This document shows, piece by piece, positions 1 through 64,000 of a stretch of 64,000 bases of DNA. The notes beneath the pieces were generated by a model. That model was not told where the DNA came from, ran no database searches, and was given only the letters and a program-made list of their open reading frames with translations. The position numbers and the translations under genes were made by a program. The stretch spans positions 154,566,001 through 154,630,000 of the forward strand of contig JBNRSN020000007.1 in the NCBI GenBank assembly GCA_051313645.2, written 5' to 3'. The DNA is from Centroscyllium fabricii. Lineage: Eukaryota. Positions within the stretch are counted from its first letter, which is position 1, and the number at the start of each line of letters is the position of its first letter.

Positions 1-104
1 ATGACTGGCAGCTCACATATTGGATTATATTATGTCCAGTAAAATGCCAAAACGTTTCATCGCTTTGAACCACACATATTCAAAGGTTACCCCAAGGAGA
101 TGAA

Positions 105-235
105 TGCAAAAAGTCACACAACACCAGGTTTAAAGTCCAACGTTTTATTTTAAAATAAAACGTTGGACTTTAAACCTGGTGTTGTGTGACTTTTTGCATT
201 TGTCCACCCCAGTCCAACACCGGCACCTCCGCATT
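105..235. mobile_element. Short insertion with 98-bp perfect palindrome (Penelope-like end fragment)
   Basis: 103-200 is a loopless palindrome followed by a 35-bp unpaired tail. Flanked by direct repeat AAGGAGATGAA (94-104, 236-246). Family assignment is from recalled similarity to shark Penelope-like ends. Confidence 0.6.
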
Positions 236-472
236 AAGGAGATGAACACCAAGGTGAGTTTAACCAAATTAAAATGATAACTGGGTACTACCATTCTAAG
301 TTTATTTTAACTAGTGTCCCATAGATGATGGGGTTGATCCTTGCCAGTCTCACTAGATGCTCTCCAGTGGGCTTGCCATCATAGATATGCATATGTACAT
401 AGGAACATACAGGATCAAAGACTACTGCAGTCCATCTGGTCAGTCCCAGTGACTTGTGTTAATTTTGGTTTT

Positions 473-690
473 TTTAATGGGGGGAGAAACATTGGAACAA
501 TAGTCGGCCATTCATAGCTGATCTGTACCTCAACTCCATTTAACTGCATTAGCTCCATATCCAGTGTTACCCTTACACAACAAACATCTAGCGATCTCGG
601 TCCTGGCAGCTCCAAGTGACCCCCAGCATCCAGAGCATTTTGGGGGAAGAGTTCCAGATTTCCACTACCCTCTGTGTGGAAAAATGCATC
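473..690 (-). mobile_element. Old degraded CR1 3' fragment
   Basis: Weak similarity to CR1 3' ends in this window (GAGTTCCAGATTTCCACTACCCTCTGTGTGGAAAAAT vs GAATTCCACAGGTTCACCACTCTCTGGGTGGAGAAAT at ~1414-1450). Confidence 0.55.
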
Positions 691-1490
691 ACTGGGGGAA
701 GATGTGTGCATATGCCTTAAGGTCTTGTTAGCTTGGGGAAAGTGCCCAGTCCTGTGGGATAAGTGAGTTTACATTCACTTGTGGTCTGGGGGAAGTTTGT
801 GTCAGCACTAAGCAGGATTGATTTTTATTGTCCCGGATAGGAACAAAGGAAATTCTGTGGACAAAAACACTTAGCCCAAAAAGACTGCACTATTTAGGTC
901 CATCTCAGCCCCATGTTCCTGCCTTCTCACCAGATTCCTCAATCCCTCCTTTCTCCAGAACCATAACTAATTGTTTCTTGAATCCATTTATAACACATTG
1001 TTTTTTCAATAAGCATCTCTGGCATTTAATTTCACTTGTAGCTTTTGCGAATTAGCTGTCCCCACACCGAGCTGGACGAAGGCCCCTGATTTCTGAAACT
1101 GAACTCCTGATATGGGATGTTGCATTAAGCTCAGTGCTGGATGTGCTCATTTGGAAAATTATGAAAAAGTTCACCAGATTTAATCCTACGTTTCTCACAT
1201 ATAACATAGAAACATAGAAGATAGGAGCAGGAGTAGGCCATTCAGCCCCTTGAGCCTGCTCTGAAATTCGATGAGATCATGGCTGATCATCCAAACTCAG
1301 TACCCCGTACCTGCTTTCTCCCCATATCCCTTGATACCTTTAGCTCTAAGAAATATATCGAACTCCTTCTTGAATATATTTAATGAATTGGCCTCAACTG
1401 CCTTCTGTGGTAGAGAATTCCACAGGTTCACCACTCTCTGGGTGGAGAAATTCTTCCTCATCTCTGTCTTAAATGGCTTACCCCTTATCT

Positions 1491-1619
1491 TTTGATTTGA
1501 TTTGATCTTTATTTATCTCGAACAGATCAAACATAAAAACCACAAAGTGGTAGTAACATAATATTTCCATATTCATGAAATCAAAAACAGTCAAATAAAT
1601 AAACCACACAAAGATAAGT
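1491..1619 (-). mobile_element. AT-rich 3' end of a LINE with (ATCAA)n tail, inserted in CR1
   Basis: Interrupts CCTTATC|TTAGAC (uninterrupted at ~24699-24712). Minus strand ends AATAAAGATCAAATCAAATCAAA. Confidence 0.6.
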
Positions 1620-2171
1620 TTAGACTATGACCCCTGGTTCTGGACTCTCCGATCATCGGGAACATTCTTCCTGCATCTAGTTTGTCCAGACCTGTCAGAA
1701 TTTTATAAGTTTCTATGAGATCCCCTCTCATTCTTCTAAACTTCAGTGAGTATAAGCCCAATCGACCCAAAATCTCCTCATACGTCATTCCTGCCATCCC
1801 AGGTATCAGCCTTGTAAATCTTTGCTGAACTCCTTCCATGGCAAGAACATCCTTCCTCAGATAAGGCAACCAAAACTGCACACAGTACTCAAGGTGTGGT
1901 CTCACCAAGGCCCTGTACAACTGCAGCAGGACATCCTTGTTCCTGTACTCAAACCCTCTCGCTACGAAGGCCAACATACCATTTGCCTTGTTCACTGCCT
2001 GCTGTACCTGCATGCTTACCTTCAGCGACTGGTGCACAAGGACACCCAGGTCTCGTTGCACTTCCCCTTCTCACAATCTATTGCCATTCAGATAACAGTC
2101 TGCCTTTCTGTTTTTGGCAGCAAAGTTGATAACCTCACATTTATCCACGTTATATTTGGACAGGTTGGGTG

Positions 2172-2901
2172 TGTTGACATAGTGATTAGCACCGGCGCTA
2201 AATGTTAGCGCGCGCTAATTAGCGATCAGCAATCCTCGTGGAAATGCGTGTGCAACGCCGCCCGAAATTTGCTTTTGTGCCAGTCCACCTCACCCGGTGC
2301 TGCCAGCGCCAGCTTCGGCAAGCACTGCAGCGGGTTTGAGTGACCACTGCAGTGCTTCTAAAAGGGCCCCCCTCCCTCTTCGGTCCGAGTGGCCAGGTGA
2401 TGGGCGAGTCAGCCCGAGCGGCCAATTGATTAGAGAGCGGGGAGGGGGGCCACCCAAACCCCCTCCCCGCTCTCTGATCAGTTGCTGCTCGGGGGCCGCT
2501 CGACCCCCCTCCCTGCTCTCTGATCAGTTGCCGATCGGGGGATCAGGCGACCCCCGATCCAGCAACTGATCAGAGTGCGGGGAGGTGGGTCGGGCGGGCC
2601 TGATCGGCCAATTCATGAGAGAGTAGGGAGGAAATGATGCTGCTCTGCTTCCCCTTTAAGACCTATTCGGCTGCAGAGGTCATGCAAGCAGTTGGTGAGG
2701 GAGCACTGCGCCCGGGAACGGCAATTAGCGGCAAAATATTGGCCACCTGGAAGCCATGCAAGACCTGAATAAGCGCCGAAATCTGCAAAGCCGGCGCTAA
2801 TGCCAATATCGGGCGCCTCGGCGCTAATTTAGCACCGGTGCTAATTTTAGCGCTGTGCCCATTTTAGCGCCAGAAAACATGCGCTCACAAATTTCATGCC
2901 C
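2172..2901. mobile_element. GC-rich non-coding foldback/MITE-like element fragment
   Basis: Clusters of GCGCTAA/TTAGCGC motifs at both ends. Internal hairpins at ~2417-2490 and ~2501-2592. Right end AAATTTCATGCCC; no matching left terminal repeat seen. Confidence 0.55.
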
Positions 2902-3706
2902 ATAGAGTCTATGACTCTATGACTCTATATTGCATCTGCCACATTTCTGTCCAATCACCCAACCTGTCCAAATCATCCTTGAGTTTCTCGGTATCCTCCT
3001 CGCAGCACACACGCCCACCCAGCTTTGTGTCGTCTGCAAACTTGGAGATATTACATCTAGTTCCCTTATTTAGATTATTAATGTATATTGTGAATAGCTG
3101 GGGTCCAAGGACCGATCCCTGTGGTACTCCACTAGTCACTGCCTGCCACTCGGTAAAAGACCCGTTAATTCCTACTCTCTGCTTTCTGTCCGCCAACCAG
3201 TTCTCTATCCAAGTAAATACCTTGCCCCCAATCCCACGTGCCTTAACTTTACATGCTAATCTCTTATGCGGCACATTATCGAAAGCCTTTTGAAAGTCCA
3301 AATACACCACATCCACTGGTTCTCCCTTATCTATTTTCCCAGTTACATCTTCAAAAAACTCCTGTAGATTAGTCAAGCATGATTTACCTTTTGTAAATCC
3401 ATGTTGACTTTGCCCTATCCTGTCACTACTTTCCAAGTGCTCAGCTATTACATCATTTATAATGGGCTCTAGCATTTTCCCCAGTACCGATATCAGGCTT
3501 ACCAGTCTGTAATTCCCCACTTTCTCTCTGCCATCCTTTTTGAATAGTGGGGTAACACTAGCTACCCTCCAATCCATGGGTACAGTTCCAGATTCCAGCG
3601 AATGTTGGAAGATGATCAGCAATGCATCTACTATTTATAGGGCCACTTCGTTAAGTACCCTAGGATGTACATTATCAGGCCCTGGTGATTTATTGGCCTT
3701 CAATCC

Positions 3707-5362
3707 AGTATTTGTAGGGATATGGTGTTGGGGACCTTGAAGAGATTAAAGACCGACAAATCCCCAGGGCCTGATAATCTACATCCTAGGGTACTTAAGG
3801 AAGTGGCCCTGGAGATAGCAGATGCATTGCTGATCATCTTCCAGAACTCGATAGACTCTGGAACAGCACCCATGGATTGGAGGGTAGCTAATATTACACC
3901 ACTATTCAAAAAAGGGGGTAGAGATAAAGTGGGGAATTATAGACCATTAAGTCTGACATTGGTAGGGGGGAAAATGCTAGAGTCCATTATTAAAGATGTA
4001 ATATCAGTACACTTGAAAAACAGTGACGGGACCGGACAGAGTCAATATGGATTTACAAAAGGTAAATCGTGCTTGACTAATCTACTGGAATTTTTTGATG
4101 ATGTAACTGGTAAAATAGATTGGGGAGAACCAGTAGACGTGGTGTATTTGGACTTTCAGAAGGCTTTCGATAAAGTCCCACATAAGAGATTCGCATGCAA
4201 AATTAAGGCTCATGGGATTGGGGGCAAGGATTTGACTTGGATAGAGAACTGGTTGGCAGACAGAAAACAGAGAGTTGGAATAAACAGGTTGTTTTCCGAG
4301 TGGCAGGCAGTGACTAGTGGGGTACCGCAAGGATTGGTCCTAGCACCCCAGCTGTTCACAATATATATATTAATGATCTGGATGAGGGAATTGGATGTAA
4401 TATCTCCAAATTTGCAGATGACACAAAGCTGGGTGGCGGGGGGTGGGGGGGGGGGGTTGTTATGCTGTGAGGAGGATGTCAAGAAACTCCAATGCGATTT
4501 GGACAGGTTGGGGGATTGGGCAGATACATGGCAAATGCACTATAATGTGGATAAATGTGAGGTTATCCACTTTGGTGGCAAAAACAGGAGGGCAGATCAT
4601 TATTTGAATGGCAATAGATTGGGAGATGGGGAAGTGCAAAGAGACCTGGGTGTTCTTGTGGAGCAGTCACTGAAGGTAAGCATGCAGGTGCAACAGGCGG
4701 TTAAGAAGGCAAATGGTATGTTGGCCTTCGTAGCAAGAGGGTTCGAATATAAGAGCAAGGATGTCTTGCTGCAGCTCTACAGGACCTTGGTGAGACCACA
4801 CCTCGAGTATTGTGTGCAGTTTTGGTCGCCTCATCTGAGGAAGGACATTCTTGCCATTGAAGGAGTGCAGCGAAGATTCACCAGGCTGATACCTGGGATG
4901 GCAGGAATGAAGTATGGAGAGAGATTGAGTCGATTGGGCTTATACGCACTGGAGTTCAGACGATTGAGAGGGGATCTCATCGAAACCTATAATATTCTTT
5001 CAGGCCTGGACAGACTGGAGGCAGGAATGATGTTCCCGATGGTCGGGGAGTCCAGAACCAGGGGCCATAGTCTAAGGATAAGAGGAAAGCCATTTTGGAC
5101 TGAGATGAGGGGGAATTTCTTCACCCAGAGAGTGGTGAACCTGTGGAATTCTCTGCCACAGAGGGCGGTGGAGGCCGGTTCATTGAATATATTCAAGAAG
5201 GAGTTGGATATATTTCTTCAGGCTGAAGGAATCAAGGGATATGGGGAGAAGGCAGGGACAGGGTACTGAATCTGAAAGATCAGTCATGATCTAATTGAAT
5301 GGCGGAGCAGGCTTGAAGGGCCATACGGCCTACTCCTGCTCCTATCTTCTATGTTTCTATGT
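3707..5362 (+). mobile_element. CR1 LINE 3' part inserted antisense into the host CR1
   Basis: RT ORF 3722-5269, 3' UTR, and TTCTATGTTTCTATGT tail. Host CR1 stops at 3706 and resumes at 5363. Confidence 0.92.
3722..5269 (+). pseudogene. CR1 ORF2 reverse transcriptase remnant
   Basis: KSPGPD, NYRPLSL, YLDFQKAFD, GVPQG, RPHLEYCVQFW. The KFADD segment (~4408-4422) is out of frame between compensating frameshifts, the second near the poly-G at 4430-4456. Confidence 0.88.
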
Positions 5363-5853
5363 CAATTTCCTTAACACCATTTCCCGACAAATACTGATTT
5401 CTTTCAGTTCCACCCTTTCATCAGCCCCTCTGTTCTCCAACATCTCTGAGAGGTTATTTGTGTCCTCCATTGTGAAGACAGAGCCAAAATATGCATTTAA
5501 CTGGCTGCCATTTCTTCGTTCCCCATTATAACTTCCTCTGCTTCTGACTGCAACGGACCTACACTTGATTTCAATAATCTTTTTCTCTTCACATATCGAT
5601 AAAAGCTCTTACAGTCAGTTCTTGTGTTCCTTCCAAGCTTACTTTCATATTCTATTTTACCCTTCTTAATGAATCCCTTTGTCCTCCTTTGTTGAATCCT
5701 AAACTGCTCCCAATTCTCAGGGTTACCGTTTTTGGCCAGTTTATAATTCAATGAACCACCTCTAGATTTTAAACATTTCATCACTGTGAAGTATTCAGAG
5801 TTTAAAACTGTAACAATTCTTAAGGCCCGGAACTCTAATCCTGTAGTGATTCC

Positions 5854-6090
5854 TGTGGTAATTGTGTAATAACCACTGTATATAGTTGCTGGTTCACCTG
5901 TACTGTATTGCAGGCCAGGTCAGCCACACCCCTAACTCCTCCCCTCAGGTCGGTGTATATAGGTGAGCGCTGTCCTGCCCCCGCTCATTCTTCACCTTGA
6001 CCTCATCAGGAGACCAGCTCCATTCTTAGTTAATAAAAGCCTGTAGTTTAGGTAACTACTCGACTTTGTGTATTAATTGACGATACGTCA
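5854..6090 (+). mobile_element. Solo LTR related to the LTRs of Gypsy element 2
   Basis: TGTGGTAA...GATACGTCA, 5-bp TSD ATTCC (5849-5853, 6091-6095), TATATA box and AATAAA. Shares blocks with the reverse complement of 18217-18498. Confidence 0.9.
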
Positions 6091-7351
6091 ATTCCTGTTG
6101 AGTGATCCAACACCGTTAGACTGATCCCACACCTGTAGAGTGATCCTTCAGCTGCAGAGTAATCCCTCACCTATAGCATTATCCGTTACCAATAGACTGA
6201 TCCATCACCAGTAGAGTGATGCTACACATTCAGAGTGATTCCTCACCTGTAGAATGATCACACACCTGTAGAGTGATCCCACACCTGTAGAATGATCCCA
6301 CACCTGTAGAGTGATCCTGCACCTGTGGAGTGATCCCTCACCTGTAGTGTAATCCCACACATGTAGGTAGAGTGACCCCACAGCTGTAGAGTGATGCAGT
6401 ACCAGTAGATTGATCCTTGACCTGTAGAGTGATCCCACAACTGTAGAGTGATCCATCAGCTGTAGAGTGATCCCACACCTGTAGAGTGATCCTGCACCTG
6501 TGGAGTGATCCCTCACCTGTAGAGTGATATCTCACCTGTAGATGTAATCCCTCAACTGTAGAGTGATCCCGAACCTGTAGAGTAATTCCACATCTGCAGA
6601 TTGATCCCTCAGCTGTAGGGTGATCCTACACCTGCAGAGGGATCTCTCACCTATAGAGTGAATTCACACCTGTAGAGAGATCCCTAAACTGTAGAATGAT
6701 GCCACAACTGTAGTGTGATCCCTAACCTGTAGATTGATTCCACACCTGCAGAGTGAACCCACAACAGTAGAGTAATCCCTCAGCTGTAGCTTAATCCCTT
6801 GCCTGTAGAGTGATTCCTGGCCTGTAGAGTGATTCCTGGCCTGTAGAGTGATTCCACACCTGCAGTTAAATTACTCACCTGTAGGGTGAACCCACACCTT
6901 CAAAGGAATCCCTCACCCATAGATTGAACCCACACCTGTAGATCCATTGCACACCTGTAGAATGATCCCTGAACTGCAGGGTGGTCCCACACCGGTACAG
7001 TGATCCCATACCTGTTGAATGATCCACACCTGTAGAGTGATCCCTCACCAGGAGAGTGACCCCACACCGGTAGAGTGATCCCACACCGATAGAGTTAACC
7101 CTCACCTGTAGTATGATCCTTCACCTGTAGAGTGATCACACACATTGTACACTAAAACACTCAACTGTAGAGTTACCCCACACCTGTAGAGTGACAATTC
7201 ACCTATAGAGTTATCCCTCACCTGTAGTGTGATCGCACACCTGTAGGATGGTCCCACACCTGCAGAGGGGTTCCACAACTGTAGTGATTCCACATCTGTA
7301 GAGTGATCCCCAACCTGTTGAGTGTTTCCACCCCATAGATTGATCCTGTTA

Positions 7352-9428
7352 AGAGACTGGGAGGCCTTTAGACCGTAGGGCTAACAGGATGGCCTTCCAG
7401 ACCGTGGCATTATCCCTCTCCACCTGTCCGTTCCCCCGGGGGTTGTAGCTGGTAGTCCTGCTAGTAGCGATGCCTTTCGCTAGCAGGAACTGATGCAGCT
7501 CGTCACTCATGAAGGAGGCCCCCCGGTCGCTATGAATGTAGCTGGGGTAGCCGAACAGGGAGAAAATGCTGTGGAGGGCCCTTAATGACGGTGGCAGAGG
7601 TCATGTCCGGGCAGGGGATGGAGAAGGGGAAACGCGAGTACTCGTCGATAACATTCAGAAAGTACATGTTTCTGTTTGACGAGGGAAGGGGCCCTTTAAA
7701 ATCGACGCTGAGTCGCTCAAAGGGGCGGGTGGCCTTGATCAGGTGCGCCCGGTCTGGCCGAAAAAAGTGCGGCTTGCACTCCGCACAGACCTGGCAGTTT
7801 CTGGTCATGGTCTTGACCTCCTCGATGGAGTAGGGAGGTTGCGGGACTTAACAAAGTGGACCAACCTGGTGACCCCCGGGTGGCAGAGGTCATTGTGCAG
7901 GGTTTGGAGATGGTCCACTTGTGCGCTGGCACATGTACCGCGTGATAGGGCATCTGGGGGCTCATTGAATTTCCCGGGCCGGTACAAAATATCATAATTG
8001 AAAGCGGAGAGCTCAATTCTCCACCTCAGTATCTTGTCGTTCTTGATTTTACCCCGCTCTTTGTTGTTGAACATAAAAGCGACTGAGCGTTGGTCAGTCA
8101 GCAGGGTAAATCATTTGCCGGCCAGGTAGTGCTTCCAGTGTCGCACTGCTTCAACAATGGCCTGGGCCTCCTTCTCGACTGAAGAGTGACGGGTCTCGGG
8201 GCCCTGGAGGGTACGTGAGAAGAAGGCCACGGGTCTGCCCGCCTGGTTAAGGGTGGCGGCCAGGGCAATGTCCGATGCATCGCTCTCGACCTGGAATGGG
8301 ATGGACTCGTCCACAGCGTGCATCGTTGCCTTTGCAATGTCATCCTTAATGCCGCAGAACGCCGCGCGGGCATCTGCTGACAGGGGGAATGAGGTCAATT
8401 TAAGTAGTGGGCGGGCTTTGTCCGCATAGTTGGGGACCCACTGGGCATAATAGGCGAAGAACCCCAGGCACCTTTTGAGGGCCTTGAGGGAGTGGGGGAG
8501 GGGAAGCTCCAGGAGGGGGCGCATGTGGTCCGGGTCGGGACCGATGACCCCATTCTCCACAACACTGCCGAGGATGGCGAGGCGGGTGGTCCTGAACACA
8601 CATTTTTCCGTGTTATATGTCAGGTTCAGTGTTTTGGCGGTGTGGAGAAATTTCTGGAGGTTGGCGTCATGGTCCTGCTGGTCCTGGCCACATATTGGTC
8701 ACGTTATCGAGATACGGAAATGTGGCCCGCAGCCCGTACTGATCGACCATTCGGTCCATCTCCCTTTGGAAGACCGAGACACCATTCGTGACGCCAAACG
8801 GGACCCATAGGAAGTGATAGAGGCGGCCATCAGCCTCGAAGGCCGTATAGAGACGGTCCTCTGGGCGGATGGGGAGCTGGTGATACGCGGACTTCAGATC
8901 TATAGTTGAAAAGACCCGAAACTGCGCGATCTGATTTACAATGTCCGCTATCCGGGGAAGGGGGTAAGCGTCTAACTGGGTGAACCGGTTAATGGTCTGG
9001 CTATAGTCCACTACCATTCGGTTCTTAGCTCCGGTCTTCACCACCACTACCTGCGCCCTCCAAGGGCTGTTACTGGCCTCGATGACCCCCTCCCTCATGA
9101 GGCGCTTCACCTCGGACTTGATGAAGTCCATGTCCCCGGTACTGTAGCGCCTACTTTTGGTGGCGATGGGCTTGCAGTCCGGGGTGAGGTTAGCAAAGAG
9201 CGAGGGAGGGGCGACCTTAAGGGTTGAGAGGCCACAGGTAGCGCGCTGAGGATGCTGCGAGGAGCGCTGGTTGCAGACCGTGAGCGGGGGAAGGGGCCCA
9301 CCGTATGCCATGGTAAAGCTCTGGAGGTGGCACTGGAAGTCCAGGCCCAGTAATAATGGAGCGCAGTGCTGCGGCAGCACGAATAATTTGAAATTGCTAA
9401 AGTGCACGCCCCGTACCGTTAGAGTCAC
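7352..9428 (-). pseudogene. pol: pol (RT-RNase H-integrase) of Gypsy 1, several frameshifts
   Basis: ORF pieces 8667-9428, 8111-8599, 7805-8074 and 7530-7808 with IDLKSAYHQ, PFG, YLDN, SVDFKGP, IDEYSRF. Confidence 0.9.
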
Positions 9429-10612
9429 CGCGCAACGTCCGCAGATTCCACGGATTCCGACTTTGATGCCATAGAGATCTTTTGGCTCGCCGGCGTAACC
9501 TTAAGAGAGAGGCGCCTTACCGTTTCTGGGTGGACGAAACTCGCCGTACTCCCGCTGTCGAAGAGGCACTCGATGCTCCGCCCGTTCACTTCCACTGTCA
9601 TCATCGATCTGCTGAGTGGTTGTGCCTTGTTCTTATCCAAGTTGATGGATGCCAGTGTAGGGTCGGTCGAGTCGTTTTGATCCGTTGAGAGGTCGTCTGG
9701 GGCCTGGTCCCAAGATGGCTGCCGCCATGTGTTGTACTGCGGAAGGGGTGGCTGAGACCAAGATGGCGTCTGCTGCCACGCGGTGGGCTGTGTTGAAGAT
9801 GGCTGTGTCCAAGATGGCTGCCCCCATGGCCCACATGCGGCACTGCCCGGTTTCGATTGCAGCGTTGCAGTTGCTCTGCAGACTTTGGCATAGTGTCCTT
9901 TCTTGCCGCATTTCGAGCAGGCCGCGTCTTTTGCAGGGCAGTTCCGTCTCGGGTGCTGAGACTGCCCACAGAAGTAACATTTGGCCGTCTTAGAATGAGC
10001 GGCCGCAGTCATCTCTTCCGCCGGTCGCGGCTCCGGCGATGTCCAAGTTGTCGGGGCTGGGCCCGCGTAGTTGCCGAAATATGATGACAGATTCAGCGAT
10101 GCCACATCCAGTGCTTTGCCCAGATCCGCTGTCGCCTGCAGGTCAAGGCCGTTCTGTTCTAACAGCCTTTGGCGAATATAGTCCGACCTGAGGCCAGTTA
10201 CATACGCGTCCCTGATCAGGCTGTCCACGTGGACCTGGGCCGACTGCGATCTGCAGTTACAGGCCTGGGAGAGTACTCTCAGCGCGCGTATGAACTCCAC
10301 GCTGGACTCACCTGGTTGCTGTCTTCTGGTAGCCAGGAGGTGTCTGGCGTGGACGATGTTGGGTGCCCGGTTGTACTCCGCTTTGAGGATCCAGATTGCA
10401 TCTAGGTACGATGATGCGTCTACGATCATGGAGTATACCTGAGGGCCCACCCGGGCATTGAGGAGATGCCGTTTGTCCTCCTCGGTCGTGACGACCGCCA
10501 CGTTCACATTGATGAACGCATCAAAGCAGTCGAACCAGTGCGTAAAGGTATTTGATGCACCTGGTGTCCGGGGTTCCAGCTCGAACGTTGCTGGTTTGAG
10601 CATCAATTTCAT
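9425..10612 (-). pseudogene. gag: gag-protease of Gypsy 1
   Basis: ORF with CYFCGQSQHPRRNC and CSKCGKKGHYAKVC, then LFDSGS. First ATG at 10612, ~22 nt after the LTR. Confidence 0.88.
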
Positions 10613-10634
10613 CGTCAAATTTAGCTAATAAAAT

Positions 10635-10923
10635 TGTTACCGAATTAACGACCTCGGAGACGAGTTATTAAGAGGTGAAAAATACAGGCTTTTATTAGCT
10701 AAAGTTGGACATGCACCAGCTAGTCGACCGTCCCCAGGAATGGCCGCGGAAAGGGAGACGGCCGCTTATGTACCTGGTCCTGGGAGGGAGGAGTCACAGG
10801 CGGTGCCAGCATGGGCATGTCCAGGTGATCACACACAAATAACTATAATACAACATGGTTTAAGGGTGGTTACAGTGAGTTACAATAATATACAGATATA
10901 TACATAAAGAGTGGTTTACCACA
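10635..10923 (-). repeat. 5' LTR of Gypsy 1 (289 bp)
   Basis: Sense TGTGGTAA...GGTAACA. TATA-like TACATAAG at ~10766-10773. AATAAA at ~10691-10696. Confidence 0.88.
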
Positions 10924-11876
10924 GATCCCACATCTTTAGAGTAATCCCACACCTGTAGACTGATCACTAACCTGTAGAGTGATCCCACATCTGTAGAGTG
11001 ATCCCTAAAATGTAGAGTGATTCCACTCCTGCAGATTGATCCCTCACCTGTAGGATGATCCCACACCTGCAGAAGGATCCTTCACCTGTAGAGTAAACTC
11101 ACACCTGTAGAGAGAACCCTAACCTGTAGTGTGATTCCACACCTGTAGTGTTATCCCTATACTGTAGCATGATTCCACACCTGTAGATTGATCCCTCACC
11201 TGTAGAGTGATCACTCACCTGAAAAGTGATCCCATGTGTGCAGAGTGATCACCCACCTGTAGAGTGATCCCACACTTGTAAAGTGATCCCACATGGGTAG
11301 AGTGATCCCTCATCTGAAAGTGATCCCTCATCTGTAAAGTGATCCCTAGCCTGTAGAGTGATCCCTCACCTGTAGTGTGATCACACACCTGTAGAATGAT
11401 GCCACACCTGTAGAATGATCCTCACCCACAGAGTGATCCTCACCTGAAGAGTGATCCCACTAATGTAGAGTGTTCCCACACCTGTAGAATTATCCCTAAA
11501 CTTTAGAATGATTCCACACATGTAGAGTGAATCCACACCTGTAGAATGATCAGTAACCAGTAGAGTGATATCACACCTGTAGAGTGATTCCACACCTGTA
11601 GAGTGTTTCCACACCTGTAGAGTGAATCAGATGTAGAGTGACCCCACACATATATGTTCCCACCCCTGTAGAGTGATCACACATATATAGAATGGTCCCT
11701 CACCAGTAGAGTGATCCCACACCTATAGAGTGCTCCCCCACCTGTACAGTGATCCCTCACTTGTAAAATGATCCCCCACCTGTAGAGTGATTCCTTATCT
11801 GTATAGTGATCCCTCACCTGCAGAGTGAGTCCTCCCCTTTAGTGTGACCCCACTCTGGTAAATTGCTCCCCCACCT

Positions 11877-14800
11877 TTTTTTTTGTCCGTTTCTATTGGA
11901 AACCGCGCCGGATTTGGGAGCACGCAGGACTGCAGGAAACGCAGCTTGTGGCGGCCCGGCCCCCGACGCCGCCTGGTACAGCCGGCCCTGACCCCCGGCA
12001 CCGCCCGGGACACCACCCGGTACAGCTGGCCCGGCCCCGACACCGCCCGGTACAGCCGACACCGACCCCGACAACGCCCAGGACACCGACACTGCCCGGT
12101 ACATCCTTTGACAAGATGGCGGCGCGCATAGACGCAGCGGCTCAGTGCTCTCCTTTTCGGTGCTTCGTTTGGCTGTTTGTGTGTGTGTTGATACTTGTCC
12201 CGACAGCATCCTGCTGGGTGAACAACGTCTACAGCCGGCACGATCTCCTAGGAATAGGATTACATAGCGAGCGGGATGTTACAGCCGAGTTTCTCCGCTC
12301 CCGCGGCATCCCGGTGGATATCGGCAGGCGCCCCGGCTCTCCGTGGATTACCATCTCCGCGGGAAGGCGACGAAGGTGGCGCAGGGAAAGGAGGCAAAAG
12401 CGAGGCTGCAGAGCCGGCGTGCTGGTGAGGCTACGGAGACGGCCACACAAACCGCCGCTTCCTAGTGTCTTCCTCGCCAACGCAAGATCCCTCGCTAACA
12501 AAATGGATGAGCTGAAACTACAGGTTGCAATGAACAACATGCTGAAGGACAGCTGCATTCTGCTCTTCACAGAGACCTGGCTTCATTCATCCATTCCAGA
12601 CACAGCTATTGAGCTAGCAGGCCGCACAGTACACCATCATGACAGGACCAGGGACTCCGGTAAGAGCAGAGGAGGGGGGTTATGCATCTATGTGAACAAC
12701 AGCTGGTGTACAAATACTAAGACTGTAAGCAGCCACTGCTCCCCGGACCTGGAGTATGTGACTGTTAAATGCAGGCCCATATATCTTCCTCGGGAGTTCA
12801 CTGTTGTCATGATAACTGCTGTGTATATTCCACCAGATGCTAATGCTAGCTCGGCCCTTGGACATTTACATGAAACCATTAGCAGTCAACAGAGTATGTA
12901 TCCTGAGGCTGTTCACATTATTGCAGGGGACTTTAACCATGCTGATTTAAAGGCAGTGCTCCCCAAATTCCATCAACACGTTAAGTGTGCTACCAGGGGA
13001 GCAAATACACTGGACAAGGTCTACTCTAACATCAAGCTGGGCTTTAGGGCTAAGCCACTACCACACCTGGGCCAGTCAGACCACATGTCCCTGCTCCTGA
13101 TTCCAGCATATACCCCCCTCAGGAAAAGTGCTCTTACCATATCTAGATCTGTAAAAACCTGGCCCGAAGGTGCCTTTCAACAACTGCAGGACTGCTTTGA
13201 GTCAACAAACTGGGATGTCTTCGAACATCAGGACCTGGAGCAGAACACAACAGCTGTCCTGGGATACATCAAGTACTGCATGGACACTGTCACTGTGGAC
13301 AAGTGCATCCGGGTTTATCCCAACAGAAAGCCCTGGATGACAAAAGAAGTGCAGTGCCTGCTCAGGGAGAGGAACACCGCCTTCAGGTCTGGTGATGGGG
13401 CACTATACAGTGCTGCCAGAGCCAATCTGAAGATGGGCATCGGAGCGGCCAAGGCTGCTTACAGAAGGAGGATTGAGGACTGTTTCCAGAGCAACGACTC
13501 CAGGCAGGTGTGGCAGGGGGTCCAGCACATCACTAACTACAGACCCAGCAACCTCTCGGCTGATGACGGTGACGCCTCACTGGCAGAGGAGCTGAACCGC
13601 TTCTTCGCCCGCTTTGAGGTGGAGTCACCGGAGGTAGCCACACTGAACCCACCAGCCCACAGCAGTTATGTCCTCACGGTGGAGGAGTATGAGGTGAGGC
13701 GCACGCTGAGGGCCGTGAACCCGAGGAAAGCTGCGGGACCTGACGGCGTCTCGGGACAGGGGCTGAGGGTCTGTGCAGATCAGCTGGCAGGGGTCCTCAC
13801 CAAGATCTTCAACCAGTCCCTGTCTCAGGCGGCTGTCCCACCCTGCCTGAAGGCCTCCACAATCGTCCCACTCCCGAAGAAGAATGCCATTAGCAGCCTG
13901 AACGACTACCGTCCAGTAGCACTTACACCTATTATCATGAAGTGCTTCGAGAAACTGGTCCGGTCCCACATCATCTCAAATCTCCCACCCAGGTTTGATC
14001 CTCACCAGTTCGCCTACAGAGCTAAGAGGTCCACGGAGGACGCCATAGCCACAGCTCTCCACTTTGCCATGTCCCATCTGGAGCAGCAGGGGAGCTACGC
14101 ACGGCTGCTCTTTGTGGACTTCAGCTCGGCATATAATATCATCCTCCCCAACAGACTGGTGACCAAACTGACACACCTGGGAATATCCCACTCCATCTGC
14201 CTCTGGGTTCAGGACTCCCTGTCGAATCGCTCCCAGAGGGTGAGGGTAGGCCCCCACATCTCCTCAGACCTCAGCCTCAGCACTGGCTCCCCTCAGGGCT
14301 GTGTGCTGAGCCCCCTACTCTACACCCTCTACACCCACAGCTGCACCCCCGCCCACTCCAGCAACATCATCATCAAGTTCGCTGATGATACTACTGTGGT
14401 GGGGCTCATCTCTGGGGGGGATGAGTCCGCATACCGGGATGAGGTGGAGCAGCTGTCAGTGTGGTGTACAGAAAACAACCTGGTCCTGAACACTACTAAG
14501 ACTAAGGAGCTGATTATAGATTTTGGAGGAAAAGAACGAACATTCAGCCCCTGTTCATCGGCGGGGACTGTGTGGAGAGGGTCTCAGATCTCAAGTTTCT
14601 GGGTGTTTACATAGAGGATGACCTGAAATGGAGCGTCAACACCACTGCTATCACCAAGAAGGCACAGCAGAGACTGCACTTCCTGAGGGTTCTCAGGAGT
14701 TACCACCTCACACAAAAACTGCTTGTGTCCTTCTATCGTTGCTCCATAGAGAGCATTCTGACCTACTGCATCTGTGTGTGGTTCTCCAGCTGCACAGCTG

Positions 14801-15290
14801 CAAACAGGACAGCGCTCCAGAGGGTCGTCACCACAGCCCAAAAGATTACTGGCTGCCCTCTCCCCTCCCTGGAAGATCTGCACAGCTCCCGCTGTCTCAG
14901 GAAAGCACAGAGTATTCTTAGGGACGCATCTCACCCCGGACATTCCCTCTTTGAACTGCTGCACTCGGGCAGACGCTTCAGGACACTGAAAGCACGGACC
15001 AATAGATTAAAGAACAGTTTTAATGTCAGAGCCATAACCGCACTAAACACAGAAAAAAGCTTGAACATCTTGTAAATATTTTGATCTGGATCGTGCAATA
15101 CCTGTAGAATGTGAATGTGTGTGTGTAATGTGTTTCCTGTCTCCTCTTTGAAGCTGCTAATTATTTATTTCATAGTTTTTAATTATTTGTTTTTTTAGAT
15201 AGTTTTATGTTTCTCTTTCTTGCAATTTTAAGGATTGCATTTCAATTTTGTTGTACTTGTACAATGACAATAAAGACTTATTATTATTAT
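11877..15290 (+). mobile_element. Near full-length Rex1/Babar-type LINE
   Basis: APE domain (LANARSL, FTETWL, GDFNH, LDKVY, SDH) plus RT (PQG, KFADD). 3' CAATGACAATAAAG and (TTA)n tail. Possible TSD ACCT (11873-11876, 15291-15294). Confidence 0.88.
12116..15075 (+). pseudogene. Rex1-type endonuclease-reverse transcriptase ORF with one frameshift
   Basis: Open from ATG 12116 to ~14525. An apparent 1-bp deletion separates it from the C-terminal ORF ending at 15075 (…IQPLFIGGDCVERVSDLKFLGV…). Confidence 0.88.
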
Positions 15291-17628
15291 ACCTGTAGAC
15301 GGATCCCTCACCTGTAGAGTGATCCCTCACCTGAAGAGTGATGCAGATGTAGAGTGATCCCACACATATAATATGTTCCCACACCTGAAGACTGATCCAA
15401 CACCTGTAGAGTGGTCCCACATATATAGCATAAACCCACACCTGTACATTGATCCCTCATCAGTAAATTGATCTCAGACCTGTAGAGTACTCCCCCACCT
15501 GTAGAGTGCTCCCCACCTGTAGAGTGATCCCCCACCTGTAGAGTACTCCACCACCTGTAGAGTGATCCCCACCTGTAGAGTGCTCCCTCACCTGTAGAGG
15601 GCTCCCTCACCTGTAGAGTGATCCCTCACCTGTAGAGTGATCCCTCACCTGTAGAGTGATCCCTCACCTGTAGAGTGATCCCCACCTGTAAAGTGCTCCT
15701 CCACCTGTAGAATGCTCCCTCACCTGTAGAGTGATCCCTCACCTGTAGAGTGCTCCCTCACCTGTAGAGTGCACCCTCACCTGTAGAGTGATCCCCCACA
15801 TGTAGAGTGATTCCTCACCTGTAGAATGCTCCATCACCTGTAGAGTGATCCCTCACCTGTAGAGTGATCCCTCACCTGTAGAGTGCTCCCTCACCTGTAG
15901 AGTGCTCCCTCACCTGTAGAGTGATCCCTCACCTGTAGAGTGATCCCTCACCTGTAGAGTGATCCCTCACCTGTAGAATGCTCCCTCACCTGTAGAGTGA
16001 TCCCTCACCTGTAGAATACTCCCTCACCTGTAGTGATCCCTCACCTGTAGAGTGATCCACCACCTGTAGAGTGCTCCCCCACCTGTAGAATGCTCCCTCA
16101 CCTGTAGAGTGATCACTCACCTGTAGAGTGCTCCCTCACCTGTAGAGTGATCCCTCACCTGTAGAGTGATCCCTCACCTGTAGGGTGATCCCCCACCTGT
16201 AAAGTGCTCCCCCACCTGTAGAATGCTCCCTCATCTGTAGAGTGATCCCTCACCTGTAGAGTGCTCCCTCACCTGTAGAGTGCTCCCTCACCTGTAGAGT
16301 GATCCCTCACCTGTAGAGTGATCCCCCACCTGTAGAGTGCTCCCCCACCTGTAGAGTGCTCCCTCACCTGTAGAGTGATCCCCCACCTGTAGAGTGATCC
16401 CCCACCTGTAGAGTGCTCCCTCACCTGTAGAGTGATCCCCCACCTGTAGAGTGATCCCCCACCTGTAGAATGCTCCCTCACCTGTAGAGTGATCCCCCAC
16501 CTGTAGAGTGATCCCTCACCTGTAGAATGCTCCCTCACCTGTAGAGTGATCCCTCACCTGTAGAGTGATCCCTCACCTGTAGAATGCTCCCTCACCTGTA
16601 GAGTGCTCCCTCACCTGTAGAGTGATCCCCCACCTGTAGAGTGATTCCTCACCTGTAGAATGCTCCCACACCTGTAGAGTGATCCCTCACCTGTAGAATA
16701 CTACCTCACCTGTAGAGTGATCCCTCACCTGTAGAGTGATCCGCCACCTGTAGAGTGCTCCCCCACCTGTAGAATGCTCCGTCACCTGTAGAGTGATCCC
16801 TCACCTGTAGAGTGATCCCCCACCTGTAGAGTGATCCCTCACCTGTAGAGTGATCCCTCACCTGTAGAGTGATCCCTCACCTGTAGAGTGCTCCCCCACC
16901 TGTAGAATGCTCCCTCACCTGTAGAGTGATCCCTCACCTGTAGAGTGATCCCCCACCTGTAGAGTGCTCCTCCACCTGTAGAATGATCCCTCACCTGTAG
17001 AGTGATCCCTCACCTGTAGAATGCTCCCTCACCTGTAGAGTGATCCCTCACCTGTAGAATGCTCCCCCACCTGTAGAGTGATCCCTCACCTGTAGAGTGC
17101 TCCCCCACCTGTAGAGTGCTCCCTCACCTTTAGAATGCTCCCTCACCTGTAGAATGCTCCCTTACCTGTAGAGTGATCCCCCACCTGTAGAGTGCTCCCC
17201 AACCTGTAGAGTGATCCCTCACCTGTAGAATGCTCGCTCACCGGTAGAATGCTCCCCCACCTGTAGAGTGATCCCCCACCTGTAGAGTGATCCCTCACCT
17301 GTAGATTGCTCCCTCATCTGTAAACTGATCCTACGTGGGTGGAGTGATCCCACATCTGTAGTGACACCTTATCTGTAAAATGATCCCTAGTCTGCATTGT
17401 TATTGCTCGGCTGTAGAGTGATCCCTAATCTGTAGAGTGATCACATACCTGTAGAGTGATCCCACACCTGTAGAGTGATCCTCACCTGTAGAGTGATCCT
17501 CTCCTGATGAGTGATTCCACTACTTTAGAGTGATCCCAAACCTGTAGAATGATCCATAACCTGTAGAGTGATTCCACACCTGTAGAATGATCCCACACCT
17601 GTGGAATGATCCCTAACCTGTAGAGTGA

Positions 17629-18075
17629 CAATGCTCAATGGACGGGACACATTAAACGCATGCCTGATATGTGACTCCCAAAACAAGTGCTCTACTCGGA
17701 GCTCCGGCCTGGCAAGAGAGCCCCAGGTGGGCAGAGGAAATGCTTCAAAGCCTCAAAGCTTCCTTGAAAAAGTGTAACATCCCCACCGACAAGTGGGAAT
17801 CCCTGGCCCAAGACTGCACAAAGTGGAGGAGATGCATCCGGGAAGACGCCGAGCACCTCGACTCTTCGCCGGGAGCAAGCGAAAGCCAATCGTAGGCACC
17901 ACAAGGAGCTCACGTCAACCCAAGCACCCCACCCACCCGCCCCTTCAACCACCGTCTGCCCCACCTGTGACAGGGACTGTAGGTCCCGCATTGACTCATT
18001 AGTCACCTGCGAACTCATTATTAATGTGGAAGCAAGTCATCATCTATTCCGAGGGACTGCCCAAGAAAGAGAGAG
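17629..18075 (+). mobile_element. RTE-clade LINE 3' fragment
   Basis: Decayed WTGHIKRMP..LPKQVLYSEL..RAPGGQRK..LKASLKKCNI..CPTC..SHLRTH C-terminus with an AG-rich tail. Confidence 0.8.
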
Positions 18076-18498
18076 ATTCTACACCTGTAGCTTGATCTCA
18101 CACCTGTAGAATAATCCCTAACCAGTAGAGTGATTCCACACTTTTAGAGTGACTCCGCACCTGTAGCGTGATCCCACACCTGTAGAATGGTCCCTAAGCT
18201 GTAGAGTGATTCCACATGACGTATCGTCAATAAGACAAAGACGAGTAGTTACCTTAACTAGAGGCTTTTATTCACTTTACAATGGAGCTACTCTCCAGTC
18301 GAACATTGAGTACATAATGAATGGGGGCAGGTCAGACCTCACCTATAAGGCGCTCACCTGAGGGGAGGAGTTAGAGGTGTGGCTGACCTGACCTCGCGAC
18401 AGTGTCGTTATACAAAACTATATACAATGCACCCAGCCACTATACATGCTGGTCTGTAGTCTGCTCAACTATATATACTTGTAATCATGATTACCACA

Positions 18499-18512
18499 TT
18501 CACCCCTTCTTT
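18499..18512 (-). promoter_or_regulatory. Polypurine tract of Gypsy 2
   Basis: Sense AAAGAAGGGGTGAA immediately before the TG of the 3' LTR. Confidence 0.85.
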
Positions 18513-18597
18513 GAAAATTGAGTATGGCGGGGTGAATGGACAGAACCTGTTAATGCAAAGAAAGAAAAAAAATTGTATATTATTGTATGAGTCCAGC

Positions 18598-21500
18598 TCA
18601 ACAGTTCACAATGAGTCTCTCCGGCGGTCGTGTCTGCCTTGAGGACCGCCGGGGTTCTGGTAGCGGCGCTGGTGCCGGTTGTGGCGGCGGGGCCGGGTCC
18701 TCCGGCAGCTGTGTCTGTGGTGTGGCATCTGGTTCTTGGTCCTCAACTGATAGTGTCGGGGGCCCCGGTGTGTGCGTGTGCCTAGGCCAGGATCTGGTGG
18801 GTTGTGGTTGGTGTGTAGGCCAGTGGTCGGTAGGCGGTGGCTGGTCGGGCTGAGGCTCGACCAGGGGCTCTGCTGTGGTGCTCCCGGCGGGTGCTAGGTC
18901 CCTGATGGAAACTGTGTCCTCGCGCCCGTCTGGGAACTGCACGTAGGCGTACTGCGGGTTGGCGTGCAGCAGCTGCACCTTTTCCACCAGGGGGTCGGTC
19001 TTATGGCCGCGGACATGTTTTCTAAGTAAGACCAGCCCCGGCATCGTGAGCCACAGTGGGAGTGCTGTCCCCGAAGTCGACTTCCTGGGGAATGAAAACA
19101 GCAAGTCGTGAGGTGTGGCATTTGTAGCCGTACACAGCAGAGAACGGATGGAGTGGAGGGCGTCTGGGAGGACTGCCTGCCAACGGGACACTGGAAGGCC
19201 TCTGGACTTCAGGGCCAGGCTGACCGCCTTCCAGATGATCCCGTTCTCCCTTTCTACCTGGCCGTTCCCCCGGGGGTTGTAACTGGTCGTTCTGCTTGAG
19301 ACAACCCTTTTCTGAAGCAGAAACTAACGCAGTTCGTCGCTCATGAACGATGTCCCCCGGTCGCTATGGATGTAGCTGGGGAGACCGAAAATGGCGAACA
19401 CCGTGGTGAAGTGTTTGATCACCGTTGCGCACATCATATCTGGGCAGGGGAAGGCAAAGGGGAAGCGGGAGAACTCGTCTACGACCGTGAGAAAGTACGA
19501 GTTGCGGTCGGTGGAGTGGAGGGGGCCTTTGAAGTCCACGCTTAGACGTTCAAAGGGGCGGGTGGCCTTAATGAGGTGTGCCGTGTCTGGCCTGTAAAAT
19601 TGGGGTGTGCACTCGGCGCAAACAGGGCACTCTCAGGTCATAGCCTTGATCTCCGTGATGGAGCAGGGGAGGCTACGAGATTTAACGAAATGGGCAAGTC
19701 TGGTGATACCCGGGTGGCAGAGGCGATCGTGGAGTTCCTTCAGCCGGTCTAGCTGGGCACTGGCGCACGTTCCACTGGACAGTGCGTCCGGGGGTTCATT
19801 GAGTTTGCCTGGTCGGTAAAGAATGTCGTACTCGTAGGTTGAGAGCTCGATCCGCCATCGCAGGATCTTATCATTCTTGATTTTACCCTTTTGTTTATTG
19901 TTAAACATAAAAGCTACCGACCGTTGGTCGGTGAGCAGGGTAAAACGCTTACCGGCCAGGTAATTACGCCATTAGCGCACGGCCTCCACGATGGCCTGGG
20001 CCTCCTTTTCCACTGCAGAGTGGCGAGTTTCGGGTCCCTCTATGGTGCGGGAGAAAAACGCTATGGGCCTGCCTGCCTGATTCAGGGTGGCGGCAAGGGC
20101 AAAGTCCGAAGCGTCACTCTCCACCTGGAAAGGGATGGACTCATCAACGGCGTACATGGTCGCCTTGATAATATCTTCCTTGATCCGGGCGAACGCCGTT
20201 TGGGCTTCTACCGAGAGGGGGAAGACGGCAGCCTTAAGGAGCGGTCTGGCCTTATCCGCGAACTGGGGAACCCATTGCGCGTAATAGGAGAAAAATCCCA
20301 GACATCTACTCAGGGCTTTGGGGTTGTGAGGTAGGGGCAGTTCCTGTAAGGGGCGCATACGCTGTGGGTCGGGGCCAAGGACTCCGTTTTCCACCACGTA
20401 TCCGAGGATGGCGAGCCGATCTGTACTAAAGATGCACTTGTCTTTATTGTACGTGAGATCGAGCCGTTTTGCCGTGTGGAGGAATTTAGCCTGGTTGGCA
20501 TCATGGTCCTGCTGGTCATAGCCGCAGATGGTCACGTTGTCCAGGTAGGGGAAAGTGGCCTGCAACCCATTCTGGTCAACCATGCGGTCCATCTCCCTTT
20601 GGAATACCGACACTCCGTTGGTCACGCCGAAGGGGACCCGGAGGAAGTGGTAGAGCCGACCGTTCGCCTCGAAGGCGGTGTACAGGCAGTCGGCTTTCCG
20701 GATCGGGAGTTGGTGATATGCCGACTTAAGGTCGATTGTGGAGAAAACCTTATACTGGCCGATCTGGTTAACCATTTCCGAGATGCGGGGAAGGTGGTAG
20801 GCGTCGAACCCGGTGTAGCGGTTAACGGTCTGGCTGTAGTCGATCACCATCCACAGTTTCTCGCCAGTCTTAACCATTACGACCTCGGCCCGCCAGGGGC
20901 TGGTGCTGGCTTCAATTATCCCCTCCTGCAGCATACGCCCGACCTCCGACCTGATAAATGCCGGATCCCCCGCACTGTAACGCCGACTCCTGTTAGCAAT
21001 GTGTTTGCAGTTGGGGTCGAGTTTGGCGAACAGCGAGGGGGGGTCGACTTTCAGGGTGGATAGGCCGCAAGTCGGGCTCTGCTTTAGGAAATGATTGTCC
21101 CGGCTACTGACGGCGAGGGGGGGCAGGGTCCCGCCGAACTCCATTGTCACGCTCTTCAGGTGGCACTGGAAATCCAGTCCCAGTAAGACTGGGGTGCACA
21201 ACTGCTAGAGTACGTACAGTTTAAAATTACGGTACACACAGTCCCTGACTGTGAGCGTGATGGAGCAGTAGCCGGTGACGTCCGCCGTGTGCGACTTTGA
21301 AGCAAGGGAGATTTGGTAGTGTCGGGGTGAATGAAGCTCTCTGTGCTTCCGGTGTCGAACAGGCAGTTGGTGATATGGCCGTTAACTTTAATCCCCATCA
21401 TGGAATTTGATAGGGTGTGCGGCCTAACCTGGTCGACCGTGGCTGAGGCCGAAGTGTGTGTGTGTGGGCCCTCCGCTAGCTGGGGCCGTGCACAAGATGG

Positions 21501-22766
21501 CGGTGCCCGTGATTCGCACGCGGCCGACCGCGGTGGACAAGATGGCGGCGCCGGGGGGTCGCACATGGCTGGCCATTGAAGACAAGATGGCGGCGCCCGT
21601 GATTCGCACGCGGCCGACCGCAGTGGACAAGATGGCGGCACCGGGGGATCGCACATGGCTGGCCGCTGAAGACAAGATGGCGGCACCCGTGATTCGCACG
21701 TGGCGGGCCGCGGTGGACGCCGTGGCGGTGCCCGTGGTTCGCACGCGGCGGACCGCGGTGGCCAAGTTGGCGGCGCCCGTGATTCGCACGCAGCGGGCCG
21801 CGCTGGGTGAGTTGCTGGCGTTGTGGGGTCGCCCATGGCCGGCCGCGGCCGTCATTGGCGTGGCGGTGCCCGTGCCGTGTGCGCGGCCGGCCTCTGCCAT
21901 ATCGGGGTGGGAGATGGGGGCGCTTGTAATCTACCCCCGGACCGCTGCTTACCTGAGGCCAAGGGATGGCGTTGGAGCTCTCGCAGGCCGCGCTGTTGTG
22001 TCTGGAGCTGGTCGCTGGGGCCGATTTGCAGACCCTGGCGTAGTGTCACTTTTTTACTGCATTTCTCGCAGGTCGCGGTCCTCGCAGGGCATTTCGCTCG
22101 CGGATGCAGTCCCTGGCTGCAGAAGTAGCATTTTCTGTCCGCTGGCGTCTTCGCAGCTGCCGCTGCCAGTGTGGGGATCTCTACCTGTCGTGGGACCGCC
22201 CAGGAATCAAGGGTGGCGTGTGGGCCTTGGCCGCTATACGCCTCTAGCCTGCGGCGTGCTCCATCCACCGCGTTAGAGATGGATATCGCCTCCTCCAGCG
22301 ATAAAGTCTCTTTTTCCAGCAACCGCTGGCGGGCCTGGCTGGATCTGATCCCCGTCACGTAGGCGTCTCGAACGAGGAGATTCTTCTCCTCCTGCGCCGT
22401 TCGTGCCTTGCATTCACAGGCCCGGGCGAGGGCTTGAAGCGCCAACAAATATTGTTCATTAGACTCACCGAGCCATTGTTGTCTGGTCGCCAGCACGTGT
22501 CTGGCATAGACCGAGTGGACCGGGCGCACGTAGCATGCCTTCAGTTTGTCCACGGCCTCTTTGTATGTTGTTGCATCGCAGATGAAGGAGTACACCCGGC
22601 TGGAGATCCTTGATGAGAGAACGTGGAGTTTGTTCCCGTCAGTCGTCGCCTTGGCGGCCGTCATGTATGCCTTGACAAGGCTGAACCAATGTTCAAACGT
22701 ATTGGCGGCATCTGGATCCTGTGGACTAATATCCAGCTTTTCGGGTTTCACAGCGCCGCTCTCCAT
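18598..22766 (-). pseudogene. gag-pol of Gypsy 2, with stops and frameshifts
   Basis: ORF pieces 21852-22766 (gag), 21156-21836 (repeat linker and LFDTGS), 19972-21201 (RT/RH, YLDN), 19633-19908, 19324-19539 (IN core), 18598-19191 (IN C-terminus, Pro-rich, no chromodomain). Confidence 0.92.
21493..21805 (-). repeat. 45-bp coding tandem repeat (~7 units) in the gag-protease linker
   Basis: CAAGATGGCGG starts at 21493, 21538, 21583, 21628, 21673, with degenerate copies at 21718 and 21763. Encodes 15-aa CESRAPPSC.. units. Confidence 0.9.
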
Positions 22767-25111
22767 TTCGAAAATTTAAAGTGTATAAAATTGACGTATC
22801 ATCAATAAGACAAAGACAAGTAGTTACCTTAACTAGAGGCTTTTATTCACTTTACAATGGAGCTACTCTCCAGTCGAACATTGAGTACTGAATGAATGGG
22901 GGCTGGTCAGACCTCACCTATAAGGTGCTCACCTGAGGGGAGGAGATAGAGGTGTGGCTGACCTGACCTCGCGACAGTGTCATTATACAAAACTATATAC
23001 AATGCACCCAGCCACTATACATGCTGGTCTGTAGTGTGCTCAACTATATATACTGGTAATCATGATTACCACACCACACCTGTAGATTGATTCCATACCT
23101 GTAGACTGATCCCTCAACTCTAGAGTAATTCCACACCTGTAGAGTGATTCCACACCTGTAGATTGAATCCCACATCTGTAGAGTGATCCCACAACTGTGG
23201 AAATATCCTGCACCAGTAGAGTGATCCCACACCTGTCGAGTGATCCCACACATGTTGTGGGATCACTCACATGTAGATTAATCCCACACATTTAGAGTGA
23301 TCCCACACCTGTAGAGTGATCCCACACCTGTAGTCTGATCCCTCAACTGTAGAGTAATTCCACACCTGTGGTGATTCCACACCTGTAGATTGAATCCCAC
23401 ATTTGTAGTGATCCCACAACTGTGGAAAGATCCTGCACCAGTTGAGTGATCCCACATCTGTAGAGTGATCCCACACATGTTGTGTGATCACTCACATGTA
23501 GATTAATCCCACACCTTTAGAGTGATCACACAATTGTAGAGTGATCCCACATCTGTAGATTGATCCATCACCTGTAGATTGATCACTCACATGTAGAGAT
23601 TCCTCACCCATAGAGTGATCGCTTAACTGTAGAGTGATGCCACACCTGCAGATTAATTCCACATCTGTAGAGTAATACATCAGCTATAAAGTGATCACAC
23701 ACCTGTTGTGTGATCCTACAACTGTAGAGTAACCCCTAACCAGTAGAGAGATCCCACAGCTGTAGAGTGATCACTTATCTGTGGAGTGACCCCACACCTG
23801 TAGAACAATCCCTTACCTGTAGAGTGACCCCACAGCTTTAGAACAATCCTAATCCTGTAGAATTATCCCTCAGCTTTAGAGTGACCCCACACCTGTAGTG
23901 AGATCACTCAACTGTATTGTGAACGCTGTCCTCTAGATTCATCCTCATTTGTAGAGTGATCCCTCACCTGTAGAGATATCCCTCAGCTTTAGAGTGATGC
24001 AGTAACAGTAGCGTGTTCCCTTACCTGCAGAGTGATCCCACAGCTGTAGAGTGTGCCACACCTGCAGAATGATCCCTCAGCTGTAGGTTGATCCCACACC
24101 TGTAGAGTGATCCATCACATGTAGAGTGCGTCCAAACCTGTAGAGTGATCCCACAGCTGTCGAGTGATCCCTTGCCTGTAGAGCCATCCCTCACCTGTAG
24201 ATTGATCCCACACCTATAGAGTGATCCCTCACCTGTAGAGTGGTTCCAAACCTGTAGTGATCCTATAGCAGTAGAGTGATGCAATACCAATAGAGTGATC
24301 CCTTACCTGTAGATTGATCCCACACCTGTAGAATGATCCCACACCTGTAGAGGGGACCCTCACCTGTAGGGTGAACCCACACCTGTGGAGGGATTCCACT
24401 TATTTAGAGTGATCCCTAAACATAGAAACATAGAAGATAGTAGCAGGAGTAGACCATTCGGCCCCTCAAGCCTGCTCCGCCATTCAATGCAATCATGGCT
24501 GATCATTGAATTTCAGTACCCTGTCCCTGCCTTCTCCCCATATCCCTTGATCCCTTTAACCTTAAGAAATATATCCAACTCTTTCTTGAATATATTTAAT
24601 GAATTAGCCTCTACTGCCTTCTGTGGTAGAGAATTCCACAGGTTCACCATTCTCTGGGTGAAAAAATTCCTCCTCACCTCTGTCCTAAATGGCTTACTCC
24701 TTATCCTTAGACTGTGACCCCTGGTTCTGGACTTCTGGACTCCCCCCTCCCCCCCCCACCCCCCGCATCAAGAACATCCTTCCTGCATCTAGTTTGTCCA
24801 GTCCTGTTAGAATTTTATAAGTTTCAATGAGATCCCCTCTCATTCTTCTAAACTCCAGCGAGTATAAACCCAATTGACCCAATCTCTCCAACATCATTCC
24901 TGCCATCCCAGGTATTAGCCTGGTGAATCTTCGCTGCACTCCTTCTGTGGCAAGATCATCCTTCCTTAGATAAGGCAACCAAAACTGTACACAATATTCA
25001 AGATGTGGTATCACCAAGGCCCTGTAAAACTGCAGCAAGACATCCTCGTTCCTGTACTCAAACCCTCTCGCTACAAAGGCCGAGCATTTTAAGAGGAAGA
25101 ATACAAAAAAA

Positions 25112-25486
25112 GGACGACCCGGTGGCGCAGTGGTTAGCACTGCTGCCTCGCAATAACGAGCTCCTGGGTTCGAATCCTGCTTGGCCCGGGACCTCTCTGC
25201 GTGGAGTTTGCACGTTCTCCCCGTGTTCGTGTGGGTTTCCTCCGGGTACTTTGGTTTCCTCCCACCACCCAAAGACATGCAGGTTAGGTGAATTGGAGAT
25301 ACTAAAAATTGCCCATGAGTATGTGTGTGAGATATAGTTCTTAGAGTTGGGGGTGTCGGGGGAGGTGGGGAGAGGGTAGGAGGGGGGTGCTGGGTTTGGA
25401 TGATCGGCCGTGATCCCGTCGAAGTGGCGGAGTGGGCTCGAGGGGCCGAATGGCCTACTCCTGCTCTTATCTTCTATATTTCTGTG
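25112..25486 (+). mobile_element. tRNA-derived V-SINE with CR1-type tail (subfamily A)
   Basis: A box TGGCGCAGTGG 25123-25133, B box GGTTCGAATCC 25167-25177, V-domain GTGGAGTTTGCACGTTCTCCCCGTG..GGGTTTCCTCCGGG, CR1 3' end. Confidence 0.88.
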
Positions 25487-25879
25487 ATAGGGTTAAAGTA
25501 GATAGCTTGACTTGAATAGCGATCAATAGCACAGGCGTGATGGGTCAAAAGGTCTCCTCGTGTGCTGTACTCTCTCTAATTCTGTCAGACGGCTGATTTT
25601 TGACGGTACAGCTGAGCGAAGAATTTTGTGACTGATGAAAGTAGCTCTCTTCGCGCTTCTGGGGAAGTGCTATTGGTGTGGCCATTGCCGCTGAACCGCG
25701 ACACAGTGACCAGACTGTTATTTCACAATCATGAATTCCGCCAGCCAAACCCTTGAGCTGCAGCCATGCAGTGCGCTGCCAGTCACTGCTTATTCTGTCC
25801 GCTGCCCCCTCTGTTGTCGAACTGGTGGGGATTGATTACCTCGCACTTCTCATCTCACTGAAAACCAGATCACTTCATT

Positions 25880-26380
25880 CTGAAATAACAATGGGGAGCA
25901 TCCCAAGAAACTCAGCAGGCCGGGCGGCATCGGTGGAGAGAGAGACAGAGCTGATGTTTCGGGTCGATGACCTTTTTTCAAAACTAGAGAAGCTGGGAGG
26001 GTGGATCAATAAAGCTATTTGAAAGAAAGAAAGAAAGAAAGGATAGATTTAAAGCTTGTGGGGGCTGGGGAAAGGGGGGGAGGGGGAGGGGCTGAAAGAA
26101 CAACGGAAAGATCAGCGACAGGCTGGAAGGTGGGGGGTGATAAGAGATATGCGGAGAAATTGAAGGAACACATGATGGCTCTGGAATGGTGTGAACAGCT
26201 TTAGCAGAGTAAAGAAAAAAGCCCAGACGAAAGTGTGGATTGAAAAAAAAGAAAAAATATATATCTGTAAAAAAAACGTGATGGGGGCCGAGGTTATGGT
26301 CGGAGGTTGTTGGGCTCTGTGTTTGGTCCGGAGGGCTGTGGAGTGCCTGAGCGGGGGATGGGGTGCTGTTCCTCGAGTTT
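25880..26380 (-). mobile_element. Degenerate Penelope-like element fragment
   Basis: ACTCAGCAGG..GGCATC.GTGGAGAGAGA..GTTTCGGGTCGATGACC and GTCCGGAGGGCTGT..GGTGCTGTTCCTC resemble shark Penelope-like repeats (from recall, not searched). Confidence 0.55.
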
Positions 26381-26381
26381 A

Positions 26382-26790
26382 GGGCGGCACGGTGGCATAG
26401 TGGTTAGCACTGTTGCCTTACAGCACTGGAGACCCGGGTTCAAATCCAGCCTCGGGTACTATCTGTGTGGAGTTTGCACATTCTCCCCGTGTCTGCGTGG
26501 GTTTCCTCCGGGTGCTCCGGTTTCCTCCCACAGTCCAAAGATGTGCGGGTTAGGTTGATTGGCCAGGATAAATTGACCCTTAGTGTTAGGGGGATTGAAT
26601 ATGTGGGGTTACGGGGATAGGGTGGGATATGTGTTGATGCAGGCTCGATCGGGATCGAGGGATATGGGGAGAGGGCAGGGACGGGGTGCTGGGTTTGGAT
26701 GATCAGCCATGATCTCATTGAATGGCGGAGCAGGCTCGAAGGGCCGAATGGCCTACTCCTGCTCCTATCTTCTATGTTTCTATGTTTCTA
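26382..26790 (+). mobile_element. HE1-like V-SINE with CR1-type tail (subfamily B)
   Basis: GGGCGGCACGGTGGCATAGTGGTTAGCAC head, B box GGTTCAAATCC, V-domain, (CTATGTTT)n tail. Confidence 0.9.
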
Positions 26791-28672
26791 TACCATTTGC
26801 CTTCTTAACCGCCTGCTGCACCTGCATGCTTACTTTCTGCGACTGGTGCACAAGGACGCCCAGGTCTTGTTTCACTTCCCCTTCTCCCAATCTATTGCCA
26901 TTCAGATAATAATCTGCCTTCTTGTTTTTGACACCAAAGTGGATAAACTCACATTTTTCCATGTTGTATTGCATCTGCCATGCTTCTACCCAATCACCCA
27001 ACCTGTCCAAATCATACTGGAGTTTCTCGGCATCCTCCTCACAGCACATACGCCCAACCAGCTTTGTGTTGCCTGCAAACTTGGAGATATTATGATCCCA
27101 CATCAGTAGAGTGATCCCTAACCTGTAGTGTGTTTCCACCCCTGCAGTTTGATCCCTCAGCTGTAGGGTGATCCCACACCTGCAGAACGATCTCTCACAT
27201 ATAGATTGAACTCACACCTGTAGAGAGATCTCTAAACTGTAGAATGATCCCACACCTGTAGTGTGATCCCTAAACTGTAGTGTGATTCCACACCTGTAGA
27301 TTGATCACACATCTGCAGAGGAATCGCACACCTGTAGAGCGAACCAATAACTGGAGAGTAACTCCTCAACTATAGAGTAATCCCTCAGCTGCAGAGTGAT
27401 CCCTTGCCTTTTGAGTAATTCCACACCTGTAGTTAGATCCCTCACCTGTAGGGTGAACCCACACCTGCAGAGGCATCCCTCAAATGTAGAGTGAGCCCAC
27501 ACCTGTAGAGTGATTCCAAACCTGTAGAGTGATCCCTAAACCGTAGAGTGATCCCACACCTGTAGAGTGATTTCAAACCTGTAGAGTGATCCCTAAACCG
27601 TAGAGTGATCCCACACCTGTAGGGTGAACACACACCTGCAGAGGCATCCCTCAAATGTAGAGTGAGCCCACACCTGTAGAGTGATTCCAAACCTGTAGAG
27701 TGATCCCTAAACCGTAGAGTGATTCCACACCTGTAGAGTGATTCCAACCCTGTAGAGTGATCCATAAACCGTAGAGTGATCCCACACCTGTAGGGTGAAC
27801 CCACACCTGCAGAGGCATCCCTCAAATGTAGAGTGAGCCCACACCTGTAGAGTGATTCCAAACCTGTAGAGTGATCCCTAAACCGTAGAGTGATCCCACA
27901 CCTGTAGGGTGATCCCATACCTGTTGAGTGATCCACAACTGTAGAGTGATCCCTCACTGGTAGAGTAATCCTACACTGGTAGAGTAATCCCTCAACTTTG
28001 AAGTGATCCCTCACCTGTACAGTGATCCCACACCAGTAGAGTTAACCCTCACCTGTCGAGTGATCACACACATGCACACTAATCTCCTCAACTGTAGAGT
28101 TACTCCACACCTACAGAGTGACTAATCACCTGTAGAGTTCTCTCACCTGTAGCATGATCCCATAGCTGTAGGGTGAGCCCTCACCTGTATAGTGATCCAT
28201 CACCTGTAGAGTGATCCCACACCTTTAGAGTGATGCAATAGCAGTAGAATGATCCCTTACCTGTAGAGTGATGCCACAACTGTAGATTGATCCCACACCT
28301 GTAGAATAATACCTCAGCTGTAGAATGACCACACACCTGTAGAGTGATCACACACCTGTAGAATAATATCTAGGCTATAAAGTGATCACACACCTGTAGT
28401 GTGATCCCTTATCTGTAGAGTAATCCCTTACCTGTAGAGTGATCCCTTACCTGTAGAGTGATCCCTTACCTGTAGAGTGATCCCACACCTGCAGATTGAC
28501 CCTAATCCTGTAGAATGATCCCTCAGCTGTAGAGAGATCCCATACCTATGGAATGATCCCTTACCTGTAGAGTGATCCCACATCTGTAGAGTGATCCTAA
28601 TCATGTAGAATGATTCCCTCAGCTGCAGAGAGATCCCACACTTGTAGAGTGATACCACACCTGTAGAATTAT

Positions 28673-29052
28673 AACACAGAAAACACAGACACAGAAGATA
28701 GGGGCAGGAGTAGGCTATTCGGCCCTTCAAGCCTGCTCCTCCATTTTGATGAGATCATGGCTGATCATCCAAACCCAGCAACCCCCTCCTATGCTCTCCC
28801 CATATCCCCCAACACCCCCAACTCTAAGAACTATATCTCACACACATACTCGTGGGCAGTTTTTTTTAATATCTCCAATTCACCTAACCTGCATGTCTTT
28901 GGGTGGTGGGAGGAAACCAGAGTACCCGGAGGAAACCCACATGAACATAGGGAGAACATGCAAACTCCACGCAGAGAGGTCCCAGGCCAAGCAGGATTCG
29001 AACCCAGGAGCTCCTTATTGTGAGGCAGCAGTGCTAACCACTGTGCCACCGT
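28673..29052 (-). mobile_element. V-SINE subfamily A, second copy
   Basis: Reverse complement aligns along its length with 25112-25486. Inserted directly in the satellite. Confidence 0.9.
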
Positions 29053-32000
29053 ATCCCTCAGCTGTAGAGAGTTCCCTCACCTGTAGGGTGAACACTCACC
29101 TGTAAAGTGATCCCCCACCTGCAGGGAGATCCTGCACCTGCAGTGTGATCCCACACCTGTAGAGAGATCACTTAACTGTATTGTGAACCCGCCCCTGTAG
29201 AGTCATCCTCATCTGTTGAGTGATTTCACACCTGTAGAGTGATCCCACACCATTAGAGTGATCATACAACTGTAGGGAGATCCCACACCTGTAGAGTATT
29301 CCCTCACCTGTATAGTGATCCCTAAGCTGTAGAGTGACCCCACACCTGTAGAGTGATCCTACACCTGTAGAATGGTCTCCCAGCTGTAGAGTGATCCATA
29401 GTCTGTAGAGTGTTTCCACACCTGTAGTTTGATCCTCACCTTTAGAGTGGCTCCACACCTGTAGAGTGATACCATAGCAGTAGAGTGATACAATACCAGT
29501 AGAGTGATCCCTTACCTGTAGATTGATCCCGCACCTTTAGAGTGATCCCACACCTGTAGATGGGACCCTCACCTGCAGAGTGATCCCTCACTTGTGGAGT
29601 AATCCCTCAACTGTAGAGTAATCCCTCAACTGTAGAGTGATCCCTAACCTGTAGAGTAATTCCACACCTGTAGGTAGACCCCTCACCTGTAGGGTGAACC
29701 CACACCTACAGTGCTCCCTCACCTGTAGAGTGAAGCCACACCTGTAGAGTAGTCCACACCTGTAGAGTGATCCCTAAACTGTAAAGTGATCCCACATCTT
29801 TAGAGTGATCCCACATATGTTGAGTGATCCCACAGTAGTAGAGTGATCTGTAACCTGTCGACTGTTTCCCCCCTGCAGACTGTTCCCTCACCTGTAGGGT
29901 GAACACATATGCAGAGGGTTCTCTCACCTGTAGAGAGAACCCTCACCTGTAGAGTGATCCCTAGCCTGTAGAGTAATTCCACACCTGTAGTTAGATTCCT
30001 CACCTGTAGGGTGAACCCACACCTGCAGAGGAATCTCTCACCTATAGAGTGAACCCACACCTGTAGAGTGATGCCACACCTGTAGATTGATCCTATACCC
30101 GTTGAGTGATCCACAACTGTAGTGACCCCTCACCTGTAGAGTGAACCCATACCAGTAGAGTTAACCCTCACCTAAAGTGTGATCCCTCAACTGTAGAGTG
30201 ATCACACACATGCACACTAACCCCCTCAACTGTAGAGTTACCACACACCTGTAGAGTGACTAATCACCTATAGAGTTATCCCTCATCTGTAGAGTGATCC
30301 CATAGCTGTAGACTGACCCCTCACCTGTAGAGTGATCCCTCACCTGTAGAGTAATCCCTCACTGTAGAGTGATCCCTAACCTGTAAATTAATTCCACACC
30401 TGTAGATAAATCACTCGCCTGCAGAGTGAGCCACACCTGTAGAATGATCCCTAAATTGTAAAGTGATCCCACATCTGTAGAATGATCCCATACCTGTTGA
30501 GTGATCCTACACCAGTAGCGTGATCCCTACTCTGTAGAGTGTTTCCACCCCTGCAGATTGATCCCTCGCCTGTAGGGTGATCACACACCTGCAGAGGGAT
30601 CTCTCACCTAGAGTGATCTCACACCTGTAGAAAGATCTCTAAACTGTTGAATTATCCCACACCTGTAGTGTGATCCTAACCTTTAGCATGATTCCACACC
30701 TTTAGATTGATCCCACACCTGCAGAGGAATCGCACACCTGTAGAGTGAACACAACTATAGAGTAACTCCTCAACTGTAGAGTAATCCCTCAGCTGTAGCA
30801 TAATCCCAAACCTGCAGAGTGATCCCTAGCCTGTAGAGTAATTCCACACCTGTAGTTAGATCCCTCAACTGTAGAGTGTGCCCACACCTGTGGAGTGATC
30901 CCATACCTGTTGAGTGATCCACAACATTAGAGTGATCCCTCACCAGTAGAATGATCCCATACCAGTAAAATGATCCCTCACCTGTATAGTGATCCCTCGT
31001 CTGTAGAGTGATCCTGCAATGGTAGAGTTAACCCTCACCGGCAGTGTGATCCCTCACCTGTAGAGTGATCACACACAGGTACACTAACCCTCTCAACTGT
31101 AGAGTTGCACCACACCTGTAGAGTGACTAATCACCTGTAGAGATATTCCTCACCTGTAGAGGGATCCCATAGCTGTAGAGTGATCCCTAACCTGTACAGT
31201 GACCCCTTGCCTGCAGAGTGATCCCACAACTTTAGAGTGATGCAATATCAGCAGAATGATATCTTACCTGTAGAGTGATGCCACACCTATAGAGTGATTC
31301 CACACCTGTTGAATGATCCCTCAGCTGTAGAATGGTCACACACTGTAGAGTGACCCCACACCTGTAGGGTAATACCTCAGCAATAACGTGTTCACACACC
31401 TGTAGAGTGATCCCACACCTTAAGAGTAATCCCTCAACTGCAGAGAGATGCCACACCTGGAGAGTGAGCCCTTACCTGTAGTGTCATCCCACACCTGTAA
31501 AATTATCCCTTACCTGTAGAGTAATCATAATCCTGTAGAATGATCCCTCAGCTGTAGAGCGATACCACACCTGTTGAATGATTGCACAACTCTAGAGTGA
31601 TCCCACACCTGTAGAGTGGTCCCTCACCTGTAGTGTGATCCCTCACATGCAGAGAGATCCCACACTTGCAGAGTGATCCCACACCTGTAGGGAGATCAGT
31701 ATTGGGGACCCTCCCCATAGAGTCATCCTCATCTGTAGAGTGATACCACACCTGTAGAGTATTCCCCCACCTGTAGAGTATTCCCCCACCTGTAGAGTGT
31801 TCCCTCAGCTGTAGAGTGATCCTGCATCTGTCGAGAGATCCCAAACCTGTAGAGAGATCCCAAACCTGGAGAATGCTCACACAGCTGTACAGTGAACCCT
31901 CGCCTGTAGAGTGATCCCTCACCTGTAGAGTGATCCCTCAACTGTAGAGTGGTTCCACAGCAGTAGAGTGATGCAATACCTGCAGAGTGATAACTTACCT

Positions 32001-32419
32001 GTAGATTGATCCGACACCTATAGAGTGATCCCACACTACAGAGGGGACCCTCACCTGAAGAGTGATCCCTCACCTGCAGAGTAATCCCTCAACTGTAGAG
32101 TGATCCATAACCTGTAGAGTAATTCCACACCTGTAGATCGATCACTCACCTGCAGTGTTAACCCACACCTACAGAGCTCCCTCACCTGTAGAGTTAACCC
32201 ACACCTGTAGAATGAACCCACACCTGTAGAGTGACTCCACACCTGTAGAATGATTGATAAACTGTCAGGTGATCCCACATCCGTAGAATGATCCTAAACT
32301 GTAGAGTGATCCCACACCTGTAGAATGATCCCTAAACTCTAGGCTGATTCCACACCTGTAGAGTGATCTGTCACCTGTAGTTTGTTAGCTCACCTGCAGA
32401 GTGAAACCTCACCTTTGGA

Positions 32420-33660
32420 GTGATCCCACACTGGTAAAGTGCTCCTCCACCTATAGAGTGATTCCTCACCTGTAGACTGATCCCACACCTGTACAGTGAT
32501 TCCTCACCAGTGAAGTGAGCCCATACATGTAGAATGCCCCCCACCTGTAGAGTGATCCCTCACCTGTAGTGTGATACCTCGCCTGTAGAGCGATCCCTCA
32601 CTGTTGAGTGATCCCATAACTGCAAAGCGACTCCTCACCTTTAGAGTTATCCCACATGGTAAAGTGCTCCCCCACCTGTAGCATGATCTCTCACCTGTAA
32701 AATGATCCCATGTCGGTAGAGTCATCCCTCACCTGTGGAGTGATCCTACAGCTGTAGCATGATCCCTTACCTGTAGCGTGATACCACACATGTAGAATGA
32801 TCCCTAACCTGTAGAGTGATTCCACACCTGTAGAGTGATCCCACACTGGTAAAGTGCTCCTCCACCTATAGAGTGATCCCTCACCTGTAGACTGATCCCA
32901 CACCTGTACAGTGATTCCTCACCAGTGAAGTGAGCCCATACATGTAGAATGCCCCCCACCTGTAGAGTGATCCCTCACCTGTAGTGTGATACCTCACCTG
33001 TAGAGTGATCCCTCACTGTTGAGTGATCCCATAACTGCAAAGCGACTCCTCACCTTTAGAGTTATCCCACATGGTAAAGTGCTCCCCCACCTGTAGCATG
33101 ATCTCTCACCTGTAAAATTATCCCATGTCGGTAGAGTCATCCCTCACCTGTGGAGTGATCCTACAGCTGTAGCATGATCCCTTACCTGTAGCGTGATACC
33201 ACACATGTAGAATGATCCCTAACCTGTAGAGTGATTCCACACCTGTAGAGTGATCCCACACTGGTAAAGTGCTCCTCCACCTATAGAGTGATCCCTCACC
33301 TGTAGACTGATCCCACACCTGTACAGTGATTCCTCACCAGTGAAGTGAGCCCATACATGTAGAATGCCCCCCACCTGTAGAGTGATCCCTCACCTGTAGT
33401 GTGATACCTCGCCTGTAGAGTGAACCCTCACTGTTGAGTGATACCATAACTGCAAAGTGACTCCTCACCTTTAGAGTTATCCCACATGGTAAAGTGCTCC
33501 CCCACCTGTAGCATGATCTCTCACCTGTAAAATGATCTCACGTGGGTAGAGTCATCCTTCACCTGTGGAGTGATCCTACAGCTGTAGAATGATCCCTTAC
33601 CTGTAGCGTGATACCACACCTGTGGAATGATCCCTAACCTGTAGAGTGGTTCCACACCTG
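32420..33660 (+). repeat. 415-bp higher-order satellite repeat, ~3 copies
   Basis: Marker CACCTGTACAGTGATTCCTCACCAGTGAAGTGAGCCC at 32486, 32901, 33316. Confidence 0.9.
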
Positions 33661-36600
33661 CAGAATGATCCCACATCTGTAGACTGACCCCACATCGGTA
33701 GAATGATCACTCATCTTTAGATTGAATCTTCACCTTTAGATTGACCCCACACCGGTAGAGTGATTCCACACCTTTAGAGGGATCCTGCACATTTAGTGTG
33801 ATTCCTCACCTGCAGAGTAATCCCACACCTGTAGTGTGATCCATCAACTGTAGAGTGGTCCCACCCCTGTAGAATGATCCCAAACCTATAGACTGATTCC
33901 ACACCTATAGAATGATTCCACACCTATAGAGTGATATCACTCCTGTAGAATGATTCCTAACCTGTAGAGTGATTCCACACCTGTAGAGTGATCCCACATA
34001 TTTAGAGTGATCCTGCATCTGTAGAGATAAACTGCACCTGGAGAGTGATCCCACACTCATTTTGTGATCCCTCACCTGTAGAATAATCCCACACCTGTAG
34101 AGTGATCGCTCAACTATAGAGTGATCCCACATATATAGAATAATCACTCACCTTTAGATTGAACCCTCACCTTTAGATTGAACCCACACCAGTAGAGTGA
34201 TTCCACCCCTGTAGAGTGATCCTGCTCATGTAATATGATTCCTCACCTGTAGAGGAATCACACACCTGTTGTGTGATTCCTTCAACTGTCGAGTGGTCCC
34301 ACATATATAGAATGATCCCACACCTGTAGAGTAATCCCACACCTGTAGAGTAATTCCTCAGCAGTAACGTGATCCCACACCTGAATAGTACTCCCCACCT
34401 GTAGAGTGATCCTTCACCTGTAGAGTGATCCCTCACCTGTAGAGTGATCCCTCACCTGCAGAGTGACTCCTCACCTTTAGAGCGATCCCACACCAGTAAA
34501 GTGCTCCCCCACCTGTACAGTGAGCCCTCACCTTTAGAGTGATCCCTCACTGTAGAGTGATCCCTCACCTGCAGAATGACTGCTCAGCTGTGGCGTGATC
34601 CCTTACTCCAGAGTAATCCCTTGCCTGTAGAATGATCTCACACCTGTAGAGAGATCCTTCACCCATAGTGATTCCACACATGTAGAGTGATCACAAACCT
34701 GCAGAGTAATCCCTCACCCGTAGAGTGATTCCACGCATGTGGAGTGATCCCTCAACTGTAAAGTGATCCCTCACCCATAGAGTGTTTCCACACCTATATA
34801 ATGATCCCTCACTTGTAGTGACCCCACTTCTCTAAATGATCCCTCACCATTATAGTGGCCCCTCACCTGCAGAGCAATCCATCACCTGTAGAGTGATCCC
34901 TCATCTGAAGAATGATCTCAACAGTAGAATAATCCCTCACCTGTATCGTGATCCTTCACCTGTAGAGTGATCCCTCACATGTAAAGAGATCCCTCACCCG
35001 TATAGTGATCCCCAAACTGTAGATTGATCGCATGCCCATAGAATGATCCTATACCTGTAGAGTGATTCCTCACAGTAGAGCGACCCCACAACTGTAGAGT
35101 AATCACTCACCTGTACAGTGATTCCGCACCTGTAGAGTAATCCCTAACCTTTAGAAGGATTCCAAACTTGTAGATTGATCCCTCACCTGTAGGGTGATCC
35201 CACAACTGTTGAGTGATCCCACACAGATAGAATGATCCCACACCTGTAGAGTGATAACTCACATGTAGTGTATTCCCCCAACTGCAGAATGATCCCTAAC
35301 CTGCAGAGTGATTCCACACCTGTAGAAGGACCCTTAACCTGTAGAGTGATCCTACATATGTAGAGTGATCCCACACCTGTTGAATGATCCCACACCTGTA
35401 GCGTGATCACTCACATGTAGAGTGTTCCCTCACATGTAGAGTTTTCCCATACCTGTATAATGATCCCTCACATGTAGAGTGACCCCTCTTCTTTAAATGA
35501 ACCCTCAGCAGTACAGTGACTCCTCACCTGTAGAGCAAATCTCACCTATAGAATGATCCCTCACCTGAAGAGTGATACAACACCTGTAGATTGATCCCTC
35601 AACTGTAGAATGATCCCTCACATGCAGAACGATTCCACACCTGTAAAGTGATTCCACACCTGTAGAGTTGCCCCACACTTGTAGAGTGATCCCACAGCTG
35701 TAGAGTGATTCCAGTCCTGTAGAAAGTTCCCACACCAGCAGTGTGATCACTCACTTGTAGAGTGATCCCTCACTGTGGAGTTATCCCACACCAGCTGTGT
35801 GAACACTCAACTGTAGAGTGAGCCCACACACATAGAATAATCCCACACCTGTACAGTGATCATCACCAGTAGAACAATCGCACACATACAGAATGATCCC
35901 ATACTTGTAGAGTTTTCCACCATCTCTAGAGTGATCCATCACATGTAGAGTGATCCCACACCAGTAGAGTGATCCCTCACCTGTAGTGTGACTCCACATA
36001 TATGAAATGATCCCACTCATGTAGAGTGCTCTCCCACCTGTGGAGTGATCCCTCACCTATAGAGTTATTCATCACCTGTAGAGTGATCCCACACATATAG
36101 AATGATCACACACCTGTACAGAGATCCCACATCTTTAGAATTATTCCACACCTGTTGAATTATCACACACCTGTAGAGTGATCCCACAACTGTAGAGTTA
36201 ATGCTCACTTCCAGAATGATCCCTCACCTGTAGAGTGTTTCCTTACCTATAGAGTGATCCCACATCTGGAAAGTGAAACCTCACTGTAGAGTGATCCCTC
36301 AACTGAAGAGTGAACTCACACCTGTAGAGAGATGCCACACCTGAAGAGTGATCCCTCACCAGTAGAGTGATCCCTCATCTGTGAAGTAACCCCACACCTA
36401 TAGCATGAGCCCACACTTGTACAGTGATCTCTCTTCTGTAGAGAGATTCCAGACCTGTAGAATGATCACACACCTGTAGAGAGATCCATCAACCGTAGAA
36501 TGACTGCATGCCTGTAGAGAGATTCTGCACCTGTATGGTGATCCCTCAACTGTAGTGAAATCCCACACCTGTAGAGTGATGCCTCAGCTGTAATAATCCC

Positions 36601-37568
36601 ACACCTGTAAAGGGATCCCACACCTGTAGAGTTATCCCTTATCTGTAGAGAGATCACACACCTGTAGAGTGATCACACATTTGTAGAGTGATCACTCAAC
36701 TGTATAGTGATCCCACACCTGTTGATAGATCCCTCACCTGCAGAGTGATCCCTCACCTGAAGAGTGATCCTAGACCTGTAGAGTGATCCCTCACCTGTAG
36801 AGAGAACCCTCATCTGTAGGTTGATCCCTCAACTGTAGAGTGATCCCAAACATGTAGAGCAAACCTATACCCGAAGAGTGATTCACCACCTGTAGAACGA
36901 TCCTACACCTGTAGAGTGATCCCTCAGCTGTAGTGATCCCACACCTGTAGAGGAATCACACAACTGTAGAGTGATCCCTCAACTGAAGAGTGATCACACA
37001 CCTGTAGAGTGATCCCTCAGCTTAACTGATCCCTCACCTGTAGAGTGATTGCTCATCTGTGAAGTGATCCCACACCTGTAGCATGAGCCCACACTTGTAC
37101 AGTGATCCCTCTTCTGTAGAGATACCACACCTGTAGAGAGATCACACACCTGTAGAGTGATCCCTCAGCTGTAGTGATCCCTTACCTGTAGAGTGATCGC
37201 TCAGCTGTAGTGATCTGACACCTGTAAATGGATCCAACGCCTGTAGAGTGATCCCTCATCTATAGAGAGATCACACACCTGTAGAGTGATCCCTCAACTG
37301 TAGAGTGATCCCTCAACTGTAGTGTGATCGCTCAACTGTAGAGTGATCCCTCAGCTGTAGTGATCCCTCGACTATAGTGATACCTCAGCTGTAGAGTGAT
37401 CCCACACCTGTAGAGAGATTCCTCACCTGTGGAGTGATCCCTCACCTGTAGAGAGAACTCTCATCTGTAGGTTGATCCCTCATCTGTAGAGAGATCACAC
37501 CCCTGTAGAGTGATCCCTCAGCTGTAGTGATCCCACACCTGTAGAGGGATCCCACACCTGTACAGTGA

Positions 37569-37763
37569 TTCAATTCAATTCAATTCAAGTTTTATTGTCA
37601 TTGCAGAGTACTAGTACAATACAACAAGACGAAGACTCGACTCTCCCGAGAGTAGTGCAAATAAATTACATGCAAATTGCATACAGTAACGTACATTATC
37701 AGGCGTGCAGGTACCGGAGTTTATTTTTAGAGTTCAGGAGGCTGACAGCCCTGGGGAAGAAGC
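37569..37763 (-). mobile_element. LINE 3' fragment with (GAATT)n tail (Rex1-like)
   Basis: Minus strand ends CAATGACAATAAAACTTGAATTGAATTGAA. Near-identical inverted copy at 53313-53472. Confidence 0.75.
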
Positions 37764-39552
37764 TCATCTGTAGAGAGATCACACACCTGTAGAGTGATCC
37801 ATCAGCTGTAGTGATCCCTCACCTGTAGAGTGATCCCTCAGCTGTAGTGATCCCACACCTGTAGAGGGATCCCACGCCTGTAGAGTGATGCCTCATCTGT
37901 AGAGAGAGCACAAACCTGTAGAGCGATCGCACATTTGTAGAGTGATCCCTCAACTGTAGAGTGAAGCAACACCTGTAGAATGATTCCAGAACTATAGTGT
38001 GATGCCTCACTTGTAGTGTTGATCCCTCCACTGTATTGCAATCTCACACCTGTAGAGTGAACCCTCACCTGTAGAATGACCCCTCACCTGTAGAATGATC
38101 CCAGAAGTGCAGACGGATCCCTCACCTGTAGGATGATCCATCACCTGTAGAGTGAACCCACACCTTTAGAGTGATACCACACCTGTAAAGTCATCCCTCA
38201 CCTGCAGGGTAATCCCTCACCTGTAGAGTGATCCCACACATGTAGAGGGATCCCTCATCTGTAGAGTGATCCCACACCTCTAGAGTGATCACACACATGT
38301 AGGATGTTCCTGCATCAGTAGAGAGATCCCACAACTGTAGTGTGATCCCTCAACTGCAGAGTGATCCCTCACCTGTAGAGTGATCCTAGACATGTAGAGT
38401 GATCCCTCACCTGTAGAGAGAACCCTCATCTGTAGGTTGATCACTCATTTGTAGAGTGATCCCAAACCTGTAGAGTAAACCTATACCTGAACAGTGATTC
38501 ACCACCTGTAGAGGGATCCCACACCTGAAGAGTAATCCCACACCTGTAGGGTGATCCCTCACCTGGTGAATGATCCCTCAGCTGTAGAGTGATATCTCCC
38601 CTGTAGGCTGATCCCACAACTGTAGAGTGATCCCACACCGGTAGAATGACCCCATACCTGTAGAGTGAACACTCATCTGTAGAGTGATCCCTCACCTGTT
38701 GCATGATCCCTCATCTGTAGATTGATTCCTCACCTGTAGATGGTTACCTCACCTGTACTGTGATCCCACACCTGTAGACTGATCCCAGAAATGTAGAGTG
38801 ACCCCAGAACTGCAGACTGATCCTGGAAGTGTAGAGTGATCCCTCGTCTGTAGAGTGATCCCACACCTGTAGAAAGATCTCTCACCTGTAGTGTGATCCC
38901 TCAAATGTAGAGTGAACCCTAACATGTAGGCTGATCCCTCACATGTAGAGTGATACCGCACCTGTAGAGTGATCCCACACTTTTTGAGTGATCCCACATC
39001 TGTAGAGTGACCCCTCATCTGTAGGTTGATCACTCATCTGTAGAGTGATCATGCACCTGCAGCGTGATGCCTCACCTGTAGAGTGATTTCTGACCTGTAG
39101 AGTGATCCCACACTGGGAGAGTGATCCCTCACCTGTAGAGTGATCCCACACTGGTAGAGTGATCTCTCAACTGTAGGTTGAGCCCTCATCTGTAGAGTGA
39201 TCCCACACCTGTAAAGTGCTCCTATACTTGTAGAGTGATCCATAACCTGTAGAATGATCCCACACCTGCAGAGTGATTCCACTCCTGTAGAGTGATCCCT
39301 CACCTGCTGAGTGATCCCTCACCTGTAGAGTGATCTCTCCCCTGTAGGCTGATCCCACAACTGTAGAGTGATCCCACACCTGTAGAATGACCACACACCT
39401 GTAGAGTGAACCCTCACCTGTTGCGTGATCCCTCACCTGTAGATTGATTCCTCACCTGTAGATTGATCCCTCACCTGTACTGTGATCCCACACCTGTAGA
39501 CTGATCCTGGAACTGTAGTGTGATCCCTCATCTGTAGAGTGATCCCACACCT

Positions 39553-41016
39553 TAAGGTAGTAATGGAAAAGGACAAAGATGGACCAGAAATAAAGATTCT
39601 AAATTGGGGCAAGGCCGATTTTAATATGATAAGGCAGGAGCTGGCCCAAGTGAACTGGGACCAGCTACTCGAAGGAAAGTCCACATAAGAACAGTGGGAG
39701 GCATTTAGAAAGGAAATTGAGAAAGTACAAGGGAAACATGTTCCCCTAAATGTCAAAGGTGGGACCAATAAGTCCAGGGAACCTTGGATGTCAAGGGATA
39801 TACGTGAATTGATTCAGTAAAAAAGGGGGGCTTTCAGCAGACACAAAGAACTAAAGACAGAGGAGGCTCTAGAGGAGTATAGAAGGTGCAGGGGGTTACT
39901 TAAAAAAGAAATTAGGAGAGCAAGGAGGGGCCATGAGATAACCCTGGCAGGCAGAATAAAAGAAAATCCTAAGATGTTTTATAAGTATATTAAGGGCAAA
40001 AGGATAACGAGGGAAAGGGTGGGACCCATTAGGAACCAAAGTGGGAATCTGTGTGTAGAGCCAGAGGATGTGGGTGGGGTTTTGAATGAATTTTTTGCAT
40101 CTGTGCTCACTGTGGAGAAGGGCAATGTGGACATAGAAATAAGACAGGAGGAATGCGATACACCTGGTCATATTATTGACAGGGAGGAGGTACTAATGGT
40201 TTTAGCAGGCTTAAAAGTGGATAAGTCTCCAGGCCCTGACGAGATGTATCCCAGGCTGCTGGGTGAGGTTAAGGAAGAGATTGCAAGGGCTCTGACACAA
40301 CTTTTCAGAACCTCTCTGGCCACAGGGGATGTGCCGGACGACTGGAGAATGGCCAATGTAGTGCCATTATTCAAGAAAGGTAGTAGGGATAAACCAGGGA
40401 ATTACATGCTGGTGAGCCTGACATCAGTGGTGGGGAAATTACTAGAAAAAATCCTGGGGGACAGAATCAGTCTCCACTTGTAGAGGCAAAGATTAATTAA
40501 GGATAGTCAGCATGGCTTCGTCAAGGGAAGATCATGTCTGACTAATTTGATTGCATTTTTTGAGGGGGTGACCAGGTGTGTGGATGAGGGAATTGCAGTG
40601 GATGTGGTATACATGGATTTTAGTAAGGCTTTTGATAAGGTCCCACATAGGAGACTGGTCAAGAAGGTAAGAGCCCATGGGATCCAGGGCACCTTGGCAC
40701 AGTGGATCCAAAAATGGCTTAGTGACAGGAGGCAGAGGGTGATGGTCGAAAGTTGTTTTTGTGACTGGAAGCCTGTCTCCAGTGGGGTGTTTGGAGGGTG
40801 GTTGGAGTCTGGAACTCACTGCCTGAGAGAATGGTAGAGGCAGGAACCCTCACAACATTCAAGAAGCATTTGGATGAGCACTTGAAATGACACAGCATAC
40901 AAGGCTATGGACCAAATGCAGGAAAATGGGAGTAGTATAGACTGGGATTGATGGGCGGCATGGATGCGATGGGCCGAAGGGCCTCTTTCTATGCTGTATT
41001 ACTCTATGACTCTATG
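39553..41016 (+). mobile_element. CR1 fragment, (CTATGACT)n-tailed subfamily, with internal deletion at ~40790
   Basis: ORF pieces 39974-40483 and 40547-40837 ([15 protein letters not shown]). Jumps from the SGV(PQG) motif to the C-terminal WNSLP region. Possible TSD ACCT. Confidence 0.88.
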
Positions 41017-42036
41017 ACCTGTAGAAAGATCTCTCACCTGTTGTGTGATCCCTCAAATGTAGAGTGAACCCTCACATGTAGGCTGATCCCTCACTTGTAG
41101 AGTGATACCACACCTGTAGAATGATCCCACACTTTTAGAGTGATCCGACATCTGTAGAGTGACCCCTCACCTGTAGGTTGATCACTCATCTGTAGAGTGA
41201 TCACGCACCTGCAGCGTGATGTCTCACCTGTAGAGTGATTCCAGACCTGTAGAGTGATCCCACACCTGTAGAGTGATCCCACACCTCTACAATAACCCCA
41301 CACCTGTAGAGTGAACCCTCATCTATAGAGTGATCCCTCACCTGTAGCACGACCCCTTCAGCTGTAGATTGATTCCTCACCTGTAGATTGATCCATCACC
41401 TGTACTGTGATTCCACACCTGCAGACTGATCCCGGAACTGTGGAATGATCCCAGAACTGTAAACTGATCCCACACCATAGACTGATCCTGGAACTGTACT
41501 GTGATCCCTCATCTGTAGAGTGATCCCACACCTGTAGACTGATCCTGGAACTGTAGTGTGATCCCTCATCTGTAGAGCGAACCCACACCTGTAGAAAGAT
41601 CTCTCACCTGTACAGTGATTCCTCACCTGTAGATTGATCCCAGAAGTGTAGACTGATCCCTCACCTGTAGGGTGGTCCCTCATCTGTAGAGTGATCCCTC
41701 ATCTGTAGAGTGATCCCTCATCTGTAGAGTGATCCCTCCATGGTAGAGTGATACCCCACCTGCAGGGTGACCCATCAACTGTAGAGAGATCCCACACTAG
41801 TAGAATGATCCCTCACTTGTAGGGTGATTCCACATCTGTAGTTTGATGTCAACCCTGTAGAGTGATCGCTCACCTGTAGAGTGATCCAACACCTGTAGAG
41901 TCATCCCACACCTGTAGAGTGATCCCAGAACTGTAGAGTGCTCCCAGAACTGTAGACTGATCGCTCACCTGTAGACTGATCCTGGAACTGTAGTGTGATC
42001 CCTCATCTGTAGAGCGAACCCACACTTGTAGAAAGA

Positions 42037-43492
42037 GCTATCCTCAGGGATAGTCCCTAAGGACTGGAGAGAGGCAAATGTGGCTCCCATATTTAAAAAG
42101 GGGAGCAGGGACGCGCCAGGGAACTACAGACCAGTCAGCCTCACCTCAGTGGTTGGAAAGGTGATGGAAAGGGCCCTGAAGGACAGGATCTACGACCATC
42201 TAGAAAGGGGCGAATTAATCAGAAGCAGTCAGCACAGATTCGTTAAAGGCAAATCGTGCCTGACCAACCTGATAGAATTCTTTGAAGAGGTGACCAAGAG
42301 TGTGGTCGAGGGAAAGGCGGTTGATGTCATATATATGGACTTCAGCAAGGCGTTCGACAAGGTCCCGCACGGTCGGCTCATGAGGAAAGTAAGGAGTTGC
42401 GGGGTAAGCAACAAAGTGGTGGGATGGATTGAGAACTGGCTGGCTCAAAGGAAGCAGAGGGTAGTGGTAGAAGGCCAATACTCGGGCTGGAGACCGGTCA
42501 CCAGTGGGGTACCACAGGGGTCGGTGTTGGGGCCACTACTGTTTGTAATCTTCATCAATGACTTGGAGGAGGGGACTGAGGGGTGGGTCAGCAAATTTGC
42601 GGATGACACAAAGATTGGGGGAGAAGTGGATGAGGAGGAAGGAAGTAGAAAGATTCAGAGGGATATAGACAGGATGCAGAGCTGGGCTGAAGAATGGCAA
42701 ATGGAGTTCAACACGGGGAAATGTGAGGTGATGCACTCGGCAGGGCAAATAGGAAGAGGGAATATAGGGTCAACGGCAGGATCCTGAGTGAAGCAGAGGA
42801 GCAAAGGGATCTGGGAGTATATGTACACAGATCACTGAAGGCTGCCACCCAGGTGGACAAAGCAGTAAAAAAGGCCTATGGTGTATTGGCCTTCATCAAC
42901 AGAGGAATAGAGTTTAAGAACCGGGAGGTCATGCTGCAACTGTACAGGTCACTGGTGAGACCACACGTGGAGTACTGTGTGCAGTTCTGGGCACCGTACT
43001 ACAGGAGGGATGTGGAGGCGCTGGAGAGAGTGCAGAGGAGATTCACCAGGATGCTGCCGGGAATGGGGGGAAAGTCATACGAGGAACGGTTAAGGGAACT
43101 GGGACTCTTCTCCCTGGAACGGAGAAGGAAGAGGGGACACTTGATAGAGATGTTTAAAATGATGAAGGGGATCGATAGAGTAAACGTGCAAAGACTGTTT
43201 CCCCGGGCGGGAAGAACGTCAACAAGAGGACACGAGCACAAGATTCAAGGAGGAAGATTCAGAAGGGATGGAAGGGGCAAGTTCTTTACACAGAGAGTGG
43301 TCGGGGAATGGAATAGGCTACCATCTGAAATAGTGGATGCGGACAGTCTGGGTGCTTTTAAAAGGATGATAGACAGGTACATGGAGGGGAAGGAACAGTA
43401 GGGGGGACAGGAAAAATCAGAGACGGACTAAGGGCGGCACTACATTGAGGGCCCAAGGGCCTGTACAGTGCTGTATGTTCTATGTTCTATGT
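42037..43492 (+). mobile_element. CR1 3' fragment, third subfamily, one frameshift
   Basis: ORFs 42080-42787 ([15 protein letters not shown]) and 42853-43401. (CTATGTT)n tail. Confidence 0.9.
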
Positions 43493-44990
43493 CTCACCTG
43501 TAGTGTGATCCCTCAAATGTAGAGTGAATCCTCACATGTAGGCTGATCCCTCACTTTTAGAGTGAAACCACACCTGTAGAGTGATCCCATACTTTTAGAG
43601 TGATCCAACATCTGTAGAGTGACCCCTCACCTGTAGGTTGGTCACTCATCTATAGAGTGTTCCCACACCTGTAGAGTGACCCTTCACTTGTAATTTGATC
43701 CCTGATCTGTGTAGTGATCCCACACTTTTAGAGTGATCCCACATCTGTAGAGTAACCCCTCATCTGTAGTTTGCTCACTCATCTGTAGAGTGATCACGCA
43801 CCTGCAGCGTGATGCCTCACCTGTAGAGTGATTCCAGACCTTTAGAGTGATCCCACACTGGTAGAGTGATTCCTCACCTGTAGGGTGATCCCACACCTGT
43901 ATAGTGCTCCTATACCTGTAGAGTGATCCATCACCTGTAGAATGATCCCACACTTGTAGTGATCCCACACCTGTAGAGTGAGCCGTCCCCTGTTGAGTGA
44001 TCCCTCATCTGTAGAGTGATCCCTCGCCTGTAGCGTAATGCCTCACCTGTAGAGTGATCCCTCACCTGTACTGTGATCCCCCATCTGTAGACTGATCCCA
44101 GAACTGTAGTGTGATCCCACAGCTGTAGACTGATCCCAGAACTGTAGAGTGATCCCTCATCTTTAGGGTGATCCTACACTTGTAGAGTGATCTCTCACCT
44201 GTAGAGTGATCCCACACCTGTAGTGTGATCCCTCAAATGCAGTGAGATACCACATCTGTAGAGTGATCGCTCCACTGTAAAGTGAATCCTCACATGTAAG
44301 CTCTTCCCTCATCTGTAGAGTGTTCCCTCACCTGTAGCGGGATCCCTCACTTGTAGTGTGATCCCACACCTGTAGCGTGACTCTTCAACTGTAGGTTGAT
44401 CACTCACCTGTAGAGTGATCCTATACCTGTCGAGTGATCCTATACCTGTCGAGTGATCCATCAGCTGTAGAGTGATCCACCACCTGTAGAGTGATCCATC
44501 ACCTGTAGAGTGATCCATCACCTGTAGAGTGATCCATCACCTGTAGAGTGATCCCACACCTATAGAGTGATCCCACACCTGTAGATTGATCCCACACTTG
44601 CAGAGTGATCCCACACTTGCAGAGTGATCCCTCCCCTGTTGAGTAATCCCTCACCTGTAGAGTGACCTCTCCCCTGCCGGCTGATACCACACATGTAGCA
44701 CAATCCCACAACTGTAGAGTGATCCCATGCCTGAATAATGATACCACGCCTGTTGAGCGATCCCTCACCTGTAGAGTAATCCCTCACCTTTAGAGTGATC
44801 CTACACTTGTAGAATGAGCTCAAGGACTGTAGAGTGTTCCCTTATCTCTAGGGTGATCGCTCATCTGTAGAGTGATCCCAAAAATGTAGCTTGATCCCAC
44901 ACCTGTAGAGTGATCCGTCACCTGTAGAGTGATCCAACACCTGTTGAGAGATGCATCACCTGTATCTCAACTGTAGTGAGATCCCACACC

Positions 44991-45218
44991 TGTGGTAATA
45001 CAGAACAGCTTCTAGCTTGGAGTTTTTGCTTACATCACTTCTGGGGACCTATGAACTTTGTATGATGTCACTTCCTGTAATTAGCCCAGTATAAATACTG
45101 GGCTACTCAGTATGATTTAGTAAGAGGCATGGTGCAGACCTCTTTTGTATGTATCACAGTTATAAGTTGATTAAAGCTTACCTTAAGTTCATATCGTGTA
45201 AGTTTCATTCTTACAACA
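44991..45218 (+). mobile_element. Solo LTR (228 bp), different family
   Basis: TGTGGTAA...TTACAACA termini, TSD ACACC (44986-44990, 45219-45223), TATAAAT at 45090, ATTAAA at ~45170. Confidence 0.85.
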
Positions 45219-48200
45219 ACACCTGTAGAGTGATCACTCAACTGTAGAGTGATCCCTCACCTGTGGACTGATCCCACACCTGTAGAATGATCTCAGAACC
45301 TTTGAGTGACCCCTCACCTGTGGAGTGATCCCTCATCTGTAGAGAGATCACACACCTGTAGAGCAATCACACACCTGTCGAGTGGTCCCTCAACTATAGA
45401 GTGATACCAAACCAATAGATAGATCCTTTACCTGTAGTCTTATCCCTCAACTGTAGTGAAATCCCACACCTGTAGAGTGATCCCTCACCTGTACAGTGAT
45501 CCCTCACCTATAGAATGATCCCAGAAGTGTAGACTGATCCCTCACCTGTAGGGTGATCCCTCATCTGTAGAGTGATCCCTCAGCTGTAGAGTGATCCCTC
45601 ATCTGTAGAGTGATCCCTCATCTGTAGAGTGAGCGCTCATCTGTAGAGTGATCACTCTGCAGTAGAGTGATCCCCCACCTGTAGTGTGATCCATCACCTG
45701 TAGGGTGATTCCACATCTGTAGTTTGATCTCAACCCTGTAGAGTGATCCAGCACCTGTACAGTGATCCAACACTTGTAGAGAGATCCCTCACCTGTAGGG
45801 GGATCACTCAACTGTAGTGATATACCACATCTGTAGAGTGATCCCTCCACTGTACAGTGATCCCACACCTGTAGACTGATCCCACACCTGTAGAATGATC
45901 CCAGAACTGTTGTGATCCCTCACCTGTTGAGTGATTCCTCACCTGTAGAGTGATTCCTCACCTGTAGAGTGATTCCTCACCTGTAGATGATCCCTGACCT
46001 GTAGTGATCCCTCACCTGTAGAATAATCCCTCATCTGTAGTGTGACCCCTCGCCTATAGAGAAATCCCAAAACTTTAGAGTGATCCCCCATCTGTAGAGT
46101 GAGTCCTCACCTGTAGGGCGATCCCTAGTCCATAGAGTGATCCCACACCTGTAGAGGGATTCCACACCTGTATATTGATCCCTAATCTGTAGAGAGCTCC
46201 CACACCTGTAGAGTGATCCCACACATGCAGGGTGATCACTAATCTGTAGAGAGATCCCACAACTGTGGAGTAATCCCACACCTGTAGTGTGAACATGCAC
46301 ATGTAGTGTGATCCCACACCAGCAGAGTGATCCCACACCAGCAGAGTGATCCCACACCAGTGGAGTGCTCCCTCACCTGTAGGTTGATCCCTCATCTGTA
46401 GAGTGAACCCACACCTGTAGAGTGATCCGAAAAAATGTAGAGTGATCCACCACCTGTAGAATTATCCCTCAACTGTAGAGTGATCCCACAACTTAGTGTG
46501 ATCCCTCACCTGTTGAGAGATCCCTCCAGTGTAGAGTGATCCCTCCACTGTGGGCTGATCCAACACCAGTTGAGTGATCCAGCAACTGTAGGATGATCCC
46601 ACGCCTGCAGAATGATTCCATGCCTGCAGATTGATCCCTCATCTGTAGAGTGTACCATCACCTTTAGTGTGATCCCTTACATGTAGAGTGATCCCAGAAC
46701 TGTTGAATGATCCCACACCTGTAGAGAGATCCCTCATCTGTAGTGTGACCCCTCACCTATAGCGTTATCCCAACATTTTAGAGTGATCCCACACCTGTAG
46801 AGTGAGTCCTCACCTGTAGAGTGATCCCTGACCTGTAGTGATCCCTCACCTGTAGAGTGATCCCTCGCCTGTAGAGTGATCCCTCACCTGTAGAGTGATT
46901 CCTCACCTGTAGAGTGATCCCTCACCTGTAGAATGATCCCAGAACTGTTGAGTGATCCCTCACCTGTAGTTGATCCCTGACATGTAGTGATTCCTCACCT
47001 GTAGAATAATCCCTCATCTGTAGTATGACCCCTCACCTATAGAGAAATTGCAAAACATTAGAGTGATCCCCCATCTGTAGAGTGAGTCCTCACCTGTAGG
47101 GCGATCCCTGATCCGTAGAGTGATCCCACAGCTGCAGAGGGATTCCACACCTGCATATTAATCCCTAATCTGTAGAGAGCTCCCACACCTGTAGAGTGAT
47201 CCCACACATACAGGGTGATCACTAATCTGTAGAGAGATCCCACAACTGTGGAGTAATCCCGAACCTGTAGTGTGAACATGCACATGTAGTGTGATCCCAC
47301 ACCAGCAGGGTGATCCCACACCAGCAGAGTGATCCCACACCAGTAGAGTGCTCCCTCACCTGTAGGTTGATCCCTCATCTGTAGAGTGAACCCACACCTG
47401 TAGAGTGATCCGATATCTGTAGAGTGATCCACCACCTGTAGAATTATCCCTCACCTGTAGAGTGATCCCACAACTTTAGTGTGAGTCCTCACCTGTAGGG
47501 CGATCCCTGATTAGTAGAGTGATCCCACACCTGTAGAGGGATTACACACCTGCATGTTGATCTCTCATCTGTAGAGAGATCCCACACAGGTAGAGTGATT
47601 CCACACATGCAGGGTGATCACTCATCTGTAGAGAGGTCCCACAACTGTGGAGTGAACACTCACCTGTAGGATGCTCCCTCACCTGTAGAGTAATATCACA
47701 CTTGTAGCATGATACCTCACCTGTAGGATGATCCCACACCTATGGAGTGATCACACGCCTGTACAGTGACTGATCCCAAACCTGTAGAATGATCCCTCGC
47801 CTTTAGAGTGATCCCTCAACTGTAAAGTGAAACCTCGCCTGTAGTGCACCCTCGCCTATAGAGTGATCCCTCATCTGTAGTGTGATCAGAAACCCATAAT
47901 GTGATCACTCACCTGTAGAGAGATCCCACAACTGTAGAGTGATCACACACCTGTAGAGAGATCCCACACCCATAGATTGATACCACACCTGCAGAGGGAT
48001 CCCTCACCTGTACCAGAACCCAAAGCTCTTGAGAGATTCCACACCTGTACAGAGACCTCTCTCATTAAGTGTGATCCCTCACCTGTAGAATGATCCCACA
48101 CTTGTAGAGTAATCCCTCGCCTGTAGAGTGATGCTTCACCTTTAGGGTAATCCCACACTTGCAGAGGTGACCGTCACATGTAGAGTGATCCCACAACTGT

Positions 48201-51200
48201 ACAGTGATCCCACACCTGTTGAGTGAGCACTAACCTGCCGAGTGATCTGACATTTGTAGAATGATCCCTCTCATGTTGTTAGATCCCTCAACTGTAGAGT
48301 GAGCTAACACATGTAGAGGGATCCCTCGGCTGTAGTTTGAATCCTCAGCTGTAGAGGGATCCCACACCTGTAGCACAAACTCTCAACTGTAGGGTGATCC
48401 CACAGATGTAGAGTGATCCCTCAACTGTTATGTGATCCACATCTGTAGAATGATCACTCAAATTTAGATGTATCCCTCACCTGTAGAATGATCACAAATC
48501 TGTAGAATGATCACAAACCTGTAGATTGATTCCTCACCTGTAGAGTGACCACAGATCCATAGAGTGATCCCTTAAATGTAGGTTGATCCCTCACCTGTAG
48601 ATTGATTCCTCACCTGTAGAATGCCTACTCACCTGTAAATTGAATGCTCACATGTATTGTGACCCCTCACCTGTAGAGATCCCTCACCAGTAGAATGGCT
48701 CCCCACCTATGGAGTGATCACACGCCTGTACAGTGATCCTTCACCTGTAGAGAGATCCCTTACTAGTAGAGTGATCCCATACCTGTAGTGATCCCTCACC
48801 TGAACAGTGATCCCTCACCTGTAGAATGATCCCACACTTGTAGACCGATAATCACCTGTAGAGTGGTCCCACACCTGCAGAGAGGTCCCAAACATGTAGA
48901 TATCTCTCACACCTGTAGAATGATCCCACACCTGCAGGGTGATTCCACACTTCTAGACTGATAATCACCTGTAGAGTAGTCCCACAACTAAAGAGAGGTC
49001 CCAAACCTGTAGAGATCGCACACATGTAGAATAATCCCACACCTGGAGAGTGATCCCACACCTGTAGAGAGCTCCCACAGCTTTAGAGTGATCACACACA
49101 TGTGAAGTGGTCCCACGCCTGTAGATTGATGACACACCTGTAGAGAGATCCCACTCCTGTAGAGGGATCACTCACCTGTAGAATGATAGTCACCTGTAGA
49201 TTTTTCCCACTACTGTAGTGTCATGCCACGCCTGTAGAATAATCCCTAACCTGTGGAGTGATGCCACACCTGTAGAGTGATCCCACATATGTAGAGTGAT
49301 CCCACACCTGTAGAGGGATCCCACACCTGCAGAGGGATCCCTCACCTGTAGTGTGATTCCTCAGCTGTAGGATGGTCCCACACCTGCAGAAGAATCCCTC
49401 ACCTGTAGAGTTATTCCTCACCTGTAGTGTGATCCCTCAGTGTAGATTGACCCCTCACCTGTAGGATGATCCCACACTTGTAGAGTAATCCCTCGCCTGT
49501 AGAGTGATGCCTCACCTTTAGGGCAATCCCACACTTGCAGAGGTGACCCTTACATGTAGAGTGATCCCACAACTGTACAGTGATCCCACACCTGTTGAGT
49601 GAGCACTAACCTGTCGAGTGATCTGACATTTGTAGAGTGATCCCTCACATTTTGTTAGATCCCTCACCTGTAGAGTGAGCTAACACATGTAGAGGGATCC
49701 CTCACCTGTAGTTTGAATCCTCAGCTGTAGAGGGATCCCACACCTGTAGCTTGAACTCTCAACTGTAGAGTAATCCCACAGATGTAGAGTGATCCCTCAA
49801 CTGTTATGTGATCTACATCTGTAGAATGATCACTCAAATTTAGATGTACCCCTCACCTGTAGAATGATCCCTCACCTGTAGAATGATCACAAACCTGTAG
49901 ATTGATTCCTCACCTGTAGAGTGACCACAGATCCATAGAGTGATCCCTTACATGTATATTGATTCCTCACCTGTAGATTGATTCCTCACCTGTAGAATGC
50001 CTACTCACCTGTAGATTGAATGCTCACATGTATTGTGATCCCTCATCTGTAGAGAAATCCCTCACCAGTAGAATGGCTCCTCACCTATGGAGTGATCACA
50101 CACCTGTACAGTGATCCTTCACCTGTAGAGAGGTCCCTTACCAGTAGAGTGATCCCATACCTGTAGTGATCCCTCACCTGAACAGTGATCCATCACCTGC
50201 AGAATTATCCCACACTTGTAGACTGATAATCACCTGTAGAGAGGTCCCAAACTTGTAGAGAGAACTCACACCTGTAGAATGATCCCACACCTAGTGAGTG
50301 ATCCCACACCTGGAGAGTAATCACACACCTGTAGAGAGATCCCACAGCTTTCGAGTGATCACACACCTGTAGATTGATGACACACCTGTAGAGAGATCTC
50401 ACTCCTGTAGAGGGATCACTCACCTGTAGAATGATAGTCACCTGTAGATTGTTCCCACTACTGTAGGGTCATGCCACGCCTGTAGAATAATCCCTAACCT
50501 GTGGAGTGATGCCACACCTGAAGACTGATCCCAAACCTGTAGAATGATCCCTCGCCTTTAGAGTGATCCCTCAACTGTAAAGTGAAACCTTACCTGTAGT
50601 GCACCCTCGCCTATAGAGTGATCCCTCATCTGTAGTGTGATCAGAAACCCATAATGTGATCACTCACCTGTAGAGAGATCCCACAACTGTAGAGTGATCA
50701 CACACCTGTAGAGAGATCCCACACCCATAGATTGATACCACACCTGCAGAGGGATCCCTCACCTGTACCAGAACCCAAAGCTCTTGAGAGATTCCACACC
50801 TGTACAGAGACCTCTCTCATTAAGTGTGATCCCTCACCTGTAGAATGATTTCTAAACTGTAGTGAATACACACCTATAGAGTGATCCCACACATGTAGAG
50901 TGATCCCACACCTGTAGAGATCCCACACCTGTAGAGTGATTATTTGACTGTAGAGTGATCCCTCATCTGTAGAATGACCCCACACTTGTAGAGCGATCCC
51001 ACACTTGCACAGTGATCCCAAACCTGTAGAGTGATCCCACACCTGTAGAGAAATGCCACACCTGTGCAGAGATCCCTTTCATTTACTGTGATCCCTCAAC
51101 TGTAGAGTGATCCCTCACTTGTAGAATGATCCCTCAACTGTAGAGTGATCCCACTACTGTAGATTGATCCCAAGCCTATAGAATGATCCCTAACCTCTGG

Positions 51201-53312
51201 AGAGTGAGTCCACAGCTGTAGAATGATCCCACACCTGTAGAGTGATCCCTCACCTAAAGAGTGATCGCACACCTGTAGAGTGATCTCACACCTGTAGAGA
51301 GAACCCACGCCTGTAATGATCCCACAACTATAGAGTGATCTGATACCTGAAGAGAGATTCCTCTCCCGTAGAGTGATCCCACACCTGTAGAGGGATTACA
51401 CACCTGCAGAGGGATCCCTCACCTGTAGGATGAATCCAAACCTCTTGAGATTCCACAACTGTACAGAGACCCCTCTCATTAAGTGTGATCCCTCACCTGT
51501 AGAATGATCCCTAAACTGTAGAGTGATCCCACACCTGTAGAGTGATCCCACACGTTTAGAGTGATCCCACACATGTAGTGTGATCCCACACTTGTAGAGA
51601 GATCCCACACTTGTAGAGAGATCCCACACTTGTAGAGAGATCCCACACCTGTAGAGTGATTCCTTGACTGTCGAGTGATCCCTCATCTGTAGAATGATCC
51701 CACACCTGTAGAGTGATCCCACACCTGTAGATTGAACCCGTACCTGTAGATTGAACCCGCACCTGTAGAGTGACTTCTCACCTGTGGGTTGATCCCTCAC
51801 CTCTAAATTGATCCCTCACCTGTAGATTCACCCCTCACCTGTAGATTCATCCCTCACCTGTAGAGTGATCGCACAACAGTAGAGTGATTTCACACCTGTA
51901 GAGTGATACCTCCCATTTAGTGTGATTCCTCACCTGTAGAGTGATCTCACGCCTGCAGAGGGAATCCCTCACCTGTAGTTTGAATACTCTCCTGTAAAGG
52001 GATCACACAGCTGTAAAGTGAACCCTAAACGTTAGAGTAATACCCCAGCTGTAGAGTGATCCCTCAAATTTAAAGTAATCCCACATCTGTATATTGATCA
52101 CTCACCTTAAGAGTGAACACACACCTGAAGTGTGATCACACACCTGTAGAGTGGCCCAACACATGTCGAGTGTTACCACAACTTTAGCGTGAACCCTCAG
52201 CTGTAGAATGATCCCACACCTGTAGACTTATCACAAACCTGTCGAATGATCTCTCACCTGTAGTGTGATCACAAACCCGTAGTGTGATTACTCACCTGTA
52301 GAGTAGTCCCACGCCTGTAAAGAGATCACAAACCCATAGAAAGATCCATCAGCTGTCGAATGAACCCACACCAGTCGATTGATCACAAACCTGTAGTGTG
52401 ATCCCTCACATGTAGAGTGAGCCCTCACCTGTAGAGGATGCCCTCACCTGTAGAGAGATTCCTCACATTTAGAGAGATCCCTTGCCTATAGAGTGATCCC
52501 TTGTCTATAGAGTGATCCCTGTAGTGTAATGCCTCACATGTAGAGTGATCCCACACCTGAAGAATTATCCCTCGCCTCCAGTGTGATCCCTTACCAGTAG
52601 AGTAATCCCTCATCTTTAGAGTAATCCCCAGCTGCAGAGTGAGCCAACACCTGTAGAGTGATCCCTCACCTGTAGAGTGATCCCACACCTGTAGCAAGAT
52701 CCCACAACTGTTGAATGATCCCACATATGTAGAGTGAGGCCTCACCTGTAGAGTGATCCCTCACTGTAGAGTGACCACACATCATGAGAGTGATTCCTCA
52801 CCTAAAGCGTGATCACTGACATACAGAGCGATCCCACAGCTGTAAAGTGATCACTCAGCTGTAGAGTGATCCTTCAACTGCAGTGGGACACCACACCTGT
52901 AGAGTGATCCCATGCCTGCAGAATGATCCTACATATGTAGAGTAATCCCAGAGCTGTAGAGTAATCCCACATCTGTAGAGTGATCAATCACCTTGACATC
53001 GATCCCTCACCCCATGATGGAACCCTTACCTGTAGTGATCCCTTGCATGTAGAATGATCCCTCACCTGTACAGTGACACCTCACGTGTAGAGTGCTTCCA
53101 CACCTGTAGAGTGAATCCTCACCTGTAGACTGACCCCTCACCTGCAGAGTTACCCCACACCTGTAGAGTGACTCCTCACCTGTAGAGTGATTCATCACTC
53201 GAGTGATCCCGTACCTGTAGATTGATCACTAACCTGCAGACTGATCCCTCAGTGTAGAGTGATCCCTCACCTGTAGATTGATGCCTCACCTGTAGACTTA
53301 TCCCCCAAACTG

Positions 53313-53472
53313 TAAACTCCGGTACCTGCATGCCTGATAATGTACTTTACTGTATGCAATTTGCATGTAATTTATTTGCACTACTCTCGGGAGCGTCGAG
53401 TCTTTGTCTCGTATTGTACTAGTACTCTGCAATGACAATAAAACTTGAATTGATTGAATTGAATTGAATTGA
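53313..53472 (+). mobile_element. LINE 3' fragment with (GAATT)n tail
   Basis: Same family as 37569-37763, opposite strand. Confidence 0.75.
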
Positions 53473-53493
53473 TCATGTGTAGAGTGATCCCAC

Positions 53494-53883
53494 TGAAGGT
53501 CATCGAGCCCCAGGTGGGCAAAATAAACACTATAAGGATAATATCAGATCCAACCTTAAAAAATTCAACATCACCACAAACAATTGGGAGGACATTGCGC
53601 TCAACCATGCCATCTGGAGGAAAGTCATTCATGAGGGGGCTGCACTACATGAAAAAAATCTCCACCGTGCTGCAGAGGACAAGGGGCAGCGGCGAAAGGA
53701 GAGACTGAACATCAGGAAGACTCAACCAGCACCAACTACCACATCCTGACATCCTTGCCCATACTGCTCCAAAGATTGTGGATCTTGTATCAGCCTTGAC
53801 AGCCATCCGAGGACCCACAAATAGAAGACCCCATGGAGGACTATCATACTTGACTCGAGTGATTGCTAATGATGATGATGATG
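53494..53883 (+). mobile_element. RTE-clade LINE 3' fragment with (GAT)n tail
   Basis: GHRAPGGQNKHYKDNIRSNLKKFNI..WEDIA..CPYCSK..SHPRTHK* then (GAT)n. Confidence 0.8.
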
Positions 53884-56800
53884 CCACACAAATTGAAAAT
53901 TCCCAAACCTGTAGTGTGATCCCTCACCTGTAGAGTGATCCCTCACTGTAGTGTGATCCCACATTGCTAGAGTGATCTCTCAACTGTAGAGTGATCCCTC
54001 ACCTGTAGATTCATCCCTCACCTGTAGAGTGATCCTTCAGCTGTAGAGTGATCCCTCACTGTAGTGTGATCCCACATTGTGAGAGTGATCTCTCAACTGT
54101 AGAGTGATCCCTCACCTGTAGAGTGATCCCTCACCTGTAGAGTGATCCCTTGCCTGTAGAGTGATCCCTCACCTGTAGAGTGATCCCTCAGCTGTAGAGT
54201 GATCCCTCACTGTAATGTGATCCCACATTGCTAGAGTGATCTCTCAACTGTAGAGTGATCCCTCACCTGTAGGGTGATCCCTCAGCTGTAGAGTGATCCC
54301 TCACCTGTAGAGTTGGTCCCGCACTCTATAGTGATCCCATACTTGTAGATTGATCCCTCACCTGTAGTCTGATCCTTCAGTGTAGAGTGATCCCTCAACT
54401 GTAGAGTGATCCCACACATGTAGAATGATCACTAATCTGTAGGGTGATCCAACACTTGTAGAGTGATTCCTCTCATTTCGTTTTATCCCCCACCTGTAGA
54501 ATGATCTAACATGTGTAGAGGGATCCCGCACCTGTAGTTTGAATCCTCACCTGTAGAGGGATCCCACACTGTAGCGTGATCCCTCAACTGTAGAGTAATC
54601 CCACACATGTAGAGTGATCCCTCAACTGTAGAGTGATCCCACATCTGTGGAATGATCTCTCAATTTTAGATTGATCCCTCACCAGTGGAGTGATCCCACA
54701 CCCATAGAGTGACCCTCATATGTAGAGTGGTCTCACATGTAGAATGATCCCACACCACTAGAGTGATCCCTCATGTGTAGCGTGATCCCACACATATACA
54801 ATGATCCCACAACTGTAGAGTGATCCCATACCTGTAGAGTACTCCCACACCAGTAGTGGGATCCCACATTGCTAGAGTGATCCTTCACCTGTAGAATGAT
54901 CCCAGACATACAGAGTGCTCCCTTACCTGTAGATTGATCCCTCAGCTGTAGAGTGATCCATCAACTTTTGACTGACACCACACCTGTAGATTGATCTCAC
55001 ACCTGCATAATGATCCTATACATGTAGAATGATCCCAGAGCTGTAGAATGATCCCTCACCTGTGAAGTGATCCCACATATGTAGAGTGATCACTCACCTT
55101 GACATGAATCCCTTAACTGAAGAGGGAATGCTTACCTGTAAAGTGATCCTTCACATGTAGAGTGATCCCTCACCTGTACAGTGACACCTCACCAGTAGAG
55201 TGATCCCACACCTGTAGAGTGATCCTGCACCTGTCGACTGAGACCTCACCTGCAGTTACCCCACACCTGTAGAGTGATCCTCAACTGTAGATTGATGCCT
55301 CACCTGTAGAGTGATTCCCTCAGTGTAGAGTGATCACTCAACTGTAGGATGATACCACACCTGTAGAATAGCACCTCACCTGTAGAGTGATCCATAACCT
55401 GTAGAGTGATTCCACACCTGTAGATTGATCCCTCAACTGTAGGGTAATCCCACACTTATAGAGGATACCCTCACCTGTAGTTTGATTCCACACCTGTAGA
55501 ATGTTCACTAACCTGTAGAGTGATCCAACACTTGTAGAGTCATCCCTCTCATTTAGTTTGATCTCTCACCCGTAGAGTGATCTAACACCTGTAGACGAAT
55601 CCCTCACCTGTAGTTTGAATCCTCACCTGTAGGGTGATATCGGACCCATAGCATGATCCCTCAACTGTAGAGTAATCTCACAGATGTAGAGTGATCCCTC
55701 AACTGTAGAGTGATCCCACATCTGCAGAATGATCACTCAATTTTAGCTTGATCCCTCACTAGTAGTGATTTCACATATAGAATTATCCCACACCACCAGA
55801 GTGATCCCTCATGTGTAGAGTGATCCCACACATATAGAATGATTCCACACCTGTAGATATCACACCTGTAGAGCGATCTCACAACTGTAGAGTAATTCCA
55901 CACATGTAGAATGATCCCACACCTGTCGTGTGATCCAAAATCTGTAGTGCAATCCCACACATGTAGTGTGATCCCACAACTGTACATTGATCCCTCACCT
56001 GTAGTGTTCCCTCACTGTAGAGTGATCCCACATTGTTAGAATGATCGCTCAACTGTAGAGTTATCACAGACATACAGAGTGATCCCACACCTGTAGAGTG
56101 ATCCCTCAGCTGTAGAGTGATCTCTCAGCTGTAGAGTGATCACTCAGCTGTAGAGTGATCACTCAGCTGTAGAGTGATCATTCAGCTGTAGAGTGATCAC
56201 TCACCTGTAGAGTGATCATTCAGCTGCAGAGGGTTCCATCAACTGCAGAGTGATGCTCACCTGTAGAGTGATCCAACACCTGCAGAGGGATCGCTCACTT
56301 GAAGTGATATGCACCTGTAGGATGATACCACTACTGTAGATTCACCCCACACATGTAGAATAATTCCTAACCTGTAGAGAGATAACACACATGTAGAGTG
56401 ATCCCACACGTGCAGAGGGATCCCTCACCTGTAGAGTGATACTCACCTGTAGTGATCCCACTACTGTAGAATCATCACAAATGCGAAGAATGATCCCTCA
56501 CCTGTAAAGTGATCCCTCATCTGTAGAGATACAACTGTAGAAAGATACCACAACTGTAGAGTGATTGCACACCTATAGTGAGATCCCAAACCTGTAGAGT
56601 GATCCCACAGCTGTAGAGTGATCCCACACAATTAGAGGGATGTCCCACCTGCAGAGGGATCCCTCACCTGTAGAGTGAACCCACACCTGTAGAGAAATGC
56701 CACACCTGTGCAGGGATCCCTCTCATTTACTGTGATCCATCAACTGTAGAGTGATCCCTCACTTGCAGACTGATCCCTCAACTGTAGAGTGATCCCACTA

Positions 56801-59800
56801 CTGTAGATTGATCCCAAGCCTATAGAATGATTGCTAACCTGTAGAGTGAATCCACAGCTGTAGAATGATCCCACACCTGTCGAGTGACCCCTTACCTGTA
56901 GAGTGATTGCACACCTGTAGAGTGATCTCACACCTGTAGAGAGATCCCACACCTGTAATGATCCCACAACTGTAGAGTGATCTGATACCTGCAGAGTGAT
57001 CTCACACCTGCAGAGGGATCACTCACCTATAGATTGAACCAAGACTTGTAGATAAATCCCTCTCATTTAGTATGATCCCTCAACTGTAGAGAAATCATTC
57101 GCCTGTACAATTATCCTTCATCTGTAGAGTAATCCCACACCTGTACAATGATCCATAACATGTAGAGTGAATCCACACCTGTACAGTAATCCCACACCTA
57201 TAGTGATCCCTCAACTGTAAATTGATCCCTCACATGTAGAGTGATCACTAAGCTGTTGATTGATCCCTCACCTGTAGAGTGAACCCACAGTGGTAGAGTG
57301 ATTCCACACCTGTAGAGGGATACCTCTCATTTAGTGTGATCCCTCACCTTCAGAGTGAACTCACACCTGTAGAGGGACCCCTCACCTGTAGTTTGTCTCC
57401 TCACCTGTAGAGGGTTCCCACACCTGTAACGTGGACATTATCTGTAGTGTAATTCCACAGTTGTAGAGTGATCCCTCAACTGTAGGGTAGTCCCACATCT
57501 GTAGAATGATCAGACATTTTTAGATTGACCCCACACCTTAAGTGTGAACACTCACCTCTAGTGTGATCACACAACTGTAGAGTGGCCCCACACCTGTAGA
57601 GTGATACCACACTTGTAGAGTGATCCCTCAGCTGTAGACTGATCCCATGCCTGTAGTGTGACACAACAGCTGTAGAGAAATTCCTCAGCTGTAGACTGAT
57701 CCCTTGCCTGTAGGGTGATCACAAACCTGTAGAGTGATCCCTCAGCTGTAGAGTGATCCCTCACCTTTATGGTGATCTCTCACCTGTAGAGTGATCCCTC
57801 ATCTGTAGAAATTGCCTTCATCTGTAGAGTGATTCCTCAGCTGTAGACTGATCCCATGCCTGTAGGGTGATCACAAACCTGTAGAGTGATCCCTCAGCTG
57901 TAGAGTGATCCCTCACCTTTATGGTGATCTCTCACCTGTAGAGTGATCCCTCATCTGTAGAAATTGCCTTCATCTGTAGTGATTTCTCAGCTGTAGGATG
58001 AACCCACACCTGTAGTGTGAACCCTCATCTGTAGAGTGATCCCACACCTGTAGAGTGATCCCACACCTGTAGAATGGTCCCTCACCTGTAGAATGATCCC
58101 TCATCAGTAGTGTTCTCACCTGTAGAATGATCCCTCATCTGTAGAGTGATCTCACACCTCTAGAGTGATCCCTCAACTGTAAAGTGATCCCTCACCTGTA
58201 GAGTGATCCCTCATCTGTAGAGTGATCCCACATCTGTAGTGATGCCATACCTGTAGAATGAGCCCTCGATTGTAGTGTGATCCCTTGTCTGTGGAAAGAT
58301 CCCACACCTGTAGAGTGATCCCTCATCTGTAGAGTGGTCTCACACCTGTGGAGTGATCCCACTACTGTAGAGGCATCGCACATCTGTAGAATATTCCCTA
58401 AACTGTAGAGTGAATCCACACCTGTAGTGTAATCCCTCACCTGTAAACGGATCCCTCACCTGTAGAGTGATCCCTCATCTGTAGAGTGATCCCTCAACTA
58501 TAAAGTGATCCCTCAACTGTAGAGTGATCCCACACTTGTAGAGTGATCACTCATGTGTAGAGTGATCACTCATCTGTAGAGCGGTCACTCACCTGCAGAT
58601 TGATCACAAATCAGTAAAATGACTCCTCACCTGTAGAGTGATCCCTCACTTGCAGGGTGACCCCTCACCTGTAGAGTGATCACAACCCATACAGTGATCC
58701 CTCAACTGTATAGCAATCCCTCACCTGTAGAGTGATCGATCAGCTGTAGTGATCCCTCAAATGTAGATTGATCCCACACCTGTAGTGTACCTTCAACTGT
58801 AGAGTGATACCACACCTTTAGAGTGATCCTACCCCTGTAGAGTGATCCCAAACGTTTAGAATTATCCCTCGTTTGTTGAGTGATCCCTCACCTGTAAAGT
58901 GATCCCCTGCCTGTTGAGTGATCCCTCATCTGTAGAATGATCACACACCTATAGAATGATACCTCATCTGTGGAATGATCTCTGGCCTGTAAAATGATGG
59001 CTCACCTGTAGAGTGATCCTTCTTCTTTAGAGTGAACCCTCACAAGTTGAATGATCCCTAATGAGTGATTCCTCGCATGTAGAGTGTTCCCTCACATTTA
59101 GAGTGATCCCTCACCAGTAGGGATCCCACACATGTAGGGTGATCCCACATCAATAGAGAGATCCAACACCTGTAGAGTGATCTCAGACCTGCAGGGTGGT
59201 CCCTCACCTGTAGAGTTATCCCTAGCCTGCAGAGTAATTCCACACCTGTAGTTAGATCCCTCACCTGTAGGGTGAACCCACACCTGCAGAGGAATCCATC
59301 ACCTGTAGTGTGATCCCTCATCTGTAAAGTGATCCTTCACCTATTGAGTATTCCCTCAACTTTAGAGTGACCCCTCACCTGTAGAGTGAGCCCTCACCTG
59401 TAGAGTGAGCCCTCGCCTGTAGAGTGATACATGCCTGTAGAGTGATGCTCATCTGTAGTGTGATCCCACATCTGTAGAATGATCCCTCGCCTGTAGAGTG
59501 ATCCCTCGCCTGTAGAGTGATACATGACTGTAGAGTGATCATCTATAGTGTGATCCCACACCTGTAGTGATCTCACACCTGTAGAGAGATCCCACACCTG
59601 TAGAGTGATCTGACACCTGTAGAGTAATCCCACACCTGAAGAGACATCCCTCACCTGTATTATGATCACACACCTGTAGAGGGATCCCACACCTGCAGAA
59701 TGATCCCACACTTGAAGAGTTATCCATCACCTATAGATAGATCCCAAAGCTGTAGGGATCCCACACCTGCAGAGGGATCATTCACCTGTAGACAGATACT

Positions 59801-62329
59801 CAGCTGTAGAGTGATCCCTCACCTGCAAATTTATCTCATGCCTGCAGAATAATCCCTAAACTGTAGAGTGATTCCACAATGGTAGAATGATCCCTCACCT
59901 GTAGAGCGACCCCTCCCCTGTAAACTGAGCCCTCGCCTGTAGTGATCCCTCACCTGTAGAGTGATCCCTCATCCGTAGAGTGAACCTACACCTGTAGCAT
60001 GATCCCACAGCTGTAGAGAGATACCACACCTGTACAGAGAGCCCGTTTGTATAGCGTGATCCCTCACTTGTCAAGTGATCCTGACCTGTAGAATGATTCC
60101 TCATCAGTAGAGTGATCTGACACCTGTAGAGAGATCCCAAACCTATAGTTATCCCACACATGTAGAGTGATATCACACCTGTAGAGGGATGCCACACGTG
60201 CAGAGGGATCCCTCACTTTTAGAGTGAACCCACACCTGTAGAGAGATTCAATACCTGTACAGAAAGCCTACTTGTATAGTGTGATCCCTCACCTGTCAAG
60301 TGATCCTGACCTGTAGAATGATTCCTCATCAGCAGTGTGATCCCACTACTGTAGAGTGATCCACCAGCTGTAGAATGTACCAGACCTGTAGAGTGAGACC
60401 ACACCTATAGAGTGATCCCACACTTGAAGAGATATCCCTGACCTGTAGTATGAACATGCACAGATAGAGGGATCCCACACCTGCAGATTGATCCCACAGC
60501 TGTAGTGATCCCACACCTACAGTGGGATCACTCACCAGTAGACTGATACTCACCTGTAGAGTGATACCTCACCTGCAAATTGATCCCATGCCTGTAGAAT
60601 AATCCCGAACCTGTAGTGTGATTCCACAACTGTAGGGTGATCCCACACCTGTAGAGTGATCCCTCACCTGTAGAGTGATCCCACACTGTAGAGAGATCCC
60701 ACACCTGTAAAGTGATCCCACGCCTGTAGAGTGATCCCACACCTGTAGAGTGATCCTACACATGTAGAGTGATATTACATCTGTAGAGGGATGCCACACC
60801 TGCAGAGGGATCCCCCACCTTTAGAGTGAACCCACATCTATAGAGTGATCCCACACCTATAGAGTGATTCCTCTCCTGTAGAGTGAACCCACAATGGTAG
60901 CATGATTACACACGTGTAGAGGGACCCCACTCATTTAGTGTGAGTGATCCCACACATGTAGAGAGATCCCACACCTGTAGTGATTTCTCACCTGCAGAGT
61001 GATCCCTCATCTGGCCAGTGATCCCACGCTTGTAGAATAATCCTACACTAGTAGTGGTCCCACACCTGTCAGAGATCCCACACCTGTAGAGAGATACCAC
61101 ACCTGCAGATATCGCTCACCTGTTGGTAGAACCCAGACCTGTAGATACATCTCTCTCATTTAGTATGACGCCTCACTGTAGAGAGATCATGCACCTGTAA
61201 AATTATCCCTCATCTGTAGAGTGATCATTCACCTGCAGTAATATCCCTCATCGGTAGTGTGATCCCACCACTGCATAATACTCCCACGCCTGTAGAATGA
61301 TCCATAATATGTAGAGTGAATCCACACCTGTAGAGTAATCCCACACCTATACAGTGATCCCTCAACTGTAGTTTGATCCCTCACCTGTAGATTGATCCCG
61401 TACATGTAGAGTGATCACGCAGCTGTTGATTGATCCCTCACTTGTAGAGTGAACCCACAGCAGCAGAGTGAACTCACACCTGTAGAGGGATACCTCTCAT
61501 TTAGTGTGATCCCTCATCTGCAGAGTGAACTCACACCTGCAGAGGGAACCCTCACCTGTAGTTTCTATCCTCACCTGTAGAGGGTTCCCACACCTGTAAC
61601 GTGGACATTATCTGTGATGTAATTCCACAGCTGTAGAGTGAACTCTCAACTGTAGAGTTGTCCCACATCTGTAGAATGATCACCAATCTATAGAATGATC
61701 CCTCCCCTTAAGTGTGAACACTCACCTGTAGTGTGATCACACAACTGTAGAGTGGCCCCACACCTATAAAGTGATCGCACACTTGTAGAGTGATCCCTCA
61801 GCCGTAGAATGATCCCAACCCTGTAGAGTGATCCCACACCTGCAGAGTGATCCCACAACAATAGAGAGATACCACAACTTTAGAGTCATCCCACATCTGA
61901 AGAGAGATCCCACAGCTGTAGTGATCCCACACCTGCAGAGGGACCTCTCACCAGTAGACTGTTACTCACTGTAGAGTGATCCCTCACCTGCAAATTGATC
62001 CCATGCCTGTAGAATAGTCCTTAACTTGTAGTGTGATTCCACAACTGTAGGTTGATCCCACACCTGTCAAGTGATTCCTCACATGTAGAGCGACTGCCTG
62101 CCCTGTAAAGCGATCCCTCATATGTAGTGATCCCACACCTGTAGAGTGATCCCACACCTGTAGAGTGATCCCACCCCTGTCGAGTGATCCCACACCTGTC
62201 GAGTGATCCCACACCTGGAGAGTGATCCCACACCTGGAGAGTGATCCCACACCCGGAGAGTGATCCCACACCCATAGAGTGATCCCACACCCATAGAGTG
62301 ATCCCACACCCGTAGAGTGATCCCACACC

Positions 62330-63973
62330 CATAGAGTGATCCCAAAACTGTGCAGTTATCCCACACATGTAGAGTGATATCACCTCTGTAGAGGGATGCC
62401 ACATCTGCAGAGGGATCGCTCACCTTTAGAGTGAACCCACACCTGTAGAGAGATTCCATACCTGTACAGAGATCCCACTCATTTAGTGTGATCCCTCAAC
62501 TGTCAAGTGATCCCTCACCGGCAGCGTGATCCCACTACTGTAGAGTGATCCCACAGTTGTAGCATGATCCCTAAACTGTAGAGTGAATAAATGTATGTTA
62601 CAATGCTCTACTAATGTAATTTTTTTGTGTATGTTACAATGCTTTGGCAACAACGGTTGATACCATTCATGCCAATAAAGCTATTTGAATTGAATTGAAT
62701 TGAATTGAATCCACACCTGTAGAGTGATCCCACACCTGTAGAGTGATCCCTCTCCTGTAGAGTGAACTCACAATGGTAGCATGATTACACACCTGTAGAG
62801 GGACCTCTCTCATTTAGTGTGAGTGATCCCACATATGTAGAGAGATCACACACCTGTAGTGATTCCTCACCTGTAGAGTGATCCCTCATCTGTCAAGTGA
62901 TCCCACACCTGCAGAGTAATCACACACTTGTAGACTGATCCCAAGCCTGTAGAGAGATCTCAAGTCTGTAGACTAATCCCAAATGTGCAGCAGGGTCCAT
63001 CACCTGTAGATTGAACCCAGACCTGTAGATAAATCCCTCTCATTTAGTATGATCCCTCACCTGTAGAGAAATCATTCACCTGTAGAATTATCCCTCATCT
63101 GTAGCGTGATCCCATACCTGTAGAGTAATCCCACACTTGTAGAGTAATCCTACCACTGTAGAGTGATCCCACACCCGCAGAGTGATCCCACACCCGTAGA
63201 GTGATCCCACACCCGTAGAGTGATCCCACACCCGTAGAGTGATCCCACACCCATAGAGTGATCCCAAAACTGTGCAGTTATCCCACACATGTAGAGTGAT
63301 ATCACCTCTGTAGAGGGATGCCACATCTGCAGAGGGATCGCTCACCTTTAGAGTGAACCCACACCCGTAGAGAGATTCCATACCTGTACAGAGATCCCAC
63401 TCATTTAGTGTGATCCCTCAACTGTCAAGTGATCCCTCACCGGCAGCGTGGTCCCACTGCTGTAGAGTGATCCCACAGTTGTAGCATGATCCCTAAACTG
63501 TAGAGTGAATCCACACCTGTAGAGTGATCCCACACCTGTAGAGTGATCCCTCTCCTGTAGAGTGAACTCACAATGGTAGCATGATTTCACACCTGTAGAG
63601 GGACCTCTCTCATTTAGTGTGAGTGATCCCACATATGTAGAGAGATCACACACCTGTAGTGATTCCTCACCTGTAGAGTGATCCCTCATCTGTCAAGTGA
63701 TCCCACACCTGCAGAGTAATCACACACTTGTAGACTGATCCCAAGCCTGTAGAGAGATCTCAAGCCTGTAGACTAATCCCAAATGTGCAGCAGGGTCCAT
63801 CACCTGTAGATTGAACTCAGACCTGTAGATAAATCCCTCATTTAGTATGATCCCTCACCTGTAGATAAATCATTCACCTGTAGAATTATCCCTCATCTGT
63901 AGCGTGATCCCATACCTGTAGAGTAATCCCACACTTGTAGAGTAATCCTACCACTGTAGAGTGATCCCACACC
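62330..63973 (+). repeat. Tandem duplication of a diverged satellite block (~0.7-0.8 kb)
   Basis: CCCAAAACTGTGCAG at 62341 and 63263 (offset 922). The offset falls to 800 after the 122-bp insertion in copy 1. Confidence 0.9.
62589..62710 (+). mobile_element. 122-bp LINE 3' tip with AATAAA and (GAATT)n tail
   Basis: Absent from the paralogous satellite copy at ~63501-63520. Confidence 0.8.
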
Positions 63974-64000
63974 TGTAGAGTGATGACAAACCTGTAGAGT

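Follow-up and report, generated by a model that had tools for sequence, protein, structure and literature searches.

The two Ty3/Gypsy retrotransposons described here, Gypsy 1 and Gypsy 2, carry YLDN as motif C of their reverse transcriptase (RT). This is the normal inherited motif of both families and of many of their relatives, and we consider it likely that the RT works with two aspartates and that the fourth residue of the motif serves as a hydrogen-bonding helper. According to our phylogenetic reconstruction both elements fall into a Gypsy clade spread across the metazoans, and this fourth position has changed between Asp and Asn at least 8–11 times within it.

Results and Discussion

The YLDN motif in the window

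Both elements were found in a stretch of 64,000 nucleotides (the window, Table 1). An earlier note on this DNA had claimed that the two copies share YLDN while the first catalytic Asp is kept, and re-reading of the codons confirmed this. Motif C is encoded by TAT CTC GAT AAC in Gypsy 1 and by TAC CTG GAC AAC in Gypsy 2, in both cases in the context FPYLDNVT, and the Asp of motif A is intact in both as part of IDLKSAYHQ. In a HMMER alignment YLDN of Gypsy 2 falls onto YLDD of the Ty3 RT (PDB 4OL8) and IDL onto LDL, showing that YLDN is the true motif C. The predicted structure of the Gypsy 2 RT (pLDDT 94.6), for which the Ty3 RT is the best match (TM 0.76), has a normal LTR RT fold as judged from this model. 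The RTs of Gypsy 1 and Gypsy 2 are identical at 302 of 405 nucleotides and 106 of 135 amino acids and share only 65 of 135 third codon positions (48%), thus they represent distinct families. Both window copies are dead, their frames being broken by stops and frameshifts. For Gypsy 1 a single LTR is present; the element is frameshifted just past the YLDN motif and truncated at its 3' end, where it runs into a 19-bp satellite; Gypsy 2 is full length. A tRNA-Cys called by ARAGORN at 44919-45005 (minus strand) is composed of satellite units and very probably false, and an Rfam scan of the window gave no match.

Table 1: Features of the 64,000-nucleotide window.
Feature	Position	Strand	Remarks
Gypsy 1 RT motif C YLDN	8703..8714	-	matched to Ty3 YLDD via Gypsy 2
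Gypsy 1 motif-A catalytic Asp (IDLKS)	8898..8900	-	codon GAT
Gypsy 1 5' LTR	10635..10923	-	289 bp, TG...CA
Gypsy 1 LTR stretch over AATAAA, complementary to primer-site position	10690..10707	-	score 15, 0/100 shuffles as high
Gypsy 1 tRNA-less primer-site position and short leader up to gag ATG	10610..10634	-	
Gypsy 1 pairing region	10610..10707	-	
Gypsy 1 gag-pol (twin CCHC Gag, protease, RT, RNase H, integrase)	7352..10612	-	frameshifted
Gypsy 2 RT motif C YLDN	20536..20547	-	
Gypsy 2 motif-A catalytic Asp	20731..20733	-	codon GAC
Gypsy 2 5' LTR	22792..23073	-	282 bp
Gypsy 2 tRNA-less primer-site position and leader to gag ATG	22763..22791	-	pairs with LTR poly(A) region, one mismatch
Gypsy 2 pairing region	22763..22854	-	
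Gypsy 2 gag-pol	18598..22765	-	stops and frameshifts
Gypsy 2 polypurine tract AAAGAAGGGGTGAA	18499..18512	-	
Gypsy 2 3' LTR	18217..18498	-	272/282 identical to 5' LTR
Gypsy 2 target duplication TGTGG	23074..23078 and 18212..18216		5 bp
GC-rich 45/90-bp tandem repeat	21492..21802		Gag to protease interval of Gypsy 2
19-bp satellite array	6094..64000		unit like CCTGTAGAGTGATCCCTCA; hosts all retroelement insertions
More homogeneous satellite block	15291..17628		
Solo LTR related to Gypsy 2	5854..6090	+	185/228 aligned bases; ATTCC 5-bp duplication; in satellite
Non-LTR retrotransposon, endonuclease and RT (FADD motif)	11843..15075	+	923-aa open frame; satellite insertion
625-bp inverted repeat	3081..4368		arms 86% complementary, 38 nt apart; among CR1-like fragments

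Genome-wide state of the motif

Exact patterns in the context FPYL-xx-[VI]T were counted across the 7.21-Gb assembly and gave 226,770 matches for YLDN and 312 for YLDD, corresponding to a YLDN share of more than 99.8% of the two together. The controls for dead mutants gave 511 (YLDS) and 900 (YLGN) matches in the same context and the reversed pattern gave none. As YLDD is no commoner than other single A-to-G changes, no YLDD derivative of the Gypsy 1 and Gypsy 2 families has spread. A query containing the motif would be biased, and copies were therefore also searched with the sequence upstream of the motif, the motif itself being omitted. In these sets, each of which counts the copy from the window itself and one pair of probable duplicates, an Asn codon is present at position 4 in 30/30 copies of family 1 and in 27/30 of family 2, where the other three show one Asp, one Lys and one gap.

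In order to look at young copies we picked 40 stretches for long open frames, 37 of them with a readable motif. Asn was present in 37/37 (35 YLDN, one YFDN and one YLGN). True LTR pairs were detected in 29 stretches with identities of 89.5–99.7%, and all seven copies with LTRs about 99% or more identical have YLDN; no identical LTR pair was present among the 40, the best one showing one mismatch in 290. Thus, where the earlier note had called for a search of young copies for YLDD, young copies with LTRs up to 99.7% identical turned out to be YLDN and no YLDD was found among them. The YLDN families were thus mobile recently. Target duplications of 5 bp are present in other genomic copies too.

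Both window copies being dead and GAC GAC to GAC AAC being a CpG transition, one might think that YLDN arose in inactive copies through CpG decay or some other kind of drift, and CpG decay had indeed been proposed for Gypsy 2. For the Gypsy 1 and Gypsy 2 families this is refuted by the motif-blind copies, the young copies and the genome counts, and YLDN is also found in intact invertebrate ORFs, leaving this origin with next to no probability. As both families and their chondrichthyan relatives have Asn, the explanation is also superfluous for both copies. What CpG mutation may do is skew how often D-to-N changes arise in hosts that methylate their DNA. It is also hard to believe that Asp is restored after transcription, either by protein deamidation or by A-to-I editing of AAY, which would then be read as GAY and according to the genetic code is one such event away from an Asp codon. 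Edited RNA would yield YLDD DNA, whereas YLDD matches are fewer than those of comparable A-to-G changes, and Asn-Val is not known as a fast deamidation context.

If all YLDN copies were full length they would fill approximately 1 Gb, an estimate that has to be read with the fact that many copies may be partial and that the pattern misses mutated ones. A separate genome pattern matched about 120,000 junctions of LTR end, leader and ATG.

Selection on the YLDN RT

Across 230 RT codons of the 37 copies pN/pS is 0.11–0.14 within families for pS above 0.10 and 0.29 for pS below 0.10, and 0.17 across families. Choosing long frames favours well-kept copies, but the across-family value cannot come from such a choice. 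These ratios indicate that the YLDN RT is under purifying selection, which argues for action in cis. They also bear on the idea that the YLDN polymerase is dead and that the elements depend on a YLDD helper for copying in trans, as could be imagined from the equivalent yeast mutants, which do not transpose (PMC5371799, PMC2148107). The genome does contain a YLDD family from this clade (28 of the first 100 entries in a list of 478 matches). However, its RT is only 55% identical to that of Gypsy 2, it has at most a few hundred copies compared to ~227,000, and the other two aspartates are fixed in the N families, so that a helper of this kind is very improbable. The family, represented by loci L241–L250 (e.g. 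G000:C1:258583700-258592700), is 61–67% identical in its RT to other database proteins and is possibly a separate, horizontally acquired lineage.

A Gypsy clade switching between Asp and Asn

The closest named proteins to the Gypsy elements are from sharks and rays, which points to a cartilaginous fish as the apparent host. A first homologue search gave 99 DN, 16 DD and 5 other sequences (n = 120) and a search for longer proteins 89 DN and 30 DD (119 new proteins), whereas a YLDD member as query gave 96 DD and 24 DN (n = 120), showing that the proportions depend on the query. The pooled set comprises 491 proteins, 215 of which are within the clade and 900 aa or longer. In these 215, position 4 of the motif is D in 124, N in 90 and Y in one, position 3 is D in all of them, and the motif-A residue is D in 214 with the remaining one not covered. 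The D-E-D-D of RNase H is kept, and Gypsy RTs from outside the clade have D at position 4 in 40/40 cases. Clustering at 90% identity resulted in two D clusters, with 13/13 covered members being DD, and eight N clusters, in which 69/70 covered members end in DN and the other one in EN. Since the state is fixed inside such clusters, D and N characterise whole families and do not represent sporadic mutations. The D and N proteins nearest to each other share 86% identity.

Phylogenetic trees were constructed with the four motif columns dropped. In a FastTree of 177 full RT-RNase H rows from 387 proteins, partial and non-DD/DN rows being excluded, we counted 17 D/N changes, 11 of which are forced by supported branches, and an IQ-TREE of 43 rows picked to include D/N sisters showed 12 changes with 8 forced. 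A single origin of the D/N state was seen in none of 200 IQ-TREE bootstrap trees. With distant Gypsy RTs as the root, D occupies the basal branches, and some of the D families lie inside N groups, which suggests both gains and reversions. The proposal of a lineage-fixed natural variant in the earlier note is supported, as Asn is common to both families, to other shark and ray proteins and to many invertebrate families, and even too modest, as position 4 switches over the whole clade. No relative was found in the viral contigs searched, and the ESM Atlas and a viral fold library returned generic RVT_1 clusters and generic RTs, respectively.

Compensation and a possible advantage of Asn

Three conserved aspartates have been stated for all RTs (PMC2148107). 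In Ty3, D151 and D213 are needed for metal binding and D214 is auxiliary; D214N keeps its polymerase activity in vitro with reduced processivity and does not transpose, and all mutants of the triad are lethal for transposition (PMC5371799). The earlier note had stated that Ty1 D211N is active in vitro yet does not transpose, which agrees with PMC2148107; Ty3 D214N is the closer precedent. According to PMC2148107 kpol of Ty1 D211N is down 223-fold, the mutant prefers Mn2+ and binds PPi more tightly, its transposition is abolished, and suppressors in RNase H restore 5–10% of transposition. As the same change blocks transposition of both Ty1 and Ty3, some compensation must exist in the YLDN elements.

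No partner residue tracking D or N was found over 11 independent pairs, the best column differing in about 5 of 11; raw associations of columns with D/N vanished under independent pairs. The whole clade, D and N members alike, differs from other Gypsy RTs in several places: WRAQ stands for the usual W.SP, motif B reads G[VLI]TN[GA]V, RNase H has TDQ instead of TDH, and DYS.T goes along with the loss of a conserved Arg. We infer that this clade-wide background in fingers, motif B and RNase H may have made position 4 permissive, a reading in which the co-occurrence in one clade counts as a single evolutionary event.

It could also be that Asn is adaptive and not merely tolerated, tuning rate, processivity, metal choice or pyrophosphate handling, and that it is favoured in certain hosts or entrenched in the shark-ray branch. 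The Mn2+ preference and tighter PPi binding of Ty1 D211N would fit to this, as would the absence of an amplified YLDD derivative (312 matches compared to 511 and 900 for the controls) and the sampled rows of the chondrichthyan branch, all of which are N (10/10 and 8/8 in two trees) despite the low third-position identity of Gypsy 1 and Gypsy 2. Named N members come from sharks, rays, corals, an anemone, a mussel and Trichinella, and named D members from insects, crustaceans, a sea cucumber and Trichuris. In favour of an adaptive Asn, Asp is present in 10/10 listed named insect and crustacean members (P0129, P0361, P0384, P0536, P0540, P0547, P0562, P0563, P0575, P0627), while the named cnidarian, mussel, shark and ray members are N. 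However, the distribution over hosts is partly tied to the phylogeny, D occurs in a member from a marine echinoderm and N in one from a terrestrial nematode, a D family resides in the same host genome, and sister families with D and N reach 86% identity without a partner change. The contrast between Asp in insects and crustaceans and Asn in cnidarians, molluscs, sharks and rays may reflect phylogeny or host CpG methylation, and we regard an adaptive Asn as unlikely, while giving it more weight than editing or a helper.

Pairing of the primer site with the poly(A) signal

After the 5' LTR neither a tRNA-type primer site nor, specifically, a TGG primer site was found. Instead, 13–15 nt at this place are complementary to an LTR stretch ending in the AATAAA signal. 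At 40 junctions, among which related copies are not independent, 503 of 520 pairs are Watson–Crick pairs, compared to a mean of 426 and a maximum of 450 when the partners were shuffled. Compensatory changes occur at several positions, and the covariation extends over families and phyla. In this geometry the 3' end of the primer would sit one base from the LTR, which fits self-priming. The poly(A) signal at the 5' end would be masked by the pairing as well, a candidate for a rival or additional function.

The earlier note had further suspected a link between YLDN and this unusual priming, which is not supported. Members with YLDD carry the same pairing, namely L195 and L207, which passed the pairing test, L165 and L186, judged by eye, and the small YLDD family of this genome, thus Asn and the priming mode are separate traits of the clade. 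The relatives of invertebrate type were taken from metagenome contigs (80 loci, 41 of them without a gag start) and showed the pairing in 19 of 25 DN loci scored. Among 12 DD loci scored, several of them at wrong starts, true pairing was seen in two and two more passed at wrong positions. Our literature search on self-priming found nothing on this clade.

An RT that probably works with two aspartates

The reading with two aspartates is favoured by Asn being fixed in families, by about 227,000 motif copies, by recent insertions and by purifying selection on the RT, as well as by two fixed aspartates next to a position 4 that is limited to D or N and switches repeatedly between them. In such an enzyme catalysis would be carried out by the motif-A Asp and the first Asp of YxDx, and the fourth residue would be a hydrogen-bonding helper, a role that either Asp or Asn could fill. 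The YLDN enzyme would then be active in cis. The site might have become permissive through the changes that D and N members share (fingers: PWRAQ and DYSQT; motif B: G[VLI]TN[GA]V; RNase H: TDQ), and the elements likely prime on their own RNA whatever the D/N state.

More tentatively, and as a proposal we would not yet bet on, this old animal-wide Gypsy clade might represent undescribed natural RTs freed from the third catalytic Asp, with a rewired background of fingers, motif B and RNase H in which the elements stay mobile whether position 4 is Asp or Asn. Its Asn form might have built approximately 10–15% of a 7-Gb vertebrate genome, and the hairpin used for priming would at the same time conceal the element's 5' poly(A) signal. 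No description of a YxDN RT was found in the literature covered by our search, which did not extend to figures and most subscription papers, and entries in Repbase or GyDB may show the motif without comment; probably we are dealing with an undescribed natural YxDN variant of a known element type. The natural Asp and Asn families offer matched enzymes for probing the role of the residue and its compensation. For annotation it follows that YxDN elements should not be labelled as dead, as here they are among the most successful elements of the genome.

Comparison with known elements

By structure Gypsy 1 and Gypsy 2 are Ty3/Gypsy elements. They have TG...CA LTRs, a 5-bp target duplication, a polypurine tract and the order protease-RT-RNase H-integrase, and their RT is nearest to that of Ty3; what deviates from the typical Ty3/Gypsy element is YLDN in place of YxDD. 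Twin CCHC knuckles in Gag are known from the Mag lineage, and the Gag of Gypsy 1 shares this feature with CYFC..H....C and CSKC....H....C, to which the Pfam zf-CCHC match is weak. Elements of the Cigr-1 clade have short LTRs, one ORF of ~1,200 aa and a Mag-like Gag. Compared by description only, the relatives found here are alike, having short LTRs and ORFs of ~1,150–1,300 aa. Cigr-1 belongs to Ty3/Gypsy and has been described from tunicates, molluscs and annelids (PMC6238403, PMC8556966).

Other clades fit less well. CsRn1 elements are characterised by a CHCC signature in Gag and a tRNA-Trp primer site (PMC2582038), whereas the Gag of Gypsy 1 is CCHC and a TGG primer site is lacking. The Saci2/lennie clade, with similar size and a single ORF, has a 4-bp target duplication and a tRNA primer site (PMC12471100), in contrast to the 5-bp duplications and the self-complementary primer site observed here. 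Closest in priming are the self-priming chromoviruses of the Tf1/sushi type, which likewise have no tRNA primer site and pair the primer-site position with their own 5' RNA (PMC3601003). Unlike in these, the pairing described here covers the poly(A) signal. As to the chromodomain of Tf1/sushi, no Pfam family was detected in the last 241 aa of the integrase tail of Gypsy 2 (one dead copy). Tf1/sushi elements are further characterised by an RNase H cut that makes the primer out of the transcript's 5' end.

Asn as the natural form of the last acidic residue of motif C is known from GDN in the polymerases of non-segmented negative-strand RNA viruses and from ADN in the birnavirus polymerase. These enzymes are RNA-dependent RNA polymerases and not RTs, and their Asn is fixed and not known to switch. 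Among retroelements, Ty1 D211N represents the same substitution in YxDD and is partly rescued by second-site changes (PMC2148107), but Ty1 belongs to the Copia superfamily, the mutant is engineered and no equivalent suppressor was identified in the elements studied here. The Ty3 RT, the nearest solved structure, is from the same superfamily and its D214N affects the same position; there, however, Asn is a laboratory mutation lethal for transposition, whereas in the elements described here it is the natural state and has been massively amplified.

Follow-up and report, generated by a model that had tools for sequence, protein, structure and literature searches.

Self-priming of reverse transcription is regarded as a hallmark of the Tf1/sushi group of LTR retrotransposons. 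HIV-1 primes on a tRNA, and its 5' poly(A) hairpin lies within R. For Tf1, passages of PMC7175516 describe pairing of the first 11 RNA bases with the primer site and a cut by RNase H between bases 11 and 12, and excerpts of PMC10085805 describe the Tf1/sushi group as carrying chromodomains and as having a structure of three duplexes in which the RNA 5' end supplies the primer. According to a portion of PMC11042837, a copy of the primer is kept at the end of about half of Tf1 cDNA. Parts of PMC6317226 predict self-priming from complementarity for plant Tcn1 and for the TAR/Houba/Osr-1 Copia elements; as for the elements described here, this prediction lies outside the fission yeasts, in those cases in another lineage or superfamily.

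We analyzed two Ty3/Gypsy elements in a 64,000-nucleotide stretch of the Centroscyllium fabricii genome (the window), along with their relatives. Comparison of the sequences indicates that such an element pairs its primer site with its own LTR and likely uses roughly the 52 bases at the 5' end of its own RNA as primer. As in Tf1/Tf2 of Schizosaccharomyces pombe, Tj1 and Tf1/sushi elements, there is no tRNA site and the LTR-adjacent primer site pairs with the element's own R region; a helix beside the cut (predicted here) and a primer copy that may stay on the DNA end are also shared with Tf1/sushi, as portrayed in parts of PMC7175516, PMC10085805 and PMC11042837. Unlike Tf1/sushi elements, the present clade has its paired 12–18 bases at a predicted distance of approximately 38 nt inside the RNA, where they overlap the poly(A) signal, and it carries two zinc knuckles and neither a chromodomain nor an SH3_Tf2-1 domain. 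Its loop is 24–72 nt long, compared to 125–171 nt in the sushi-type elements of this genome. In contrast to the HIV-1 5' poly(A) hairpin, the partner strand here is not part of the LTR, which restricts formation of the stem to the 5' end.

Anatomy of the elements in the window

The window copy of element 1 has no 3' LTR and breaks within integrase, at a 19-nt satellite, and its LTR boundary was therefore set from relatives (Table 1). Among 12 copies of the element-1 family, each extended by 6 kb, a full LTR pair and a purine tract were found in 5, with an exact 5-bp target duplication in 3 of those 5. The genome holds 1,433 candidates for this family and 2,133 exact LTR/primer-site junctions. 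The original prediction described a 5' LTR whose terminal CA is not followed by TGG, a perfect 14-nt complement between the primer site and the LTR, and a gag start about 22 nt after the LTR. All three hold for the window: the complement is exact, and the gag ATG is at 10612, 22 nt downstream of the LTR. Segment and primer site are separated by a 56-nt loop, and all 14 positions pair in 27 of 30 family copies. The hexamer within the segment is the sole AATAAA/ATTAAA of the element 1 LTR. No Rfam match was found at E<=1 within 10500–11000.

Element 2 had been predicted to show the same pairing with different letters. The pairing is indeed kept in its family, 16 of 20 copies matching at 14/14, but the window copy itself has one mismatch. 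Its LTRs are 96.5% alike, and a 5-bp target duplication surrounds the element; poly(A)-tailed retrocopies of element 2, sought to map its 3' end, gave 0 matches. A partial LTR from a third family of the same clade lies beside the satellite at 5912–6093 (+); it is 77% like the element 2 LTR, and the letters of its segment differ again from those of elements 1 and 2. Both Gypsy elements are embedded in the 19-nt satellite, which makes up about half of the window (6094–7324, 10924–11828, 15291–17628, 23074–24399, 27093–42014 and 43493–63984). RT frames resembling non-LTR (LINE-type) elements, as judged by eye, are found at 11843–15075 (+), 3689–5269 (+) and 2909–3634 (−).

Table 1. Features of elements 1 and 2, in window coordinates.
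Feature	Position	Strand	Remark
5' LTR of element 1	10635..10923	-	289 bp, TG..CA; boundary from LTR pairs and target duplications in family copies
TATA-like box, element 1	10765..10772	-	equivalent position in 19 of 21 own-genome representatives (62–83 nt upstream of segment)
Initiator-like site, element 1	10737..10743	-	putative RNA start at 10741 or 10742; inverted copies stop at 10740–10742
Putative self-primer, element 1	10690..10742	-	approximately 52–53 nt, made up of 38–39 unpaired nt and the 14-nt pairing segment
LTR segment complementary to primer-binding site	10690..10703	-	contains AATAAA at 10696–10691
GCCT directly after segment	10686..10689	-	predicted to form the 5' strand of another helix that stacks on the duplex; putative cleavage point 10690/10689
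Single spacer nucleotide (A), element 1	10634	-	CA-A in 30 of 30 representatives
Primer-binding site, element 1	10620..10633	-	complement of own LTR; no TGG
gag-pol, element 1	7353..10612	-	two zinc knuckles, protease, RT, RNase H and the first part of integrase; frameshifted, ends inside integrase
5' LTR of element 2	22792..23073	-	pairing segment at 22854–22841
Primer-binding site, element 2	22777..22790	-	13/14 complementary in window copy
3' LTR of element 2	18217..18498	-	carries the same segment, without a downstream partner

Conservation of the pairing across families

We compared 80 metagenome loci and 140 loci from the C. fabricii genome. A gag start could be placed in 208 of the 220 loci, and the 201 with enough upstream DNA formed 37 rough clusters. 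An exact complement of at least 12 bases directly after the CA-N site was present in 113 of the 201 loci and in 28 of the 37 clusters (13 of 21 metagenome clusters); as a null, only 2 of 10,491 other CA-N sites in the same loci had an exact upstream complement of at least 11 bases. With a relaxed test (at least 11/12 paired, one miss and G-U allowed), the pairing was found in 172 of the 201 loci, compared to 155 of 1,320 null stretches, and in 33 of the 37 clusters; 4 of 37 clusters fell short of 11/12 pairs even under this test. Loop lengths ranged from 24 to 72 nt among the 113 pairing loci, and TGG was found within 6 nt of the junction in none of these 113. One clade member, which fails at 11/12, has a complement seemingly offset several bases from the LTR end, a possible variant geometry.

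From the pairing copies we drew 30 representatives for analysis of covariation, a check proposed with the original prediction, and 21 own-genome representatives for promoter geometry. The 30 representatives carry 24 different 12-mers, and their own pairing was 12.0/12 compared to 8.2 when segments and sites were matched across families. The junction reads CA-A in all 30, and RCC follows the segment in 28. A poly(A) hexamer (AATAAA or ATTAAA) lies inside the segment in 26 of the 30. These data support a pairing that is conserved while its letters change between families.

The duplex was also predicted by folding at 20 C, with a mean pairing of 0.92. A second helix was predicted directly after the segment (0.70 compared to 0.29 in loop shuffles, p = 1.4e-5), and this constitutes the one extra helix predicted when the leader is compared with the three-duplex structure of Tf1/sushi. 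The z-scores for folding of the whole leader were unremarkable (−0.65 and −0.59). A conserved U5 terminal hairpin did not rise above the control. Pairing of the LTR end was 0.29 compared to 0.36 in the control, and the last LTR bases were mostly open.

Several smaller regularities were noted in the own-genome representatives. A pyrimidine run and an AG upstream of the poly(A) hexamer resemble a 3' splice site, the AG being TG in some families, and an A is conserved 18 nt before the segment end. A primer made by splicing was ruled out because the LTR pairs in its unspliced form, several families have TG in place of AG with a compensating change, and an intron would not fit into 38 nt. We likewise rejected the conserved AG, 11 nt ahead of the cut, as the RNA start because the pairing extends 1–7 nt further upstream with changing letters.

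A potential concern is whether a tRNA, a tRNA half or some other host RNA serves as primer, with the hairpin merely hiding the poly(A) signal. Half-tRNA priming exists in plant Copia elements, as stated in parts of PMC6317226, and our comparison with host tRNAs covered the tRNA-Lys and tRNA-Cys genes only, the best match of the halves of these two tRNAs to the primer site being 5 nt. However, a host RNA would be required for each of the 24 different 12-mers, all 113 pairing loci lack a TGG at the junction, and the aberrant insertions described below carry LTR sequence rather than host RNA after the LTR end. Priming by a host RNA is accordingly considered highly improbable.

RNA start and inverted LTR copies

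We used promoter geometry as one means to locate the RNA start. The TATA-like box lies at a median of 70 nt upstream of the segment in the 19 own-genome representatives that have it at the position given in Table 1, and an Initiator-like A is found 26–32 nt downstream of the box in 12 of those 19. A TATA-like box at the Tf1 distance (24–38 nt before the segment) was found in 0 of 21. As a control, we examined 20 stretches around SH3_Tf2-1 matches in the same genome, taken as sushi-type elements. A primer site was recognizable in 9 of the 20, a 10-nt complement was present in the LTR in 6 of these 9, and a TATA-like box stood exactly 30 nt before the primer in 5 of the 6. This 10-nt self-primer signature of the sushi-type elements lies 125–171 nt from their primer site. 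The method thus recovers the Tf1 geometry in the sushi-type controls, indicating that the geometry of the present clade is a different one.

A primer longer than the duplex leads to the expectation that plus-strand DNA will sometimes copy beyond the 14 bases, and we therefore searched the genome for an LTR end followed by an inverted LTR copy extending 7 nt past the segment. The pattern was found at 218 genomic places, compared to 2,133 normal junctions and 0 places for a reversed-pattern control; note that the junction is imposed by the search pattern, so that the 3' end of the primer is not independently measured by these 218 fossil insertions. In the first 100 of the 218, the inverted copy ended at 21–50 nt in 25, at 51–53 nt in 24, at 55–215 nt in 12, and at the LTR start (234) in 39. 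End points of 51–53 nt correspond to window positions 10740–10742, the predicted Initiator. Flank/junction pairs were distinct in 98 of the 100, and the short inverted copies jump to varied sites in gag, pol or LTR, often with a few shared bases, indicating that the fossils arose as independent events. Among the 50 shortest fossils, 44 follow a whole LTR and 0 follow the purine tract. Exact 5-bp target duplications flank 8 of 12 short fossils that terminate in an LTR end, and the same holds for 8 of 15 whole-LTR fold-backs. Because these duplications surround the entire aberrant product, the product was formed before integration. Some of the fossils are palindromes of two LTRs joined head to head, bounded by a U3 end on either side and flanked by 5-bp target duplications, which indicates that integrase accepts two identical ends.

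Similar insertions were found for other families. A degenerate pattern identified 65 places. Among the 30 of these that we inspected, comparison with the respective LTR allowed scoring of 20, of which 8 ended at 51–56 nt. The element-2 family had 6 such places (27 nt, 50 nt and four full-length). Fossils thus amount to approximately 10% of normal junctions in family 1, with only 6 found in family 2. The end point is followed by an untemplated C, possibly copied from the cap, in 9 of 18 compared to 5 of 25, which is suggestive only. Short-read contigs at one fossil locus gave depth in the unique junction bin in 3 of 4 runs, with no piece spanning the stretch and one flank uncovered.

We read the fossils as a record of reverse transcriptase copying a self-primer of approximately 52 nt; strictly, what they document is that an RNA beginning at this position was copied, rather than its covalent attachment. 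Promoter geometry and the stops of the inverted copies agree, and together support a pairing segment situated about 38 nt inside the RNA, unlike in Tf1, with the RNA of element 1 putatively starting at 10741/10742. The original prediction, which placed the partner about 40 nt inside the RNA on the basis of a TATA box near 10770, is thus supported. A Tf1-like arrangement, with the RNA beginning at the segment and its first 11–14 bases serving as primer, would fit the conserved A, G and T/C at 11–9 nt before the segment end, the second Initiator-like A that 13 of the 21 own-genome representatives have at −18, and the lack of a clear promoter geometry in the metagenome contigs. It is already unlikely for the families of this genome, where all 21 representatives lack the TATA-like box at the required distance and the fossils copy 38 nt past the segment to stop at the upstream Initiator, and overall we assign it very little probability.

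The stop at the RNA start would also be expected if the primer consisted of the 12–18 paired bases only, trimmed on both sides, and the plus-strand end switched to an intact RNA 5' end and ran to the cap to give the fossils. Such trimming is in keeping with the 2,133 normal copies, which hold just the 14-nt site and therefore must have shed the overhang somewhere along the way. This explanation nonetheless calls for one more cut and for a switch of template to a segment that, by prediction, lies buried in a hairpin (mean pairing 0.92), and such events would be needed at a rate of approximately one fossil per ten normal junctions; we regard it as unlikely.

The approximately 52-nt primer could alternatively be made by the host, with a short transcript that is cut at the poly(A) site of the 5' LTR, trimmed to the duplex, and used to prime in trans. 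Priming in trans has reportedly been seen for Tf1, and 26 of the 30 representatives have the end of the primer right at the poly(A) hexamer. The hexamer is missing, however, in the other 4, and the short loop (24–72 nt) and the conserved helix just past the segment favor a fold and cut in cis, making a host-made primer improbable.

Two further explanations were considered together: that the primer is the 3'-LTR copy of the segment, circularizing the RNA, or that the fossils are products of chromosomal palindrome repair unrelated to priming. A run-on into the purine tract was observed in 2 of 100 fossils of the element-1 family, both among the 39 full-length inversions, and in 1 of 6 of the element-2 family, as might be expected from these explanations. 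A stop at the RNA start is expected from neither of the two, and target duplications enclosing the aberrant product in its entirety place its formation before integration. Both versions are therefore considered extremely unlikely, and we retain the cis-acting self-primer of approximately 52 nt as the preferred reading.

Relationship to other Gypsy lineages

Membership in Ty3/Gypsy is indicated by the TG..CA LTRs, the target duplication, the purine tract, and the order protease-RT-RNase H-integrase, and the best solved-structure match of a full-length relative was Ty3 Gag-Pol. At a threshold of E<=0.1, all 6 full-length relatives searched lacked a Chromo or SH3_Tf2-1 domain, and neither is among the precomputed domains of the 120 listed of 126 Gag homologs; the named ones among these 120 belong to sharks, nematodes, cnidarians, molluscs, arthropods and tunicates. 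A scan of viral contigs gave 1 weak match. The RT is 27–34% identical to that of sushi-type and other control elements. Phylogenetic analysis of RT had been proposed as a check, and in a quick tree (84 rows, midpoint root) the clade of 69 rows split from the 15 controls with an SH-aLRT of 100, these controls being mostly SH3_Tf2-1-bearing elements of the same genome and including no named Tf1 or sushi sequence. These data support the predicted separation of the clade from the Tf1/sushi chromoviruses. Another LTR family of this genome has a TGG-type primer site after its LTR, so tRNA-primed elements coexist here with the present clade.

Both zinc knuckles, that is two CCHC arrays in Gag, are conserved in the alignment. 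Two such arrays are described for Mag and Micropia in a portion of PMC2577118, and the Mag-lineage and Cigr-1 clades resemble the present clade in the two CCHC arrays, a single ORF and a wide animal range. The two knuckles suggest a position in the Mag/Cigr-1 neighborhood, the comparison being made by description (parts of PMC2577118 and PMC6238403). No report of self-priming in the Mag-lineage or Cigr-1 clades was found in the portions of the literature searched, and the supplement files of PMC6238403 and PMC8556966 that were searched gave no motif matches.

A possible route of self-priming

These findings can be assembled into a working scheme. Transcription would begin approximately 30 nt past the TATA-like box, at 10741/10742, and RNA bases ~39–52 would then pair with the primer site over the 56-nt loop, stacked on a second short helix starting with GCC. 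A cut at the helix junction, after ..AAUAAAA, would leave a 3'-OH one base off the LTR edge; by analogy with Tf1, the RNase H of the element is slightly favored as the enzyme that makes this putative cut. Minus-strand DNA would copy U5 and approximately 15–20 nt of R before the poly(A) site, and then transfer. Plus-strand synthesis may continue through the whole primer, in which case an unremoved overhang of 38 nt would allow the DNA end to fold onto its own LTR or to jump by microhomology; such a fold-back of an over-long plus strand is the putative source of the 39 full-length inversions. Integrase would still insert the aberrant product, giving rise to the fossils. Self-priming in some form is almost certain, and the primer is quite probably the approximately 52-nt species.

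The same duplex would mask the poly(A) signal in the 5' LTR only, a plausible second role. We consider the chances even that the duplex hides the 5' signal in this way; cap proximity could have the same effect, and the absence of the hexamer from the segment in 4 of 30 representatives weighs on the poly(A)-blocking reading.

The literature searched, represented in part by passages of PMC3601003, PMC6934838, PMC5341516, PMC5443660, PMC4600332 and PMC2923131 and by terms in PMC11117352, yielded no description of self-priming in a non-chromovirus animal Gypsy clade; Repbase, GyDB and subscription papers lay outside the scope of the search and could hold an earlier mention. We conclude that the self-priming of this clade would be a new variant, for which the genomic support is indirect but strong. 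More tentatively, at somewhat less than an even chance, we propose that an animal-wide Gypsy clade uses a second self-priming route, in which a cut at the poly(A) signal within the leader yields a capped primer of approximately 52 nt, a single helix serves both to form the primer and to silence the poly(A) site of the 5' LTR, the cost is approximately one mis-copied insertion per ten normal ones, and the fossils could be used to map the RNA starts and primers of any LTR element from genome sequence alone.

If this interpretation is correct, the aberrant insertions provide genomic evidence for a primer and an RNA start, an approach that would be transferable to other predicted self-primers. Annotation pipelines with tRNA-based PBS filters would overlook elements of this type, and the elements themselves would evade control exerted through tRNA supply and tRNA fragments. 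The use of a long, internally cut primer by a separate animal clade would mean that independence from tRNA arose again, with a different geometry.

Follow-up and report, generated by a model that had tools for sequence, protein, structure and literature searches.

We found that the members of a clade of Ty3/Gypsy LTR retrotransposons carry, just behind the 5′ LTR and at the position of a primer-binding site (PBS), a short sequence complementary to a segment of their own LTR, and that this LTR/PBS pairing is real, clade-wide, and covarying. Judging from the sequences, the mechanism behind the pairing is likely self-priming. Most such retrotransposons start copying from a bound host tRNA, and self-primed reverse transcription is, to our knowledge, proven only in fission-yeast Tf1-type chromoviruses. 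Within the available text of the literature we covered, whose scope left out most subscription journals, Repbase, and GyDB, only Tf1/sushi, Tcn1, and TAR turned up as described cases of self-priming, and we found no description of the clade reported here.

The window in which the pairing was noticed is a 64,000-nucleotide stretch of the Centroscyllium fabricii genome (contig JBNRSN020000007.1, positions 154,566,001 to 154,630,000). A 19-bp satellite makes up most of it, LINE fragments are also present, and all three of its LTR insertions (5854-6090, 10923, and 18212-23078) lie in or at the edge of the satellite, which may reflect either target abundance or target preference. Elsewhere in the window are a perfect 49-nt inverted repeat with zero spacer (103-200; a fold-back element or an assembly artifact), an inverted duplication of 625 nt that is 86% complementary around a 38-nt spacer amid LINE-like repeats (3081-4368), frames of 923 and 189 amino acids on the plus strand that by eye resemble a non-LTR endonuclease-RT (11843-15075), and an ARAGORN tRNA-Cys call on the minus strand within the satellite region, which is probably spurious (44919-45005).

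The Gypsy 2 element (23073-18217, minus strand) is a Ty3/Gypsy LTR retrotransposon by its TG..CA LTRs, TSD, polypurine tract, and PR-RT-RH-IN order, the last supported by the domain order of an intact relative, and the best solved-structure match is Ty3 Gag-Pol (E 1e-66). A tandem repeat expansion occupies its Gag-protease junction (21490-21800), and similar repeats are found in shark relatives. The features of the element are as follows.

23074 to 23078, minus strand: upstream copy of the 5-bp TSD, the same 5 bp standing at both element ends
22792 to 23073, minus strand: 5′ LTR, 282 nt, TG..CA, 96.5% identical (10 differences) to 18217-18498
22916 to 22923, minus strand: TATA-like motif, by resemblance only
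22887 to 22899, minus strand: initiator-like motif, a putative start of transcription that lies 46-56 nt upstream of where the arm ends
22841 to 22854, minus strand: LTR arm and putative self-primer, ending in an AATAAA signal plus one A
Junction 22841/22840, minus strand: putative cut
22825 to 22840, minus strand: small hairpin immediately 3′ of the arm that begins with GCC and has a predicted pairing probability of about 0.6
22791, minus strand: offset, the single base that separates the LTR end from the paired site
22777 to 22790, minus strand: post-LTR site at the PBS position, complementary to the LTR arm
18598 to 22766, minus strand: gag-pol, split over several frames, with the domains arranged as Gag, PR, RT, RNase H, IN
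18499 to 18514, minus strand: polypurine tract, then AA, before the 3′ LTR
18217 to 18498, minus strand: 3′ LTR, with an identical arm copy at 18279-18266
18212 to 18216, minus strand: downstream copy of the 5-bp TSD

In Gypsy 2, 22790-22777 pairs with 22854-22841 at 13 of 14 positions, the sole mismatch being at 22784, and there is no TGG primer site. The coordinates, letters, and degree of complementarity given by the first-pass annotation, and the lack of TGG that it recorded, thus all held on the sequence. A second element, Gypsy 1 (10923 to about 7350), belongs to a different family (73.6% identity over 1,978 nt of pol), and the window also holds a solo LTR of a third subfamily, the arm of which ends at 6038 and shows a third version of the core.

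10635 to 10923, minus strand: Gypsy 1 5′ LTR, its ends inferred from TG..CA, the sole Gypsy 1 LTR in the window
10690 to 10703, minus strand: Gypsy 1 LTR arm
10620 to 10633, minus strand: Gypsy 1 post-LTR site
5854 to 6090, plus strand: solo LTR with 5-bp TSD, 77-79% identical to the Gypsy 2 LTR

The Gypsy 1 arms (10703-10690 with 10633-10620) are complementary at all 14 positions, and the 1-nt offset that had been proposed as common to both elements is there, given the inferred end of the Gypsy 1 LTR. The cores had also been said to differ on both sides: compared in register, both strands do change at pair positions 8, 9, 12, and 13, but the alignment of CACTT against TAGCT that had been offered is one base out. 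An AAT/ATT extension of the Gypsy 2 stem fared worse, being missing from the predicted folds, and the wider set of families does not keep pairing beyond position 14-15.

Folding predictions give the pairing helix in both window elements, and in the 198-nt 5′ RNA of Gypsy 2 its predicted probability is 0.76-1.0 at 12 of 14 positions. A stem score as good as the element's own was nevertheless reached by 2/200 dinucleotide shuffles of Gypsy 2 (0/200 for Gypsy 1), and the fold z over 90 nt was just -0.92. Taken alone, then, Gypsy 2 is marginal evidence, and the strength of the case comes from its relatives.

Those relatives were fetched with a Gag alignment (4 loci from genome contigs and 80 from metagenomes), a search that selects on protein and not on pairing. 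The Gag 5′ end was present in 74 of the 84 loci, and the other 10 were left out of the counts. The 76 loci kept, the two window elements included, fell into 20 families at 80% nucleotide identity; we counted families rather than loci because many loci are repeat assemblies of one insertion, and scored pairing on the first member of each. The end of the LTR is fixed by a 3′ LTR in Gypsy 2, L007, L010, L012, L014, L088, and L090 and is inferred from CA elsewhere. The pairing was tested in the window elements and in metagenome or MAG contigs only. Eukaryote-type Gypsy elements in bacterial and archaeal MAGs (L002-L005, L086-L090, and L092-L109) most likely reflect host contamination of the bins.

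We found that 18 of the 20 families pair in the same register, one base after the terminal CA (CA+1), where an unconstrained stem search also placed the start of the stem in 17/18 representatives. By locus, 62 of the 76 score at least 10/11, and the 14 others include interrupted or decayed copies. Reading the LTR of L019 from the opposite end of its contig adds a 19th pairing family, at 12/12 visible bases. L032 falls within the clade and pairs at 8/11 only, and the head of its contig and its 3′ LTR mismatch; it could be decayed, chimeric, or a true exception. For L046 and L062, the register that came out is probably spurious. A later search with RT added five loci, two of them with the Gag 5′ end; these two (L088 and L090, one family) pair at 14/14 in the predicted register, with a 3′ LTR fixing the end. 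No family (0/20) has TGG within 8 nt after the LTR.

Across positions 1-13 of the 18 families, 234 positions comprise 230 Watson-Crick pairs, 4 mismatches, and no G-U pair, while predicted U5 helices of the same RNAs, a crude control, have 22 G-U among 182 pairs. Beyond position 13 the pairing falls away, to 14, 10, and 7 of 18 at positions 14, 15, and 16. The sequences that pair are diverse: there are 17 distinct 13-mers among the 18 families, and all four Watson-Crick pair types occur at positions 5, 7, 8, and 12, the last of which is paired in 17/17 families against 0.30 for swapped partners. In a swap test, at least 12/13 was reached by 17/20 families with their own partner and by 2/380 swapped combinations, both of which join two families that share one 13-mer. 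Since the register had been chosen for maximal pairing, swapped partners were given equal register freedom as a control. The observed cross-family score was reached in 0/100,000 permutations, with families taken as independent, and likewise in 0/100,000 when only positions outside the hexamer were counted.

The first-pass annotation had inferred a pairing maintained by compensatory change and had foreseen, as the outcome against it, that other families would keep only the TTTTAT/ATAAAA part. Instead the variable core covaries, and this covariation across families supports the inference. What covariation shows is that the match is maintained; it does not show independent selection of both sides. 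If the primer were copied into the new PBS during replication, the match would renew itself mechanically, and the zero G-U count would fit such a process.

The first-pass annotation had suggested checking whether the family consensus restores 14/14, and we compared contigs from four public runs over 22600-23070. The Watson-Crick partner at 22784 accounted for 431,966 of 437,512 depth in X1 (98.7%), 27,573 of 28,185 in X5 (97.8%), 15.7 of 20.7 in X10 (76%), and 50.6 of 50.6 in X11 (100%). Since 76-100% of contig depth pairs there in the four runs, the mismatch is private to this aged copy. In each of the four runs, 25-38% of depth carries a variant of the arm at 22846, and no partner change is among the rows listed (40 of 64), although the LTR depth is unphased and takes in solo and 3′ LTRs; this variant counts against a neat picture of the pairing.

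The site itself has a weak consensus, A-T-Y-T-W-N4-R-C-W, with C at position 10 in 17/18 families. The arm ends in AATAAA or ATTAAA in 13/18 families, lies 23-71 nt from the end of the LTR, and is followed by RCC in 14/18 families and by R-Y-Y in 17/18. A second helix after the arm, which these bases open, has a predicted probability above 0.5 in 14/18 families, with a mean of 0.71 against 0.35 in shuffled loops; it is weak in the remaining 4/18, and per-family significance is rare. The first ATG stands 16-33 nt past the LTR. In both window elements, TATA-like and initiator-like motifs place the transcription start about 50 nt upstream of the arm end; motifs of this kind are scattered in the other families. 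Pyrimidine tracts with a terminal CAG, which resemble 3′ splice or trans-splice acceptors, occur 15-45 nt before the arm end in L005, L016, L019, and L049.

Given that the position, polarity, and fixed offset of the site are PBS-like, and that only the element's own LTR tracks it, we favor self-priming. It seems probable from these features that the post-LTR 13-mer is the primer-binding site and that the element's own RNA would be the primer, in a tRNA-independent, Tf1-like manner. The transcript would fold so that the LTR arm pairs with the post-LTR site, and a cut at the 3′ end of the arm, most likely by the element's RNase H, would leave a 3′-OH facing the LTR, from which RT would extend across the offset base, U5, and R. 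The model for the proposed cut is Tf1, whose self-priming and primer cut are described in the available text of PMC5341516 and PMC4600332.

In the rival that survives best, the helix does nothing except mask the 5′ LTR poly(A) signal against premature termination, and something else is used for priming. The poly(A) hexamer at the end of most arms speaks for such masking, as do a partner found only behind the 5′ LTR, which would leave the 3′ signal free, and a helix predicted in both window elements. However, pairing is perfect in the 5/18 families that have no such hexamer in the arm, which argues against masking alone, and masking requires neither a fixed 1-nt offset nor strict Watson-Crick pairs. 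The offset stays fixed though the distance from arm to LTR end varies, and a primer needs a fixed offset where a masking helix does not. The clade would, moreover, be left with no primer site at all. We thus consider masking unlikely as the sole function but plausible as a second role of a self-priming helix, which might also serve to hide the 5′ LTR poly(A) signal in most families.

Alternatively, the element could prime itself with RNA from elsewhere: the arm copy in the 3′ R (forming an RNA circle), a second genome, or a short transcript of R alone that terminates at the 5′ LTR. The arm is identical in both LTRs, a start about 50 nt upstream would put it inside R and so at both RNA ends, and the Ty3 initiation complex uses 3′-end sequences, according to the available text of PMC5371799. 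On the other hand, the 5′ arm sits just 23-71 nt from the site and the predictions give their local fold a high probability, which should let it form first, and we judge an outside source quite unlikely. A host RNA as primer, whether an internal tRNA fragment or some other small RNA, with a secondary LTR match, is very unlikely: half-tRNA priming is known in some Ty1/copia lineages (PMC6317226, available text) and the site has a weak consensus, T-Y-T-W-N4-R-C-W, but the 17 different 13-mers each follow their own LTR. Chance complementarity of AT-rich sequence near AATAAA, to which the shuffle and z results for Gypsy 2 alone might point, is refuted by the swap and permutation tests, including the one outside the hexamer, and by GC-containing cores that pair too (L003 and L027), and it has virtually nothing left to recommend it.

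Returning to self-priming by the element's own 5′ arm, the absence of G-U pairs suggests that either the new site is copied with the primer as template or the geometry has to be strict. The Tf1 primer is reportedly not removed, as the title of a paper has it. Neither Ty1 nor Ty3 copies its PBS from the primer (PMC5371799, available text), and templated renewal of the match therefore cannot be assumed. The same text puts the two active sites of Ty3 RT about 13 bp apart and its thumb about 10 bp from RNase H; such a footprint would match both the strict 13 bp and the G-C pair that is nearly invariant at position 10, as a fit and not as a test.

If transcription starts about 50 nt upstream, as the motifs suggest, the primer may be internal to R and present at both RNA ends instead of standing at the RNA 5′ end, an arrangement that is unlike Tf1 and that permits the rival of a 3′ copy. 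This motif-inferred start, the 8/11 pairing of L032, the 22846 variant, and the weakness of the second helix in 4/18 families all speak against the self-priming reading. We also considered, and did not adopt, a Tf1-like primer of 11 nt that would begin at a start site, given that pairing is strict to 13 and the outer end of the perfect run is mostly U. A primer made by splicing, considered because AG-GT follows the arm in many families, is not needed: the arm is contiguous in the DNA, and the AGG pairs with CCT after the arm.

The best Gag matches are in sharks and rays, and named protein hits extend the clade to crustaceans, cnidarians, nematodes, flatworms, echinoderms, and an octopus. Its Gag has two CCHC-like knuckles, and the intact relative L009 encodes Gag-PR-RT-RH-IN in a single 1,187-aa frame. 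No chromodomain was detected in L009 at E up to 0.1 or in the Pfam lists of the best 120 RT/RNase H relatives (63-100% identity), while the same library found one in 2/12 outgroup proteins. In an RT tree, 15 members were monophyletic (100/100) on a long stem among 16 outgroup rows. Mag-like rows were the nearest group in a small tree, without support (63/86), and a grouping with chromodomain-bearing outgroups was not rejected (p-AU 0.07 and 0.06) in a tree lacking Tf1, sushi, Cigr-1, and MolGy references. Cigr-1, similar in size and Gag, is a candidate relative.

Three known groups were rejected as a home for the clade: Gmr1, since the integrase is not upstream of RT; the Mag lineage on its PBS, a TGG-type PBS being found in 0/20 families; and Saci2/lennie, which has a tRNA-Leu PBS and mostly 4-bp TSDs against 5-bp TSDs and no TGG here. 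Scans of viral contigs for relatives returned only Mag-like outgroups or nothing, and four peptide motifs were absent from the supplement files searched of PMC6238403. The RT catalytic motif is YxDN in place of YxDD in 11/14 clade rows and in Gypsy 1, and YLDD is kept in L019, L032, and L086.

Window 19813 to 20958 and 8667 to 9500, minus strand: YxDN motif rows, with the motif also in L002, L004, L007, L009, L017, L018, L020, L028, L030, and L090

An Asp-to-Asn change at D211 of Ty1 keeps polymerase activity in vitro (PMC2148107, available text), and a natural clade with a YxDN RT motif deserves a look. One broader scenario, which we put forward tentatively and think rather doubtful, is that the clade evolved self-priming independently of Tf1/sushi by way of the poly(A)-signal region, so that one 13-bp helix would silence the 5′ poly(A) site and also be measured and cut by RT/RNase H inside R; the primer would be copied into the next PBS, making the match self-renewing, and YxDN may belong to the same adaptation.

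If self-priming is true of this chromodomain-less animal clade, tRNA independence arose repeatedly, and the elements would be beyond the reach of host defenses that act through tRNA fragments. It would also account for the scoring of such elements as incomplete by annotation pipelines in which a tRNA PBS is required. Because the geometry is fixed (13 bp, a 1-nt offset, and a conserved junction), short RNAs would allow a direct test of the cut site and primer length.

Among known systems, Tf1/Tf2 of S. pombe, Tj1 of S. japonicus, and the Tf1/sushi chromoviruses share with our clade the Ty3/gypsy domain order, the lack of a tRNA site, a site beside the 5′ LTR complementary to an LTR segment, and a further helix adjoining the primer duplex (PMC4600332, PMC5341516, and bioRxiv 10.1101/2022.12.06.519325, available text). 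Unlike that group, in which a chromodomain is usual at the integrase C-terminus, the clade lacks one, its Gag has the two CCHC-like knuckles, and its leader spans just 16-33 nt. The clade has a strict duplex of 13 bp, whereas the Tf1 primer duplex is reportedly 11 nt. The arm usually coincides with a poly(A) signal and may sit about 40 nt inside the RNA, whereas the Tf1 primer is the RNA 5′ end. Of the three-duplex "pretzel" of Tf1, one adjoining helix is predicted, in 14/18 families.

The Tcn1 chromoviruses and the TAR Ty1/copia elements (Houba and Osr-1) are predicted self-primers by the same sequence criterion, at least 10 bp of complementarity starting 0-5 bp after the LTR (PMC6317226, available text); those are plant and fungal lineages, while the clade described here is animal by its named protein hits. 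Saci2/lennie of flatworms are also animal Gypsy elements with variable PBS sequences (PMC12471100, available text), but in lennie the PBS is of the tRNA-Leu type, most TSDs are 4 bp, and Gag is without similarity outside flatworms (PMC4558846, available text), whereas the Gag of our clade is widespread and its TSDs are 5 bp. Mag-lineage Gypsy elements have a similar two-knuckle Gag. The rows that we take to be Mag-like (L001, L091, L092, and L093) have CA followed by TGG, unlike the clade, and the RT of L001 is just 27% identical. In HIV-1, the poly(A) hairpin likewise covers AAUAAA in the 5′ LTR by RNA pairing, and it lies within R at both RNA ends; in our clade, by contrast, the partner lies outside the LTR, at the position of the PBS.
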